From NCBI GenBank assembly GCA_964016885.1, contig OZ024744.1, positions 117,490,001 through 117,554,000 on the forward strand: a DNA stretch of 64,000 nt, in the 5' to 3' direction. This DNA comes from Eledone cirrhosa. Lineage: Eukaryota. Positions 1-64,000 of this stretch are shown one piece after another. How positions within the stretch are numbered: the stretch's first letter is position 1; each line of letters begins with the position of its first letter. The translations under genes were made by a program, and so were the position numbers. Under the pieces are notes generated by a model that worked only from the letters and a program-made list of their open reading frames with translations, was not told the origin of the DNA and made no database searches.

Positions 1-260
1 CCCCCTCTTCAACGGCCGTACTCTGGACCCTATCGTGTGCTTGCTCGCACAGACAAACATTTCACACTGGACATTCGGGGTTCCAGGGAAACGGTTTCCA
101 TTGATCGTCTCAAACGAGCAAACCTGGACAATGACACTTGAAACTCAAATGCCCCCCTCTTTTTCTTTGCCACACAGGCCTATTCCCCCCCCCCCCATTA
201 ACACACAGAACTACGACCTGTTCTGGGCGAACGGTGCATTGGCCCCGTAAGCTATGCAGT
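1..260 (+). mobile_element. 3' end of Ty3/Gypsy LTR-retrotransposon pol (integrase C-terminal GPY/F region), degraded
   Basis: Frame 1 from base 1 reads PPLQRPYSGPYRVLARTDKHFTLDIRGSRETVSIDRLKRA (stop at 139-141). A later frame gives RTTTCSGRTVHWPRKL, typical of Gypsy pol ends. Confidence 0.8.
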
Positions 261-723
261 AATATAAACTGAATTATTATTTTTTTTTTTTGTTTTGTTT
301 TTTTCCTTCCAATTGTTTTTGTTGTACATTGCATTTTGTTACTTTTGGATTCTTGACTGCCTACGGCAGTGTCAATATATTGTATTTTGCGTAACATTAC
401 GACTGTTGTCAATTCTGACACAGACCTTTTTTTTTAGTGCATTTTTATAACTATGCTACATATGGCATTTTCATTGCCTAGCAAAACATTTTTTTTCTTG
501 TTTATCGCATCTGGGGCCCCTTTATTGCGAAGAGTGTTATCTTTTCATGCATTTTGCATCTTTTACTGTACGTTTTTTTTTTTTTTTTTTCTGTGTTAAT
601 GCTTGCAGACATGAACCTATTTATTATTTCTTTTTAATTTGTTGATACATTCTTCTACATTTTGTAAACTACCTTCGCTTCATTGTTAACGATTTTTCGA
701 CAAAAAATCTGCTCCGAGGTGAA

Positions 724-987
724 TGTAGTGGCTGAGATGGTCGCTTGGCAACTAGCAGTTGCCTCCCCTTAACAACCCTTCAGGGAGCGGAGGCAAAAAT
801 ACACCCGGACACAGCCACAGGTTCACTCACTCTTTTTGGACCACGGACATGAACAGACGTGGAAAGATCCGCTCCTCAAAATATTGACGTTGTAGGAAAT
901 TTACTAAATTATTGCATTAAATAAAATGATTGTTAGACTTGATTGTGCATTTATTTATTCGACAAAGAGAAACATCCCTTTTCTTTA
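724..987 (+). mobile_element. possible 3' LTR of the Gypsy element
   Basis: Starts TGTAGT after a T-rich 3' UTR and contains AATAAA near 920. There is no partner LTR in the window and no clean CA end. Confidence 0.25.
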
Positions 988-1354
988 GAGGTATGTGGTG
1001 GCCTAGTGGTAACGATGTTAGACTGGGTTGTGTGTTGTGTTCTTGAACAAGACACTTCATTTCACATTACTACAGTATACTACTGTAGAGGTATATTGTG
1101 GCCTAGTGGTAAGGGTGTTAGACTGGGTTGTGTGTTGTGTTCTTGAACAAAACACTTCATTTCACATTACTACAGTATACTACATGGAGGTATGTGGGAC
1201 CTAATGGTAAGGGTGTTAGACTGGGTTGTGTGTTGTGTTCTTGAACTAAACACCTCATTTCACATTACTCCAGTATACTACAGTGGAGGTATGTGGTGGC
1301 CTAGTGGTAAGGGTGTTAGACTGAGTTGTGTGTTGTGTTCTTGAACAAAACACT
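988..1354 (+). repeat. tandem array (~3.7 x 99-100 bp) of an internally deleted tRNA-derived SINE
   Basis: Units start at 988, 1088, 1187 and 1286, each with a box A-like TGGCCTAGTGG and GTTCTTGAACAARACACTT. They match the more complete SINE at 46135-46281 (minus strand) but lack its anticodon/box B segment. Confidence 0.75.
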
Positions 1355-3420
1355 AGAGAGGGTGGTTAAGGAACCTGGCAAGGATGGGGCCATGATCAAC
1401 TTGGATCAATCCAAAGCATTCGATAGGGTCGACCATCGGTACCTGGCGGCGGTCCTCGGGGCAGCCGGTTTCGAGCCCGTTTTCAGGGGTTGGCTCGCAG
1501 CAATGTACAGCGACATCTGCTCAGTTGTGTGGGTGAACGGTCACCTGTCGCAGCCGTTCAGCATCATGCGCTCAGTCCGCCAGGGTTGTCCCCTCTCGTC
1601 CCTCTTGTACGTATTGGCTCTCGAGCCGTTACTGCACAAACTGGGGGCGATGAGGGGCGTCCCACGCGAACTAGGATGCGGGAAATCCGAGTCGGCTTAC
1701 GCCGACGACGTCACCGTAGTGGTGTCGAGCACCAGGCACGTCCAGATGCTCGGCACCGCTCTCAAGGAATACGAAGCGGTGACAGGAGCAAAGATAAACC
1801 AGGAAAAGTCGGTGGGCTTGCAGCTCGGCACCTGGAGAGGCAAGTCCATGCCGTCCGACAGCGTCGTGGGGTGTTGGACGGACGGACCGGTTAAATTGCT
1901 TGGGGTCTGGTTCGGAGAAAAACTGGAACGAGGTGACGAGCAGGGTGGCCTCCCTCACCCAGAAATGGGCTGAGAGGAAGCTGTCCCTGAAAGGCCGGAC
2001 GGAGGTGGCGAATGCGTACATCGCATCCATCATCTGCTACCGCCTCACCGTCGTCCCTTGCTCCGGCCCAACTCTCACCAAAATGGAGCGCCTCTTCTTC
2101 CGCTTTTTGTGGAAGGGACGCACTCCCATGGTCAGACGATCCATCTGCTGTCAACACCCGTTGCGTGGAGGACTGGACATGCCATGGCTGATGATGTGCA
2201 AACATGCGCTGAGGCTGCGACATCTCTAGTGCTTCCTTGATGGTGAACAAGTGTGGTCGCCGTTCGCCAGGCACGTTTTCCCACAGCTCGTCTCCTTGAC
2301 GGAGCTGCAGTCCTGGGTCAGAAAAAGACCGGGGGATAGCGCTTGGAAACTGGAATGTCTCCAGGCGCTCACTGCCCTCTCCCAGTTGGGCACCAGTATC
2401 GGTGGAACATCCACCTCGGCGTTCTATAGAGGACTAGTGGAGGGGAAGAGCGACGACATTCTCGGAGAGATCCTGGGCGTCAAAGAAGATCAACTACTTG
2501 CTCTCTTCCGGAGAACTTTCAGCCCGGGGCCTATGGATAACTTCCAAAAATCCTTGGCCTGGCAGTGCTACCGGGGAGCGCTGCCGGTTCGAGATAAGCT
2601 CTACTGGCACGGAAGTGCCGTCAACCGAGCCTGTCCGAGATGTGCGCAGAGCGACGAAACCGTCGTGCACGCACTCGTTCAGTGCCCGAGCATTGCTGAC
2701 TTGTGGAGCTATGTCGAACAGTTGCTGTCGCGTGTGGGACTGATCCGGTTATCGACTGAGTCCATTGTGCAGATGGTCTCGCCGTCTTCCTTCGAGGAAG
2801 AAGGGCAGGTTGTTTTCATCTGCCTGGTGGCCATGGCGAAAGAGATTGTGTGGTGGACAAGGTTGAAAGACAGACACTTTCCTCTTTGGCGAATCCCTAA
2901 TTAAATTTTTCAAGTTTCACTTGTAGACGAAAATCAGGGTGGAGAGGCAAGTGCTGCTTTCTAGCAAGTTTGTTGAAAGGTGGGTGAATGTAGCGAGAAT
3001 GGTCCGAGTGAACGGGACCACTCTGAATATACGTCTGTAGTTTGAGAGATGGAAAAATTGAGAGAGGGCGCTTGCCCTGGTGGTCAGGGTGGTCGTGGTC
3101 TTTTGTGTGGTTTTCGCTACGAATAACCCTATGAGGTTTCCCCCCTATTGGGGAATTTTTCATTGATTCAATTTTCATTTTATATTGTTTATATATATAT
3201 ATGTTTCTATGTCCTTTTTTTCTTCTTTTCTTATATAAATAATAATGCATGTAAATACTTTAAATACAAATATAAATTTGTGCATGTAAATACTTTTCTT
3301 ATATAAATAATAAAAATATTTACATGCACAAAACCCACATCGTACCGTCCTGTACCATCCTGTGCCGTCTGTAATGTTTTTCTTGATGTCAGCCCTTGTG
3401 GCCAATAAAGAAATCATTAT
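1355..3420 (+). mobile_element. Tx1/L1-clade LINE, subfamily B, 5'-truncated inside RT, frameshifted
   Basis: LDQSKAFDRV, RQGCPLS, AYADD and CPRC..H...C motifs. Near-identical to 13215-15252. The 3' UTR ends AATAAAGAAATC-ATTAT. Confidence 0.93.
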
Positions 3421-3911
3421 GTCTGGTGGCCATGGCGAAAGAGATAGTATGGTGGACACGTTTGAAAGGGCTGAAGACGAGCACTTACCTCTTCGGTGAT
3501 ACCCTGATTAACTTTTTCAAATTTCATCTGAAAAGGAGAATCAGGGTAGAGAGGGAAGTGCTCTCTTCCCAGCATTTTGTTGAAAGATGGGTGAGAGAAG
3601 CAAGTATGGCCCGAATGAATGGGCCTTCTCTGAGTATGTGTCTGTAAATTAAAGGTGGAAAACTGGGAGAGGGCGCTTGCCCTGGTGGTCAGGGCCACTG
3701 TGGTCTTTTAATGGGCTTTCTCCACAAATGTCCCTCGGAAGTCTCCCCCCTTTTGGGGAATTTTTCTGTGTTATTTTATTTCATCCTCTGTTTTTTTACA
3801 CGCAGAAATGCCCATTTGTACCGTCCTGTATTGTCCTGTACTGTCCTTAATGTCTACTTTATGTAAACCCTTGTGGTTAATAAAGAAAACATTATTATTA
3901 TTATTATTATT
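3421..3911 (+). mobile_element. Tx1 LINE subfamily A, short 5'-truncated copy
   Basis: Near-identical to 9443-9967 (ORF2 C-terminus plus 3' UTR) and ends in (ATT)7. Confidence 0.92.
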
Positions 3912-4231
3912 GAATGCCATGGTTGACGGAGGCTCGGCTCTGTAAGGTATAGTAATTTTTAACCGTTAAAACAATTGTAAATTGTTTAAAACTTGAACCA
4001 AATTGTTGATAAAGACACCCTCCTCCTCGTGAGAGGGGTCTTTCTGTCCGTTATTTGGCCCTTCGGGGTTAAATAACCAGTTATTGGGGTTTTGTACCCA
4101 AAATTTCATTTTAAACAAAAAAACATGGCTACGAAAAAGAAATTTCATACGTCACTCCCACTCATTCCGTCTTCTTCTTCCTCAATCATCACTACAGCAG
4201 AGAGAAGATTGTCTCTCTCCCTTCTTTAAAT

Positions 4232-6214
4232 GTGTCTCTCTCCCTCCCTTCTCTTTCGCAAGTGACGAAAGAAAAGAAAAGTCTCGTGCAAAGCGTGCAA
4301 GGTTTCTCCACGACGACGACAGCGACGAAACAGGTGTGCGGGAAATACGAAAACCCAGTTCATTCGTCTGACGTCAGGAATAATAGCAGTAGCAGCCGTA
4401 ATAACAACAGCAACAGTGACAATGAAAACAACAGTAGCAGCCGCAACAGCATCACCAGCAGCATAAACAACAACAGCATTAGCAGCAGCAACACCAACAA
4501 CAACCACAGCAACAGCGGCGGAGGCAGTAGTCGTAGTACCTGCAGCAACAACAAAAGTACCAGCAGCTCTGACGACAACAACAACAGCAGAGAAAAACCA
4601 ATCTCATTTGCAGGTATTGCGAAAAACCTGGAAACAATCCTCATAACAAATGAGGAATTAGAGGAAGCGAAGAAGATGGTGACAAAGAACGGACACCGAG
4701 CAATCTGCAAGGCAGCGGAAAAATTTTTCGAAACCCAAGAGCACTGTACGGTCACGTACCGTACAGTAAGTACAAAATCCCGTAGGGTGGAAAGAGCCAC
4801 AGAGGCCCAAATACAAAAAGCCTTGGGGTCTGTGTGGCAGCGGAAAACGCACATCACCCGAGGCAAAAAATATGCCACCGTAGACGTACTTTTTGCCACA
4901 CCCCAGGAGGCAAAGGCCCAATCAGTAGTGACCCTAAGGAGCGAGGAAATGGTGTTGGTGCCCTCCTACTGCGGGCAAAAAATTGTGAGGGTCAAACTGA
5001 CACACGTCCCCCCCGGAATGACCCCTTCTTGGCTGGCCGCGTCTGTCCTCGTCGGAATCGAGGACAAAACAACTGTACTGCAAGTACAGAAAAAAGTAAG
5101 AGAAGATTGGGTCGGCTCCTCCATTGAGATGCTAATCCAAACCAACCAGGAGTGCATCGAAGCTATCCCGGATGTGATAGACTTCGATAACGGCACTCAA
5201 CTGCCCATAAGTGTTGAGGGCAAACGCCCGAAATGCTTTCGCTGTGGATCGAAGACTCACCTCAGGGCCTTCTGCAACGAGAAGACCCTGAGAAAGGAGA
5301 AAACCCCCCTCCTTCCGAATCCGGCTCCACGGCTACCAGCAACAGGACAAGCGGCAACCAGGAACGATAGGTCCGTGGCACCCATACCCACTCCACGGAA
5401 ATCAAAAACAGCAGCAGCAGTGGAAATATTAACAACAACAACAGCAATACCAAATGCAGCTGCAACAGAGACTCCAGTGCAAACATCACCAACAACAACA
5501 AGTGAAAGAGTGGAGCTGGTACCCCTCCCCGACCTCACAGAATCAGACATGGAGTGTGAGGTGGGAGAGGGATGGCAAAAGGTCGCAAGAAGGCACAAAC
5601 GCAGAAGCAGCGCATCGTCGCCTTTGAAAAGGGAGGAAAGAAATGAGAAAAGGGTAAAGTCTACTGCAAAGAGACCCACAGCAGCAACACCACCAACACC
5701 ATCACCACCCACACCAGCACCACCATCAGCACCGGCGACAACCCCACCGCCAACAACACCTTCAACACCACCACCACAAGCACCAACATCGCAAACACAA
5801 CAACAAAACACACACACCCAGCAACAACGACAAGAAAATAGTAGAACCACACCCCACCCCCAGAAAAACAAATGCACGGCAATAAATACACACAACAAGA
5901 AACTAATGACTTACATAATTGAACACACAGACATTTCACAACAGGACTACATAATACCAGCACCAATCAAAACGCCAACTAACATAAGACTGCTAAAAAT
6001 AGCACAGAAACAATACACAAATATTAAAACGAAATTCCCCAACGCAGTTGGTGATTTCAGGGACCTAGGAGGAACCATCAATCGAAGAGTATACTCAGAC
6101 ATTCTCTTAGAAGAGCCGACGACCAGCCGAAGGGACGATTCAACGGTCCCTTCACCAGACGATCAAGTGAAAAGGGATGTAAAAACCATCCCTCCTCTAC
6201 CAAAAGTACGGTAA
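4232..6214 (+). CDS. Tx1 ORF1p (gag-like nucleic-acid-binding protein, CCHC zinc knuckle)
   Basis: CFRCGSKTHLRAFC = CX2CX4HX4C. Asn/Ser-rich N-terminus and Pro/Thr-rich C-terminus. The frame is open from 4115, but the likely start ATG (4125) is in another frame, so the start is uncertain or frameshifted. Confidence 0.85.
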   Translation: MSLSLPSLSQVTKEKKSLVQSVQGFSTTTTATKQVCGKYENPVHSSDVRNNSSSSRNNNSNSDNENNSSSRNSITSSINNNSISSSNTNNNHSNSGGGSSRSTCSNNKSTSSSDDNNNSREKPISFAGIAKNLETILITNEELEEAKKMVTKNGHRAICKAAEKFFETQEHCTVTYRTVSTKSRRVERATEAQIQKALGSVWQRKTHITRGKKYATVDVLFATPQEAKAQSVVTLRSEEMVLVPSYCGQKIVRVKLTHVPPGMTPSWLAASVLVGIEDKTTVLQVQKKVREDWVGSSIEMLIQTNQECIEAIPDVIDFDNGTQLPISVEGKRPKCFRCGSKTHLRAFCNEKTLRKEKTPLLPNPAPRLPATGQAATRNDRSVAPIPTPRKSKTAAAVEILTTTTAIPNAAATETPVQTSPTTTSERVELVPLPDLTESDMECEVGEGWQKVARRHKRRSSASSPLKREERNEKRVKSTAKRPTAATPPTPSPPTPAPPSAPATTPPPTTPSTPPPQAPTSQTQQQNTHTQQQRQENSRTTPHPQKNKCTAINTHNKKLMTYIIEHTDISQQDYIIPAPIKTPTNIRLLKIAQKQYTNIKTKFPNAVGDFRDLGGTINRRVYSDILLEEPTTSRRDDSTVPSPDDQVKRDVKTIPPLPKVR

Positions 6215-6249
6215 GTGGTCTTTCCCATCTTTTCCACTCTATTTTAAAT

Positions 6250-9200
6250 ATGACCTCACTCAGAATAGGCAGCATAAATGCGCGTGGCTTGGGGTCGTCA
6301 TGGAAGCAGGGTCACCTGCTCAACGACCTCAGGTCACTAAACATAGATGTAGTGGCCATCAGCGAGACCAGAATCTCCGAAGCACGGGCCTTCGCACCGA
6401 TCTTCGGCGGCTACGATGTGTACGCATCTCCCAGCCGTCCTGGATCCGGTGGAGGAGTTGCTGTACTTTTTCGGAGAGGTTTGGATCTCGCCATACGGGC
6501 CATCTTCCTGGACCCAGAGGGTAAGCTGGTGGTGCTGGACGTGACCAGCGGAGACGGGCAAGCTTTCAGGCTAGTGGCCGTCTATGCCCCGACAGGAGCA
6601 GGGCGGCCTGATTTCTTCCGGCGTCTGGAGACCTTTCTTGGAACGTCGCGCTCTTTAGTGTTAGTGGGCGACTGGAACGGGATCTTAGATGCACGCTGGG
6701 ACTGTGTGGGATTAGCGGATAGGGGTGGAGGGTGCAAGAGCCTCACCAACCTGCTCAGGCGTTTTGAACTGTCTGACAGGTACCGATTGGATTTCCCGAA
6801 TGTGCCAATGTGGACTTGGACAAACCGCATAGGGTCATCCAGATCATATCTAGATAGAGTATTTTGTAGGGAAATAGATAGGTCTAGCATAGGCTGTCCA
6901 CAATTCAAGATAGTCAGCTACACGGACCACAAATTCGTGATCTGTGTGCTTGACTTAGATAGGCTTCATAGACGAGGACCCGGCTACTGGAAGCTAAACG
7001 CGTCCTTACCAGCGCGCAAGGCCTACAGAGACCGGATTAGCGAACTAGTTAAGCGGGCGTTGACGGGGGCCATCGTCAACAACAAGTGGTGGTTTGCTCT
7101 GAAAAGAGCGATTAGAATAGAATCGATTAGATTTAGTAAGGCTTTAGCAATAGAGAAAAATAGAGCAGAGGGAGAACTAGTTAGAAAATTAGACGAGGCG
7201 CTTAGCAAAGGCATTGCGACCGACGTGCTTGCGGCGAAATTGGCCCTTGACCAATTCTTCAATGCAAAGCACGAAGGCTGCGTTGTCAGAGCAAGGGTGC
7301 GTGCTCTCAGACACGAGGGGACGAAAGCCGTTCAATGGGCCCGAGTGGCGGAGGCGCGTCGTGGCAACAAAGCCACGATCCGGTCTTTGGTGGACCACGA
7401 CGGGCGCATGCTACTCGATCCCGGGCAAATGTGTGAAGCTTTTCAGCGACACTTCGCTCAGCTGTTCGGGGGCAGCGGCGGGCCGGGTAGAGGGATGGAC
7501 TTTAGTGTCTACCTCGATGGACTGCCGCGGCTCTCGGCCACTGAGGCGAAGTGTTGCGAAAAGCCGATAACAGCCGCTGAAGTAAGGGAGGCAATGACTG
7601 GCTGCACAAGGGGTAAATCGCCTGGTTTGGATGGTCTGCCCTATGAACTTTACGTACAGATGCCAGACTTGTTCGGAGGCCTCTTGGCGGACGTCTACTG
7701 CAACTGGCAACAGAACGGGAGAATTCCCAGTTCTGTGAGCCGAGGAGCGGTGGCACTGCTGAGAAAGGATCCGAACAAGGGGGATAACATAGAAAATTTC
7801 CGGCCCATAACTCTGCTAAACACAGAGTTTAAGATTTTGGCCAAGGTGCTAGCAAAGAGGCTGGCGCTTGTCGTTGGTGGTCTGGTGGGAGAGGCGCAGA
7901 CATGCGCCATTCCCGACAGATCCATCCACGACAACCTCCACCTCATGCGATACATCGTAGAGAGGGTAGCTAGGGAACCTGGCACGGGTGGGTCCTTGAT
8001 CAATTTAGATCAGTCGAAAGCTTTCGATAGGGTCGACCATCGTTACCTAGCGGCAGTCCTGAGGGCGGCTGGCTTTGGGCCCGTCTTCAGAGGCTGGATC
8101 GCTGCCATGCACAGCGACATCTGCTCTGTGGTGAGAGTGAACGGTCACCTGTCGGAACCGTTCAACATCATGCGCTCGGTCCGCCAAGGATGTCCCCTCT
8201 CGTCCCTCTTGTACGTATTGACTCTCGAGCCATTACTGCACAAACTGGAGACGTTGAGGGGGGTCCCGCGCGAACTAGGATGCGGAAGATCCGTATCAGC
8301 ATATGCGGACGATGTCACCGTAGTGGTGTCGAACGCCAAACACATCGAGGCGATCGGCACTACACTAAGAGAATACGAAGCGGTGACAGGAGCAATGATC
8401 AACCAGGAAAAGTCAGTGGGCCTGCAGCTCGGCACATGGAGAGGCAGGTCCATGCCGTCCAACAGCGTCGTCGGACGCTGGACGGACGGACCGGTTAAAT
8501 TGCTAGGGGTCTGGTTCGGTCCGGACCTCCAGACGGACAAAAACTGGGACGAGGTGACGAGCAGGGTGGCTTCTCTCACCCAGAAATGGGCCGAGAGGAA
8601 GCTATCCCTGAAAGGTCGAGCGGAGGTGGCTAACGCGTACATCGCGTCCGTCATCTGCTACCGCCTGACCGTCGTACCTTGTCCTAAGCCTCGCCTGACT
8701 GTGCTGGAGCGTTTGCTCTTTCGCTTTTTGTGGAAGGGACGCGCTCCGATGGTCAGGCGGTCCATCTGTTGTCAACACCCGCTACGTGGAGGGCTGGGCA
8801 TGCCGTGGCTGATGATGCGCAGGCACGCGCTCAGGCTACGACATCTCCACCTCTTCCTCGACGGTGATCAGGTGTGGTCGCCGTTTGCTAGACGCGTGTT
8901 TCCCCAGCTCGTTTCCTTGACGGAGCTGCAGTCCTGGGTCAAGCGAAGACCGAGAGGGAGCGCCTGGAGACTGGAATGTCTTCAGGCGCTCACAGCCCTC
9001 GACCAATCGGGCAATGTGATCGGTGGAAACTCCACCTCGGCGTTCTATAGAGGATTAGTGGAGGGGAAGAGCGACGACGTACTTGGGGAAACTCTAGGCG
9101 TCGACGAAAATCAACTAGCCAATCTCTTCGGAAGAACTTTCGGGCCAGGGCCTATGGACAACTTCCAGAAATCTCTGGCCTGGCAGTGCTACCGAGGAGC

Positions 9201-9669
9201 CTTGCCAGTTCGGGATAAACTCTACAGGCATGGAGGTGCCGTCAGCCGGGCATGTCCGAGATGCGCGCAGGGCGACGAAACCGTCCTGCACGCACTCGTC
9301 CAGTGTCCGAAAATTGCTGACTTGTGGGTTTATGTCGAACACCTGCTGTCGCGTTTAGGACGGATCCGGCTATCATCTGAGTCCATCGTGATGATTACCC
9401 CGCCCTCCTCCTTTAGCCGGGAAGGGCAGGCAGTTTTTATCTGCCTGGTGGCCATGGCGAAAGAGATAGTATGGTGGACACGTTTGAAAGGGCTGAAGAC
9501 GAGCACTTACCTCTTCGGTGATGCTCTGATTGACTTTTTCAAATTTCATTTGAAAAGGAAAATCAGAGTAGAGAGGGAAGTGCTCTCTTCCCAGCATTTT
9601 GTTGAAAGATGGGTGAGAGAAGCAAGAATGGCCCGAGTGAATGGGCCTACTCTGAGCATATATCTGTAA
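6250..9669 (+). CDS. Tx1 ORF2p: APE endonuclease + reverse transcriptase + C-terminal CCHC zinc finger
   Basis: 1139 aa without interruption. APE motifs SINARGL, ISET, VYAP, GDWN, YLDR, TDH. RT motifs KSPGLDG, FRPITLL, KAFDRV, RQGCPLS, YADD. C-terminal CPRC...H...C. Confidence 0.97.
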   Translation: MTSLRIGSINARGLGSSWKQGHLLNDLRSLNIDVVAISETRISEARAFAPIFGGYDVYASPSRPGSGGGVAVLFRRGLDLAIRAIFLDPEGKLVVLDVTSGDGQAFRLVAVYAPTGAGRPDFFRRLETFLGTSRSLVLVGDWNGILDARWDCVGLADRGGGCKSLTNLLRRFELSDRYRLDFPNVPMWTWTNRIGSSRSYLDRVFCREIDRSSIGCPQFKIVSYTDHKFVICVLDLDRLHRRGPGYWKLNASLPARKAYRDRISELVKRALTGAIVNNKWWFALKRAIRIESIRFSKALAIEKNRAEGELVRKLDEALSKGIATDVLAAKLALDQFFNAKHEGCVVRARVRALRHEGTKAVQWARVAEARRGNKATIRSLVDHDGRMLLDPGQMCEAFQRHFAQLFGGSGGPGRGMDFSVYLDGLPRLSATEAKCCEKPITAAEVREAMTGCTRGKSPGLDGLPYELYVQMPDLFGGLLADVYCNWQQNGRIPSSVSRGAVALLRKDPNKGDNIENFRPITLLNTEFKILAKVLAKRLALVVGGLVGEAQTCAIPDRSIHDNLHLMRYIVERVAREPGTGGSLINLDQSKAFDRVDHRYLAAVLRAAGFGPVFRGWIAAMHSDICSVVRVNGHLSEPFNIMRSVRQGCPLSSLLYVLTLEPLLHKLETLRGVPRELGCGRSVSAYADDVTVVVSNAKHIEAIGTTLREYEAVTGAMINQEKSVGLQLGTWRGRSMPSNSVVGRWTDGPVKLLGVWFGPDLQTDKNWDEVTSRVASLTQKWAERKLSLKGRAEVANAYIASVICYRLTVVPCPKPRLTVLERLLFRFLWKGRAPMVRRSICCQHPLRGGLGMPWLMMRRHALRLRHLHLFLDGDQVWSPFARRVFPQLVSLTELQSWVKRRPRGSAWRLECLQALTALDQSGNVIGGNSTSAFYRGLVEGKSDDVLGETLGVDENQLANLFGRTFGPGPMDNFQKSLAWQCYRGALPVRDKLYRHGGAVSRACPRCAQGDETVLHALVQCPKIADLWVYVEHLLSRLGRIRLSSESIVMITPPSSFSREGQAVFICLVAMAKEIVWWTRLKGLKTSTYLFGDALIDFFKFHLKRKIRVEREVLSSQHFVERWVREARMARVNGPTLSIYL

Positions 9670-9917
9670 ATTAAAGGTGGAAAACTGGGAGAGGGCACTT
9701 GCCTTGGTGGTCAGGGTCATTGTGGCTTTTTACTGGGCTTTCTCCACAAATGTCCCTCCGAAGTCTCCCCCCTATTGGGGAATTTTTCATTGTTATTTTT
9801 TGTTACATCCTCTGTTTTTGTTTTTTACACGCAGAAATGCCCATTTGTACCGTCCTGCATTGTCCTGCACTGTCCTTAATGTCTACTTTATGTAAACCCT
9901 TGTGGTTAATAAAGAAA

Positions 9918-9968
<51 letters not shown>

Positions 9969-10113
9969 TTTGCGTCTCAGTCATTGATGTTATTTAACTG
10001 GAAAGTTTGTTGAAATGAATATCAAGCCGCTACCTGCAGCCTCAGATATTCAGGACGTATCGGATGGTTCTTGCTGACTAATTTTCTTTAATCATCCTTG
10101 GAAACTCTCACAT

Positions 10114-13100
10114 CGGGTGGAGAGAGCCACGGAGGCTCAAATCCCAAAGGCCTTGGGGTGCGTCTGGGCACGCAAAACCCACATCACCCGAGACAAAAAT
10201 TACTCCACAGTAGACATACTTTTCGCCACCCCCAAAGAAGCGAAGTCTCACTCTTTGGAAACACTAAAGAGTGAGGAGATAGTCTTGGTGCCCTCCTACT
10301 GCCGGCAGAAATTTGTGAGGGTCAAAGTGACCCAGGTCCCACCCGACGTGCCCATACCTTGGCTGGCCGCGTCTATCCTTGCTGGAATCGAGGACAGGAC
10401 GACCATGCTGCAAGTAGAGAAAATAGGGAGAGAGAACTGGTCAGGTATAGGCATGCAAATGCTTATACAAACTGACCAGGAATGTATCGACGCTATCCCC
10501 GATATCATAGACATCGAGGAAGGACTCCAACTCCTTATAAGTGTAGAAGAAAGACGGCCAAAATATTATCTCTGTGGGTCAAAGGGTCATCTCAGGGCCT
10601 TTTGCCCGCAGAAGACAGCGAAGAAGAAGGCCTCTCTCCTTCCAATACCTGGTCCGCTGCTACCAAGAGCAGGGCAGGCAACAAATGCAGAAGCCCCTTC
10701 CACGGTGAGTAGGAGGGCAACGTCTGTGGCACCCATACCAAGGCCACGGACAACTAAAGCAGCAGCATCAGTGGCGGCAACAGCTACATTTGCAGTAGCT
10801 GCACCAGCAACAAAATTGCCGGAGAGGGCTCCACTACCACCACCAACAGCGGTGGAGCACATACCCCTCCCAGACGCCACGGAATCCGACATGGAGTTTG
10901 AGGCGGGAGTGAAGTGGCAAACGCTCTGCCACAAAAAAAAAAAAAAAAAAAAAAAACCCCTTAGCTTCGCCCCACAAAAGCGAAGGCACACAAAGATGGG
11001 TAAAGGCAGCAAGGAAACTTGCAGCAACACCACCACCATCACCATCACCACCACAAGCACCACCGCCAACAACAACCACACCACCACTAGCATCACCAAA
11101 AACACCAACAACGCAAACACAACAAAATACACACACCAAACAGCAAGAAGAAGAAAACAGCAACAAAATCACCCCTCCCCCAAAAAAGTACACAGCCATA
11201 AACATGGCAAAAAAAAGAACTCAAACAATATATAAAGCAGCACACAGACATTACAGAAAAAAACTACTACACCCCACCAACACCAAGAACTCTCCCGACA
11301 AACATAAGCATCATTGAAATCTTAATAGAAGAGTACAAACCTTTAAAACAAAAATTCCCCAACGCAGTTGGAGACTTCAGACGGTCGGTTACCAAGAGGA
11401 TATACACTGACATCCTCTTGGAACCACCCATGACCAGCCAAAGGGACGGTTCTACTGTCCCTTCACCACACGATCAAGGTAAGTGACCCTTTCTCACTTG
11501 CCCCGTTTCTCATCCAACATGGCCGTACTCAGAATAGGCTGTATAAATGCACGTGGCCTGGGGTCATCTTGGAAGCAGGGTCACCTGCTCAACGACCTTA
11601 GGTCACTAAACATAGATGTGGTGGTCATCGGTGAGACCAGAATCTCCGAAGCACGAGCCATCGCACCGATCTTCGGCAGCTACGATGTATACGCATCTCC
11701 CAGCCGTCCAGGATCGGGAGAGGGGTTGCCGTCCTTTTTCGGAGAGGGTTGGATCTAGCCATACGGGCCATCTTCCTAGACCCAGAAGGTAAGTCGGTGG
11801 TGCTGGACGTGACCGGCAGCGAAGGCAATGCTTTCAGGCTAGTAGCTGTCTACGCTCCAACAGGGCAGCACGGCCAGATTTCTTCAGACGTCTAGAGACC
11901 TTTCTTGGAACGTCCCGTCTTTAGTGTTAGTGGGCGACTGGAACGGTATCTTGGATGCACGCTGGGATTGTGTGGTGCTAGTGGATAGGGGAGGAGGGTG
12001 CAAGAGCCTCACCAACCTGCTCAGACGTTTTGAACTGTCTGACAGGTATCGACTGGATCACCCGAATGTGCCAATGTGGACATAGACAAACCGCATCGGG
12101 TCATCCAGATCGTATCTCGATAGGGTATTCTGCAGAGAACTAGATAAGGCTAGTATAAGTTGTCCATTTAATATAGTCGACTACACAGACCACAAATGTG
12201 TGATCTGTGAGATCGACATAGACAGACTTCATAGACAAGGGCCCGGTTACTGGAAGCTGAACGCGTCTTTCCCGGCGCACAAAGCCTACAGAGACCGTAT
12301 TAGCGTATCAGTTAAGCGGGCGTTGACGGGAGCGGTCGTCAACAACAGGTGGTGGTTCGCCCTGAAAAGGGCAATTAAAGTAGAGTCGATTAGGTTGAGC
12401 AAAGGAGTAGTGATAGAGGAAAATAGAGTAGAGGGAGAGCTAGTAAGAAAGCTAGAAGAGGTGTTTAGGACAGGCATCGCAACCGGCGTGCTTGCGGAGA
12501 GATTGGCACTCGACCAATTCTTCAACGCAAAACACAAAGGCTGCGTTGTCAGAGCTAGAGCGCGTGCTCTGAAACACGAGGGGACAAAAGCCGTCCAATG
12601 GGCCCGAGTGGCACGACGTGGAAACAAAGCCACAATTCGGTCTTTGTCTGACCAAAACGGGTGCGGGATGCTCGAACCCGAGCGGATGTGTGAAGCTTTT
12701 CAGCAGCACTTTGCTGAACTGTTCGGGAGCAGCGGCGGCCCGGATCGGGGCATGGACTTCAGTACATACCTCGACGGACTACCTCGGATCTTGACGACCG
12801 CAGCACAGTGTTGCGAAAATCCAATAACAGCCGGTGAAATACGAGAAGCGATGGCTAACTGCACAAGGGGTAAATCGCCAGGTTTGGATGGTCTGCCCTA
12901 CGAGCTTTATGCATTTATGCCAGACTTGTTCGGTGACCTCTTGGCAGACGTCTACTGCAACTGGCAGCAGAACGGGAGCATTCCCAGTTTTGTGAGCCGG
13001 GGAGCGGTGACGCTGCTGAAAAAAGACCTGAACAAGGGGGATGTTATCGATATTTTCAGGCCCATAACTCTACTGAACGCAAAGTTCAAGATTTTGGCCA

Positions 13101-15252
13101 AGGTGTTAGCAACGAGGTTGGGGTTTGTCATCAAGGGTCTGGTGGGAGAGGCGCAGACATGTGCCATTCCGGACAGATCCATACACGACAACCTCCACCT
13201 CATGCGATACATCATAGAGAGGTTGATTAAGGAACCTGGCACGGGTGGGGTCCTGATCACTTGGTTCAATCAAAAGCATTCGATAGGGTCAACCATCGGT
13301 ACCTGGCGGCGGTCCTCGAGGCAGCCGGTTTCGGGCCCGTTTTCAGGGGTTGGCTCGCAGCAATGTACAGCGACATCTGCTCAGTTATGAGAGTGAACGG
13401 TCACCTGTCGCAGCCGTTCAGCATCATGCGCTCAGTCCGCCAGAGTTGTCACCTCTCGTCCCTCTTGTACGTATTGGCTCTCGAGCCGTTACTGCACAAA
13501 CTGGGGGCGATGAGGGGCGTCCCACGCGAACTACGATGCGGGAAATCCGAGTCGGCTTACGCTGACGACGTCACCGTGGTGGTGTCGAGCACCAGACACG
13601 TCCAGATGCTCGGCACCGCTCTCAAGGAATACGAAGCGGTGACAGGAGCAAAGATAAACCACGAAAAGTCGATGGGCTTGCAGCTCGGCACCTGGAGAGG
13701 CAAGTCCATGCCGTCCGACAGCGTCGTGGGGCGTTGGACGGACGGACCGGTTAAATTGCTCGGGATCTGGTTCGGACCGGACCTCCAGATGGAGAAAAAC
13801 TGGAACGAGGTGACGAGCAAGGTGGCCTCCGTCTCCCAGAAATGGGCTGAGAGGAAGCTGTCCCTGAAAGGCCGGGCGGAGGTGGCGAATGCGTACATCA
13901 CATCCGTCATCTGCTACCGCCTCACCGTCGTCCCTTGCTCCGGCCCAACTCTCACCAAAATGGAGCGCCTCCTCTTCCGCTTTTTGTGGAAGGGACGCGC
14001 TCCCATGGTCAGACGATCCATCTGCTGTCAACACCCGTTGCGTGGAGGCTGATGATGCGCAAACATGCGCTGAGGCTGCAACATCTCTGGTGCTTCGTTG
14101 ACGGTGAACAGGTGTGGTCGCCGTTCGCCAGGCACGTTTTCCCACAGCTCGTCTCCTTGACGGAGCTGCAGTCCTGGGTCAGAAAAATACCGGGGGATAG
14201 CGCTTGGAAACTGGAATGTCTCCAGGCGCTCACTGCCCTCTCCCAGCTGGGCACCAGTATCGGTGGAACATCCACCTCGGCGTTCTATAGAGGACTAGTG
14301 GAGGGGAAGAGCGACGACATTCTCGGAGAGATCCTGGGCGTCGAAGAAGATCAGCTGCTTGCTCTCTTCCGGAGAACTTTCAGCCCAGGGCCTATGGATA
14401 ACTTCCAAAAATCCTTGGCCTGGCAGTGCTACCGGGGAGCGCTGCCGGTTCGAGATAAGCTCTACAGGCGCGGAAGTGCCGTCAGCCGAGCCTGTCCGAG
14501 ATGTGCGCAGAGCGACGAAACCGTCGTGCATGCACTCGTTCAGTGCCTGAGCATTGCTGACTTGTGGAGCTATGTCGAACAGTTTCTGTCGCGTGTAGGA
14601 CTGATCCGGTTGTCGACTGAGTCCATTGTGCAGATGGTCTCGCCGTCTTCCTTCAAGGAGGAAGGGCAGGCGGTTTTCATCTGCCTGGTGGCCATGGCGA
14701 AAGAGATTGTGTGGTGGGCAAGGTTGAAAGGGTTAAAGATAGACACTTTCCTCTTCGGCGAATCCCTAATTAACTTTTCCAAGTTTCACTTGAAGAGGAA
14801 AATCAGGGTGGAGAGGCAAGTGCTGCTTTCTAGCAAGTTTGTTGAAAGGTGGGTGAATGTAGCGAGTATGGTCCGAGTGAACCGGACCACTCTGAATATA
14901 CGTCTGTAGTTTGAGAAATGGAAAAATTGAGAGAGGGCGCTTGCCCTGGTGGTCAGGGTGGCCGTGGTCTTTTGTGTGGTTTTCGCCACGGAAAATTGAA
15001 ACAATTAAAATATTACCCTCGGAGGTTTCCCTCCTATTGGGTAATATTTTAATTGTTTCAATTTTCATTTTTATTGTTTATATATATATACGTTTCTATG
15101 TCCTTTTTTTCTTTTCTTATATAAATAATAAAAAATATTTACGCGCACAAAACCCACATCGTACCGTCCTGTACCATCCTGTGCCGTCTGTAATGTTTTT
15201 CTTGATGTCAGCCCTTGTGGCCAATAAAGAAATCATTATTATTATTATTATT
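10114..15252 (+). mobile_element. Tx1 LINE subfamily B, 5'-truncated in ORF1, multiple frameshifts
   Basis: ORF1 homolog 10117 to ~11486 (knuckle mutated to YYLC). ORF2 ATG at 11519, with pieces 12200-13390, 13261-14052 and 13935-14909. (ATT)n tail 15235-15252. Confidence 0.94.
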
Positions 15253-15451
15253 AGTGGATTGGCAGTATCAGTAGAGGGTCGGACGCCATGCTTTCCAGAA
15301 TAGTTACGTCCCTTTACGATCTGAGTTCAAATCCCGCCGAGGTTGACTTTGCCTTTCATCCTTACGGGGTCGATAAAATAAAGTACCAGTAATGCACTGG
15401 GTAATTGCTGGCCTTGTGCCTAAAGTAGAAACAATTATTATTATTATTATT
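15253..15451 (+). mobile_element. tRNA-derived SINE with (ATT)n tail
   Basis: Box A-like TGGCAGTATCAG, box B GAGTTCAAATCC and body GACTTTGCCTTTCATCC...GTCGATAAAATAAAGTACCAGT. Further copies at 47787, 49301 and 57975. Confidence 0.9.
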
Positions 15452-15537
15452 TGTACCGTCCTGTATTGTACTGTACTGTCCTTAATGTCTACTTTATGTA
15501 AACCCTTGTGGTTAATAAAGAAAACATTATTATTATT
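15449..15537 (+). mobile_element. Tx1 subfamily A 3'-terminal ~85-bp fragment
   Basis: Matches 3814-3902 almost base for base, is joined to the SINE tail through a shared ATT, and ends in (ATT)4. Confidence 0.88.
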
Positions 15538-18500
15538 CACGACCACAACAACAACAACTCAGAGCAATAACGACAATAACACCAATAACAACAGCAAGAA
15601 TGACAACACCAACAATAAGAGCATCAGAAACACCACATTTGCTGCAGCAGCAGCAAAAACAAAGCGCTTATTGAATATTGATATTGATATTAGCGATAAA
15701 GACGAACAGTTGGCCCAGGCATGGAGGCTAATTAAACGGGAGAAGTACTGGGCAAACCTGACCATCCCGGACGAGGCAATAGCAGCCATGCAAAGAAGGA
15801 CGGTGTTCTTTCGATGCATTTCGATGCAGACACGAAAAGTGGAACTTGCCAACCAAGCAGGGGTCGAGGCTGCTTTGGAGTACATCGGAAGTAACATAGA
15901 GTACAAAGCAAGAGGCAAACAGTTCGGTACTATCTCGGTACTGTTCAAAACCGAGGCCCTCGCTATTAAGCACCCGGTGACCCCCTGCAGAACGCATTAT
16001 CATGCATCCGTCTTACATGGGTAAAAGGACAGTAAAGTCCGCATTCCCAGCATCCCACTAGGAATGAACATATCGTGGCTGCTGGGATGCGTAATCGAGG
16101 AGGGGACAGACACTACCCTCCTGGATATCAAAAGGACAGAGAGAGAAGACTGGTCCGGAATGGATTTGGAGATTCTTCTCCAAATGAAGCCGGAGGACAT
16201 GAACAACATCCCGGATTTTGCCCGTCTGCAGGACGGGACAACAAACCAACTAATCATTGACGGAAGAAGGCCACGCTGCTTCGCCTGCGGGGAAGCAACG
16301 CATCTGCAAGCCTTCTGCCCTCAGCGCAAAAATGCAGGGGGTCGCAAACCTTCTTTGTTCCCAACGCCAGTGTCAGCACGGAAAGCTGCACCACCACCAC
16401 CAGCAAAAACAACACCAACAAAGACACGGACACCAATATTAAAAACAGCCAACACCAAAACCAATCCAAGGGGAAAAAGATGAAAGCTCCCCCCCTCCCC
16501 ATTATACACATAGACAAAACAATAAACGCACACACAGACACAGAGACACTCACAGCCATAGACCCTTTGTCTTCCAGCAGCGAAGATGAAAGAAAACCCA
16601 AAAGTGCAATAAAACAGAGAAAACTCACAAAAAAAAAAAAAGCCCCAACAAAACTCAAAAACATACACAACAAAAAATACAGACACACTAACGCAAACAC
16701 TTCCCCAATAACATCAGCACCAACATCAACATCGACACCACCTCCACAATCCCCGAAACGCAAACAACCTAAACAAACACAAGTACAAATAAACACACAA
16801 ATACCTGAAATTGCAGACACCACACCTACAAAAAACACAGACATACCTGAAACAACACAGACATACACAGGCATACCTGAAACAACACAGACATACACAG
16901 ACATACCCGAAACAACACAGACATACACAGACATACCCGAAACAACACAGACATACCCGAAACAACACAGACATACCCGAAACAACACAGACATACACAG
17001 ACATACCCGAAACAACACAGACATACACAGACATACCTGAAACAACACAGACATACACAGACATACCCGAAACAACACAGACATACACAGACATACCCGA
17101 AACAACACAGACATACACAGACATACCCGAAACAACACAGACATACACAGACATACCCGAAACAACACAGACATACACAGACATACCCGAAACAACACAG
17201 ACATACACAGACATACCCGAAACAACACAGACATACACAGCCATACCCGAAACAACACACAACACAGACATACACAGACATACCCGAAACAACACAGACA
17301 TACACAGCCATACCGGAAACAACACACAACACAGACATACACAGACATACCCGAAACAACACAGACATACACAGACATACCCGAAACAACACAGACATAC
17401 CCGAAACAACACAGACATACACAGACATACCTGAAACAACACAGACATACACAGACATACCCGAAACAACACAGACATACACAGACATACCCGAAACAAC
17501 ACAGACATATACAGACATACCCGAAACAACACAGACATACACAGATATACCCGAAACAACACAGACATACACAGACATACCCGAAACAACACAGACATAC
17601 ACAGAATTACCCGAAACAACACAGACATACACAGACATACCCGAAACAACACATACATACACAGACATACCCGAAACAACACAGACATACACAGACATAC
17701 CTGAAACAACACAGACATACACAGACATACCTGAAACAACACAGACATACACAGACATACCCGAAACAACACATACATACACAGACATACCCGAAACAAC
17801 ACAGACATACACAGACATACCTGAAACAACACAGACATACACAGACATACCTGAAACAACACAGACATACACAGACATACCCCAAACAACACAGACATAC
17901 ACAGGCATACCCGAAACAACACAGACATACACAGACATACCTGAAACAACACAGACATACACAGACATACCCGAAACAACACAGACATACACAGACATAC
18001 CCGAAACAACACAGACATACACAGACATACCCGAAACAACACAGACATACACAGACATACCCGAAACAACACAGACATACACAGACATACCCGAAACAAC
18101 ACAGACATACACAGACATACCCGAAACAACACAGACATACACAGACATACCCGAAACAACACAGACATACACAGACATACCCGAAACAACACAGACATAC
18201 ACAGACATACCCGAAACAACACAGACATACACAGACATACCCGAAACAACACAGACATACACAGCCATACCCGAAACAACACACAACACAGACATACACA
18301 GACATACCCGAAACAACACAGACATACACAGACATACCCGAAACAACACAGACATACACAGACATACCCGAAACAACACAGACATACACAGACATACCCG
18401 AAACAACACAGACATACACAGACATACCCGAAACAACACAGACATACACAGCCATACCCGAAACAACACACAACACAGACATACACAGACATACCCGAAA

Positions 18501-21500
18501 CAACACAGACATACACAGACATACCCGAAACAACACAGACATACACAGACATACCCGAAACAACACAGACATACACAGAATTACCCGAAACAACACAGAC
18601 ATACACAGACATACCCGAAACAACACAGACATACACAGACATACCTGAAACAACACAGACATACACAGACATACCCGAAACAACACAGACATACACAGAC
18701 ATACCCGAAACAACACAGACATACACAGGCATACCCAAAACAACACAGACATACACAGATATACCCGAAACAACACAGACATACACAGACATACCCGAAA
18801 CAACACAGACATACACAGACATACCCGAAACAACACAGACATACACAGACATACCCGAAACAACACAGACATACACAGACATACCCGAAACAACACAGAC
18901 ATACACAGACATATCTGAAACAACACAGACATACACAGACATACCTGAAACAACACAGACATACACAGACATACCCGAAACAACACAGACATACACAGGC
19001 ATACCCGAAACAACACAGACATACACAGACATACCCGAAACAACACAGACATACACAGACATACCTGAAACAACACAGACATACACAGACATACCCGAAA
19101 CAACACAGACATACACAGACATACCCGAAACAACACAGACATACACAGACATACCCGAAACAACACAGACATACACAGCCATACCCGAAACAACACACAA
19201 CACAGACATACACAGACATACCCGAAACAACACAGACATACACAGACATACCCGAAACAACACAGACATACACAGACATACCCGAAACAACACAGACATA
19301 CACAGGCATACCCGAAACAACACAGACATACACAGACATACCCGAAACAACACAGACATACACAGACATACCTGAAACAACACAGACATACACAGACATA
19401 CCCGAAACAACACAGACATACACAGACATACCCGAAACAACACAGACATACACAGACATACCCGAAACAACACAGACATACACAGCCATACCCGAAACAA
19501 CACACAACACAGACATACACAGACATACCCGAAACAACACAGACATACACAGACATACCCGAAACAACACAGACATACACAGACATACCTGAAACAACAC
19601 AGACATACACAGACATACCCGAAACAACACAGACATACACAGACATACCCGAAACAACACAGACATACACAGACATACCCGAAACAACACAGACATACAC
19701 AGACATACCCGAAACAACACAGACATACACAGAATTACCCGAAACAACACAGACATACACAGACATACCCGAAACAACACAGACATACACAGACATACCT
19801 GAAACAACACAGACATACACAGACATACCCGAAACAACACAGACATACACAGACATACCCGAAACAACACAGACATACACAGGCATACCCAAAACAACAC
19901 AGACATACACAGACATACCCGAAACAACACAGACATACACAGACATACCCGAAACAACACAGACATACACAGACATACCCGAAACAACACAGACATACAC
20001 AGACATACCCGAAACAACACAGACATACACAGAATTACCCGAAACAACACAGACATACACAGACATACCCGAAACAACACATACATACACAGACATACCC
20101 GAAACAACACAGACATACACAGACATACCTGAAACAACACAGACATACACAGACATACCTGAAACAACACAGACATACACAGACATACCCGAAACAACAC
20201 AGACATACACAGGCATACCCGAAACAACACAGACATACACAGACATACCTGAAACAACACAGACATACACAGACATACCCGAAACAACACAGACATACAC
20301 AGACATACCCGAAACAACACAGACATACACAGACATACCCGAAACAACACAGACATACACAGACATACCCGAAACAACACAGACATACACAGACATACCC
20401 GAAACAACACAGACATACACAGACATACCCGAAACAACACAGACATACACAGACATACCCGAAACAACACAGACATACACAGCCATACCCGAAACAACAC
20501 AGAACACAGACATACACAGACATACCCGAAACAACACAGACATACACAGACATACCCGAAACAACACAGACATACACAGACATACCTGAAACAACACAGA
20601 CATACACAGACATACCCGAAACAACACAGACATACACAGACATACCCGAAACAACACAGACATACACAGACATACCCGAAACAACACAGACATACACAGA
20701 CATACCCGAAACAACAGAGACATACACAGACATACCCGAAACAACACAGACATACACAGACATACACAGACATACCCGAAACAACACAGACATACACAGG
20801 CATACCCAAAACAACACAGACATACACAGATATACCCGAAACAACACAGACATACACAGACATACCCGAAACAACACAGACATACACAGACATACCCGAA
20901 ACAACACAGACATACACAGACATACCCGAAACAACACAGACATACACAGACATACCCGAAACAACAGAGACATACACAGACATACCCGAAACAACACAGA
21001 CATACACAGAATTACCCGAAACAACACAGACATACACAGACATACCCGAAACAACACAGACATACACAGACATACCTGAAACAACACAGACATACACAGA
21101 CATACCCGAAACAACACAGACATACACAGACATACCCGAAACAACACAGACATACACAGGCATACCCAAAACAACACAGACATACACAGATATACCCGAA
21201 ACAACACAGACATACACAGACATACCCGAAACAACACAGACATACACAGACATACCCGAAACAACACAGACATACACAGACATACCCGAAACAACACAGA
21301 CATACACAGACATACCCGAAACAACACAGACATACACAGACATATCTGAAACAACACAGACATACACAGACATACCTGAAACAACACAGACATACACAGA
21401 CATACCCGAAACAACACAGACATACACAGGCATACCCGAAACAACACAGACATACACAGACATACCCGAAACAACACAGACATACACAGACATACCTGAA

Positions 21501-24500
21501 ACAACACAGACATACACAGACATACCCGAAACAACACAGACATACCCGAAACAACACAGACATACACAGACATACCTGAAACAACACAGACATACACAGA
21601 CATACCCGAAACAACACAGACATACACAGACATACCCGAAACAACACAGACATACACAGACATACCCGAAACAACACAGACATACACAGACATACCCGAA
21701 ACAACACAGACATACACAGACATACCCAAAACAACACAGACATACACAGGCATACCCGAAACAACACAGACATACACAGACATACCCGAAACAACACAGA
21801 CATACACAGACATACCAGAAACAACACAGACATACACAGACATACCCGAAACAACACAGACATACACAGGCATACCCGAAACAACACAGACATACACAGA
21901 CATACCCGAAACAACACAGACATACACAGACATACCCGAAACAACACAGAAATACACAGACATACCCGAAACAACACAGACATACACAGGCATACCCGAA
22001 ACAACACAGACATACACAGACATACCCGAAACAACACAGACATACACAGCCATACCGGAAACAACACACAACACAGACATACACAGACATACCCGAAACA
22101 ACACAGACATACACAGACATACCCGAAACAACACAGACATACACAGACATACCTGAAACAACACAGACATACACAGACATACCCGAAACAACACAGACAT
22201 ACACAGACATACCCGAAACAACACAGACATACACAGACATACCCGAAACAACACAGACATACACAGACATACCCGAAACAACACAGACATACACAGACAT
22301 ACCCGAAACAACACAGACATACACAGACATACCCGAAACAACACAGACATACACAGACATACCTGAAACAACACAGACATACACAGACATACCTGAAACA
22401 ACACAGACATACACAGACATACCCGAAACAACACAGACATACACAGGCATACCCGAAACAACACAGACATACACAGACATACCCGAAACAACACAGACAT
22501 ACACAGGCATACCCGAAACAACACAGACATACACAGACATACCCGAAACAACACAGACATACCAGAAACAACACAGACATACACAGACATACCCGAAACA
22601 ACACAGACATACACAGGCATACCCGAAACAACACAGACATACACAGACATACCCGAAACAACACAGACATACACAGACATACCCGAAACAACACAGAAAT
22701 ACACAGACATACCCGAAACAACACAGACATACACAGGCATACCCGAAACAACACAGACATTCACAGACATACCCGAAACAACACAGACATACACAGCCAT
22801 ACCCGAAACAACACACAACACAGACATACACAGACATACCCGAAACAACACAGACATACACAGACATACCCGAAACAACACAGACATACACAGACATACC
22901 CGAAACAACACAGACATACACAGACATACCCGAAACAACACAGACATACACAGAATTACCCGAAACAACACAGACATACACAGACATACCCGAAACAACA
23001 CAGACATACACAGACATACCTGAAACAATACAGACATACACAGACATACCCGAAACAACACAGACATACACAGACATACCCGAAACAACACAGACATACA
23101 CAGGCATACCCAAAACAACACAGACATACACAGACATACCCGAAACAACACAGACATACACAGACATACCCGAAACAACACAGACATACACAGACATACC
23201 CGAAACAACACAGACATACACAGACATACCCGAAACAACACAGACATACACAGACATACCCGAAACAAAACAGACATACACAGACATACCTGAAACAACA
23301 CAGACATACACAGACATACCTGAAACAACACAGACATACACAGACATACCCGAAACAACACAGACATACTCAGGCATACCCGAAACAACACAGACATACA
23401 CAGACATACCCGAAACAACACAGACATACACAGACATACCTGAAACAACACAGACATACACAGACATACCTGAAACAACACAGACATACCCGAAACAACA
23501 CAGACATACACAGACATACCTGAAACAACACAGACATACACAGACATACCCGAAACAACACAGACATACACAGACATACCCGAAACAACACAGACATACA
23601 CAGACATACCCGAAACAACACAGACATACACAGACATACCCAAAACAACACAGACATACACAGACATACCAGAAACAACACAGACATACACAGACATACC
23701 CGAAACAACACAGACATACACAGGCATACCCGAAACAACACAGACATACACAGACATACCCGAAACAACACAGACATACACAGACATACCCGAAACAACA
23801 CAGAAATACACAGACATACCCGAAACAACACAGACATACACAGGCATACCCGAAACAACACAGACATACACAGGCATACTCGAAACAACACAGACATACA
23901 CAGACATACCCGAAACAACACCACCAAAACCATCACCACCACAGTCACCAAAACGAAAACAAATAAAACCACACCAACAAAATGTTAAAAACTTCGTGCT
24001 TGTCAGAAGGGCCAACGATAAACTGATGGCCCTCTTAGCACGAAGCGAGGACATTCAAACAGAGGGGGAGATTTTTGAAATGAGCACATTTTGCGTGCCA
24101 GAAGATTTGCTTCTGGTCCGAATGTCACCCAATTCCTTCAAAGAAATTCGAGAGAGCTTTCCTCAAGACGTGGGAACCCCGAATGTGAAACCCACATCGA
24201 GACTTTTAAAGGGGTTCCCAAAAGAAACCCCACCAACCAAGGAGGTCGAACCACCCGACCTTCACAAGACCCCGGGAGGTAAGTAAACTTTCCCTCTCTC
24301 TCTTAGCTTACCAACATGGCCATATTAAGAGTAGGAAGTTTAAATGTTCGCGGCCTGGGGGTCACCCTGGAAGCAGGGTCGCCTGCTCAACGACCTCAGG
24401 TCGCTGGAAATGGATGTGATTGCCGTCAGCGAGACCTGAATTTCCGACACGCGCGTAGTAGCCCCCATTTTCGACGACTATCAGATCTTCGGATCTGTTA

Positions 24501-27238
24501 GCAGGCCGGGAATGGGGGTGGAGTGGCAGTGCTGTTTTGGAAAGGATTGGATCTCGAGGTAAAGTCGATCTTCCGGGACCCGGACGGTAAGTTGGTGGTC
24601 TTGGATGTGAGCAGTAACGAAGGTGGTGCCTTTAGACTGCTGGCCGTCTACGCCCCCACAGGAGCCGGACGACCGGACTTCTTTAGGCGCCTGGAGACCT
24701 TTCTGGGTACGTCTCGCCCTTTACTGTTAGCGGGAGACTGTAATGGCATCTTAGACGCACGCTGGGATTGTGTGGGAGTAGCCGATAGGAGTGGGGCGTG
24801 CAAAAGCCTCAAGCACCTACTCAGCCAGTTCCAACTGTCTGACAGGTATCGACTAGATTTCCCCAATGTACCAGTATGGATATGGACCAACCGAATGGGG
24901 TCATCTAGATCGTATATAGACCGGATCTTCATTAAGAAATAGATAGAAATAGTGTGGGCTGCCCACTTTTTAAAACGGTCGCCTATTCAGATCACAAATT
25001 TGTGATCTGTACGGTCGACCTAGATAAAATGCGTAGGTTAGGACCTGGAAGCTGAACATGTCATTTCCGGCACGTAAGGCTTACAGGGACCGAGTCAACA
25101 ATTTAGTTAAGCAAAAGTTGACAGGGGGGGATCATCAACAACAGATGGTGGGGGGGGGGGGGGCTCTCAAAAGAGAGATTAGAGTAACTTCGATAGAGTT
25201 CAGCAAAGAACTAGCGTTAGAGAAAAATAGAAAGGAGGGGGAGCTGGTAGATAAGTTAGACGAGGTTATTTGTAGTGGCATTGCAACTGACGTGCTAGCG
25301 GCGAGAATGGCATTAGAGCATTTTCAATGCGAAACACGAAGGTTGCATTGTCAGAGCTAAGGCGCGTGCGCTGAGAAACTGTCTTCAGAAGCTGGATCGC
25401 TGCAATGCACAGCGGCACACGCTCGGTGGTCAAGGTTAATGGCCACCTCTCGGAACCATTTCGGCTCTCCCGATCGGTCCGTCAAGGGTGCCCTCTCTCT
25501 TTCCTTCTGTACGTATTGACTCTCGAGCCTTTACTGCGGAAGCTGGAGTTGTTGCAAGGCATCCTGCTCGAACCGGGACGTGGAAAGGCGGTGTCGGCTT
25601 ATGCAGACGACATCACCGTGATGGTGTCGAACACCTCAGAAATAGAGGTGGTCGGCACCTTATTGAAGGAATATGAAAGGTTGACAGGAGCCAAACTTAA
25701 CCCGGAAAAGTCGGTGGGCTTGCAGCTCGAAACCTGGAGAGACAGGCCCATGCTGTCCAACAGCGTCATGGGGCGCTGTCGGACGGACCGGTAAAGTTGC
25801 TCGGGGTTTGGTTCGGACCAGACCTCCAGGTGGAAAAGAATTGGGACGAGGTAACGAGCAGAGTAGCCAGTCTCACCCAAAATGGGCTGGGAGGAAGCTA
25901 TCACTGAAAGGTCGCGCAGAGATGGCGAATGCGTACATCGCGTACGTCATCTACTACCTCCTGACCGTCGTGCATTGCCTCCGTTCGCGCCTCGTCAAGT
26001 TGGAACGGCTCCTCTTCAAATTCTTGTGGAGGGACAAGTTCCGTTGGTGAGGCGGTCCATCTGCTGCCAGCACCCTCTACCCGGAGGGCTGGGCATGCCG
26101 TGGCTAATGATGCGCAGACATGCGCAGACATGCGTTGAGGCTGCGACATCTCCAGATATTCTGCCTCAACAGTGAACAGGTGTGGTCGCCGTTTATCAGA
26201 CGGGCCTTTCCGCAGCTCATTTCTTTGACTGAGCTGCAGTCCTGGGTCAAAAAGAGACCGAGACTTGGTGACTGGCATCTGGAATGTTGCCAGGCACTCA
26301 CTGCCCTCTACCAAGCGGGCAATGCGATCAGTGGAACTTCCACTCTCGAGTTCTATAGAGGATTAGTGGTGGGAAAGTGCGATGACGCACTCGGAGAAGC
26401 TTTGGGCCTCGACGAAGTCGAACTGACCAGTCTGTACCGCAGGACTTTTGCCGGGGACGATGGACAATTTCCAGAAATCCCTCGCTTGGCAGTGCTACCG
26501 GGGGGCACTGCCGGTTCGGGATAAACTCTACAGGCACGGAAGTGCTGTCAGATGGACCTGCCCAAGATGCGCACAGAGCGACGAAACCGTTCTGCACGCA
26601 CTTGTCCAATGTCCGTGCATTACTGACTTGTGGAGTTATGTCGAACAGCTACTGTCGCATGTGGAACGGATCCGGCTATCGGCCGAGTCCATAGTGAAGA
26701 TCGACCCACCGCCTTCCTTAGGTCAGGAAGAGCAGGAAATTTTCCTCTGTCTGGTGGCAGTTGCGAAAGAGGTTGTATGGTGGACCAGGTTAAAAGGACT
26801 GAAGACAGACACTTTTCTCTTCGGCCAATCCCTCATCAACTTCTTCAAGTTTCACCTGGAAAGGAAGGTGAGGGTGGAGAGAGAAGTGCTGCCCCCCAGT
26901 ACATTTTCTAAAAGGTGCATGAATGTGGCGTGAATGGGCCTACTCTGACCATGCGCCTATAGACTAGCTAACTTGAGGAGAGGGGTGCTCTCCCTGGGTG
27001 CCCTAGAAGCGCAGGGTGGTTCAGGTATGGTGGGGTACCCAAGTCACCCCAGGGTCGTCCACCCCTATCGGGGAATTTATTTTGTTATATTTATGCATAG
27101 TTTATTTTATATTTTTATATCTTCATTGTTAAATTAGTCTTGCCATTGTGCACTTTTGCTCGACCTTATTGTAAACCCCCACTGTCCTTGTCTTTGTATT
27201 GTCTCCTACATGTCGGCCCTTGTGGCTAATAAATGAAA

Positions 27239-27273
<35 letters not shown>
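15538..27273 (+). mobile_element. Tx1 LINE subfamily C (divergent), degraded, with minisatellite in ORF1 and internal ORF2 deletion
   Basis: ORF1 knuckle CFACGEATHLQAFC, ORF1 stop at 24286, ORF2 ATG at 24316. The sequence jumps from ARALR to VFRSWIAA at ~25380 (about 0.77 kb missing relative to A). Distinct 3' UTR and (ATT)11 tail. Confidence 0.92.
16837..23920 (+). repeat. ~7.1 kb minisatellite, 30-bp unit ACAGACATACCCGAAACAACACAGACATAC (~235 units)
   Basis: Directly visible. Encodes TDIPETTQTY in the ORF1 frame, with occasional 20-, 35- and 40-bp variant units. Confidence 0.98.
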
Positions 27274-30200
27274 GGCGACCTACGTAGTAAATCGTATTAT
27301 CGTGAGCTCCGCAAAGGTTTGATATTTTCAGTTGTTTAAAATTGCCATTTATGGAATATTTTTATTGTTAACTGTATATAAGTGCACACACATTGTTTTC
27401 TGAAAAGGAAACTCAAAAAGATTGGGGCCTTGAGCCCAAAATTTAAACTTTTATAATTATCAAAAAAAAAAAAAAATTTCTTTGAAAAATCATGGCCGAC
27501 TCACAGCTGAACCCAGTAGCTGAGAGCCTTCCTCACAAACTAACACCTCACACTGACACCACCATTGTAAATATTACTACGTTTGCCAACACTAAAAATA
27601 TAAGCTCTAGCAATATTTTAAATTTGTCTCAGGCAGACATTCATTTCCCGCCATTACCAATGACTGCAGATGTTGAAGTTGCCACCCCACCACTACCACA
27701 GCGACAACAGAAACAAAAGAAAAAAAAATTATCTCGTGATATCGAAACGAATTCAGCCAAAATGAGCTGTACCACACCGAACACCACTGACGCCACCACC
27801 ACCACAACTGAAACTAAAATTAATAATAACAAAAATAACGATAACAACAACAGCAACAATGAGAATAAGAAAACCCTGTCTTTTGCCAGAGTAGCAAAAA
27901 AGTGCGAAGCATTCCAGGTAACTCAGGAGGAATTAGAAGAAGCCAAAAAAATGGTAAAGAAGATGGGTACAGGGTCAGCCCCCCCCCCCCCCCCACACCC
28001 CACCTAATAAAATGGAGCATCGGCGCCTATGCACCGTGTCTTATCGGACGATTAACATAAAATCGCGCCGAGTGGAACGGGCATCCGAGTCCCAAATCCA
28101 AAAAGCTTTGGGACATGTGTGGGCAAAAAAACCCACATCAGATGTGTGCAGAAATATGGAACCGTGGACGTGTTCTTTGAAACACCACAGGAGGCCAGAG
28201 AACACTCCATGGCCCCACTAAGAAGTGACGACTTCACACTCGTCCCAAGCTATTGTGGCCAGAGACTCGTGAAGATCAGGGTCACCCACGTTCCACCGGC
28301 CATCGAAATTCTCTGGCTAAAGGCTGCCGTCCTCGCCGGCATCGAAGCCAACCCCAAAATAATCGAAATAGCGAAAGAAAAGCAGAACTGGTCCGGATCT
28401 GGGATGGAGCTCCTGATCCAAGCGGACCAAAAAAGCATTGAGGAGATCCCAGAGGTAATAGACCTCACTGACGGCAGCCTCCTCACCGTAATCGTCGAGG
28501 GCAGAGTCTAGGTGTGTCGCTTGTGGTGAAGGAACCCACCTAATGGCTTTCTGCCCTCAGGCTAAAAGGTTGAGGCCACCTCTCTTACCCACCCCAGTGA
28601 CTCAACCATCAACACCACCAGCAGCAGAAATGGCAGCAACAACAGAAGCAACTGTAACAGCAACAACCCCAGCAACAGTAGAAAAACCAACACCACCACC
28701 ACCCAACGCGCCAGAACTAGCACCAGCGCCTACACCATCCACCACGCCACAACCAAAATCAACGCGTGTGGAGGATTTTCCACTCCCCAACCTATCGCAA
28801 CTGGAGACAGGTTGTGACGACGAGGAGTGGGAAACGGTATCAGAAAAAAAGAAAAGAAGAAAAAGAAACCAAAAAAGAAAAAATCCCCTTCCTCCCCCCT
28901 CCAAAAACAAAATACAGAGGGAAACAAATAAACTATCAAACAAAAAAGTTAGGACAGCTATGCCACCATCCACACCAGCATCACCAACCCCATCACCACA
29001 AACACCAATACCATCACCATCATTAACCCCAACACCACCATCACCAACACCACAAAAGTCACCAAAAAGCGAAACAGAAACACCCACAACAAACGCAAAC
29101 AAAACAAAACAACCAAAACGATACACACTACACAGCAATAAATTTGAACAACAACCAATTATTACACTACATCCAACACAACACCAGCATCACAGAAAAA
29201 GACTACACAACAACCCAAAAGTTCACACCACCTCCACACATACAAATCACTCGCAGCACACAGAAAACGTACATGACAGTAAAACAAAAATTCCCCAAAG
29301 ACATCGGAGACTTCCGACAAGCACTCTCCAGGAGGATTTATAAGGACATCCTTCCGGAGGAGGCCACAAGCAGTGAAAAGGATGGAGAAACCATCCTTCC
29401 TCTACGAAAAGTAAGGTAAGTGGTCTTTCCCATCTTTTCCACTCCATTTCAACATGATCTCACTCAGAATAGGCAGCATAAATGCGCGCGGCTTGGGGTC
29501 GTCATGGAAGCAGGGCCACCTGCTCAACGACCTCAGGTCACTAAACATAGATGTAGTGGCCATCAGCGAGACCAGGATCTCCGAAGCACGGGCCTTCGCA
29601 CCGATCTTCGGCGGCTACGATGTGTACGCATCTCCCAGCCGTCCTGGATCGGGGGGAGGAGTTGCTGTGCTTTTTCGGAGAGATTTGGATCTCGCCATAC
29701 GGACCATCTTCCTGGACCCAGAGGGTAAGTTGGTGGTGCTGGACGTGACCAGAGGAGACGGGCAAGCTTTCAGGCTAGTGGCCGTCTATGCCCCGACAGT
29801 AGCAGAGCGGCCTGATTTCTTCCGGTGTCTGGAGACCTTTCTTGGAACGTCCCGCTCTTTAGTATTAGTGGGCGACAGGAACGGGATCTTAGATGCACGC
29901 TGGGACTGTGTGGGATTAGCGGATGGGGGAGGAGGGTGCAAGAGCCTCACCAACCTGCTCAGGTGTTTTGAACTGTCTGACAGGTACCGATTGGATTTCC
30001 CGAATGTGCCAATGTGGTCTTGGACAAATCGCATAGGGTCATCCAGATCATATCTAGATAGAGTATTTTGTAGGGAAATAGATAGGTCTAGCATAGGCTG
30101 TCCACAATTCAAGATAGTCAGCTACACGGACCACAAATTCGTGATCTGTGTGCTTGACTTAGATAGGCTTCATAGACGAGGACCCGGCTACTGGAAGCTA

Positions 30201-32870
30201 AACGAGTCCTTACCAGCGCGCAAGGACTACAGAGACCGGATTAGCGAACTAGTTAAGCAGGCGTTGACGGGTCCATCGTCAACAAAATGTGGTGGTTTGC
30301 TCTGAAAAGAGCGATTAGAATAGAGTCTATTAGGTTTAGTAAGGCTTTAGCAATAGAGAAAAATAGAGCAGAGGGAGAACTGGTTAGAAAATTAGACGAG
30401 GCGCTTAGCAAAGGCATCGCGACCGACGTACTTGCGGCGAAATAGGCCCTTAACCAATTCTTCAATGCAAAGCACGAAGGCTGCGTTGCTAGGGTGCGTG
30501 CTCTCAGACACGAGGGGACGAAAGCCGTTCAATGGGCCCGAGTAGCGGAGGCGCGTCTTGGCAACAAAGCCACGATCCGGTCTTTGGTGGACCACGACGG
30601 GCGCATGCTACTCGATTCCGGACAAATGTGTGAAGTCTTTCAGCGACACTTCGCACAGCTGTTCGGGGGCAGCAGCGGGCCGGATCGAGGGATGGACTTT
30701 AGTGTTTACCTCGACGGACTGCCGCGGCTCTCGGCCACTGAGGCGGAGTGTTGCGAAATGCCGATAACAGCCGCTGAAGTACGGGAGGCAATAACTGGCT
30801 GCACAAGGGGTAAATCGCCTGGTTTGGATGGTCTGCCCTATGAACTTTACGTACAGATGCCAGACTTGTTCGGAGGCCTCTTGGCGGACGTCTACTGCAA
30901 CTGGCAACAGAACGGGAGAATTCCCAGCTCTGTGAGCCGAGGAGCTGTGGCGCTGCTGAGAAAGGATCCGAACAAGGGGGATAACATACATAATTTTAGG
31001 CCCATATCTCTGCTAAACACAGAGTTCAAGATTTTGGCCAAGGTGCTAGCAAAGAGGTTGGCGCTTGTCGTTGGTGGTCTGGTGGGAGAGGCGCTGACAT
31101 GCGCCATTCCCGACAGATCCATCCACGACAACCTCCACCTCATGCGATACATCGTAGAGAGGGTAGCTAGGGAACCTGGCACAGGTGGGTCCTTGATCAA
31201 TTTAGATCAGTCGAAAGCTTTCGATAGGGTCGACCATCGTTACCTAGCGGCAGTCCTGAGGGCGACTGGCTTTGGGCTCGTCTTCAGAGGCTGGATCGCT
31301 GCCATGCACAGCAACATCTGCTGTGGTGAGAGTGAAGGGTCACCTTTCGGAACCGTTCAACATCATGCGCTCGGTCCGCCAAGGATGTCCCCTCTCGTCC
31401 CTCTTGTACGTATTGACTCTCGAGCCATTACTGCACAAACTAGAGACGTTGAGGGGGGTCCCGCGCGAACTAGGATGCGGAAGATCCGTGTTAGCATATG
31501 CGGACGATGTCACCGTAGTGGTGTCGAACGCTAAACACATCGAGGCGATCGGCACTACACTAAGAGAATACGAAGCGACGACAAGAGCAATGATCAACAA
31601 GGAAAAGTCAGTGGGCCTGCAGCTCGGCACCTGGAGAGGCAGGTCCATGCCGTCCAACAGCGTCGTCCGGCGCTGGACGGACGGACCGGTTAAATTGCTA
31701 GGGGTCTGGTTCGGTCCTGACCTCCAGACGGACAAAAACTGGGACGAGGTGACGAGTAGAGTGGCTTCTCTCACCCAGAAATGGGCAGAGAGGAAGCTAT
31801 CCCTGAAAGGTCGAGCGGAAGTGGCTAACGCGTACATCGCGTCCGTCATCTACTACCGCCTGACCGTCGTACCTTGTCCTAAGCCCCGCCTGACTGCGCT
31901 GGAGCGTTTGCTCTTTCGATTTTTGTGGAAGGAACGCGCTCCGATGGTCGGGAGGACCATCTGCTGTCAACACCCGCTACGTGGAGGGCTGGGCATGCCG
32001 TGGCTGATGATGCGCAGACACGCGCTCAGGCTACGACATCTCCACCTCTTCCTCGACGGTGATCAGGTGTGGTCGCCGTTTGCTAGACACGTCTTTACCC
32101 AGCTCGTCTCCTTGACGGAGCTGCAGTCCTGGGTCAAGCGAAGACCGAGAGGGAGCGCTTGGAGACTGGAATGTCTTCAGGCGCTCACAGCCCTCGACCA
32201 ATCGGGCAATGTGATCGGGGGAAACTCCACCTTGGCGTTCTATGGGGGATTAGTGGAGGGGAAGAGCGACGACGTACTTGGGGAAACTCTAGGCGTCGAT
32301 GAAAATCAACTAGCCAATCTCTTCGGAAGAACTTTCGGGCCGGGGCCTATGGACAACTTCCAGAAATCCCTGGCCTGGCACTGCTACCGAGGAGCTTTGC
32401 CAGTTCGGTGATGCCCTGATTAACTTTTTCAAATTTCATTTGAAAAGGAAAATCAGGGTAGAGAGGGAATACTCTCTTCCCAGTATTTTGTTGAAAGATG
32501 AGTGAGAGAGGCAAGAATGGCCCGAGTGAATGGGCCTTCTCTGAGTATGTATCTGTAAATTAAAGGTGGAACACTGGTAGAGGACACTTGCCCTAGTGGT
32601 CAGGGTCACTGTGGTCTTTTAATGGGCTTTCTCCACAAATGTCCCTCGGAAGCCCCCCACCCCACCCCACCCCCACACCACACACCACACACACACACTA
32701 TTGGGGAATATTTCATTGTCATTTTTTATTACATCCTCTGTTTTTTTTACACGCAGAAATGCCCATTTGTACCGTCCTGTATTGTCCTGTACTGTCCTTA
32801 ATGTCTACTTTATGTAAACCCTTGTGGTTAATAAAGAAAACATTATTATTATTATTATTATTATTATTAT
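27274..32870 (+). mobile_element. apparently full-length Tx1 LINE, subfamily D (own 5' UTR/ORF1, ORF2 and 3' UTR nearly identical to A), pseudogenised
   Basis: ATG at 27492, frameshifted ORF1 ending at 29419 with CVACGEGTHLMAFC. ORF2 from 29454 is broken by frameshifts and a 305-bp deletion at 32404-32408. (ATT)n tail. Confidence 0.93.
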
Positions 32871-33099
32871 GTATAATTAGAGAAATATATATATAATGAG
32901 GAACCATACTGCTTGCGGACTTCGTAAGTTTCAGCTTGGCTAGCCTTAAGAATAATACCACCCTGGGCCTAACTAATGCCTAACAAATTCTTTAATCCGT
33001 TAAGCATGGGGCTCTATTGTATTTAAAATAAGCGTTTCTGCTTTGGACAGAAGGTCAACAATTTTCTGGGAGGGGAAAGTTGATTAAATAAACCCTAGT

Positions 33100-33180
33100 G
33101 AATTACTGGTACTTTATTTTATCGACCCTGTAAAGTTGAATGGTAAAGCTAACCTCGGAAAGATTTGAACTCTGAACGTC
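33100..33180 (-). mobile_element. degraded tRNA-SINE fragment
   Basis: Reverse complement resembles 15320-15395. Confidence 0.65.
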
Positions 33181-33220
33181 AGTGTAATGATATGTTACAA
33201 TGCATGCTGTGTGATGATTC

Positions 33221-33405
33221 CACGGGGTGGACTGAAAAGTTCATAGGCTGTCTATAAAGGAGTGATGCTAGTGCTGTGAAACCTTACATTAATTTCGACT
33301 GTTCTTATTAATAACTACATTGTTTCTTTCTAGGGACTATGTTGAAAAATAAACTTCATTTGGTCATTCCATGAGAGTATCTTGGTCAGTCTATGGACTT
33401 TTCAG
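33221..33405. mobile_element. possible Tc1/mariner-type MITE
   Basis: Inverted repeat CTGAAAAGTTCATAGGCTG (33232-33250) and CAGTCTATGGACTTTTCAG (33387-33405), 17 of 19 matching. No TA duplication seen. Confidence 0.4.
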
Positions 33406-33631
33406 CTTATAAACTTGTCAGCCTATCTACGTATACATATAAAAGATATCAAACCCGGGGGTTGGAAGTAACGAAATAAAGAAGGCCGCAGGCTAAAACA
33501 GGGGAAACAACTATGTAGTTACTTAAAACTGCCATTAATTGGAACTTGTTGATTCTAACTAAACGTACGTTGGTTCGTAGGAAACTTATTACTAGTGACT
33601 CAGTGGGCAAATATATATCTAGTTCTAAATA

Positions 33632-33856
33632 ATGTTACATTATCTCTTGTTAGTTGCTTTAACAGTTATTAATGTGGCCAAATTTATCTTTAGCTTTTGT
33701 TGTTTTATCGCTAAAATAATTCTTATATTATTGCGAAGAGCTTTACTTCCTATAAAAATGAAATCTATAGAAGACGATGTTATACTAATTACGGGTGGCG
33801 GAAGAGGTTTAGGCCGGCAGATAGCTTTGGAATTTGCTAAACATAAACCTAAAATG
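33632..33856 (+). CDS. DHRS3: short-chain dehydrogenase/reductase, DHRS3 (retSDR1)-like, coding exon 1
   Basis: Hydrophobic N-terminal anchor followed by VILITGGGRGLGRQIALEFAK (TGxxxGxG Rossmann motif). 75 codons ending at a perfect donor ATG|GTAAGT, phase 0. Confidence 0.88.
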
Positions 33857-34006
33857 GTAAGTCTTTCTTCCTCACTATCTGTTCAGCCATTTCCTCACTT
33901 TAATTTATCTTTACAAACTATCAACAACTTACAATCTCTCCACTACACACCCCTCTTCCCCACATTATCTTTCGGTGTGGGTTTGTTTACCAAAATAAAA
34001 GCTTCC

Positions 34007-34041
<35 letters not shown>

Positions 34042-34119
34042 TATTGTTTGTGAAGTAGTGGCAGTCATCATTTCAGCCAACCATAACAATTAAGTCACTG
34101 AACCTATTATCTGTTTATA

Positions 34120-34860
34120 TGTTGGTTACTACATGTTATATGTGTGTGTGTGTCGGTTGCTACATGTGTTGCATCGTGTTATATCCCCCGTTATGTCACA
34201 TGTGGTATATTTCTGTTATATCACTACATGTTATATCTCTGTTATGTCACTACATGTTATATATCTGTTATTACAGGTGGTATGTCTCTGTTATGTCACT
34301 ACATGTTATATTTTATGTTATTACATGTATATATGTTATGTCAATACATGTGGTATATCTCTGTTATGTCACTACATGTTATATCTGCTATTACATGTGA
34401 TATATATGTTATGTCAATACATGTGATAGACTTTCAGTACACTGTCATTACATGTGGTAGACCTCCAGTACAGTCATTACATGTGGTAGATCTCCAATAC
34501 ACTGCCAATACATGTAGTAGATCTCCAGTACACAGTCATTACATGTGGTAGATCTCCTCCAGTACACTGCCATTACATGTGGTAGACCTCCAGTACACTC
34601 TCATTACATGTGGTAGATCTCCAGTACACTGCCATTGCATGTGGTAGACCTCCAGTACACTCATTACATGTGGTAGATCTCCAGTACACTCTCATTACGT
34701 GTGGTAGATCCCCAGTACACTGTCATTACATGTGGTAGATCTCCAGTACACTCATTACATGTGGTAGATCTCCAGTACACTCTCATTACATGTGGTAGAT
34801 CCCCAGTACACTGTCATTACATGTGGTAGATCTCCAGTACACTGCCATTGCATGTGGTAC
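34120..34860. repeat. compound minisatellite (~20-bp TGTTATGTCACTACATG units grading into a ~31-bp TACATGTGGTAGATCTCCAGTACACTCTCAT unit)
   Basis: Directly visible tandem units sharing the TACATGT core. Confidence 0.85.
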
Positions 34861-34897
34861 CAGTGAGTTTATGCCTACATCACAACTATATATATAG

Positions 34898-35469
34898 TTG
34901 TGTTCCGAGGCCATAGTATCTAGAATAAGGACGGGTTGGAAGAAGTTTAGGGAGCTGCTTCCTCTGTTGACGAAGAAGGGTTTCTCCCTGGGTACGAAAG
35001 GCCGGTTGTATGATGCCTGTGTGAGGAGCGCGATGCTGCATGGTAGTGAGACATGGGCAGCAACTGCAGAGGATATGCGACGGCTGGAGAGAAATGAGGC
35101 AAGCATGCTCCGTTGGATGTGCAGTGTAAATGTGCGTGAACGACCCAGCATAAATGTGTTGAGAGAGAAACTGTGTCTGAGAGGGATAGAATGTAGTGTA
35201 CGGGAGAGGAGACTGTGATGGTATGGACATGTGATGCGCATGGAGGATGACCAATGGGTGAAGAAGTGCCAGGAAATGCCAGTTGAAGGAAGACGTGGTA
35301 GAGGTAGACCACGAAAAACATGGGCGGAGGTGGTGAGAACAGACCTCAGATCATTGAAGCTCACGGTGGAGATGACGAAGGACCGTGACGAGTGGAGAGA
35401 TGCTGTGCTGAATAAGACCCGTCCCACCCTTGCAAGCAGGGAAAAGCGGACGTAAAATGATGATGATGA
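34898..35469 (+). mobile_element. RTE-clade LINE 3' fragment with (GAT)n tail
   Basis: KGRLYDACVRSAMLHGSETW...RRLxWYGHVMR...GRGRPRKTW. Near-identical to 59510-60080 (minus). Confidence 0.9.
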
Positions 35470-35478
35470 TATATATAT

Positions 35479-36058
35479 AAAAGAGAAAACATAGGTAAGC
35501 ATTAAGAGAAGGATTTTATCCAGGTATTTACAACCGTTTCATTGGTAAGTGCAACCTTATATTGCTATACTGCAAATAGCAGCCACTCAATTATAATTGT
35601 TGTTCACAGTCCAAATTTTCAAAATAGTGAGTTACTCTTGAAATAATTCTTAATATATAGAGAAAAACATTTATTTGGAATTGAATTTACTAGTATAGCG
35701 AGAGAGGAATCAGAAGGTGAGGGGACAGATGGAATAGTATAGAGAGAGAGAGGAAGGGGGAAGAGGTAGGAAGTAGAGTGACAAACTGAGGTGGAAGGAT
35801 TCCTTGGTCAATTTTGGTAAGTAGACTTCATGTCGTGGAATGTAGTGAGTTAAAGAGAATTAAAAGGGTTTAGATACAAGAGGGTATAAAGTCTAAGTAT
35901 ATGCAGTTTGTCAGTTGAATTTGGACTGTGAACAACAATTATAATTGAGTGGCTGCTATTTGCAGTATAGCAATATAAGGTTGCACTTACCAATGAAACG
36001 GTTGTAAATACCTGGATAAAATCCTTCTCTTAATGCTTACCTGTGTTTTCTCTTTTAT
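35479..36058. repeat. ~140-bp inverted repeat pair (35479-35617 and 35919-36058), probable Penelope-type terminal remnant
   Basis: The arms are near-perfect reverse complements around a ~300-bp purine-rich spacer. The family assignment is inference. Confidence 0.75.
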
Positions 36059-36188
36059 ATTTTATACTCCAAGATTGAACGGAATTCTTACAAACTTGTG
36101 GAGTTACCCCTAACCGTACGTTGAAGCCATCCATGAAACTGGCTTTCTTAACCACGAACTGGATCACAAAAAGCAATTTTCTGCTTCC

Positions 36189-36264
<76 letters not shown>

Positions 36265-36349
36265 TTGTCCAAGGGAAAGGTAATGTCTGATACAGCTTGG
36301 TATGATATAAGAAAGGTAAGCTGGTAGTGTGAGGTTAGAAGTTGGATAG

Positions 36350-36668
36350 AGGTTTGAGGTCAGCAAACATCATGGGGAGTTTTGAGGTCACCATACATCA
36401 TGGGGAGTTTTTAGGTCAGCAAACATCATGGGGAGTTTTGAGGTCACCATACATCATGGGGAGTTTTTAGGTCAGCAAACATCATGGGGAGTTTTGAGGT
36501 CAGCAAACATCATGGGGAGTTTTGAGGTCACCATACATCGTGGGAAGTTTTGAGGTCACCATACATCATGGGTGTTTTGAAGTCTCCATACATCATGGGG
36601 GGGGGGGGGTGAGGTCACCATACACCATGGGGAGTTTTGAGGTCACCATACATCATGGGGAGTTTTGC
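36350..36668. repeat. ~29-30-bp minisatellite GTTTTGAGGTCACCATACATCATGGGGA
   Basis: About 10 visible units. Confidence 0.9.
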
Positions 36669-36734
36669 CAGTTGTAGTTTGTTGATGTTATTGAATCTTA
36701 AATTACAAGTAAAACATATTACCAATACTGAGCT

Positions 36735-37387
36735 GTGATGTTAATGTTTACCTAGACACCATAAATTACTGGTACTGTATCTAACTACATATATAAAGTT
36801 ATGTGATGTTAATGTTTAGCTAGACACCATAAATTACTGGTACTGTATCTAACTACATATATAAAGTTATGTGATGTTAATGTTTACCTAGACACCATAA
36901 ATTACTGGTACTGTATCTAACTACATATATAAAGTTATGTGATATTAATGTTTACCTAGACACCATAAATTACTGGTACTGTATCTAACTACATATATAA
37001 AGTTATGTGATATTAATGTTTACCTAGACACCATAAATTACTGGTACTGTATCTAACTACATATATAAAGTTATGTGATGTTAGTGTTTACCTAGACACC
37101 ATAAATTACTGGTACTGTATCTAACTACATATATAAAGTTATGTGATGTTAGTGTTTACCTAGACACCATAAATTACTGGTACTGTATCTAACTACATAT
37201 ATAAAGTTATGTGATGTTAATGTTTACCTAGACACCATAAATTACTGGTACTTTACCTAACTACATATATAAAGTTATGTTAATGTTTACCTAGACACCA
37301 TAAATTACTGGTACTTTACCTAACTACATATATAAAGTTATGTTAATGTTTACCTAGACACCATAAATTACTGGTACTTTACCTAAC
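36735..37387. repeat. 68-bp minisatellite (~9.5 units) ending just before the exon 2 acceptor
   Basis: Unit GATGTTAATGTTTACCTAGACACCATAAATTACTGGTACTGTATCTAACTACATATATAAAGTTATGT. The last units are shortened. Confidence 0.92.
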
Positions 37388-37415
37388 TTTTAATGTTATT
37401 TCTGTTTGTGAACAG

Positions 37416-37538
37416 CTGATACTATGGGGTCGTCATCTTCAGTCACTGTCCCAGACCTGTACAGAGGTGTGTGCCCTGGGAGTATCATGTGTTTACATGC
37501 AGTGTGATGTTAGCAACAAAGATGATATCGACAAACAG
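37416..37538 (+). CDS. DHRS3: DHRS3-like SDR, coding exon 2
   Basis: Acceptor tttctgtttgtgaacAG, then an in-frame LILWGRHLQSLSQTCTEVCALGVSCVYMQCDVSNKDDIDKQ, then donor CAG|GTAGTG. LWGR and CDV match the DHRS3 branch of SDR16C. No later exon (NNAG, YxxxK) was found in the window. Confidence 0.85.
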
Positions 37539-37729
37539 GTAGTGTTTTACACTTTTATTCTTAGATTTTCTTGTTTTCAAGAATTCAACTTCTACTACAA
37601 AGGATTTTAATAGATTAAATCAAACCCATTGCTCTTTTAGGTACTTACATCATGAAACTCATAAGGGAAGAGAGATTACTCAAAGATAGTGTAAAGGAGC
37701 TAAATACTGCAAGGTATTGTTCAACTCAT

Positions 37730-38590
37730 TCACCTTTGACAAGAAACTGTTGTATGCTGATGATTTAGCTCAGACTTTGGAGGAGTTACAGAAAACATTT
37801 TAGATGTAACAAAACTTAGAATCAGAACTTGTAGCTTCTATTACCTGTAGTTGATAGCCCTTATTGTCTATAGTTGATAGTTCCTATTACCTGAAGATAG
37901 CTCCTATTCCTTGGTTTTCCTCTACTGCAGCTTCCTTCCACAAGAAAACCCAGCAGAAGGTAACTATGGTAGAGGAAGTCCAAGGAAGACCTGGGTAGAG
38001 AGAGAAGACTGCACTGGTATAGACATGTGATGTGTATGGATGGTGATTGTTGGGTAAACAAGTGTCAGTAGTTCCCAGTGGAAGGTAGCTACAGTAGAGG
38101 AAGACCTGGGTAGAGAGAGAAGACTGCACTGGTATAGACATGTGGTATGTATAGATGGTGATTGTTGGGTAAACAAGTGTCAGTAGTTCCCAGTGGAAGG
38201 TAGCTACAGTAGAGGAAGACCTGGGTAGAGAGAGAAGACTGCACTGGTATAGACATGTGATGTGTATAGATAATGATTGTTGGGTGAAGAAATAATACAG
38301 AAGACCCGACTTCCCACGGGTACAAGCCAAAGCTGAAGCATATAGATAGTATGTACCACCCCCTCCTACTTCAAAATGGTCGTGGAGGTGCCACGGAAAA
38401 AAAGCACCCAGTACTCACTGTAAATGAGGTTTGTGTTGTGAAAGGCATCCACTTGTAGAAATCAAGCCAAAATCAGTTCCTGTATGAGCAAGACAAGGTC
38501 AGCCGATTGGGCACTGCCCACAACAGGACAACCCGTCTAACCCTTACTAATGTGGAAGAACGGATTTAAAACAGTGATGATGATGATGGG
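37730..38590 (+). mobile_element. old RTE remnants with a ~115-bp segment triplicated (37985-38290) and a LINE-tailed SINE-like piece
   Basis: ELLYADDL-coding DNA at 37742, three copies of an ERRLHWYRHV-coding segment, and a (GAT)n tail at 38576-38588. Confidence 0.6.
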
Positions 38591-38599
38591 AAAGGAGAC

Positions 38600-39760
38600 T
38601 CAGAGAACTCCATAGCCCTCGTCATGTACTCTCGTTACGTAGACGATAGTAATAAGAACACCCCCACAAGAGAGTACTAATAAACATGATTTAGAATATA
38701 GCACAATGGAAATCATCCAGCAGATAGCTAACTCCATACACCAGAGTATAACAGTAACTATCAACTACCCTTCCAAATACCCTAACAATAGACTACCAGT
38801 ATTAGACACGGAACTCTGGATTAACACTATAGATGAGAGGGCCCAAATTCTTCACTCACACTATGCTAAACCCATGGCCTCCAAATACCTTATACTCAAA
38901 AACTCAGCAAGTTTAATATTCTCATCGCAGACTTGGTAAGAGTGATGAAGAACGTGTCCCACATGTGTGACCCAACTGAAATGGAAAGACATATCCAACA
39001 CTTCATCAATTGCATGCAGTTCTCTCGCTACAACCAAAGAGATAGAATAAGAGTATACAAAGGAGTCACGGAGAAGTATAAGACCCTCATAGAAATGGAC
39101 ATGAAAGGAATTTTCCCATTATACAGGAACAAATCATGGAATAGCTTAGATAGGACTAAACATAAGATAGGGAAAGGCACTTCATGGTACGACAACCAGA
39201 GATACCAGAGTGTCATGTTCGTGGATACTACCCTAGGGGTGAAATTAGCTAACCAATTAGGAAGGCTCTAAAAAAAGACGGATCTAAAGATTAAAGTGGT
39301 AGAAAAGCCAGGAACTACCATAAAATCTCTGATCAGAAAACATACCCCTTTAAGAAAACCCACTGTACTAATAAGAAATGTGTTATATGTAAAATGTAGC
39401 CCCAGATAAACTGTAAAACTAGAAATGTAGTCTATAGCAAAAGATGTACAGAGGGTACTTGCAGAAACATGACAACAATATACATAGGGGAGACAGGTCG
39501 TAGCATAGGAGAAAGAATAGACCAACCCTGGGAGGAACTAAAAGGATTTAAAAAAACGGTTCAGTACTATATGAACACGCCAGACAAAGACATGGCTGTA
39601 ATATAGACAACATAGAAATTAAAATAATATCTAAACATAGAAATGACTCAACAGGTAGGCAAATCAGAGAAGCAACTGAGATAGAACTAAGAAGACCAAA
39701 GATGAACAGAAAAAATGAATGGAATAACAACAACCATACCCAAACACACAATAGTGACCT
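38600..39760 (+). mobile_element. Penelope-like element remnant (RT C-terminus + GIY-YIG)
   Basis: YSRYVDD, LPVLDTEL, HYAKP and YIGETGRS fragments, homologous to 52660-53800. Confidence 0.85.
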
Positions 39761-39764
<4 letters not shown>

Positions 39765-39795
<31 letters not shown>

Positions 39796-41080
39796 TTTAC
39801 GTCCACTTTTCCCTGTTTGCAAGGGTGGGACAGGTCCTATTCAGCACAGTATCTCCATTCACCACAATCCTTTGTCATCTCCTCCGTGAGCTTCAGCGAT
39901 CTGAGATCAGCTCTCACCACCTCCGCCCATGTTTTTTGTGGTCTTCTTCTATTGCGTCTTCCTTCTCCTGGGATTTCTTGGCACCTCTTTACCCAGTGGT
40001 CATCCTCCATGCTCATCACATGTCCATACCAATGCAGTCTTCTCTCCCACACACTTATTCTAGATACTATGGCCTCGAAACACCCTCCCCCCTTGCTAAT
40101 CTGATCACCTAGGTATCTATGTGTCTATCACTGCAACTTCTACTGTCAAATTTCCCTGAACATCTACTACATATGTAGTTTTCCCTACCTGTTAGTTTGC
40201 CTGTTATCCCACTGCATCTCTTGTGTACCCAAGATCTGCATTGCGTACATTCTATAGAATTTATACCAACTCCTTTTCTACATATCGAACATGGCCATTT
40301 CTCTGATGGAATCAGAGTATTGTCCTCTTTTCTATTTATCAACACTTTTGTCTTAGCTAGATTCACTCTCAGTCCTCTTGCTTCCAACTGCTGTTTCCAT
40401 AGCCAGAATTTATTCTCTAGCTCCTCTACTGATTCTGCTATAAGAACCAGATCGTCAACATAGAGAAGTTCCAATGGGCAGCCAGTCTTAAACTCCTCTG
40501 TTATGGCTTGGAGGACTATAATGAACAAGAGTTGGCTGAGGACCAAACCCTGATGTACTCCTACTTGCATCAGGAATTCCTCACTAAACTCCATTCCTAC
40601 CCTGACTTTACTGAGGGTACCTCTGTACAAAGCTTGCACTGTCCTCACAAGCCATTCCTCAACACCTAGTTTCCTTAGGGATCACCAGATGACAGATTGA
40701 GGTACTCTATCTAGGTTAACAAAGGTTAAGTATAGTGGCTTATTTTTCTCTAACAACCTCTCTTGCAGTTGCCTCACCAAGAAGAGGGCATCTGTTGTAC
40801 TCTTGCCAGACACAAAACCAAACTGCATCTCATCTAATTTCTTTCTCTAATTAGTTGCACTAATATCCTTTCTGCCACTTTCATAACCTGATCCATCAGT
40901 TTTATACCCCTATAATTGCTCCTCTCCAGAGCATCCCCTTTACCTTTGTAGCAATTTATGAGAATATTGCTGCACCAGTCTTTGCGTATATAGCTTGATT
41001 GGCGTCAACCAGTTTAGAGCCTCCTTCTCCTGCGGCCTTCAACATCTCAACAACTATCCTGTCAAGCATAGTTGCTTTAT
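39765..41080 (-). mobile_element. RTE-clade LINE fragment (RT + PHD-like finger + 3' end)
   Basis: GVHQGLVLS, LLYVDDL and CSIC..CTQC..HKRC..CSRC. The (CAT)n at 39766-39795 is the minus-strand tail. Confidence 0.88.
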
Positions 41081-41082
41081 TC

Positions 41083-43100
41083 CATTAGTGATTCCAAGAT
41101 TATCATTATGAGTTAACTCTCTTTGATTAGTTCTGAGATTTCTATTGTTAATTTTAACTATATTTTGGGCAATATTTTTAGTAGTCGAGTAGGAAAGTTT
41201 AATTGTGTGTCAGTTAACCCTTTAGCAATTAAACCGGCCATATCCGGCCAGAGTTCTCTCACCTCTTTCTGTTCAAACTGGCTGTATCTGGCTGCTCATA
41301 CTGATTTTAAGGTATTGTACTCAAAATAAATAACACCAAAATCTCAGATTCGATATTATAAGAGATAAGTATGTAAGGTAAAGCTTTTACCGTGAAAATA
41401 TAATAGTAAATATAGAGTAATGTAAATGCTAAAGCGTTAAAGATTCTACTGTATTTATGTGTTTTTGGAAATCATTTATCAAGAGCTTTAAAGAAAAGAT
41501 AAGCTAAGTTCTTCTTGATTCCTAATGATAATGGTGGACTATACCACAAAACAGAACGGGATCAAACTCTTTTACAAGGCCTATTGGTTTTATAGGAGTT
41601 AACTCATAATGGTAATCTTGGAATCACTAATGTTATTAACGACATCTCAATTAGCAACAATTACACCAGCAACATAGACGATGAAAACCTAACAACTTAT
41701 AGACACAAAGTAGCATCATTGAATAGTAATGTAAGTAATTGTAATTGTAAAGAAAGTAATTTTTGCCTGTTAAATAATAACTGTCTTGATCGTAATTTAG
41801 TTTATAAATGCATTGTTAAAACTAAAGATAAGTCCTATAACTATATTGGTGCCTCCTCTTCAAAATTTAAAGAAAGATGGCACAACCATTTCAACTCATT
41901 TAAAAGAGAAGATAAAAGATTTAGTATGGCCCTCTCTGAATTGATTTGGTCATTTACAAATAATAATATCGAATATTCCCTTTCTTGGTAGAAACTTTCT
42001 AATGCTTTGCTTTATAAAAATGCTTCCATATCTAAAGGGTGTGACCTATCTACCACAGAAATTATACATATCATTTATAATAGGCAATTAATTATTAATA
42101 AGCAATCAGAAACCTTTAGCTCTTGTCTTCACAGGTTTTCAAACACATTTCATAGAGTTTTTAGTTAAACTTGATAAAAAAAAAAAATTAAATAATTAAT
42201 ATTTCTTTATATATAATTTTTAAGCGATTCTATTATGTTTAGATAAAAAATAAAGACGAAATAGACAAAATAAGTAAACTAATATTTTTGTCATTGTAAC
42301 TTTTACATCTACTTTATCTTTAGTTAGTATATAAGTAAATTAAATTTAATATATATTGATAAACTAGGCTTTAATACATGCATCTTTTCTTATAATAATA
42401 GTTACACAATTAGTTAATATTTTCCTCTATTCGTATAATACTTACTTAAATATAATTGTTGAAAGGAAAAATTAGGCCACGGTAATAGCATCTCTTCTTT
42501 TGAACTAAATAATTTATCTCATAACATTATAACCATATCAGTTATATAACGAAAGCCAAATCAATTGATAAATATCTTTCCACTCATATACTACAAAGTT
42601 AACCTTGGCAGGATTTGAACTCAGACCATAATGGGACGTAACTATTTCCAGTCATATAATACCAATTATACATTTTTCTTCTTTATTATTTAGTTTCAAT
42701 ATGATATTGCATCCTAGAATATTTTTTCTTTGGTATAATATATATATATATTATTTAGTATGACATCTATTTGAAGCTAATATAAGTAACATATAAACTG
42801 ACTAATGCTCAATATTTATTTATTTTTTTGACAATTTAATTACGTCATGTTTTAAATTTCAAAAACATTAAGTCCAACTGTATTTTTCTCCCACTTACGT
42901 AACATCTCCTGTGTAGGGGTTTATTTTCTAATCATCTGCTTGGTTGTCACCGATCTGTCCAGCCCATTTGACCGCCAGTATATCAAAAGAATCCTCCATC
43001 TCCTATGCATTTTGTCTGACAAGAACATGTTTTGGATTATGTTATACATAAGCCTTGCATCTTCGAAACATATATAATAAAATAAATAGAGATGATCTAA
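41083..43100 (+). mobile_element. Penelope-like GIY-YIG 3' remnant with inverted 5' segment
   Basis: CNC...C.L...CL..NLVYKC...NYIGASSSKFKERWHNH (41719-41991). 41083-41119 is the reverse complement of 41596-41632. Boundaries are approximate. Confidence 0.7.
41218..41436. mobile_element. piggyBac-type MITE
   Basis: TTAA|CCCTTTAGCA...TGCTAAAGCG|TTAA, with the same termini as 56983-58231. Confidence 0.8.
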
Positions 43101-43289
43101 TGTAACTATATTTTGTTTATTATATATATATATATATTAGGTATTAATTTAACAATGAAAATAATAACAACAAAGTCGTTATTTTACCTATTCATATCAT
43201 TGTTTTACGATCGTTTCGGAGGGTTGATCATATTGATATATTGTCTGATCTATAGCAGTTATATAACTGTATACTACCAGACTTCATAT

Positions 43290-44270
43290 ATAGGTCCAAT
43301 CAGACCAAGGGACAAATACCTAGAAAATATTTTGCAATCCTAGAAAAACCCTTCCCACTTGACCATAAATATCACTAAATCCTTAACTGCTTTACTGTTA
43401 AACTTTCCTATTCTACCTCTACTAATCTACAGCAGAAAATAGGTGCTATGAATCTATATAAATGCAGGTTAACAGTCTATATAAATGCAGGTTAGCAGAA
43501 CTAGTCTCACACCTAATATTACTCACAATGTAAACCAAACTACATCCAATAATACTAACTACACACCAACAACCTGCATATAGTACCCACTACCCTTGGT
43601 CAACTAAATGATTTATCCAGCAATCATCAAGATCTAGTATTCTCCCCCAATTGGTCACATCTTAGAAAATACACCTGCAACCAGCTCAGCACCTACAAAT
43701 CTAACACAAACAAACCTAATGTCTAACAATTCTATACCCACATTACCATCCTCAGGTAGTCCCAATATCAACGAAGTAGACACCACTACAACTGGTGATC
43801 ACATATAATAGTAATAACATAAACAGTAATAGTAAATTACTCAACAAATCCCAAACAAATAGATGCAACTGTAGGATTAAAACCAACTGCCCCCTTAATG
43901 ACAATTGCTTGATTAGCAGTATAGTGTATAAATGTAAGGTAATTACTAAGGACTCTATGCAATCATGCGTAGGAGCTACCTCTAGCTCATTCAAGACAAG
44001 GTTCTATTCCCATATACATTCTTTTAAAAATACTAAATTAGCTAACCCACCTCTTTAGTGGAAACTATTAGCAATTTTAAAAGGAAAAATATACCATACA
44101 AACTAGATTGGAATGTCCCAAAGAACTCGTCCCAAGGCGAAGGGAGTACCAATTATGTTCTCAAGAACTGGTCCAAATAATGAATATGTTACTAAATAAA
44201 AAGCAGGAATTAATTATATCATGTAATCATAAAATCCTGAAAACTTTTAAATACTATAAACCCACATAAT
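43290..44270 (+). mobile_element. Penelope-like GIY-YIG remnant
   Basis: CNCRIKTNCPLNDNCLISSIVYKC...VGATSSSFKTRFYSH. Confidence 0.7.
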
Positions 44271-44769
44271 ATGTGAAATCAATTTAGTCACAACTAGTTT
44301 CTTCAAGAAAGTAAAACATAACTAGAAATAATTTATTCTTTACAGGGTAGTTTACATATAGAATAAACGATGGTCGAAAATTAACTTGTATCTGAAATAA
44401 TTTGTTCCTTATAAAGCTGATATCATAGTTCTTCATTTCAATAACAATATGGACTCCCAAAACTAATCGAATTAAGTTACATTCTACCTAACCAAATTGA
44501 CTTAATGGGGGTCATATCCTTCTATCTAAACCCTTGTAAATAATTAAAAGCAATATCCAAATTAGAAATTTTAATCCGACTTTAATTACCATACATTAAT
44601 ATCTCCTAACCTGGGATAAATTTTTAGCCTTAAAATTTTCTTTATATTACTCAATATTTTTCCAAAGTTTGAGTTACAATTCACCTATAATATGTCTTAA
44701 GAATTAACCCAAACAACCTATACATTTAGCACAAAATTCTTCCTATATCCGAGCTTCATTACCAATCCT

Positions 44770-45403
44770 AGATGGGTTCTATAGAAGTTGTTGATAGCTT
44801 CCCGTACCTAGGGGATCAGATTAGCATGGGAGAAGGTGTTCCGCGGTCATAGTATCTAGAATAAGGATGGGTTGGAAGAAGTTTAGGGAGCTGCTTCCTC
44901 TGTTGACAAAGAAGGGTTTCTTCCTGCATGCAAAAGGCCAGTTATAAGAGGCCTGTGTGAAATGTGCGATGCTGCATGGTAGAGAAATGGGTAGCAACTG
45001 CAGAGGATATGAAATGGCTGGAGAGAAATGAAGCAAGTATGCTACGTTGGATGTGCAATGCCAATGTGCGTGAACAACCAAGCATAGATGAGTTGAGAGA
45101 GAAACTGGGTATAAGAGTGATAAGCTGTAGTGCGTGGGAGAGAAGACTGCAATGGTATGGACATGTTATGTGCATAGAGGATGACCACTGGGTAAAGAAG
45201 TGCCAAGAAATCCCAGTAGAAGGAAGACGCAGTAGAGGAAGACCATGAAAAACATGGACGGAGGTGGTGAGAGCAGACCTCAGATCGCTGAAGTTCATGG
45301 AGGAGATGATGAAGGACCATGACAAGTGGAGAGATGCTGTGTTGAATAAGACCCGTCCCACCCTTGCAAGCAGGGAAAGTCGGACGTAAAATGATGATGC
45401 TGA
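44770..45403 (+). mobile_element. RTE LINE 3' fragment
   Basis: Homologous to 34898-35469 with a (GAT)n tail. Confidence 0.88.
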
Positions 45404-45414
45404 TATATACAGAT

Positions 45415-45923
45415 ATAAAGTGTTAAAATAATCAAATCTTAGTTTAATACATTTATTTGCTGACAATTGTTCCTTCCAGAGGGATGCCTGGAATCACCGG
45501 ATCATAGAGAATGTCTAAACAGGTGATTAAAATCCTAGTCTTCAGAACATTTAGGTAGATACATAATTGTTGTTAGTGTCATAGACATCATTTAGAGAAT
45601 CAGGAGTTAAAAAGATGTTATGCTTGAGAGAACACAATTACAAGAAGCACTGGCTGAAAGTGTAAGAGGTACAAGCTAAAAGTACAGACAAAAAAAAGTT
45701 ACAAGCAAGGAAAAATGTAAGATAGGATAGATATAAGACATAAGATATAGCATTGGAGATCAGGTAATGTTAAGGGTATATAATGCAGGAGTCAATACAA
45801 TTAATAAGGCATGTCTGAGGAAAGAGTTATATTACAGCTGAAATAAGCATATTTCGTGTAGAATGTTAAAATTTGCTATAAGTGTTAGAAATGTTTAAAA
45901 TGGCATGTTGTATGGTAAGGAGA

Positions 45924-45959
<36 letters not shown>

Positions 45960-46990
45960 TTTACGTCCGCTTTTCCCTGCTTGCAGGGGTGGGATGGGAA
46001 CTGATTCTGGCTTGATTTCTACAGCTGGATGCCCTTCCTAATACCAACCTCATTTACAGTGAGTGCTGGGTGCTTTTTTGCAGTGGCACCTACACGACCA
46101 CTTTGCAGTGGAATGATAGGGACTGGGATCCCTATCATCTCATTTCTACAGCTGAGTAAACTGGAGCAATGTGAAATAAAGTGTCTTGCTCAAGGAAACA
46201 ACACATCACCCAGTCTGAGAATTGAACTCACAACCTTTCGATTGCAAGGCCAATGCTCTAACCACTAAGCCATATGCCTCCACATGTGGTGATAAAATAG
46301 GTATATGTTATGTGAGGTGTAATGCAAAGCACTACACCTCAAATTAGATAGGTAATTTTCACTCAAGTGTTTTTATATTGTAGTTCGTATATAGATGTAT
46401 ATGTTGGTTGTAACTCACATGTATTAACCATAGAATTCTCTTAGTTTGAGATGTAATTTTTTTGAGTTAAGAGAATTCCATATAAGTCTTTCCTCATACA
46501 TGCCTTATTGATTGTATTGACTCCTGCATTATATACCCTTAACATTACCTGATCTCCAATGCTATGATATCTTATGTCTATCCTATCTTACATTTTTCCT
46601 TGCTTGTAACTTTTTTTTGCCTGTACTTTTTGCTTGTACCTCTGGCACTTTTCAACATTGCTCCTTGTAAATTGGGTTCTCTGAAGCATAACATTCTTTT
46701 AACTCCTGATTCTCTACATGATGTCTAAGACACTAATAACCTGAATGTTCTGAAGACTAGGATTTTAATCACCTGTTTAGACATTCCCTATGCTCTGATT
46801 CCAGACATCCCTATGGAAGAAACAATTGTCAGCAAATAAATGTATTAAACTAAGATTTGATTGTTTTAACACTTTGAATCTCGGCTCTGTAAAACACTTG
46901 AAAATTTGCATTGAGCCTTTTGTCATACCGGTAACCGGCTAGTACCTAGTAGTACCCTACATATTTATAGTTGTATATTAAACATATATA
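45415..46990. repeat. dispersed repeat with long inverted arms (~45415-45830 and ~46485-46875), related direct copy at ~50408-51165
   Basis: The arms are reverse complements over about 400 bp. SINE/LINE pieces are inserted at 45925-46281. Confidence 0.75.
46135..46281 (-). mobile_element. tRNA-derived CORE-like SINE
   Basis: Minus strand reads TGGCTTAGTGG (box A), GAGTTCAATTCTC (box B) and CCTTGAGCAAGACACTT. Confidence 0.8.
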
Positions 46991-47006
46991 AGTATAAATA
47001 TTGTTA

Positions 47007-47599
47007 TCTATGTATCTAAAACAGAGAATGTTTGTCTGTCTGTCCGATCACTAAAACTCGAGAACCACCCAACTGATTGTTTTCAAACTTTACACATGTA
47101 ATACTTATGGTCCTGTGAGTGTTTTGACAAAAAAATATTTCAAATTTTCAATGCCCTGGGGTCTGCATTAGGCGATTTAGCGATCTCTCTCTATAATTCT
47201 TAGTCTTTCTCTTTTTAGATAGATACATAGATATAACGTTGCGCCCTCATAATATCTGTCTGTATGCCTGACTGTCTGCATTACGTCATTATGATGCGGT
47301 GTGTGTGTGTATATATGTATATATAGAGTGTGTATATATATATAGTGTGTAACGTTTTTCGAAATGTTTACTTCTGCGTTCACAGATTGATTTTTTTTAG
47401 TTTCAGAAGATCCCGTTAAGGGTAAAAGCAGCGATTCTTTGCTTAAACTTTAATCTGTTATTTTAATATATATATAAATATATATATATAATTATATATT
47501 CGTGTACAGATATTTTTGCATACACAATAACAAAATATAAACAAAAGTATTTATTTCACGATAAAGTACTAATTTTCTTCGCACGGGAAAAAACCCTAG
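47007..47599 (+). mobile_element. non-autonomous Helitron
   Basis: A|TC start and CTAG|T end with a subterminal hairpin. The body is homologous to 55970-56265 (minus). Confidence 0.7.
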
Positions 47600-47786
47600 T
47601 AATCTATGACAAATTTTTTTTATAAGCACATAATGTAGACACCATCCCAAGGCCGAAGATAAATATATATATTACTAATATATATATATATATTTGTATA
47701 TACAAATATAACCTCGATTAGGACACATGATACACCTTCAACATTGGGTTTTATTAGATATTATTAATTTATCTAATTATCTAAAT

Positions 47787-47965
47787 GGCGGTGAATTCGC
47801 AGTATCGGTAGAGGGTCAGACGCCATGCTTTCCAGCATCCCTTTATGGTCTGAGTTCAAATCCCGTCGAGGTTAACTTTGCCTTTCATCCTTACAGGGTC
47901 GATAAAATAAAGTACCAGTAATGTACTGGGTAATTGCTGGCCTTGTGCCAAAAGTAGAAACAATT
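47787..47965 (+). mobile_element. tRNA-derived SINE
   Basis: Same family as 15253-15451. Confidence 0.88.
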
Positions 47966-48084
47966 TATAAGTTGGTCCAATAACACAGTGTTTTCACTAT
48001 ATCTGATTTAGAACACCCTGGTACTTAGCATCCATCTATTAAGACATCTTCTCATTGAAGATTACACCCAGGACACTCACCACC

Positions 48085-48115
<31 letters not shown>

Positions 48116-48229
48116 CTTCTTCTTCTTCTTCTTCTAAAGAGGCAATCTGGAATATATATTTATATTGTATGTATATTCTTGTATCTACCCTGTTTATATA
48201 CTAACAATAAAGATTCTAACTTCCTTGTT

Positions 48230-48910
48230 TCCGAAGAACATAACGTGGTTCAACCCTCCCCCCACAATGCCAAGGTTGCAACACCAATTAGGAAAACCTT
48301 CTTCAGACTTCTCGATAAACACTTTCCATTCCAACACCGCTACCACAATATCATCAACAGAAACACTGTTAAACTTTCCTACAGCACTAGATCCAACTTT
48401 GCACAAAACATTGCTTCATCTAACAATAAAAAAACTCCTCTCTAACAGCAACAACAACGATATTAGCGGTGAGCAAATTAAGAGTTGCAATTGTCTGGAT
48501 AGATCATCGTGCCCCCTCAACAATAGATGCCGAGAACGTAACGTGGTCTACTAGTGCAATGTGAGGATGGAACATTCCAACAAGGCCTACATCGGATTAA
48601 CCACCTGCGAGTGTAAGACCCGATACTGCAAACGCCAACATTCATTTAGAAACCTGGTCCGGCAACACATGACAGCACTTTCTGGTGATATTTGGGACCT
48701 CCAAGACAACAATATTACCTACAACTAAGTTGGAGTATACTTACTCAGGAGGATGCCATCCGTGCAATTTATGATCAGAGGAAACGATCCAAATGCTGTT
48801 TGTAAAGGATCAACTCTTAAACAAAAAGGATGAACTTGTTACCTAGTGTAAACACAGAATACATAGGACATATCTTACCTTCAGACCCCCTCACGACCCA
48901 GGTGGGTAGA
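48230..48910 (+). mobile_element. Penelope-like GIY-YIG remnant
   Basis: NITWFNPP, INRNTVKLSYS, CNCLDRSSCPLNNRC..NVVY and AYIGLT. Confidence 0.8.
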
Positions 48911-49300
48911 CCTCGGCTGTATCTCTTTCCAAACTAAGATAGAGGAAACCCCAAGCATACTTAGGTAGAAGTAGAGATTTTTTCTTTCTTTTTCCTTCAT
49001 TAGTTACACACTCTAATTACACTTAGGCGGATCTTTGCATATCTACATTATTATATTGTTTCTATTCTTCCTTAGATTAACCCAAATATTTTCACTCCTG
49101 TTAAATGTTTTTCATGGTCTTCCTCTACTACGTCTTCCTTCTACTGGGATTTCTTGGCACTTCTTTACCCAGCGGTCATCCTCCATGCACATCACATAGC
49201 TATGGTTTTTTTCTTGGGTGTATCATTATAAAAGAAAATACTAGTAAAATTACTGTATTGAGGTACCGTTCCTGTGCATTAGGGTAACTGATAACTAAAG

Positions 49301-49490
49301 GGTGGTGGATTGGGAGTATCAGTAGAAGGTCGGACGCCATGCTTTCCAGCATAGTTACGTCCCTTTACGGTCTGAGTTCAAATCCCGCCACGGTTAACTT
49401 TGCCTTTCATCCTTACGGGGTAGATAAAATAAAGTACCAGTAATGCACTGGGTATTTGCTGGCCTTGTGCCTAAAGTAGAAACAATTATT
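49301..49490 (+). mobile_element. tRNA-derived SINE
   Basis: Same family as 15253-15451. Confidence 0.88.
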
Positions 49491-49902
49491 TCTTTAAAAA
49501 AAAAAATAAAAAAGTAGAAACAATTATTTCTTAGGAATTTAATTAGCATTAATATCTATATTATCTACGCTTTGCTCCTTAACTAACTGTTAAACCTGGC
49601 ATACTTACTTTCACTCTAACAACCCCCCTTAATTCTCAAATGCTGAATTTACTTTCTTACCCCTATTAGAGATAGTTGTAAAGATACCCTTAATGACTGA
49701 CTGGCCTGGTACCCACAGGTCAGAATGTTATCTTACTCCCTCCACTTTCTTCTACTGGCCAGTACATAACATAATATATATATATGTATACATGTGTGTA
49801 TATATGTGTATATATAAATATATATATCATCATCATCATTTTATGTACACATATATATATACACACACACACATATATATATATACATATACACATATGT
49901 AT

Positions 49903-50280
49903 ATCATCATCATCATTTTACATTCGCTTTTCCCTGCTGACAAGGGTAGGAAGGGTCCTATTCAACACAGCATCTCTCCACTTGTCATGGTCCTTCGTCA
50001 TCTCCTCTGTGAGTTTCAGCGATCTGAGGTCTGCTCTCACCACCTCCGCCCATGTTTTTCATGGTCTTCCTCTACTACGTCTTCCTTCTACTGGGATTTC
50101 TTGGCACTTCTTTACCCAGCGGTCATCCTCCATGCACATCACATGTCCATACCATCTCAGTCTTCTCTCCTGCACACCACAACTTATCTCTCTTATACCC
50201 AGTTTCTCTCTCAACACATCCATGCTTTGTCGTTCACGCACATTGACAGTGCATACCCAACAGCATGCTTGCTTCATTTC
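49903..50280 (-). mobile_element. RTE LINE 3' fragment
   Basis: ERRLRWYGHVMCMEDDRWVKKC and a (CAT)n tail. Confidence 0.87.
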
Positions 50281-50361
50281 TTATATACATGTGTATATAT
50301 GTGTGTGTATATATGTACACATGCAGATACATGTGTATGTACATATGTGTGTGTATATGTA

Positions 50362-50407
<46 letters not shown>

Positions 50408-51177
50408 CAAAGTGTTAAACAATCAAATTTTAGTTTAGAACATTTATTAGCTGACAATTGTTTCTTCCAGGGGGAAGTCTGGAATCATCGGAGCATAAGG
50501 AATGTCGAAAACGTGTAACTAGAATCCTAATCATTTAGAACATTTAGGGTACATAGTTGTTATTAGTGTCAAAGGCATCATGTGGAAAGTCAGGAGTTAA
50601 AAAGATGTTCCGCTTGAAATAACACAATTACAGGCAGCACAGGTTGGAAGTGTAATAGGTATAAGTAAAAGTAAAAAGCACAAGCAAAAAAAAAGCACAA
50701 GCAAAGAAAAAAATCACAAGCAAAAAAACACAGGGAAAGAAGTTATAAGCAAGGACAATTGGTGTACAGTGCAGGAGTCAATAAGGCATGTATGAAAGAG
50801 TTATACTGCAGTTGAAATAAACATATTTTGTGTGGGGTGTTAACGCATGTTATATTTGTTATAAACATTTAAGGTAGTGTGCAATTTGTTAGAGAGGCAT
50901 GTGGTGATAATGTAGGTATTTGTTATGTAAAGCACGTGATAGAGTTTGTTATGTGATTTTCATTTAAGTGTTTTTGTGTTGTAGTTCGTATGTATGTGTA
51001 TGCGTTGTTTGTTACTCACAGCTATTAACCATGGGATTATTTTGAGTCGTTTATAGTCAATAGGTGTTTGTTTGTTAAATGTAAATTCTTCCGAATTACT
51101 GGCCATGTTGTTAGTACTACCCTACATATTTATAGTTATATCAAACATATATAAATATTACTATCTAGATATATATA

Positions 51178-52112
51178 TAAGAAAGTGATTCAAATATATT
51201 CATACACAGATAAGTGTGCACTAAGACATATCAAAACATAGAACTAGAGACAATCTACACTGAAAGTAAGACTACATAATTCGTTGAGTATCTTATTAAA
51301 TTGAATTTTAAAAAATTAAAACAAAATACCTGATAATGATCAAATATATTTCCATCATATGTATTCTCCACAAAATCAGAATAGATTTCACTAGATAATG
51401 GTGAAATTAGATATTTTGAAACCGATCATCAGTGAGGGAATTTCAAAATCATCTAATCTCACTCAATCCAGTGTTGAAAGTGGCTAAACGTACATGGTAT
51501 CAATACATGAATTTTAGTACTCGTAACGACATGAAGGATTCTCGTTCGCTAGAAATAGCAGTCCAACCTCTCGATGATAAACAGCTCACCACATAAGGAG
51601 CAGACATATTATTATTATTACTTTCAAAGTAAAGTGTGTCATGAATGATACAAAATCATGCGAGTGTTAAAATTCATGTATTGATACCATGTACGTTTAG
51701 CCACTTTCAACCCTGCATTGAGTGAGATTAGATGATTTTGAAATTCCCTCACTGATGATCCGTTTCAAAATATCTAATTTCGCCATTACTTGGTGAAATA
51801 TATTCTGATTTTGTGGAGAATACATATGAGGGAAATATATTTGATTGTTATCAAGAATTTTGTTTTAATTTAAAAAAATTAAATTTAATAAGATACTCAA
51901 CAAATTATGTAATCTTACGTTCAGTACAGATTGTCTCTAGTCTTAAGTTGTGATATATCTTATGTGTGTATGGATATATTCCAATCACTTTCTTATGATT
52001 AAGGCTCGATTTTATTCTCTGAATTCTATCTTGAGCTGTTTTTAGAGACAAGACATATGTTTGATTTTGTATTCATGACACCCTTAACTTTGAAAGTAAT
52101 AATAATAATAAT
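51178..52112. repeat. overlapping inverted repeats (~51178-51525 with ~51660-51995, and ~51608-51657 with ~52063-52111)
   Basis: Reverse-complement matches are visible. The layout resembles Penelope pseudo-LTR inversions (inference). Confidence 0.75.
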
Positions 52113-52252
52113 ATATATATCTATCATCATCATCATTTTATGTCTGCTTTGGAATTGGGTAAGGCTGCACAGCCCCACTTTCCGCCATGGCGATTGGACT
52201 GTATGCCCTGCTTTCCAGGTTACGCTTTGCCACTGATATATATATGTATATC

Positions 52253-52283
<31 letters not shown>

Positions 52284-52299
52284 TGACGATGACGACGAC

Positions 52300-54100
52300 G
52301 ACGATACGTATGACCTTAGCAACCTGTGCCCTACAAGACCAGCAAGCGGCAGACCACCTACCATTACCTCAATGGCCAAGAAAACCCACACAGAAAGATG
52401 GAACGGGTGGACCAGAGCCATACGGACCCCAGAAAACCACGATGAACTAAAGAAAATGATTGCACATGTGGTGGGAGCCAGTATAAAACTAACCCTTAAG
52501 GAACATATGTTCAAATTTAATGGGAAAACATATGCCCAAGAGGAGGGAGCAGCCATTGGTGTTAGCATTGCAGGTGACATAGCTAACCTATTTATGGTAT
52601 GGTGGCACAATAAACTTAAACTTAAACTTAAAGAACAATTAGAAGACAGCAGCCTCTTAACCCTGATAATGTACTCCCGCTACGTTGATGATATAAACAT
52701 CGTAGTAAAAACACCCCCACTAGAGAACAGTCAGGAATTAGAGAAAAACACAATGGAAAGCATCCAGCAAATAGCTAACTCCATCTACCAGAGTATTAGA
52801 GTTACTATAGACTAGCCAAGCAAACACTCCAACCATCGATTACCTGTACTAGACACAGAGCTCTGGTTAGAAACCATTAATAACAAAAAACAAATCCTCC
52901 ATTCCCATTATGCCAAACCCATGACTTCCAAATATCTGATCCACCGAAACTCGGCTGTTTTGGATCACACCAAAATCAACATACTGATTGCGGATTTAGT
53001 ACGGGTGATGAGAAACGTGTCCCGCATGTGCAACCCCAAAGAACTAGAGAGATACATACAACACTTCATCCACCGTATGCAGTTCTCTGGTTACAATCAG
53101 AGAGATAAAATCAGAGTATATAAAGGAGCCAGAACCAAATGGGAAAAAATGGTAAATAATGATACAAATGGGACCTGCTCCTTGTATAGGAGCAAATTTT
53201 GGAATAGAATAGAAAGAACTAGGAATAAGGGTAATAGAATAAACTCATGGTATGATAGCAATAAATACCAGAGTGTAATGTTCATCAATACAACCCCTAG
53301 AGGTGAATTAGCTTACAAATTTAGAAGGGCCCTAGATAAACTTAAACTTAATATTAAGATAGTAGAAAGACCAGGTACCTCCATAAAAACACTTATTAAT
53401 AATACATACCCTTTTCAAAGACCTCCCTGTATAGATAAGAAATGCATAATCTGTAAACTAAGCCCCCATATTAACTGTAAAACTAGAAACAGTATATAGC
53501 GTAAGATGTACTGAAGGACAATGTAAAGATAAGAATATAGTGTACATAGGTGAGACAGCTCGTAGTATAGGAGAACAGTTAAATGAACATTGGCGAGAGT
53601 TTCAAGATAAAAAAGCATCATCAATACTCCGCCAACATGCTAAAATAGAACATAGGGGCAAATTAGAGAACATAGAAATAAAAATAAAATCTACACACAG
53701 AAAAGACACAATGTTTAGACAAATCACAGAGGCAATAAACATAAATGAACTCCAACCAAAATGAAATAGAAAATATGAATGGAATAGCAACATCACAACT
53801 TACAATTAAGGACAAAATGAAAATACACACACACATAGAACAAACAACCAACCAGTAACATGTAAATAAAAAAATAAGTAAACACATAAAATCACACACA
53901 GACACTCGGATGTAACACATGTGCAAACTAAGCACACAACACACACACAAACAAGATGGCGTAGGACAGAACAAAGGAGAGGCACAAAGCAGAGAAAAGA
54001 ATCTCCAGTCACTGAAGAGGTCACAGAATGTGTGACGAAAGAACTTTGACAATATATGAACAACCGTCCGGTTGTGGAGCCAACCAACCAACCGGAAATA
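52300..54100 (+). mobile_element. Penelope-like retroelement, 5'-truncated (RT + GIY-YIG + 3' UTR/pLTR)
   Basis: FKFNGKTYAQEEGAAIG..IANLFM, YSRYVDD, C..KKCIIC, YIGETARS and ITEAINI..LQPK, with several stops. Confidence 0.9.
54008..54050 (+). ncRNA. minimal type I hammerhead ribozyme motif
   Basis: GTCA-CTGAAGA-G-GTCACA-gaatg-TGTGAC-GAAA-GAACTT-TGAC: core boxes, 6-bp stem II, 4-bp stem I and minimal stem III, in a Penelope 3' region. Confidence 0.7.
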
Positions 54101-54273
54101 TATAAATTTTTTTAAGAAATTTTTTGAAAAAATTTTTTAATTTATAATAAATTGGAGTGAAAGCAACTGGTGCGTGTGTTTCTTATTGGCAACATGACCC
54201 TCCCAAAGTATAACAATATCGGTTTCAACACACGTTTTCAGATAAAGAATCTTGCTAAACAAATTCAGAAACG

Positions 54274-54309
<36 letters not shown>

Positions 54310-54496
54310 GTAGTAACACAACAGTTAGTTCACCATACCGAGAACAATTGTTTCACCTTATCAATTGCTCTCGGTATGGTGAACTAATTGTTGTGTTACT
54401 ACTTCTACGAAACTTGTCCCATGGACTGAGTGCTCTACCATTAGGGATATTACCTTCCAGTGTACCACCTCTCTCTCTCTATATATATATATATAC

Positions 54497-55436
54497 AAAA
54501 TTAAATTAAGGGTTGTCATGTCTGAGAGACATGCGCCATATCCACTGCAGAATAAGCTCAAAGATTCCAATGAATAGATCCAAGCATTTCATATCAACTA
54601 GATGACACTGTGCGATGTGTGTATTTTTTTAAAATGCCACACGGGGTTCGAGTTATTCACAGATTTGCATTTGCTTTGTAAACACGGATAGTTGTATTTT
54701 CTCCTTTGGTGACCATCCAGGATTTGACTGCTGTGATTTACCGATTGATGGTGAAATATATTTTTTATTTAAAGAAATATATACAAAGGAGATTAATCAT
54801 TAAAAGGTATCTATATTTGAAGTTCTAGTTAAACATTAATTGGTTACCCACCTAGCTGTGTGTGCTTACCTACTTTACAAATTATTCCCTGTGATTGTTC
54901 CATATGTTTATTTTATATATATATATATATGTCAATCTATTTCTAGTTGATATAAAATGCTTGGATCTATTTATTGGAATCTTTGAGCTTATTCTGTAGT
55001 GGATATGGCGCATGTCTCTCAGACACGACAACCCTTAATTTAATTTTGGATATATATACGGCCCCTTAATTGTAGAGCTAACTCAGTTGAATGGACTCGG
55101 CTGCTATTTCTAGCTGTCGATAATCCTATTCACGCCACTGGGATGACGCTGTGCGATGTGTGTATTTTTTTTAAATGCCACACGTTGTTCGAGTCATTCA
55201 CAGATTTGCATTTGCGCTTTGTAAACACAGATAGTTATTTTCTTCTCCTTTGGTGACCATCCAGGATTTGACTGCTGTGATTTACTGATTAATTGGTGAA
55301 ATATATACAAAGGAGATTAATCATTTTAAAAGGTATCTATATTTGAAGTTCTAGTTAAACTTTAATTGGTTCCCTGTGATTGTTCCATATGTTTATTTTA
55401 TATATATATATATGTCAATCTATTTCTAGTTGATAT
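54497..55436. repeat. mixed inverted (54497-54602 with 54942-55047) and direct (54601-54953 with 55142-55436) repeats
   Basis: Both pairings are directly visible. Confidence 0.8.
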
Positions 55437-55519
55437 ATATATATATATATATTTGAAAAAAAGGAAAAGAATGATTTCACTTGTAGTGCTAAATAATTTG
55501 ATTTAATTTTATAATATTA

Positions 55520-56265
55520 CTAGCAGTGGTACCCGGCGTTGCACGGGATAAGGTATTTTAGAACGCGGGCCGCCAACAGACCTAATCATTGAAAAACTGC
55601 ATGCCTAGACAATATGTAAAGAAAATAAACCGAATACTCTGATGGCTGGATAATCTTTAAGATTTTACTCGATGAAGCAGAAAAAATGCAAGTTTTCACC
55701 TAATGCAGGCCCTAGGGGATCAAGAAAATGAATTTTTTTTATGTGCATAATATGCCTTGAAATTTCGGGAAAATCAGCTAGACGTAACGCCTCAAAAAAG
55801 CCCTAAAAACCTGAAAAAACTCAGTTTTTCACCTAATGCGTGCCCTAGAGAATCAAAAAGTTGAAACATAAGTAATACACATGTAAAGTTTGAAAAAATC
55901 GGTTGGGTATTTCTCGAGTTTTAGGGATTCAAACTCACAGACACACACGCAGAGACAGACATCCTCAGGGAAGTGATGTAATGCAGACAGCCAAGCATAC
56001 AGACAGATATTATAAGGGCATGACGTTATATGTATGTATCTATCTAAAAAGAGAAAGACTAAGAATTATAGAGAGAGATCACTAAATCGCCTAATGCGGT
56101 CCCTAGGGCATTGAAAATTTGAAATTTTTTTTGGCTCAGAACACTCCCTGAAACATAAGTATTACATGTGTAAAGTTTGAAAACAGTCGGTTGGGTGTTT
56201 CTCGAGTTTTAGGGATTCAAACTCACATACACACAGACAGACACCCTCAGTTTTATATATATAGA
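55520..56265 (-). mobile_element. non-autonomous Helitron
   Basis: The minus strand starts TCTATATATATAAAA and ends CCCG-tgcaacgc-CGGG...CTAG|T. Confidence 0.75.
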
Positions 56266-56766
56266 CTAGCAGAAAACCGCCCATCGGGTGATTTTCTGCT
56301 ACTATATATATATATATATATTACACACACAGAAATGTATATATATTTCTGTGTGTGTATATATATATATATATTACACACACAGAAATGTATATATATT
56401 TCTGTGTGTATATATATTTCTGTGTGTGTATATATAAATATATTACACACACACAGAAATGTATATATGTTTCTGTAGCACTCCTCAATTCCCCCCTCTC
56501 TCCCTCCCGCTATCCCCCTCTTGTAGTCTGTCTCTTTCTTTCACTCTCACTCTCTCTTTACGCGTGCGCAAAAAACATTCGCACGCGCGCACGTGTTTTA
56601 GCGTCTATTCACTCTCTCCCTCCCGCTATCCCCCTCTCGTAGTCTGTCTCTTTCTTTCACTCTCACTCTCTCTCTACGCGTGCGCAAAAAACATTCGCAC
56701 GCGCGCACGTGTTTCCACTGTCGGACAGACAGACAGAGAAATTGCTGGTTATATATTATAAGGAGA
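56266..56766 (-). mobile_element. second non-autonomous Helitron abutting the first
   Basis: The minus strand starts A|TCTCCTTATAATATA and ends with a GC hairpin then CTAG. Internal ~115-bp duplication. Confidence 0.65.
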
Positions 56767-56982
56767 TAATATTATGAGTTGGTAGATCTAGTAAGTTCTT
56801 TGTTAACTTCGGTGGGAAGAATTTTAAAGATTCCTGGTTAACTTTCTTGGAGAACTTTCTCGCATTCATCGGTGGCGATTGTCCAACTGAGATCAGGTTG
56901 TGTTGTGATGTGTGTCTCTATATATAAGAGAGATTTGGATGTGTCTGGGGTGTGGTGTTAATCAGTGTTGATAAAGATTTAA

Positions 56983-58231
56983 GCCTTTAGTGTTCAAACC
57001 GCCCGAAATCGCCCACACTAAAAAATCGTTCTAAAACCATCATCAAAATATCGAATTGACGTCAATTCGAAATTACTGCGAGATTAGGCCCTTACCGCGA
57101 AAATTAACACTTAATATAGTGGAACAACTTAAAACAACAAGTGTTTTTTTAACTTTGAAAGTGCAACAAATTTTTTTTTGTATCAACATGGCTTATGAAA
57201 GTAACGATACCGACTTTGAAGGTTTTACACATGGCAACATTCAGAATAAACAAGAAACAAACGATAATATTAGTGATTTATCTTCAAATGAATCTGATGT
57301 TTATATTTCTGAAATTTCGTCCGACAATGATTATTGTTTTGAAAGTGAAAACGAAGGAGGTCTCCAGGACGCCATTGAAAATATTACAGCAACGTGGTTG
57401 AAAAATACCTACACTAATATATGTTCCCGATTTTATTCAAAATACTGGTCCACAACACACATTAGCTCCCGATGCTAAAGCACTGGATTATTTCTTTTTG
57501 TTTTTACCACAAACTTTCTTCGAAGTTGTGGCAGAAGAGACTAATCGATATGCCCAACAACAGATTTCAAATCGAGGAAAACCCGATCTGTTTGGCGACC
57601 GACAGATGCTGCGGAAATGCAAGCATTTTTTACCGTAAATATTAAGTACGGTATAAAACAATTTCCAAGACTGGAATTACTGGAACACTGGTATAAGGTT
57701 TAGTGATTCTTATATATCAAGTATTATGCCGAAAACAAGGTATTTAAAATTAAACCAGTATTTGCACCTGGTTGATACTTCAAATGACCCTATTAATTAA
57801 TTTCACCTGCCCATAACAATCAAATTTGACCAAAAAAATCAGGTAAAATTATATAATTGTAAATTATTGATATTTAAACATCTACTGACAAAATTTCAAG
57901 CCTGCACATAGAAAATTAAAAAAATTACAAACAAATAAAATTGATAACCCTCTTGAGTATGATTAATTCAAAATGATTGTTTCTACTTTTGGCACAAGGC
58001 CAGCAATTACCCAGTGTATTACTGGTACTTTATTTTATCGACCTCGTAAGGATGAAAGGCAAAGTTAACCTCGGCGGGATTTGAACTCAGATCATAAAGG
58101 GCCGTAACTCTTTGCTGCAAAGCATGGCGTCCGACCCTCTACCGATACTGCCAATCCACCGTCCATGATTAACTCAAAATAATACGAACATATAAGCATA
58201 ACGTTTGAAAATTAATGCGAATGCTAAAGGG
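56983..58231 (+). mobile_element. internally deleted piggyBac transposon with transposase remnant
   Basis: TTAA at 56979-56982 and 58232-58235, TIRs (G/C)CCTTTAG. Acidic N-terminus from ATG 57188, then ALDYFFLFL..FFEVVAEETNRYAQQ and IMPKTRYLKLNQYLHL. Confidence 0.9.
57975..58164 (-). mobile_element. tRNA-derived SINE nested in piggyBac
   Basis: Same family as 15253. 16-bp target duplication ATGATTAA(T/C)TCAAAAT at 57959-57974 and 58165-58180. Confidence 0.9.
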
Positions 58232-59509
58232 TTAAAGGAATTAAAGCACACACACACATACATACATATAAACACACAGAAAATGGTGCAGTTGACATCA
58301 AGATAAGGGTGTTTGAGAAAGTGGTTGTAAAATCCCCTTCTGCTGGTTTTATTTCATTAGCTGACCTTTGATGAGCATATAATGGCTGGCAGGATGTTTT
58401 TCAAATTCGTTTCTCATGACTGAATCAACTCTCTTAAATTTATAAAGAATATCTTCTACAAATTTCTATATCAAAGATGAATTTAGGTGTGTGTCTGGTG
58501 GTGGTGGGTTTTAATGAGGTGTATGATACATGTCTTTTGATAAGACTGGGATGACAGTAAAAGGAGAAAAAGAAGGATAGTTTAGTTTTGTCAGAAATGT
58601 ATGTTGTTGATATTGGTTTGGGAGGGGAAGTGTGTGTGTGTGTGGGGGGGGGGCATGATAGCTCACATATTCACTTCCCTATCTGTAAATATATTTACAG
58701 TCCATATATATTACATACATACACACACACACATACACCCACATATCTACACACACATATCTACACACATACCCACACACACATATATACACATATATAC
58801 ACACATGCATACGCATATATATACACATACACACATATATATATATACATACACATGCATACACCCACACATACATGTACATACATACATATACACAAAT
58901 ACACACACACACATATATATATACACACATATATATATATATATATCACACACGCACGTGCATACGTACAATATATACACACATACATATGTACACATAT
59001 ATCTGTACACCTACTGACATATACATAAAAACACATCTATACAACCACTTTCTCAAACACCCTTATCTTGATGTCAACTGCACCATTTTCTGTGTGTATA
59101 TATGTATGTATGTGTGTGTGTGCTTTAATTCCTTTAAATCTTCATCAACACTGATTAACACCACACCCCAGACACACACATCCAAATCTCTCTTATATAT
59201 AGAGTCACACATCACAACACAACCTGATCTCAGTTGGACAATCGCCACCGATGAATGCGAGAAAGTTCTCCAAAGAAAGTTAACCAGGAATCTTTAAAAT
59301 TCTTCCCACCGAAGTTAACAAAGAACTTACTAGATCTACCAACTCATAATATTACAAAATTAAATCAAATTATTTAGCACTACAAGTGAGTCATTCTTTT
59401 CCTTTTTTCAAATATACCTAACTGTACCAAGGATCTCGCACATTTTCCAATATATATATATATATAATATATAATATATATAATATATAATATATATGCA
59501 TATATATAA

Positions 59510-61158
59510 TCATCATCATCATCATTTTACGTCTGCTTTTCCCTGCTTGCAAGGGTGGGACGGGTCTTATTCAGCACAGCATCTCTCCACTTGTCACGGT
59601 CCTTCATCATCTCCTCCGTGAGCTTCAGCGATCTGAGGTCCGTTCTCACCACCTCCGCCCATGTTTTTTGTGGTCTACCTCTACCACGTCTTCCTTCAAC
59701 TGGCATTTCCTGCCACTTCTTCACCCATCGGTCATCCTCCATGCGCATCACATGTCCATACCACCTCAGTCTCCTCTCCCGTACACTACATTCTATCCCT
59801 CTCAGACACAGTTTCTCTCTCAACACATTTATGCTGGGTCGTTCACGCACATTTACACTGCACATCCAACGGAGCATGCTTGCCTCATTCCTCTTCAGCC
59901 GTCGCATATCCTCTGCAGTTGCTGCCCATATCTCACTACCATGCAGCATCGTGTTCCTCACACAGGCATCATATAACCGCCCTTTCATACGCAGGGAGAA
60001 ACCCTTCTTCATTAGCAAAGGAAGCAGATCCCTAATCTTCTTCCAACCCATTCTTATTCTAGATACTATGGCTTTGGAACACCCCCACCCATGCTAATCT
60101 TATTACCTAGGTACCAGAAGCTATCAACCACTTTTATAGCACCTACCTGCATTTGAAAAATGTGTCTATCAATGCGACTTCTACTGTCTAATTTCCCTGT
60201 ACATCTACTGCTTACGTATTTATCCCTACCTGTTAGTTTGCCTGCTATCCCACTACATCTCTTGTGTACCCAGGATCTGCATTGTGTGCATTTTATAGAA
60301 TTTATGCCAGTTCCTTTTCTGCATATTGAACATGGCAATTTCCCTGACAGAATAAGAGTTTTGTCCTCTTTTCTACTCATCAACACTTTTGTCTTAGCTA
60401 GGTTCACTCTCAGTCCCCTTGCTTCCAACTGCTGTTTCCATAGCCAGAATTTATTCTCTAGCTCCTCTACTGATTCTGCTATAAGAACCAGATCATCAGC
60501 ATAGAAAAGTTCCCATGGACAGCCAGGCTTAAATCCCTCTGTTATGGCTTGGAGGACTATAATGAACAAGAGCGGACTGAGGACCGAACCTTGATGTACT
60601 CCTACTTTTATCTGGAATTCCTCACTAAACTCCATTCCTACCCTGACTTTACTGAGAGTACCTCTGTACAAACTTTGCACTGTCCTCACAAGCCATTCCT
60701 CAAAACATAGCTTCCTTAGGGACCACCAGATGACAGATCGGGGTACCCTATCAAAGGCCTTCTCTAGGTCAACAAAGGCTAAGTATAGTGGCTTATTTTT
60801 CTCTCAGAACCTCCCTTGTAATTGTCTCACCAAAAAGAGGGTATCAAAACCAAACTGCATCTCATCTAGTTTGACCCTTTCTCTAATTAGTTGTGCTAAA
60901 ATCCTTTCTGCCACTTTCATAACCTGATCTATCAGTTTTATACCCCTATAATCGCTCCTCTCCAGAGCATCCCCTTTACCTTTGTAGCAATTTATGAGAA
61001 TACTGCTGCACCAGTCTATGGGTATGACACCACCATATATAGCCTGATTGATGATGCGTGCAACCAGTTTAGACCCTACGTCCCCTGATGTCTTCAGCAT
61101 CTCAACAACTATTCCTGATGGTCCAGCAGTCTTACCATTTTTCGTTTCCTCAATCGCC
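59510..61158 (-). mobile_element. RTE-clade LINE, 5'-truncated
   Basis: KGKGDALERSDYRGIKL, QFGF, GVHQGSVLSPLLF, FYADDL, PHD-like finger and 3' tail. Confidence 0.92.
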
Positions 61159-61224
61159 TATTATATAATATATAATATATATATATTATATATAATATAT
61201 ATATATATATATTATATATATACC

Positions 61225-62605
61225 AAATGACTGGTCTAGCAGCAGCATCATTAACTGCTACAAGGGTAAAGGAGATGCACTAGATAGAGGAAACTATAGA
61301 GGCATTAAATTAATCGACCAGGTCATGAAGGTCACAGAAAAAGTTATAACGCAACTCATCAGAGAGCGAATTGATCTAGACGAAATGCCATTTGGGTTTG
61401 TGTCAGGTAAAAGTACCACAGACGCCTTTTTCCTTGTACAACAACTACAGGAGAAGTACCTAGCTAAAAGTAAACCCCTATACTTAGCTTTTGTTAACTT
61501 GGAGAAAGCATTTGACAGAGTCCCCCGTGCCATTATCTGGTGGGCCCTTAGAAAACAACGGGTTGATGAATGGATTCTGAGAGCTATACAAGCTATGTAT
61601 AAAGAAACAGTCAGCAAGGTTAGAATTAATGAATATAGTGAAGAATTTAGCGTAAAAGTTGGTGTTCATCAGGGCTCTGTCTTTAGCCCCCTCCTATTTA
61701 TCATTGCCCTTCAGGCTATAACAGAGGAGTTCAAGACCGGCTGCCCACGGGAACTCCTATATGCAGATGATCTAACGCTCATAGCTGAATCTATGGATGA
61801 ACTAGAAAAGAAATTCCAAACATGGAAGGATGGCCTAGAATCAAAAGGCCTTAAAGTTAACTTGTCTAAACTAAAGTTCTAGTATGTAGGAAGGAAAATA
61901 GGGCACAGGTCACCTCTGGGAAATGGCCATGCTCAGTGTGTAGGAAAGGAGTAGACAGAAATTCCATTTTATGTCCCAAATGCAAAGTATGGGTACATAA
62001 AAGATGTAGCGGGATCACAGGTAAGCTATCTAAGAACGTAGATTTTATATGTGGCCGGTAATGAGGTGCAATAAGTAGCAAGTGCCCACAGAATACTAGC
62101 TTCTTCTATTGCCCAGATGGTTCTATAGAAATAGTGGACAGCTTCCGTTACCTGGGTGACAAAATCAGCAATGGTGGAGGGTGCTCTGAAAGTACAGTAG
62201 CTAGAGTCAGAACGGGATGGAAAAAGTTCAGAGAGCTTATACCACTATTGGCCGCTAAAGGTTTCTTTCTAAAAATAAAAGGCAGACTGTATGAAGCTTG
62301 CATAAGAACAGCTATGTTCCATGGCAGTGAAACCTGGGCATTGTGTGCAGAGGATCTGCACAGACTGGAGAGGAACGAAGCTTGCATGCTCCGTTGGATG
62401 TGTAATAGTAATATACGTGAACAGCAAAGCATAAATGAACTAAGTGAGAAAGTAGGTATAAGAGGGATCAGATGCTGTTTACTCGAGAGAAGACTACGTT
62501 GGTATGGTCACGTGATGCGCATGAAAGACGACAGCTGTATAAAAAAGTGCAGGGCGATCAAAATTGACGGAAGTTACGGAGTAGGCAGACCCTAAGAAGA
62601 CAGGT
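61225..62605 (+). mobile_element. RTE-clade LINE fragment, second subfamily
   Basis: NYRGIKL, LEKAFDRVP, GVHQGSVFSPLLF, LYADDL and GSETW. Confidence 0.92.
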
Positions 62606-62614
62606 AGATGATAC

Positions 62615-62902
62615 TTTGGTTCGTGGAAATGTTCCCTGGCAATGAACGGAAAAAATATGAAGATAATACGTCATTATTTGGAGCGGTGAGAACAATTACA
62701 TGCCAAGACAAAACCACATTTATGGTATAAATGAAGTCTTGGGCTAATATTCTATTTAGGTGGTTCGTGTAGACGTTACCTGGCAATGAACGGAAAAAAC
62801 AAAGATAATACGTCGTTATGTGGAGCGACGAGAACAGTTACACGCAAAGACAAAACCACGTTTATGGTATAACTGAAGTCGTAGACTAAAATTCTATTTA
62901 GG
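62615..62902. repeat. two diverged tandem copies of a ~140-bp unit
   Basis: TGGTTCGTG...CCTGGCAATGAACGGAAAAA...ATTCTATTTAGG occurs twice. Confidence 0.75.
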
Positions 62903-63599
62903 AAACCAAATGATTCTCGGTTTCAGAGTTATGAATAATGTAAATTAATTACTGAGGTTATTGAAACAACAATAATTAAATATATACATGCACGCATCCA
63001 TATACGTACATACACATGCATATGCGAAAACACCCACCATGGTATGCATATACAAGCACGTACACAAAACCACACGCACACATACAAAAACACCTGCAAC
63101 ACCTGTACCCGTACACATACGAATGTATACACCAAATACACATAAAAATATATATTAAAAAAGAAAAAAAAAAAATATATATACATATATGTGTGTGTGC
63201 GCGTATACATATAATCATATAAACGTATATAAATATACACACATAAATACGTATATAATGCGCACACACACACACCTACATGTAAATACACATGTTCGCT
63301 ATACGTACGTCAACCAAAACACAAAGTACACATATACACACCCTACATACGTGAAAACTCGCATACACACACAAACGCAAAATACACGTATACACATAAC
63401 CATATACACATGTACCTGTATATATAATATAATATATACACTCATAACAAATACAAGGAAATATACATACGAGTAAGTATACCTACCTTCACAAAACATA
63501 CAGGTAATATATACTTACCTATACAAATAAGTAATCGTATAAACATAAAATATACTTAGCTACCACATCAAGACGGAAAATATCCGCGTATAGTTCGTA

Positions 63600-64000
63600 C
63601 TATCCGTTAGGGTATAATGTGGGGCTGTAATACAGGAAGGTTTTGTGCAATTTATGTTTACAAGCCAAAATTGCCTCAGATTCTTTGTTTAAGATGTGGT
63701 CATTGGTGTAGAGTATTTCCAGGGCTTCAGTGGCGCAGAGGTCACATGGTCTTTTATTTCCGTTATACGATCTAGCAAGGATCTCCCAGTGTAACCTATA
63801 TTGGGTGTGGTGGTCTTTTAGACTCCTGATATAAGCTGAAAGTGACGTCATGTTCCTTCTTAAAGGGTTAAGAAAAGAATGGGTTTGCATGTAAAGATGC
63901 TGCTTGAATCTATTGGCGGTTAACCCTATGTAGGCCCTACGGGACGTGGGTGTTTCAACCTTACATTTGTAGACAATGTTACTGGAGAGGCATTTCCCGG
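63600..64000 (-). mobile_element. Penelope-like GIY-YIG remnant running off the window
   Basis: The minus strand reads GKCLSSNIVYKCKV..AYIGLTANRFKQH, then TSLSAYIRSLKD..WEIL..CDLCATE..LNK..CKH. Confidence 0.82.

Follow-up and report, generated by a model that had tools for sequence, protein, structure and literature searches.

The Ogre elements of legumes (Ty3/gypsy) carry an intron between their ORFs, and its removal joins them. Unpaired splice donors are known from retroviruses, as in the negative regulator of splicing of RSV and in the major donor of HIV-1, which silences the poly(A) site of the 5' LTR. A second ORF can also be reached by stop and restart, for which the ORF2 of human L1, the UAAUG of SART1 and the TURBS of caliciviruses are examples; L1-type ORF2 is made by termination-reinitiation. 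Moreover, L1 is known for its cis preference.

In Arabidopsis, the Ty1/Copia element EVD has a conserved U1 site behind GAG, which is reported to allow an RNA with GAG alone to form and to keep the full-length RNA from terminating prematurely; a dual role of U1, in splicing and in preventing early termination, is proposed there (PMC5580714). Spliced mRNAs of human L1 leave spliced genomic copies, the SpIREs (PMC5860796). An unspliced mRNA that carries a consensus 5' splice-site motif is reported to be retained in the nucleus and to decay in human cells (PMC4380460).

Here, we analysed a stretch of 64,000 nucleotides of Eledone cirrhosa (contig OZ024744.1), hereafter the window, whose first letter is position 1. 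It contains four head-to-tail L1-like LINEs (A, B, C and D), each with GGTAAGT on the stop codon of ORF1. No description of a donor on a LINE ORF1 stop was found in the result listings of a full-text literature search.

Like EVD, whose full-length template RNA stays unspliced (PMC5580714), these elements have a donor similar to the canonical U1 site at the end of the structural-protein gene. In EVD, which is an LTR element, GAG and POL share one frame and the GAG stop arises by splicing (PMC5580714), whereas the Eledone element is a two-ORF LINE, analysed here as DNA, with the stop within the motif itself. The short spliced RNA of EVD is not a template according to that account (PMC5580714), which would fit the absence of spliced copies of the Eledone LINE. 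Human L1 shares membership of the L1 superfamily, functional-looking donors in its mRNA and genomic copies that record splicing; its donors, placed in the 5'UTR and in ORF1, are considered harmful, and spliced copies derived from them exist (PMC5860796). The Eledone donor, in contrast, occupies the ORF1 stop and is shared by deep lineages, with 0 spliced copies against 3864 that keep the spacer.

Ogre embodies the idea of splicing that joins two retroelement ORFs, as a fusion intron at the Eledone junction would do. However, Ogre belongs to the LTR elements and has its unspliced RNA packaged in trans, whereas a fused LINE mRNA should itself be copied, and no such copy occurs in the Eledone genome. 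In the retroviral cases, too, donor-bound U1 regulates the processing of an RNA that is kept unspliced as the genome; these have true downstream acceptors and mapped U1 binding, whereas the Eledone U1 site is predicted from sequence. The stop-restart systems are similar in that one RNA carries two ORFs, a structured element precedes the stop and a short distance separates the stop from the restart ATG. The Eledone junction differs from them by the lack of an 18S complement, a gap of 29-35 nt instead of an overlap, and conserved bases that are those of the donor consensus.

A head-to-tail array of L1-like LINEs

The layout of the family is illustrated by element A:

4232-6214, + strand: ORF1 open frame of 660 codons with CCHC knuckle CFRCGSKTHLRAFC; TAA stop inside the motif
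6250-9669, + strand: ORF2, 1139 aa, with endonuclease, reverse transcriptase and zf-RVT; ATG 39 nt past the GT
9908-9967, + strand: 3' end, AATAAA followed by an (ATT)16 tail adjoining element B

The ORF2 of element A contains the Pfam domains Exo_endo_phos (3e-14), RVT_1 (1e-28) and zf-RVT (7e-8), and its closest solved protein is human LINE-1 ORF2p (E 1.5e-52, residues 5-854). No Pfam family was matched by its ORF1 at E<=0.01. The set of ORF2 domains (endonuclease, reverse transcriptase and C-terminal zinc-binding) is that of L1-superfamily LINEs, but the 3' ends consist of AATAAA...(ATT)n and lack the poly(A) tail of that superfamily; the elements are L1-like with a microsatellite tail.

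Three deep lineages are represented (D, B and C), and the A/D lineages are the most numerous. The ORF1 of A is 68% identical to that of B at the nucleotide level and mostly unalignable with those of C and D. A and C' share 73% of nucleotides, 69% of amino acids and 50% of 149 fourfold sites; judged from such alignments, neutral divergence between lineages is near saturation. Half of 28 sampled copies have an open 5' ORF2, and the family therefore looks young. A fifth element, 5'-truncated and B-like (92.6%), occupies positions 1-3400 without the junction.

A donor-like motif on the ORF1 stop codon

The motif and the ORF1 stop are arranged as follows:

6210-6216, + strand: element A GGTAAGT; ORF1 stop TAA at 6212-6214; complementary to nt 3-9 of U1 snRNA
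11478-11486, + strand: element B GGTAAGT (11478-11484) and ORF1 stop TGA (11484-11486), read GGT AAG TGA; ORF2 ATG at 11519
24278-24286, + strand: element C GGTAAGT (24278-24284) and ORF1 stop TAA (24284-24286), read GGT AAG TAA; ORF2 ATG at 24316
29415-29421, + strand: element D GGTAAGT; ORF1 stop TAA at 29417-29419; ORF2 ATG at 29454

An earlier sequence-only reading had placed a donor at the ORF1 stop of all four subfamilies, and GGTAAGT is indeed present at 6210, 11478, 24278 and 29415; the positions given in that reading (6211, 11479, 24279 and 29416) are the first bases (GT) of the would-be intron. The difference in phase that it described also holds, A/D being read as CGG/AGG TAA and B/C as GGT AAG TGA/TAA, and we agree that the motif is conserved as nucleotides rather than codons, as it is kept across this frame change. 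Because the stop uses different bases in A/D and B/C, most positions of the motif are unconstrained in at least one group, yet they are invariant.

When the four copies are aligned, no invariant run in the ~160 columns that precede ORF2 is longer than GGTAAGT; CTTTC, with 5 columns, comes second. The longer form AGGTAAGT is identical at 8/8 positions across lineages D, B, C and C', and its flanks are ~50% identical between lineages (7-8 of 15-16 positions in the 15-16-nt linker before it, 16-22 of 31-33 in the spacer after it). This conservation rests on three deep lineages, all in one genome, for which the chance of an invariant 8-mer is roughly estimated at ~1e-2 to 1e-3. Among 30 genomic copies found by an ORF2 anchor and sampled in genome order, 29 have the motif at the junction, and the remaining copy has a ~45-nt deletion. 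A metagenome scan for relatives in other organisms gave 291 pattern matches, of which 0 were confirmed.

What is unusual is the homologous position of GGTAAGT and not its number in the window: the 14 matches there show no excess over an expectation of 10.3 +/- 3.2, a count of 14 being reached in 13 of 100 shuffles. A second GGTAAGT lies ~309 nt downstream, at 11788, 24586 and 29724 (GGTAAGC in copy A). We rejected it as a further U1 site, since the codons GGT AAG TTG (G-K-L in DPEGKLVVLDV) account for it.

Architecture of the junction

The motif is preceded by a hairpin and followed by a spacer:

6132-6150, + strand: element A, first (B-related) copy of the tail hairpin, GGGAC/GTCCC
6174-6192, + strand: element A, conserved coding hairpin GGGATG/CATCCC, 18 nt upstream of the G|GT boundary
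11443-11461, + strand: element B hairpin GGGACGG/CTGTCCC
24243-24261, + strand: element C hairpin AGGTCG/CGACCT
29379-29397, + strand: element D hairpin AGGATGG/CCATCCT
6215-6249, + strand: element A spacer, 35 nt, 74% pyrimidine, containing CTTTCCC and neither ATG nor AG

The 7-bp stem of the hairpin covaries through compensatory changes; conservation between lineages does not extend to its loops. Spacing is held more closely to the motif (17-18 nt from hairpin to GT, 37-40 nt from GT to ATG) than to the stop codon (19-22 nt from hairpin to stop, 29-35 nt from stop to ATG). The context of the ORF2 ATG, CAAC ATG G/A, is conserved as well. Local folds around the motif range from -11.7 kcal/mol (z -3.5) in B, through -7 to -10.5 in C-type copies, to -5 to -7 in A/D; as they differ between lineages, a shared RNA fold holding the motif was rejected.

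Compared with a TURBS-like element, in which an 18S-complementary motif is carried on a stem, the junction has a covarying stem, unconserved loops and no 18S complement: the host 18S rRNA (2868 nt) contains no ACTTACC, CTTACC or ACTTAC, and only two G-U-containing 8-mers. Pairing of the motif to 18S rRNA was thus rejected for want of a Watson-Crick complement. Frameshifting or readthrough into ORF2 was likewise discarded, given that the relative frames vary by lineage and that, in B, C and D, no open ORF2 frame extends upstream.

Match to the host U1 snRNA

The 5' end of the host U1 snRNA begins ATACTTACCTGG. Pairing of AGGTAAGT with it involves 8 bases in B and D and 9 in C, and that of the A form (CGGTAAGT) involves 7. 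The motif thus has the complementarity to the U1 5' end expected of a 5' splice site and, by sequence, forms a conserved U1-complementary site at the end of the structural ORF, of the EVD type.

We propose, with a rough probability of 0.45, that GGTAAGT on the ORF1 stop is a selected candidate U1-binding 5' splice-site element that stays unspliced in the copied RNA and acts co-transcriptionally. Pairing of U1 snRNP with 8 nt of the nascent RNA (9 in lineage C) would direct the fate of the transcript during its synthesis. As at the EVD donor, where U1 reportedly has both roles, its binding may keep the long bicistronic transcript from ending early, and a minor spliced isoform could arise that is not copied back. 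Translation of ORF2 would still begin at its own ATG, on RNA that has not been spliced. The second option of the sequence-only reading had been a regulatory site bound by U1 snRNP; as the motif matches the 5' end of the host U1 perfectly, a predicted site of this kind remains the reading that we prefer, ahead of the fusion intron.

This U1-docking reading is supported by a motif kept in two phases, the U1 match, the motif-anchored spacing and the lack of intron-less copies. Against it, there are few poly(A) hexamers to suppress: AATAAA/ATTAAA occurs 187-488 nt upstream in A, C and D, not upstream in B, and almost nowhere in ORF2. In element B, moreover, a stable local hairpin (-11.7 kcal/mol, z -3.5) can sequester the motif. 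An unused donor should also cost the element something, since such motifs are reported to cause nuclear retention and decay in human cells (PMC4380460).

A putative fusion intron and other explanations

The segment whose removal would join the two ORFs in element A is the following:

6211-6263, + strand: putative 53-nt intron (GT...CAG), in frame if removed; no genomic copy lacks it

A real spliceosomal intron of 52-59 nt containing the ORF1 stop and the ORF2 ATG would, once removed, fuse ORF1 to ORF2 in a gag-pol-like manner and so control ORF2. Several features fit such an intron. The donor is perfect, the ORF1 stop always lies within the segment, and our recount agrees with the lengths first put forward (53, 52, 59 and 56 nt) and with their in-frame arithmetic. 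The spacers are indeed pyrimidine-rich (74-81%) and followed by AGs 52-59 nt from the GT, of which the first (CAG) is in frame in A/D, the most numerous lineages. The genomic copies do not bear it out. Copies precisely lacking the segment were sought in A/D across the genome with two anchors, counted as spacer kept when 45-75 nt apart and as spacer lost when 0-30 nt apart: 0 copies had lost it and 3864 had kept it. With the copies that have the exon end and the motif in B (322) and C (1000) added, loss of the supposed intron is seen in 0 of about 5,200 genomic copies counted, so that the retrocopies without an intron by which splicing of a retroelement is recognised were not seen. The fusion-encoding RNA should be the one copied, given the cis preference of L1. 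In A/D, B and C alike, joining of the exon end to another acceptor was seen in no copy; among the 99 copies with a non-G at +1 (50 in A/D, 18 in B, 31 in C), 98 keep the native spacer with local changes, and the remaining one has an internal deletion that is not at an AG.

The acceptors give this intron no clear support either. The in-frame one differs by lineage, being the CAG in A/D and a later, weaker-placed TAG in B/C, where the first usable AG yields a stop (GAA TAG or GAG TAG). As AGs cover two of the three phases within 13 nt, chance alone would supply one in frame in two of three cases. A 1-nt indel has shifted the phase between lineages, a change that should not be tolerated if fusion were required, and no branch-point-like motif common to the lineages was found in the junction spacers. 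Host introns appear longer: in two V-ATPase a-subunit genes, the 15 gaps that separate consecutive exon matches have canonical GT...AG ends and measure from 524 nt to ~26 kb, a small sample beside which a short-intron class is possible. Contigs from four runs (X1, X4, X5 and X6) were placed on positions 5200-7200 and judged to be DNA by depth and contig numbers. Two of them, one per run (X4, 2370 nt; X5, 1412 nt), cross the element A site unspliced, which for runs taken as DNA adds little to the assembly; the 6210^6264 joint is absent among the 15 joints listed (of 34) for the contigs of these runs. We consider a fusion intron very improbable. Splicing over a long range to the 3'UTR was rejected too, because a good acceptor (pyrimidine tract and CAG) exists only in A/D, with CAC in B/C, and no copy has the exon end joined to distal sequence.

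The likeness to a donor might instead be incidental to a stop-restart module made of the hairpin, stops in two frames (TAAGTRA), a pyrimidine-rich spacer and an ATG in good context. The motif lies on the stop codon in every lineage, the compensated hairpin would sit just behind the terminating ribosome, the spacer is free of ATG, the ATG context is conserved, and termination-reinitiation is the usual route to an L1-type ORF2. Yet spacing is held to the motif rather than the stop, the hairpin loops and the local folds of the spacer vary between lineages, the 18S rRNA offers no complement, and we know of no restart signal with the sequence of the motif; such a module therefore seems unlikely. 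Still more doubtful is that the 7-8 bases have no function and are an inherited remnant riding with the ORF1 stop, donor-like by chance. This would agree with the small number of deep lineages (three), the constraint on TAA or TRA as a stop, the ordinary count of GGTAAGT in the whole window and the second GGTAAGT explained by codons alone. It does not account for the invariance of positions that are free in A/D or B/C, next to flanks that are ~50% identical and fourfold sites at 50%, nor for the AG at -2/-1 that is also kept in B, C and D.

Significance and the possible origin of lineage A

The balance of ORF1 and ORF2 output, and the protection of a long intron-less transcript, are poorly known in non-mammalian LINEs. 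Since human cells retain donor-bearing unspliced mRNA in the nucleus, a donor kept on the ORF1 stop by an abundant family through deep splits is unexpected. If U1 binding is used, control through U1, as described for Ty1/Copia elements of plants, would apply to LINEs too. With its hairpin, donor, pyrimidine spacer and ATG, the junction would fit into a reporter.

Lineage A is a chimera with its breakpoint exactly at the donor, its ORF1 tail being joined exactly at AAG| to the sequence that follows CAG| in lineage D. If U1 binding is used, this chimera would become a candidate for spliceosomal shuffling of LINE modules inside tandem arrays. A joint reading, quite improbable as a whole, would combine a working donor on the ORF1 stop with a mostly unspliced template RNA, a minor fusion form in A/D and a past splice that created lineage A. 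The unspliced RNA would be the majority and the only template, making ORF1p and a separately started ORF2p, and the minor spliced form would read ORF1 straight into ORF2 in A/D. Lineage A itself would stem from a past splice from the donor into the neighbouring element of the head-to-tail array.

The LINE array

Five LINEs lie head to tail on the + strand and fill positions 1-32880 of the window, in a genome of 3.0 Gb. At the 3' end of each, AATAAA precedes an (ATT)n tail, which adjoins the next element. Four of them, A to D, are L1-like and give their names to the lineages treated here; human LINE-1 ORF2p is the closest solved relative of the ORF2 of element A (E 1.5e-52).

LINEs of the window and reading frames of element A
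1-3400, + strand: 5'-truncated element, B-like (92.6%)
~3430-9967, + strand: element A
4232-6214, + strand: ORF1 open frame of element A, including a CCHC knuckle
6250-9669, + strand: ORF2 of element A, with endonuclease, reverse transcriptase and zf-RVT domains
to ~15245, + strand: element B, a relative of A
to 27273, + strand: element C, a relative of A
to 32879, + strand: element D, a relative of A

The head-to-tail order suggests insertion into the (ATT)n tails of older copies, or array amplification. Genome-wide, LINE copies are often 5.9-6.9 kb apart on one strand, e.g., at C1 55.43-55.45 Mb and in many other places. The ORF2 of A shares 96% nucleotide identity with D, 83% with B and 73-77% with C; its ORF1 is 68% identical to that of B, while C and D are barely alignable. 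Compared with a C-type copy, A shows 69% amino-acid identity; over 149 fourfold sites the identity is 50%, a value near saturation.

A donor motif conserved at the ORF1 stop

A sequence-only reading had placed a splice donor motif, GGTAAGT, on all four ORF1 stops, and we located it there, at 6210, 11478, 24278 and 29415. In an alignment of the four copies, every other invariant run before ORF2 is shorter. Since the window contains 14 GGTAAGT against 10.3 expected, without over-representation, its position and not its number is the notable feature. The ORF1 tails of A-D are homologous (FPxxxGDFR...RIYxDIL...RDGSTVPSP-like), and the two reading phases described earlier were also recovered: A and D end in (C/A)GG TAA, B and C in GGT AAG TGA/TAA, owing to a 1-nt length difference in the upstream linker of 17-18 nt. 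A second GGTAAGT, in ORF2, was considered as a further signal and rejected, as it encodes G-K-L within an endonuclease strand that is conserved.

Among the three deep junction lineages (D, B and C), AGGTAAGT is identical at 8/8 positions, compared with 7-8/15-16 in the linker and 16-22/31-33 in the spacer between motif and ORF2 ATG. As a rough estimate, such an invariant 8-mer would arise by chance at some place in the 60-nt junction stretch with a probability of 1e-2 to 1e-3. Distances taken from the motif (17-18 nt from an upstream hairpin to GT, 37-40 nt from GT to ATG) are tighter than those taken from the stop codon (19-22 nt and 29-35 nt, respectively). The host U1 snRNA starts with ATACTTACCTGG, so that the motif is complementary to it over 7 (A), 8 (B and D) or 9 (C) bases. 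U1 snRNA genes are arrayed in tandem, one every ~2674 nt (C2:180973544-180995099; contig C1128).

The hairpin, of 7 bp, sits 17-18 nt upstream of GT, within the ORF1 tail. It was aligned over 23 rows, namely 19 loci representing 40 distinct locus sequences and the four window rows, with four C rows moved one column to codon register. Pairing holds in 150/161 cells. At three of the seven pairs both partners have changed (G-C/A-T, A-T/T-A and T-A/C-G, with G-U intermediates), although the encoded residues differ as a result. As these reflect few independent events in four lineages, the covariation is suggestive and does not amount to statistical support.

Genomic copies carry no trace of donor use

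An ORF2 29-mer common to all four lineages has 5317 genomic matches (control, 0). Among the first 30 copies along the genome, GGTAAGT stands at the homologous place in 29, the remaining one having a ~45-nt deletion. All 526 fetched ORF2 codons are open in 14 of the 28 sampled copies with a recognisable start, indicating a young family. On window 5200-7200, run X4 (labelled as another organism, B) gave the LINE at 99% identity, at a depth of 6-10 and in two contigs only, versus >11,000 contigs for the organism A run; in X4 the LINE could have few copies, or DNA could have been carried over.

The same early reading proposed that an intron of ~55 nt, from the motif to an AG inside ORF2 (53, 59, 56 and 52 nt in A to D), might fuse ORF1 to ORF2, and it named intron-less genomic copies as a check. 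Coordinates, lengths and frame arithmetic were all correct on recount. L1-encoded protein has a cis preference for its own RNA, so a spliced RNA from which a fusion was translated should itself be copied, and progeny elements would then lack the intron. We searched A/D copies for gaps of 0-30 and 45-75 nt between exon-end motif and ORF2 anchor, the predicted spliced forms having gaps of 0-9 nt: 3864 copies have 45-75 nt and none, genome-wide, has 0-30 nt. Exon end and motif are intact in 322 copies of B and 1000 of C. A base other than G follows the exon end in at least 50 copies of A/D, 18 of B and 31 of C, floor values because the last loose letter of the pattern loses about a quarter. All 99 such rows inspected were accounted for: 98 are point changes or small deletions inside the native spacer, and the odd one (C1:76079360-76079423, at 76.08 Mb) has a deletion reaching into ORF2, the end of which is not at an AG, a few extra bases linking the ORF1 exon end to ORF2 ~230 nt further on. 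Thus, no copy in this census records use of the donor with a near or far acceptor. This differs from human L1, whose spliced mRNAs left spliced copies in the genome (PMC5860796).

In A and D the first AG is indeed in frame for a fusion; however, the AGs behind the ORF2 ATG (CAG, TAG and CAG within 13 nt) cover two of three phases, and finding one in frame therefore carries no weight. Splicing to the first usable AG of B and C would run straight into a stop codon, the in-frame acceptor being the TAG after it; the lineages have no branch-like motif in common, and the phase change between them would break a required fusion. Moreover, 52-59 nt would be out of line with host introns in a small sample, 15 gaps between successive exon matches of two V-ATPase genes (524 nt to ~26 kb, their ends being ordinary GT...AG). 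The data do not support the intron interpretation, and a spliceosomal fusing intron appears highly improbable.

Lineage A as a chimera

Lineage A is a chimera of B-related and D-type sequence. Of its two hairpin-plus-linker units, the upstream one is related to B and the downstream one is of D type (6132-6216 vs 11443-11484 and 29379-29421). ORF1 and the first unit are B-related up to ...GATCAAG, the bases directly before GTAAGT in B, and the sequence is D-type from TGAAAAGG on, which in D comes after CAG. The joint thus lies exactly at the donor's exon end and after an AG of D-type sequence. Such a joint would be expected if, in a transcript reading through an array, the donor of one element had been spliced to the element after it. 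The would-be acceptor, however, lacks a pyrimidine tract, and template switching at the AG common to both would produce an identical joint; we consider the splice origin possible, at about one in three. Downstream of the joint, copies intermediate between A and D exist.

A candidate U1-binding site

Unpaired donors are known in retroviruses. By analogy with these and with EVD, an Arabidopsis Ty1/Copia element, the explanation we favour, and consider plausible, is a U1-binding site, as the sequence-only reading had offered as an alternative. It would be a selected U1-type donor, unspliced in template RNA, at which U1 snRNP may bind and steer the nascent bicistronic RNA. In EVD, U1 has two effects at the donor behind GAG: a GAG-only RNA can be made, and the full-length RNA is kept from terminating too early (PMC5580714). 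The LINE resembles it in the donor motif on the ORF1 stop. The U1 reading sits uneasily with the nuclear retention of unspliced mRNAs that donor-like motifs cause in human cells (PMC4380460). Poly(A) hexamers open to U1 silencing are few: in A, C and D they lie 187-488 nt upstream, and B has none upstream.

That the motif forms a stop-restart module is unlikely: calicivirus-type restart signals pair with 18S rRNA, whereas the motif has no complement in the 2868-nt host 18S. A motif without function is a decidedly doubtful reading. Long-range splicing to the 3'UTR was rejected, a good acceptor being present there only in A/D, as was frameshift or readthrough into ORF2, since frames differ and the upstream ORF2 frame is closed in B, C and D. 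Nor did a common RNA fold emerge around the motif, local folds not being alike between lineages. The host 18S rRNA gene (L061, C25:22125279-22128146) is 2868 nt long, compared with 1831 positions in the model, indicating large expansion segments.

Other repeats and frames in the window

Element C contains a 30-bp unit repeated ~235 times (16835-23921, 93% matches), which is read in the frame of the ORF1 tail and gives a 10-residue repeat (TQTYTDIPET...). At this place A, B and D hold short proline/threonine-rich low-complexity runs, and the repeat seems to be an ORF1 linker that underwent runaway expansion. The truncated B-like element carries a 100-bp unit 3.7 times (988-1354, 91% matches). 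An open frame on the minus strand, at 60066-60689, encodes part of a reverse transcriptase and, after it, a PHD-like zinc finger; it comes from a different retroelement.

Follow-up and report, generated by a model that had tools for sequence, protein, structure and literature searches.

The window analysed here, a stretch of 64,000 nt, is part of a 3.0-Gb animal genome. Bases 1–32,900 are occupied by L1/Tx1-type LINEs (fragments and the elements A, B, C and D), all on one strand and with (ATT)n between them. Element A, an L1/Tx1-type LINE, extends from 3912 to ~9920. Its ORF2 domains PF03372, PF00078 and PF13966 all scored above the cut-off in Pfam, and the best match among solved structures in the PDB was human L1 ORF2p (E 1.5e-52). 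ORF1, which is separate from ORF2, carries a CCHC knuckle, CFRCGSKTHLRAFC, and gave no match in the Pfam search. A is without LTRs and its 3′ tail is a simple repeat, which fits a non-LTR retrotransposon of L1/Tx1 type. The Tx1 label for the A-group LINEs is one that we presume from their architecture; 52 protein homologues were retrieved, with no named Tx1 references among them. At 12 of 12 full-length copies of A and of the family P described below, the 5′ end lay directly 3′ of an (ATT)n run, as expected from the target-sequence preference of Tx1 elements. Arrays are thus likely to grow by insertion into earlier tails.

A had been described as intact in the first-pass annotation. In the window copy ORF2 is whole, but ORF1 is frameshifted and, from its ATG at 4125, runs for only 34 codons before a stop. 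The sister copies L166 and L167 have a whole ORF1 of 698 and 696 aa, respectively. The features are as follows (a slash marks the putative cut in donor-like motifs).

3912–6167, + strand: P-derived 5′ half of A, 5′ UTR and ORF1 up to the P donor position, with the CCHC knuckle; ORF1 frameshifted near its start in the window copy
6121–6167, + strand: P-type ORF1 tail of A (TTSRRDDSTVPSPDDQ), ending at AAG, where P goes on with GTAAGT
6166–6167, + strand: junction AG, common to both parents (2-nt microhomology); exon end of P, putative acceptor AG of D
6168–6210, + strand: D-type ORF1 tail of A, 43 nt (42 nt in D), one extra G giving the frame of D
6208–6216, + strand: D-derived donor-like motif ACG/GTAAGT of A; ORF1 stop TAA at 6212–6214
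6250–9669, + strand: D-derived ORF2 of A, 1,139 aa, APE endonuclease, RT and zf-RVT
9670–9966, + strand: D-type 3′ UTR of A, AATAAA at 9908–9913, (ATT)n tail
11476–11484, + strand: donor-like motif AAG/GTAAGT of B, a relative of P and not the parent
24276–24284, + strand: donor-like motif GAG/GTAAGT at the end of C ORF1
29371–29421, + strand: CAG (29371–29373), 42-nt tail and donor-like AAG/GTAAGT of D, a member of the 3′ parent family

Anatomy of the junction

In A, GATCAAG at 6161–6167 is followed from 6168 by TGAAAAGG. The same GATCAAG in B (11472–11478) is followed by GTAAGT, and in D the sequence TGAAAAGG starts at 29374, directly after CAG at 29371–29373. These sequences, quoted with their positions in the first-pass annotation, were all in place. 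The near-identity of the A and D ORF2 noticed there was borne out at 95.8% over 6166 to 9213, with no match upstream, and so was the doubled C-terminal end of A ORF1, which reads STVPSPDDQ-VKRDVKTIPPLPKVR, both tails in series. The two tails are homologous to each other. As P goes on with AAG/GTAAGT where A breaks, and CAG precedes the corresponding part of D, the two parts meet in an exact GT-AG junction. It lies 41 nt out of register between the parents, which excludes a homologous switch.

Both parental families are present in the genome

The break had been placed at the donor of a B-like ORF1. A donor does lie exactly at the break, but the parent is not B. There were 944 matches to a pattern in which GTAAGT follows a B/A-like tail, and the letter of A was present in 20 of the first 100 listed. 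The 5′ parent found in this way, family P, is located elsewhere in the genome, and its tail ends CCAGACGATCAAG/GTAAGTGA, the A-type ending for which a search had been proposed. Up to 6167, A is 86–95% identical to full P copies per 200-nt bin and 62–71% to D; from 6168 on, the bins are 94–99% like D and 78–91% like P. B matches the ORF1 of A at only 70–80%, and was ruled out as 5′ parent since P is closer. Over the last 56 nt upstream of the break, A is identical to one P copy (L043).

Separate trees, as the first-pass annotation had suggested, were built from 34 real copies for the last 300 nt of ORF1 and for 1,200 nt of ORF2. A grouped with P in the ORF1 tree (support unstarred) and with D in the ORF2 tree (support 100/100). 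In AU tests, A+D was rejected for ORF1 (p-AU 2.5e-5) and A+P was rejected for ORF2 (p-AU 1.2e-40, the truncated P_L131 left out). Thus A is a hybrid LINE, as had been claimed, P-like to 6167 and D-like from 6168, in which the 5′ UTR and ORF1 of P are joined to the ORF1 tail, ORF2 and 3′ UTR of D. With incongruent 5′ and 3′ trees and both parents present, it belongs among the recombinant LINE subfamilies, a class already known.

A 331-nt probe across the junction retrieved 879 candidates, and 40 of the 40 scored were at ~100%. The upstream 16-mer with TGAA or GTAA directly after it (the junction 20-mer class) occurs 2,487 times in the genome, whereas its reversed control gave 0, and 99 of the first 100 matches listed were of the A form. 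These counts identify A as a large young family and not a one-off copy. It comprises ~2,400 copies and outnumbers its 5′ parent P many times over.

A single origin is indicated for the join, since at two sites derived states absent from 15 P copies are common to all 27 aligned A copies (one gapped there). Older A copies are more P-like in the upstream part and have the D tail letter for letter. Copies without the extra G (L115 and L187, and less so L100 and L192) retain more P states. This suggests that in the founder the D tail was out of frame, ORF1 ending DQVKRMEKPSFLYEK, and that the G was gained later; the extra G would then likely have put the D tail back in the frame of D, giving the doubled tail. 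A secondary loss of the G is also seen (L114, L119), and the order from G-less to G is only suggestive.

A conserved donor motif at the end of ORF1

AAG/GTAAGT occurs at only two sites in the 5,895 nt of P, and A breaks exactly at one of them. Over P, B, D, C and E, donor positions −2 to +6 are invariant at 7 of 8 columns (a site chosen after it had been seen), compared with 28 of 187 columns in the preceding ORF1 and 5 of 30 in the spacer. The old family E has AAG/GTAGGT in 6 of 12 copies. The ORF1 stop lies after the donor in P, B and C, inside it in D and A, and before it in E. Retention of the donor whatever the position of the stop means that the protein is not the explanation, and argues for a role at the RNA level.

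No conserved acceptor partner was found for this donor. In A and D the next CAG within ORF2 is in frame, and a long tract rich in T in their 3′ UTR ends with GCAG ~70 nt before AATAAA; this acceptor-like AG is absent from B, P and the other sampled 3′ ends. The donor joint was seen in none of the 15 contigs listed of 32 (four runs of unrecorded kind), a result with no bearing either way. Among metagenome contigs, 157 pattern matches to relatives were obtained and none was confirmed.

Further donor joins and other module swaps

The patterns used in searches for a second donor-joined retrocopy see ~40–75% of possible partners and require an unmutated anchor. Within that reach none was found for B (0/3 and 0/35 matches), P (0/78) or D/A (0/5 and 0/11 with AG). 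Independent chimeras breaking at G/GTAAGT, for which the first-pass annotation had proposed a test, did not appear in the B, P and D/A searches. None of 9 matches had another donor joined to the AG of D. One deletion (L094) starts at the donor and ends at ACG. A breakage hotspot on the D side was considered and set aside: two deletions in D (L188, L191) end near the D-side AG used in A, but both have ambiguous junctions.

B shows how modules are exchanged elsewhere in the group. Counted from the donor, it is 98–100% identical to P from +341 and 89–92% over −47 to +40, but only 57–77% further upstream; over +41 to +340 it is 91–93% D-like as against 84–87% P-like, a D-like EN segment. The B/P swap of ORF1 is in register, near −47 (47 nt from the donor), with no donor there, at a position homologous to the CAG of D, that is, to the D-side break of A. 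The B/P switch position may be an RT switching point, or may reflect a need for ORF2 to keep the ~45 nt that precede the donor. Overall, modules are swapped often in this group, and the swaps are in register and distant from donors. The earlier proposal that splicing repeatedly shuffles ORF1 modules was not upheld, as the donor join arose once and the other swaps were of this in-register kind.

Origin of the junction

The exact use of a donor has to be weighed against ordinary deletion and template switching. As a null set, 70 distinct internal deletions were collected from 194 sequences, of which 53 were resolved and 17 unresolved. Microhomology at the resolved deletions was 0–5 nt with a mode of 2 (18/53), and at least 2 nt in 64%. 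Since 2-nt microhomology is the commonest class, an AG common to both parents means nothing alone. Only 1 of the 53, a weak case of 48 nt, was compatible with GT..AG. Calculated from the microhomology lengths of these deletions, the chance of an exact donor-plus-AG join was 1.3%, 0.4% and 0.06% for viable intervals of 100, 300 and 2,100 nt, the interval lengths being assumed.

A substrate for read-through is available. Head-to-tail arrays had been assumed in the first-pass annotation, and D ORF1 sequence is indeed present downstream, on the same strand and within ~7.5 kb, at 6 of the 20 P loci; the D junction site itself is downstream of P in 4 of 20, and at L133 D begins ~20 nt past the end of P. 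Such arrays may postdate the join. The acceptor side is poor. The AG of A has 3 pyrimidines in 14 and no T, in line with the lack of a pyrimidine tract remarked on before, a count that is joint lowest among the 24 AGs within 360 nt 5′ of the D donor; a better candidate, CTCTCCAG/G, lies 42 nt further upstream.

In weighing these results, a likelihood ratio of ~100 was taken for the donor coincidence and divided by 3–5 for the poor acceptor. With prior odds of splicing against template switch or deletion set by judgement at 1:10 to 1:30, the outcome is about even to 3:1. We give slightly better than an even chance to the view that the join was made once by cutting of P RNA at the splice donor at the end of ORF1. 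A transcript reading through from P into a downstream D, spliced in cis from the P donor to the AG of D, would be one possible route, though taken singly it is not a probable one. Somewhat less likely still, a P RNA end freed at the donor might have been captured by trans-splicing or by an RT jump from D RNA; capture of donor-cut RNA would also account for the poor acceptor. The hybrid RNA would retain the promoter, ORF1 and a whole ORF2 and would mobilise itself in cis, unlike other spliced products. Splices landing inside ORF2 would forfeit cis mobilisation, according to the available part of the account of spliced L1 copies (PMC5860796), and this loss could explain why the product joined upstream of a whole ORF2 is the sole survivor.

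A join independent of splicing is nearly as likely, at somewhat under an even chance. Through the 2-nt AG, the RT would have switched templates from D RNA to P RNA, or DNA would have been deleted within an array of P followed by D, and the donor position would be coincidental. Deletions with 2–3 nt of microhomology are common in these copies (the 70 events above), the acceptor of A is the poorest on offer and the other swaps in the group are not at donors. The B/P swap at the position homologous to the D-side break of A suggests a switching or viability boundary there, the one donor-coincident deletion without AG (L094) is about what chance predicts on a rough estimate, and the available text of the SolRTE study (10.1101/2022.11.04.512097) gives template switching as what is usually proposed for recombinant LINEs. 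Such a join nevertheless requires a coincidence of ~0.4–1.3% (assumed intervals of 300–100 nt) and a landing out of register in spite of in-register homology 41 nt away. A switch at the common AG, offered in the first-pass annotation as an alternative, is close in probability to splicing, a step that we infer.

It is improbable that the donor belongs to an intron used as a regular expression strategy, for ORF1-ORF2 fusion or for removal of ORF2 (an ORF1-only mRNA), with A as a by-product of mis-splicing; this judgement concerns donor function and overlaps with that on the donor-directed join. Retention of the donor regardless of frame is compatible with such an intron, as are the in-frame CAG in ORF2 and the T-rich 3′ UTR tract ending GCAG of A and D. 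A fusion intron was rejected, since fusion would lose the frame in P and could not happen in E, where the stop precedes the donor, and no intron-less copy was found in the B and D/A donor-join searches. ORF2 as an intron with a 3′ UTR acceptor was likewise rejected, the acceptor site being confined to A and D and absent from B, P and the other sampled 3′ ends. Local tandem duplication of the tail within one lineage, which the homology of the two tails might suggest and which had been named as an outcome fatal to the chimera, is refuted by the near-perfect match of each tail and its flank to a different living family and by both AU rejections.

For the donor itself, a tentative and rather doubtful proposal is that the 5′ splice site at the end of ORF1 is functional, cutting or splicing off ORF2 or recruiting U1, and that one splice into a downstream element of the other family founded the A family.

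Comparison with known systems

Spliced integrated L1 copies (SpIREs) make up ~2% of full-length L1 and are described as dead ends in the available part of the source (PMC5860796). As there, A is a retrotransposed LINE with its junction at a LINE splice donor and acceptor, the conserved donor is rarely used and cis preference determines which products are mobile. SpIREs are spliced within one element, whereas A joins two families, and they are dead ends, whereas A is a large active family with ~2,400 descendants (PMC5860796). The junction of A has the GT donor and AG acceptor of a SpIRE but not its pyrimidine-tract acceptor.

Chimeras of exons and L1 made by cis- or trans-splicing, such as RAP1GDS1-L1PA2, resemble A in that the 5′ partner ends exactly at a donor and the 3′ partner is a near-complete LINE, sometimes without a clear acceptor, and they can restore activity. 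Their 5′ partner is a host exon and not the ORF1 of another LINE, and in the accessible part of the report they are few in copy number and form no new subfamily (PMC13174262). A works like a SpIRE or an exon/L1 splice chimera but is not a SpIRE.

Active variants of SolRTE in Nicotiana also arose by exchange of 5′ modules between co-active LINEs; the available text credits template switching or mRNA fusion, with no mention of splicing or of a donor-exact break (10.1101/2022.11.04.512097). RNA is joined before retrotransposition in U6/L1 chimeras through RtcB ligation (PMC6789731), and spliceosomal cleavage leaves a free RNA end at the 5′ splice site in fungal telomerase RNA (PMC4299874); neither system, in the parts of the sources available, exchanges ORF1 between LINEs. 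Kibi and Koshi (microsatellite-targeting Tx1) and the TAA-targeting Dong insert into simple repeats as A and P do. According to the portions available, their repeats differ from the (ATT)n of A and P, whose targeting builds arrays in their own tails (PMC4494074, PMC3812793). In the literature, partially covered, no report was found of a LINE-LINE family born by splicing, nor of an ORF1-end donor that is conserved.

Significance

When LINEs exchange ORF1 or promoter, RT template switching is usually held responsible, though not on direct evidence, and LINE copies that have been spliced are regarded as dead ends. In the case of A, one genome still contains the two parents, early intermediates and the junction in exact form. 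A is a well-resolved chimera for which the mechanism leans to involvement of a splice site, in a single event and not as a general route of shuffling. If splicing made A, the arrays that arise from targeting of own tails would be a breeding ground for new families, and splicing would be a creative process able to yield a new autonomous subfamily, one among the most successful young LINEs of this genome. Whatever made A, the perfect donor that ends ORF1 in five diverged lineages, independent of frame, is a putative cis-element of bicistronic LINE expression.

Splice-site motifs in the LINEs

At the end of ORF1, all five lineages (P, the 5′ parent family of hybrid A; B; D, its 3′ parent family; C; and the old family E) carry a perfect or near-perfect 5′ splice-site motif, whatever the reading frame.

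Window 6208-6216, 11476-11484, 24276-24284 and 29413-29421; also genomic copies L153-L164: ORF1-end donor motif
Window ~6517-6525; B, 11785-11793; P copy L137: donor-like site in the endonuclease region

No conserved acceptor matching the ORF1-end motif was found across the five lineages. Binding of U1, RNA cutting and translation coupling are candidate roles for this motif. P, B and numerous copies of D have AAG|GTAAGT at the second donor-like site, which is weakened in young A copies. At this site the element is left in two D copies (L071 and L083), both into the same foreign sequence.

The 3′ UTR of A and D contains a long T-rich tract with GCAG at its end, ~70 nt upstream of AATAAA (window 9780-9840), which by its sequence looks like a textbook acceptor. 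The site is not conserved in B and P.

Module exchange and repeat structure

B and P have near-identical ORF2s but different ORF1s (window 11430-11820 versus P loci L124-L141). The switch is in register, ~47 nt upstream of the donor, and the B endonuclease segment from +41 to +340 is closer to D. A 30-nt minisatellite has expanded within the ORF1 region of element C to ~235 copies with 93% matches (window 16835-23921). Young A copies occur in tandem arrays with a spacing of ~6.05-6.9 kb.

G000:C1:179625003-179637447 and C1:55427439-55453376: the two loci with young A elements in tandem

Window beyond the LINE array

Numerous decayed LINE fragments of another type, with RT and mostly flanked by microsatellites, occupy 34900-62600. 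An exon-like stretch at ~33780-33860 (+), the strand of the LINE array, resembles a short-chain dehydrogenase start (PF00106, E 4e-4, below cut-off) and ends in a GTAAGT donor. The array may lie inside or upstream of a putative short-chain dehydrogenase-like gene.
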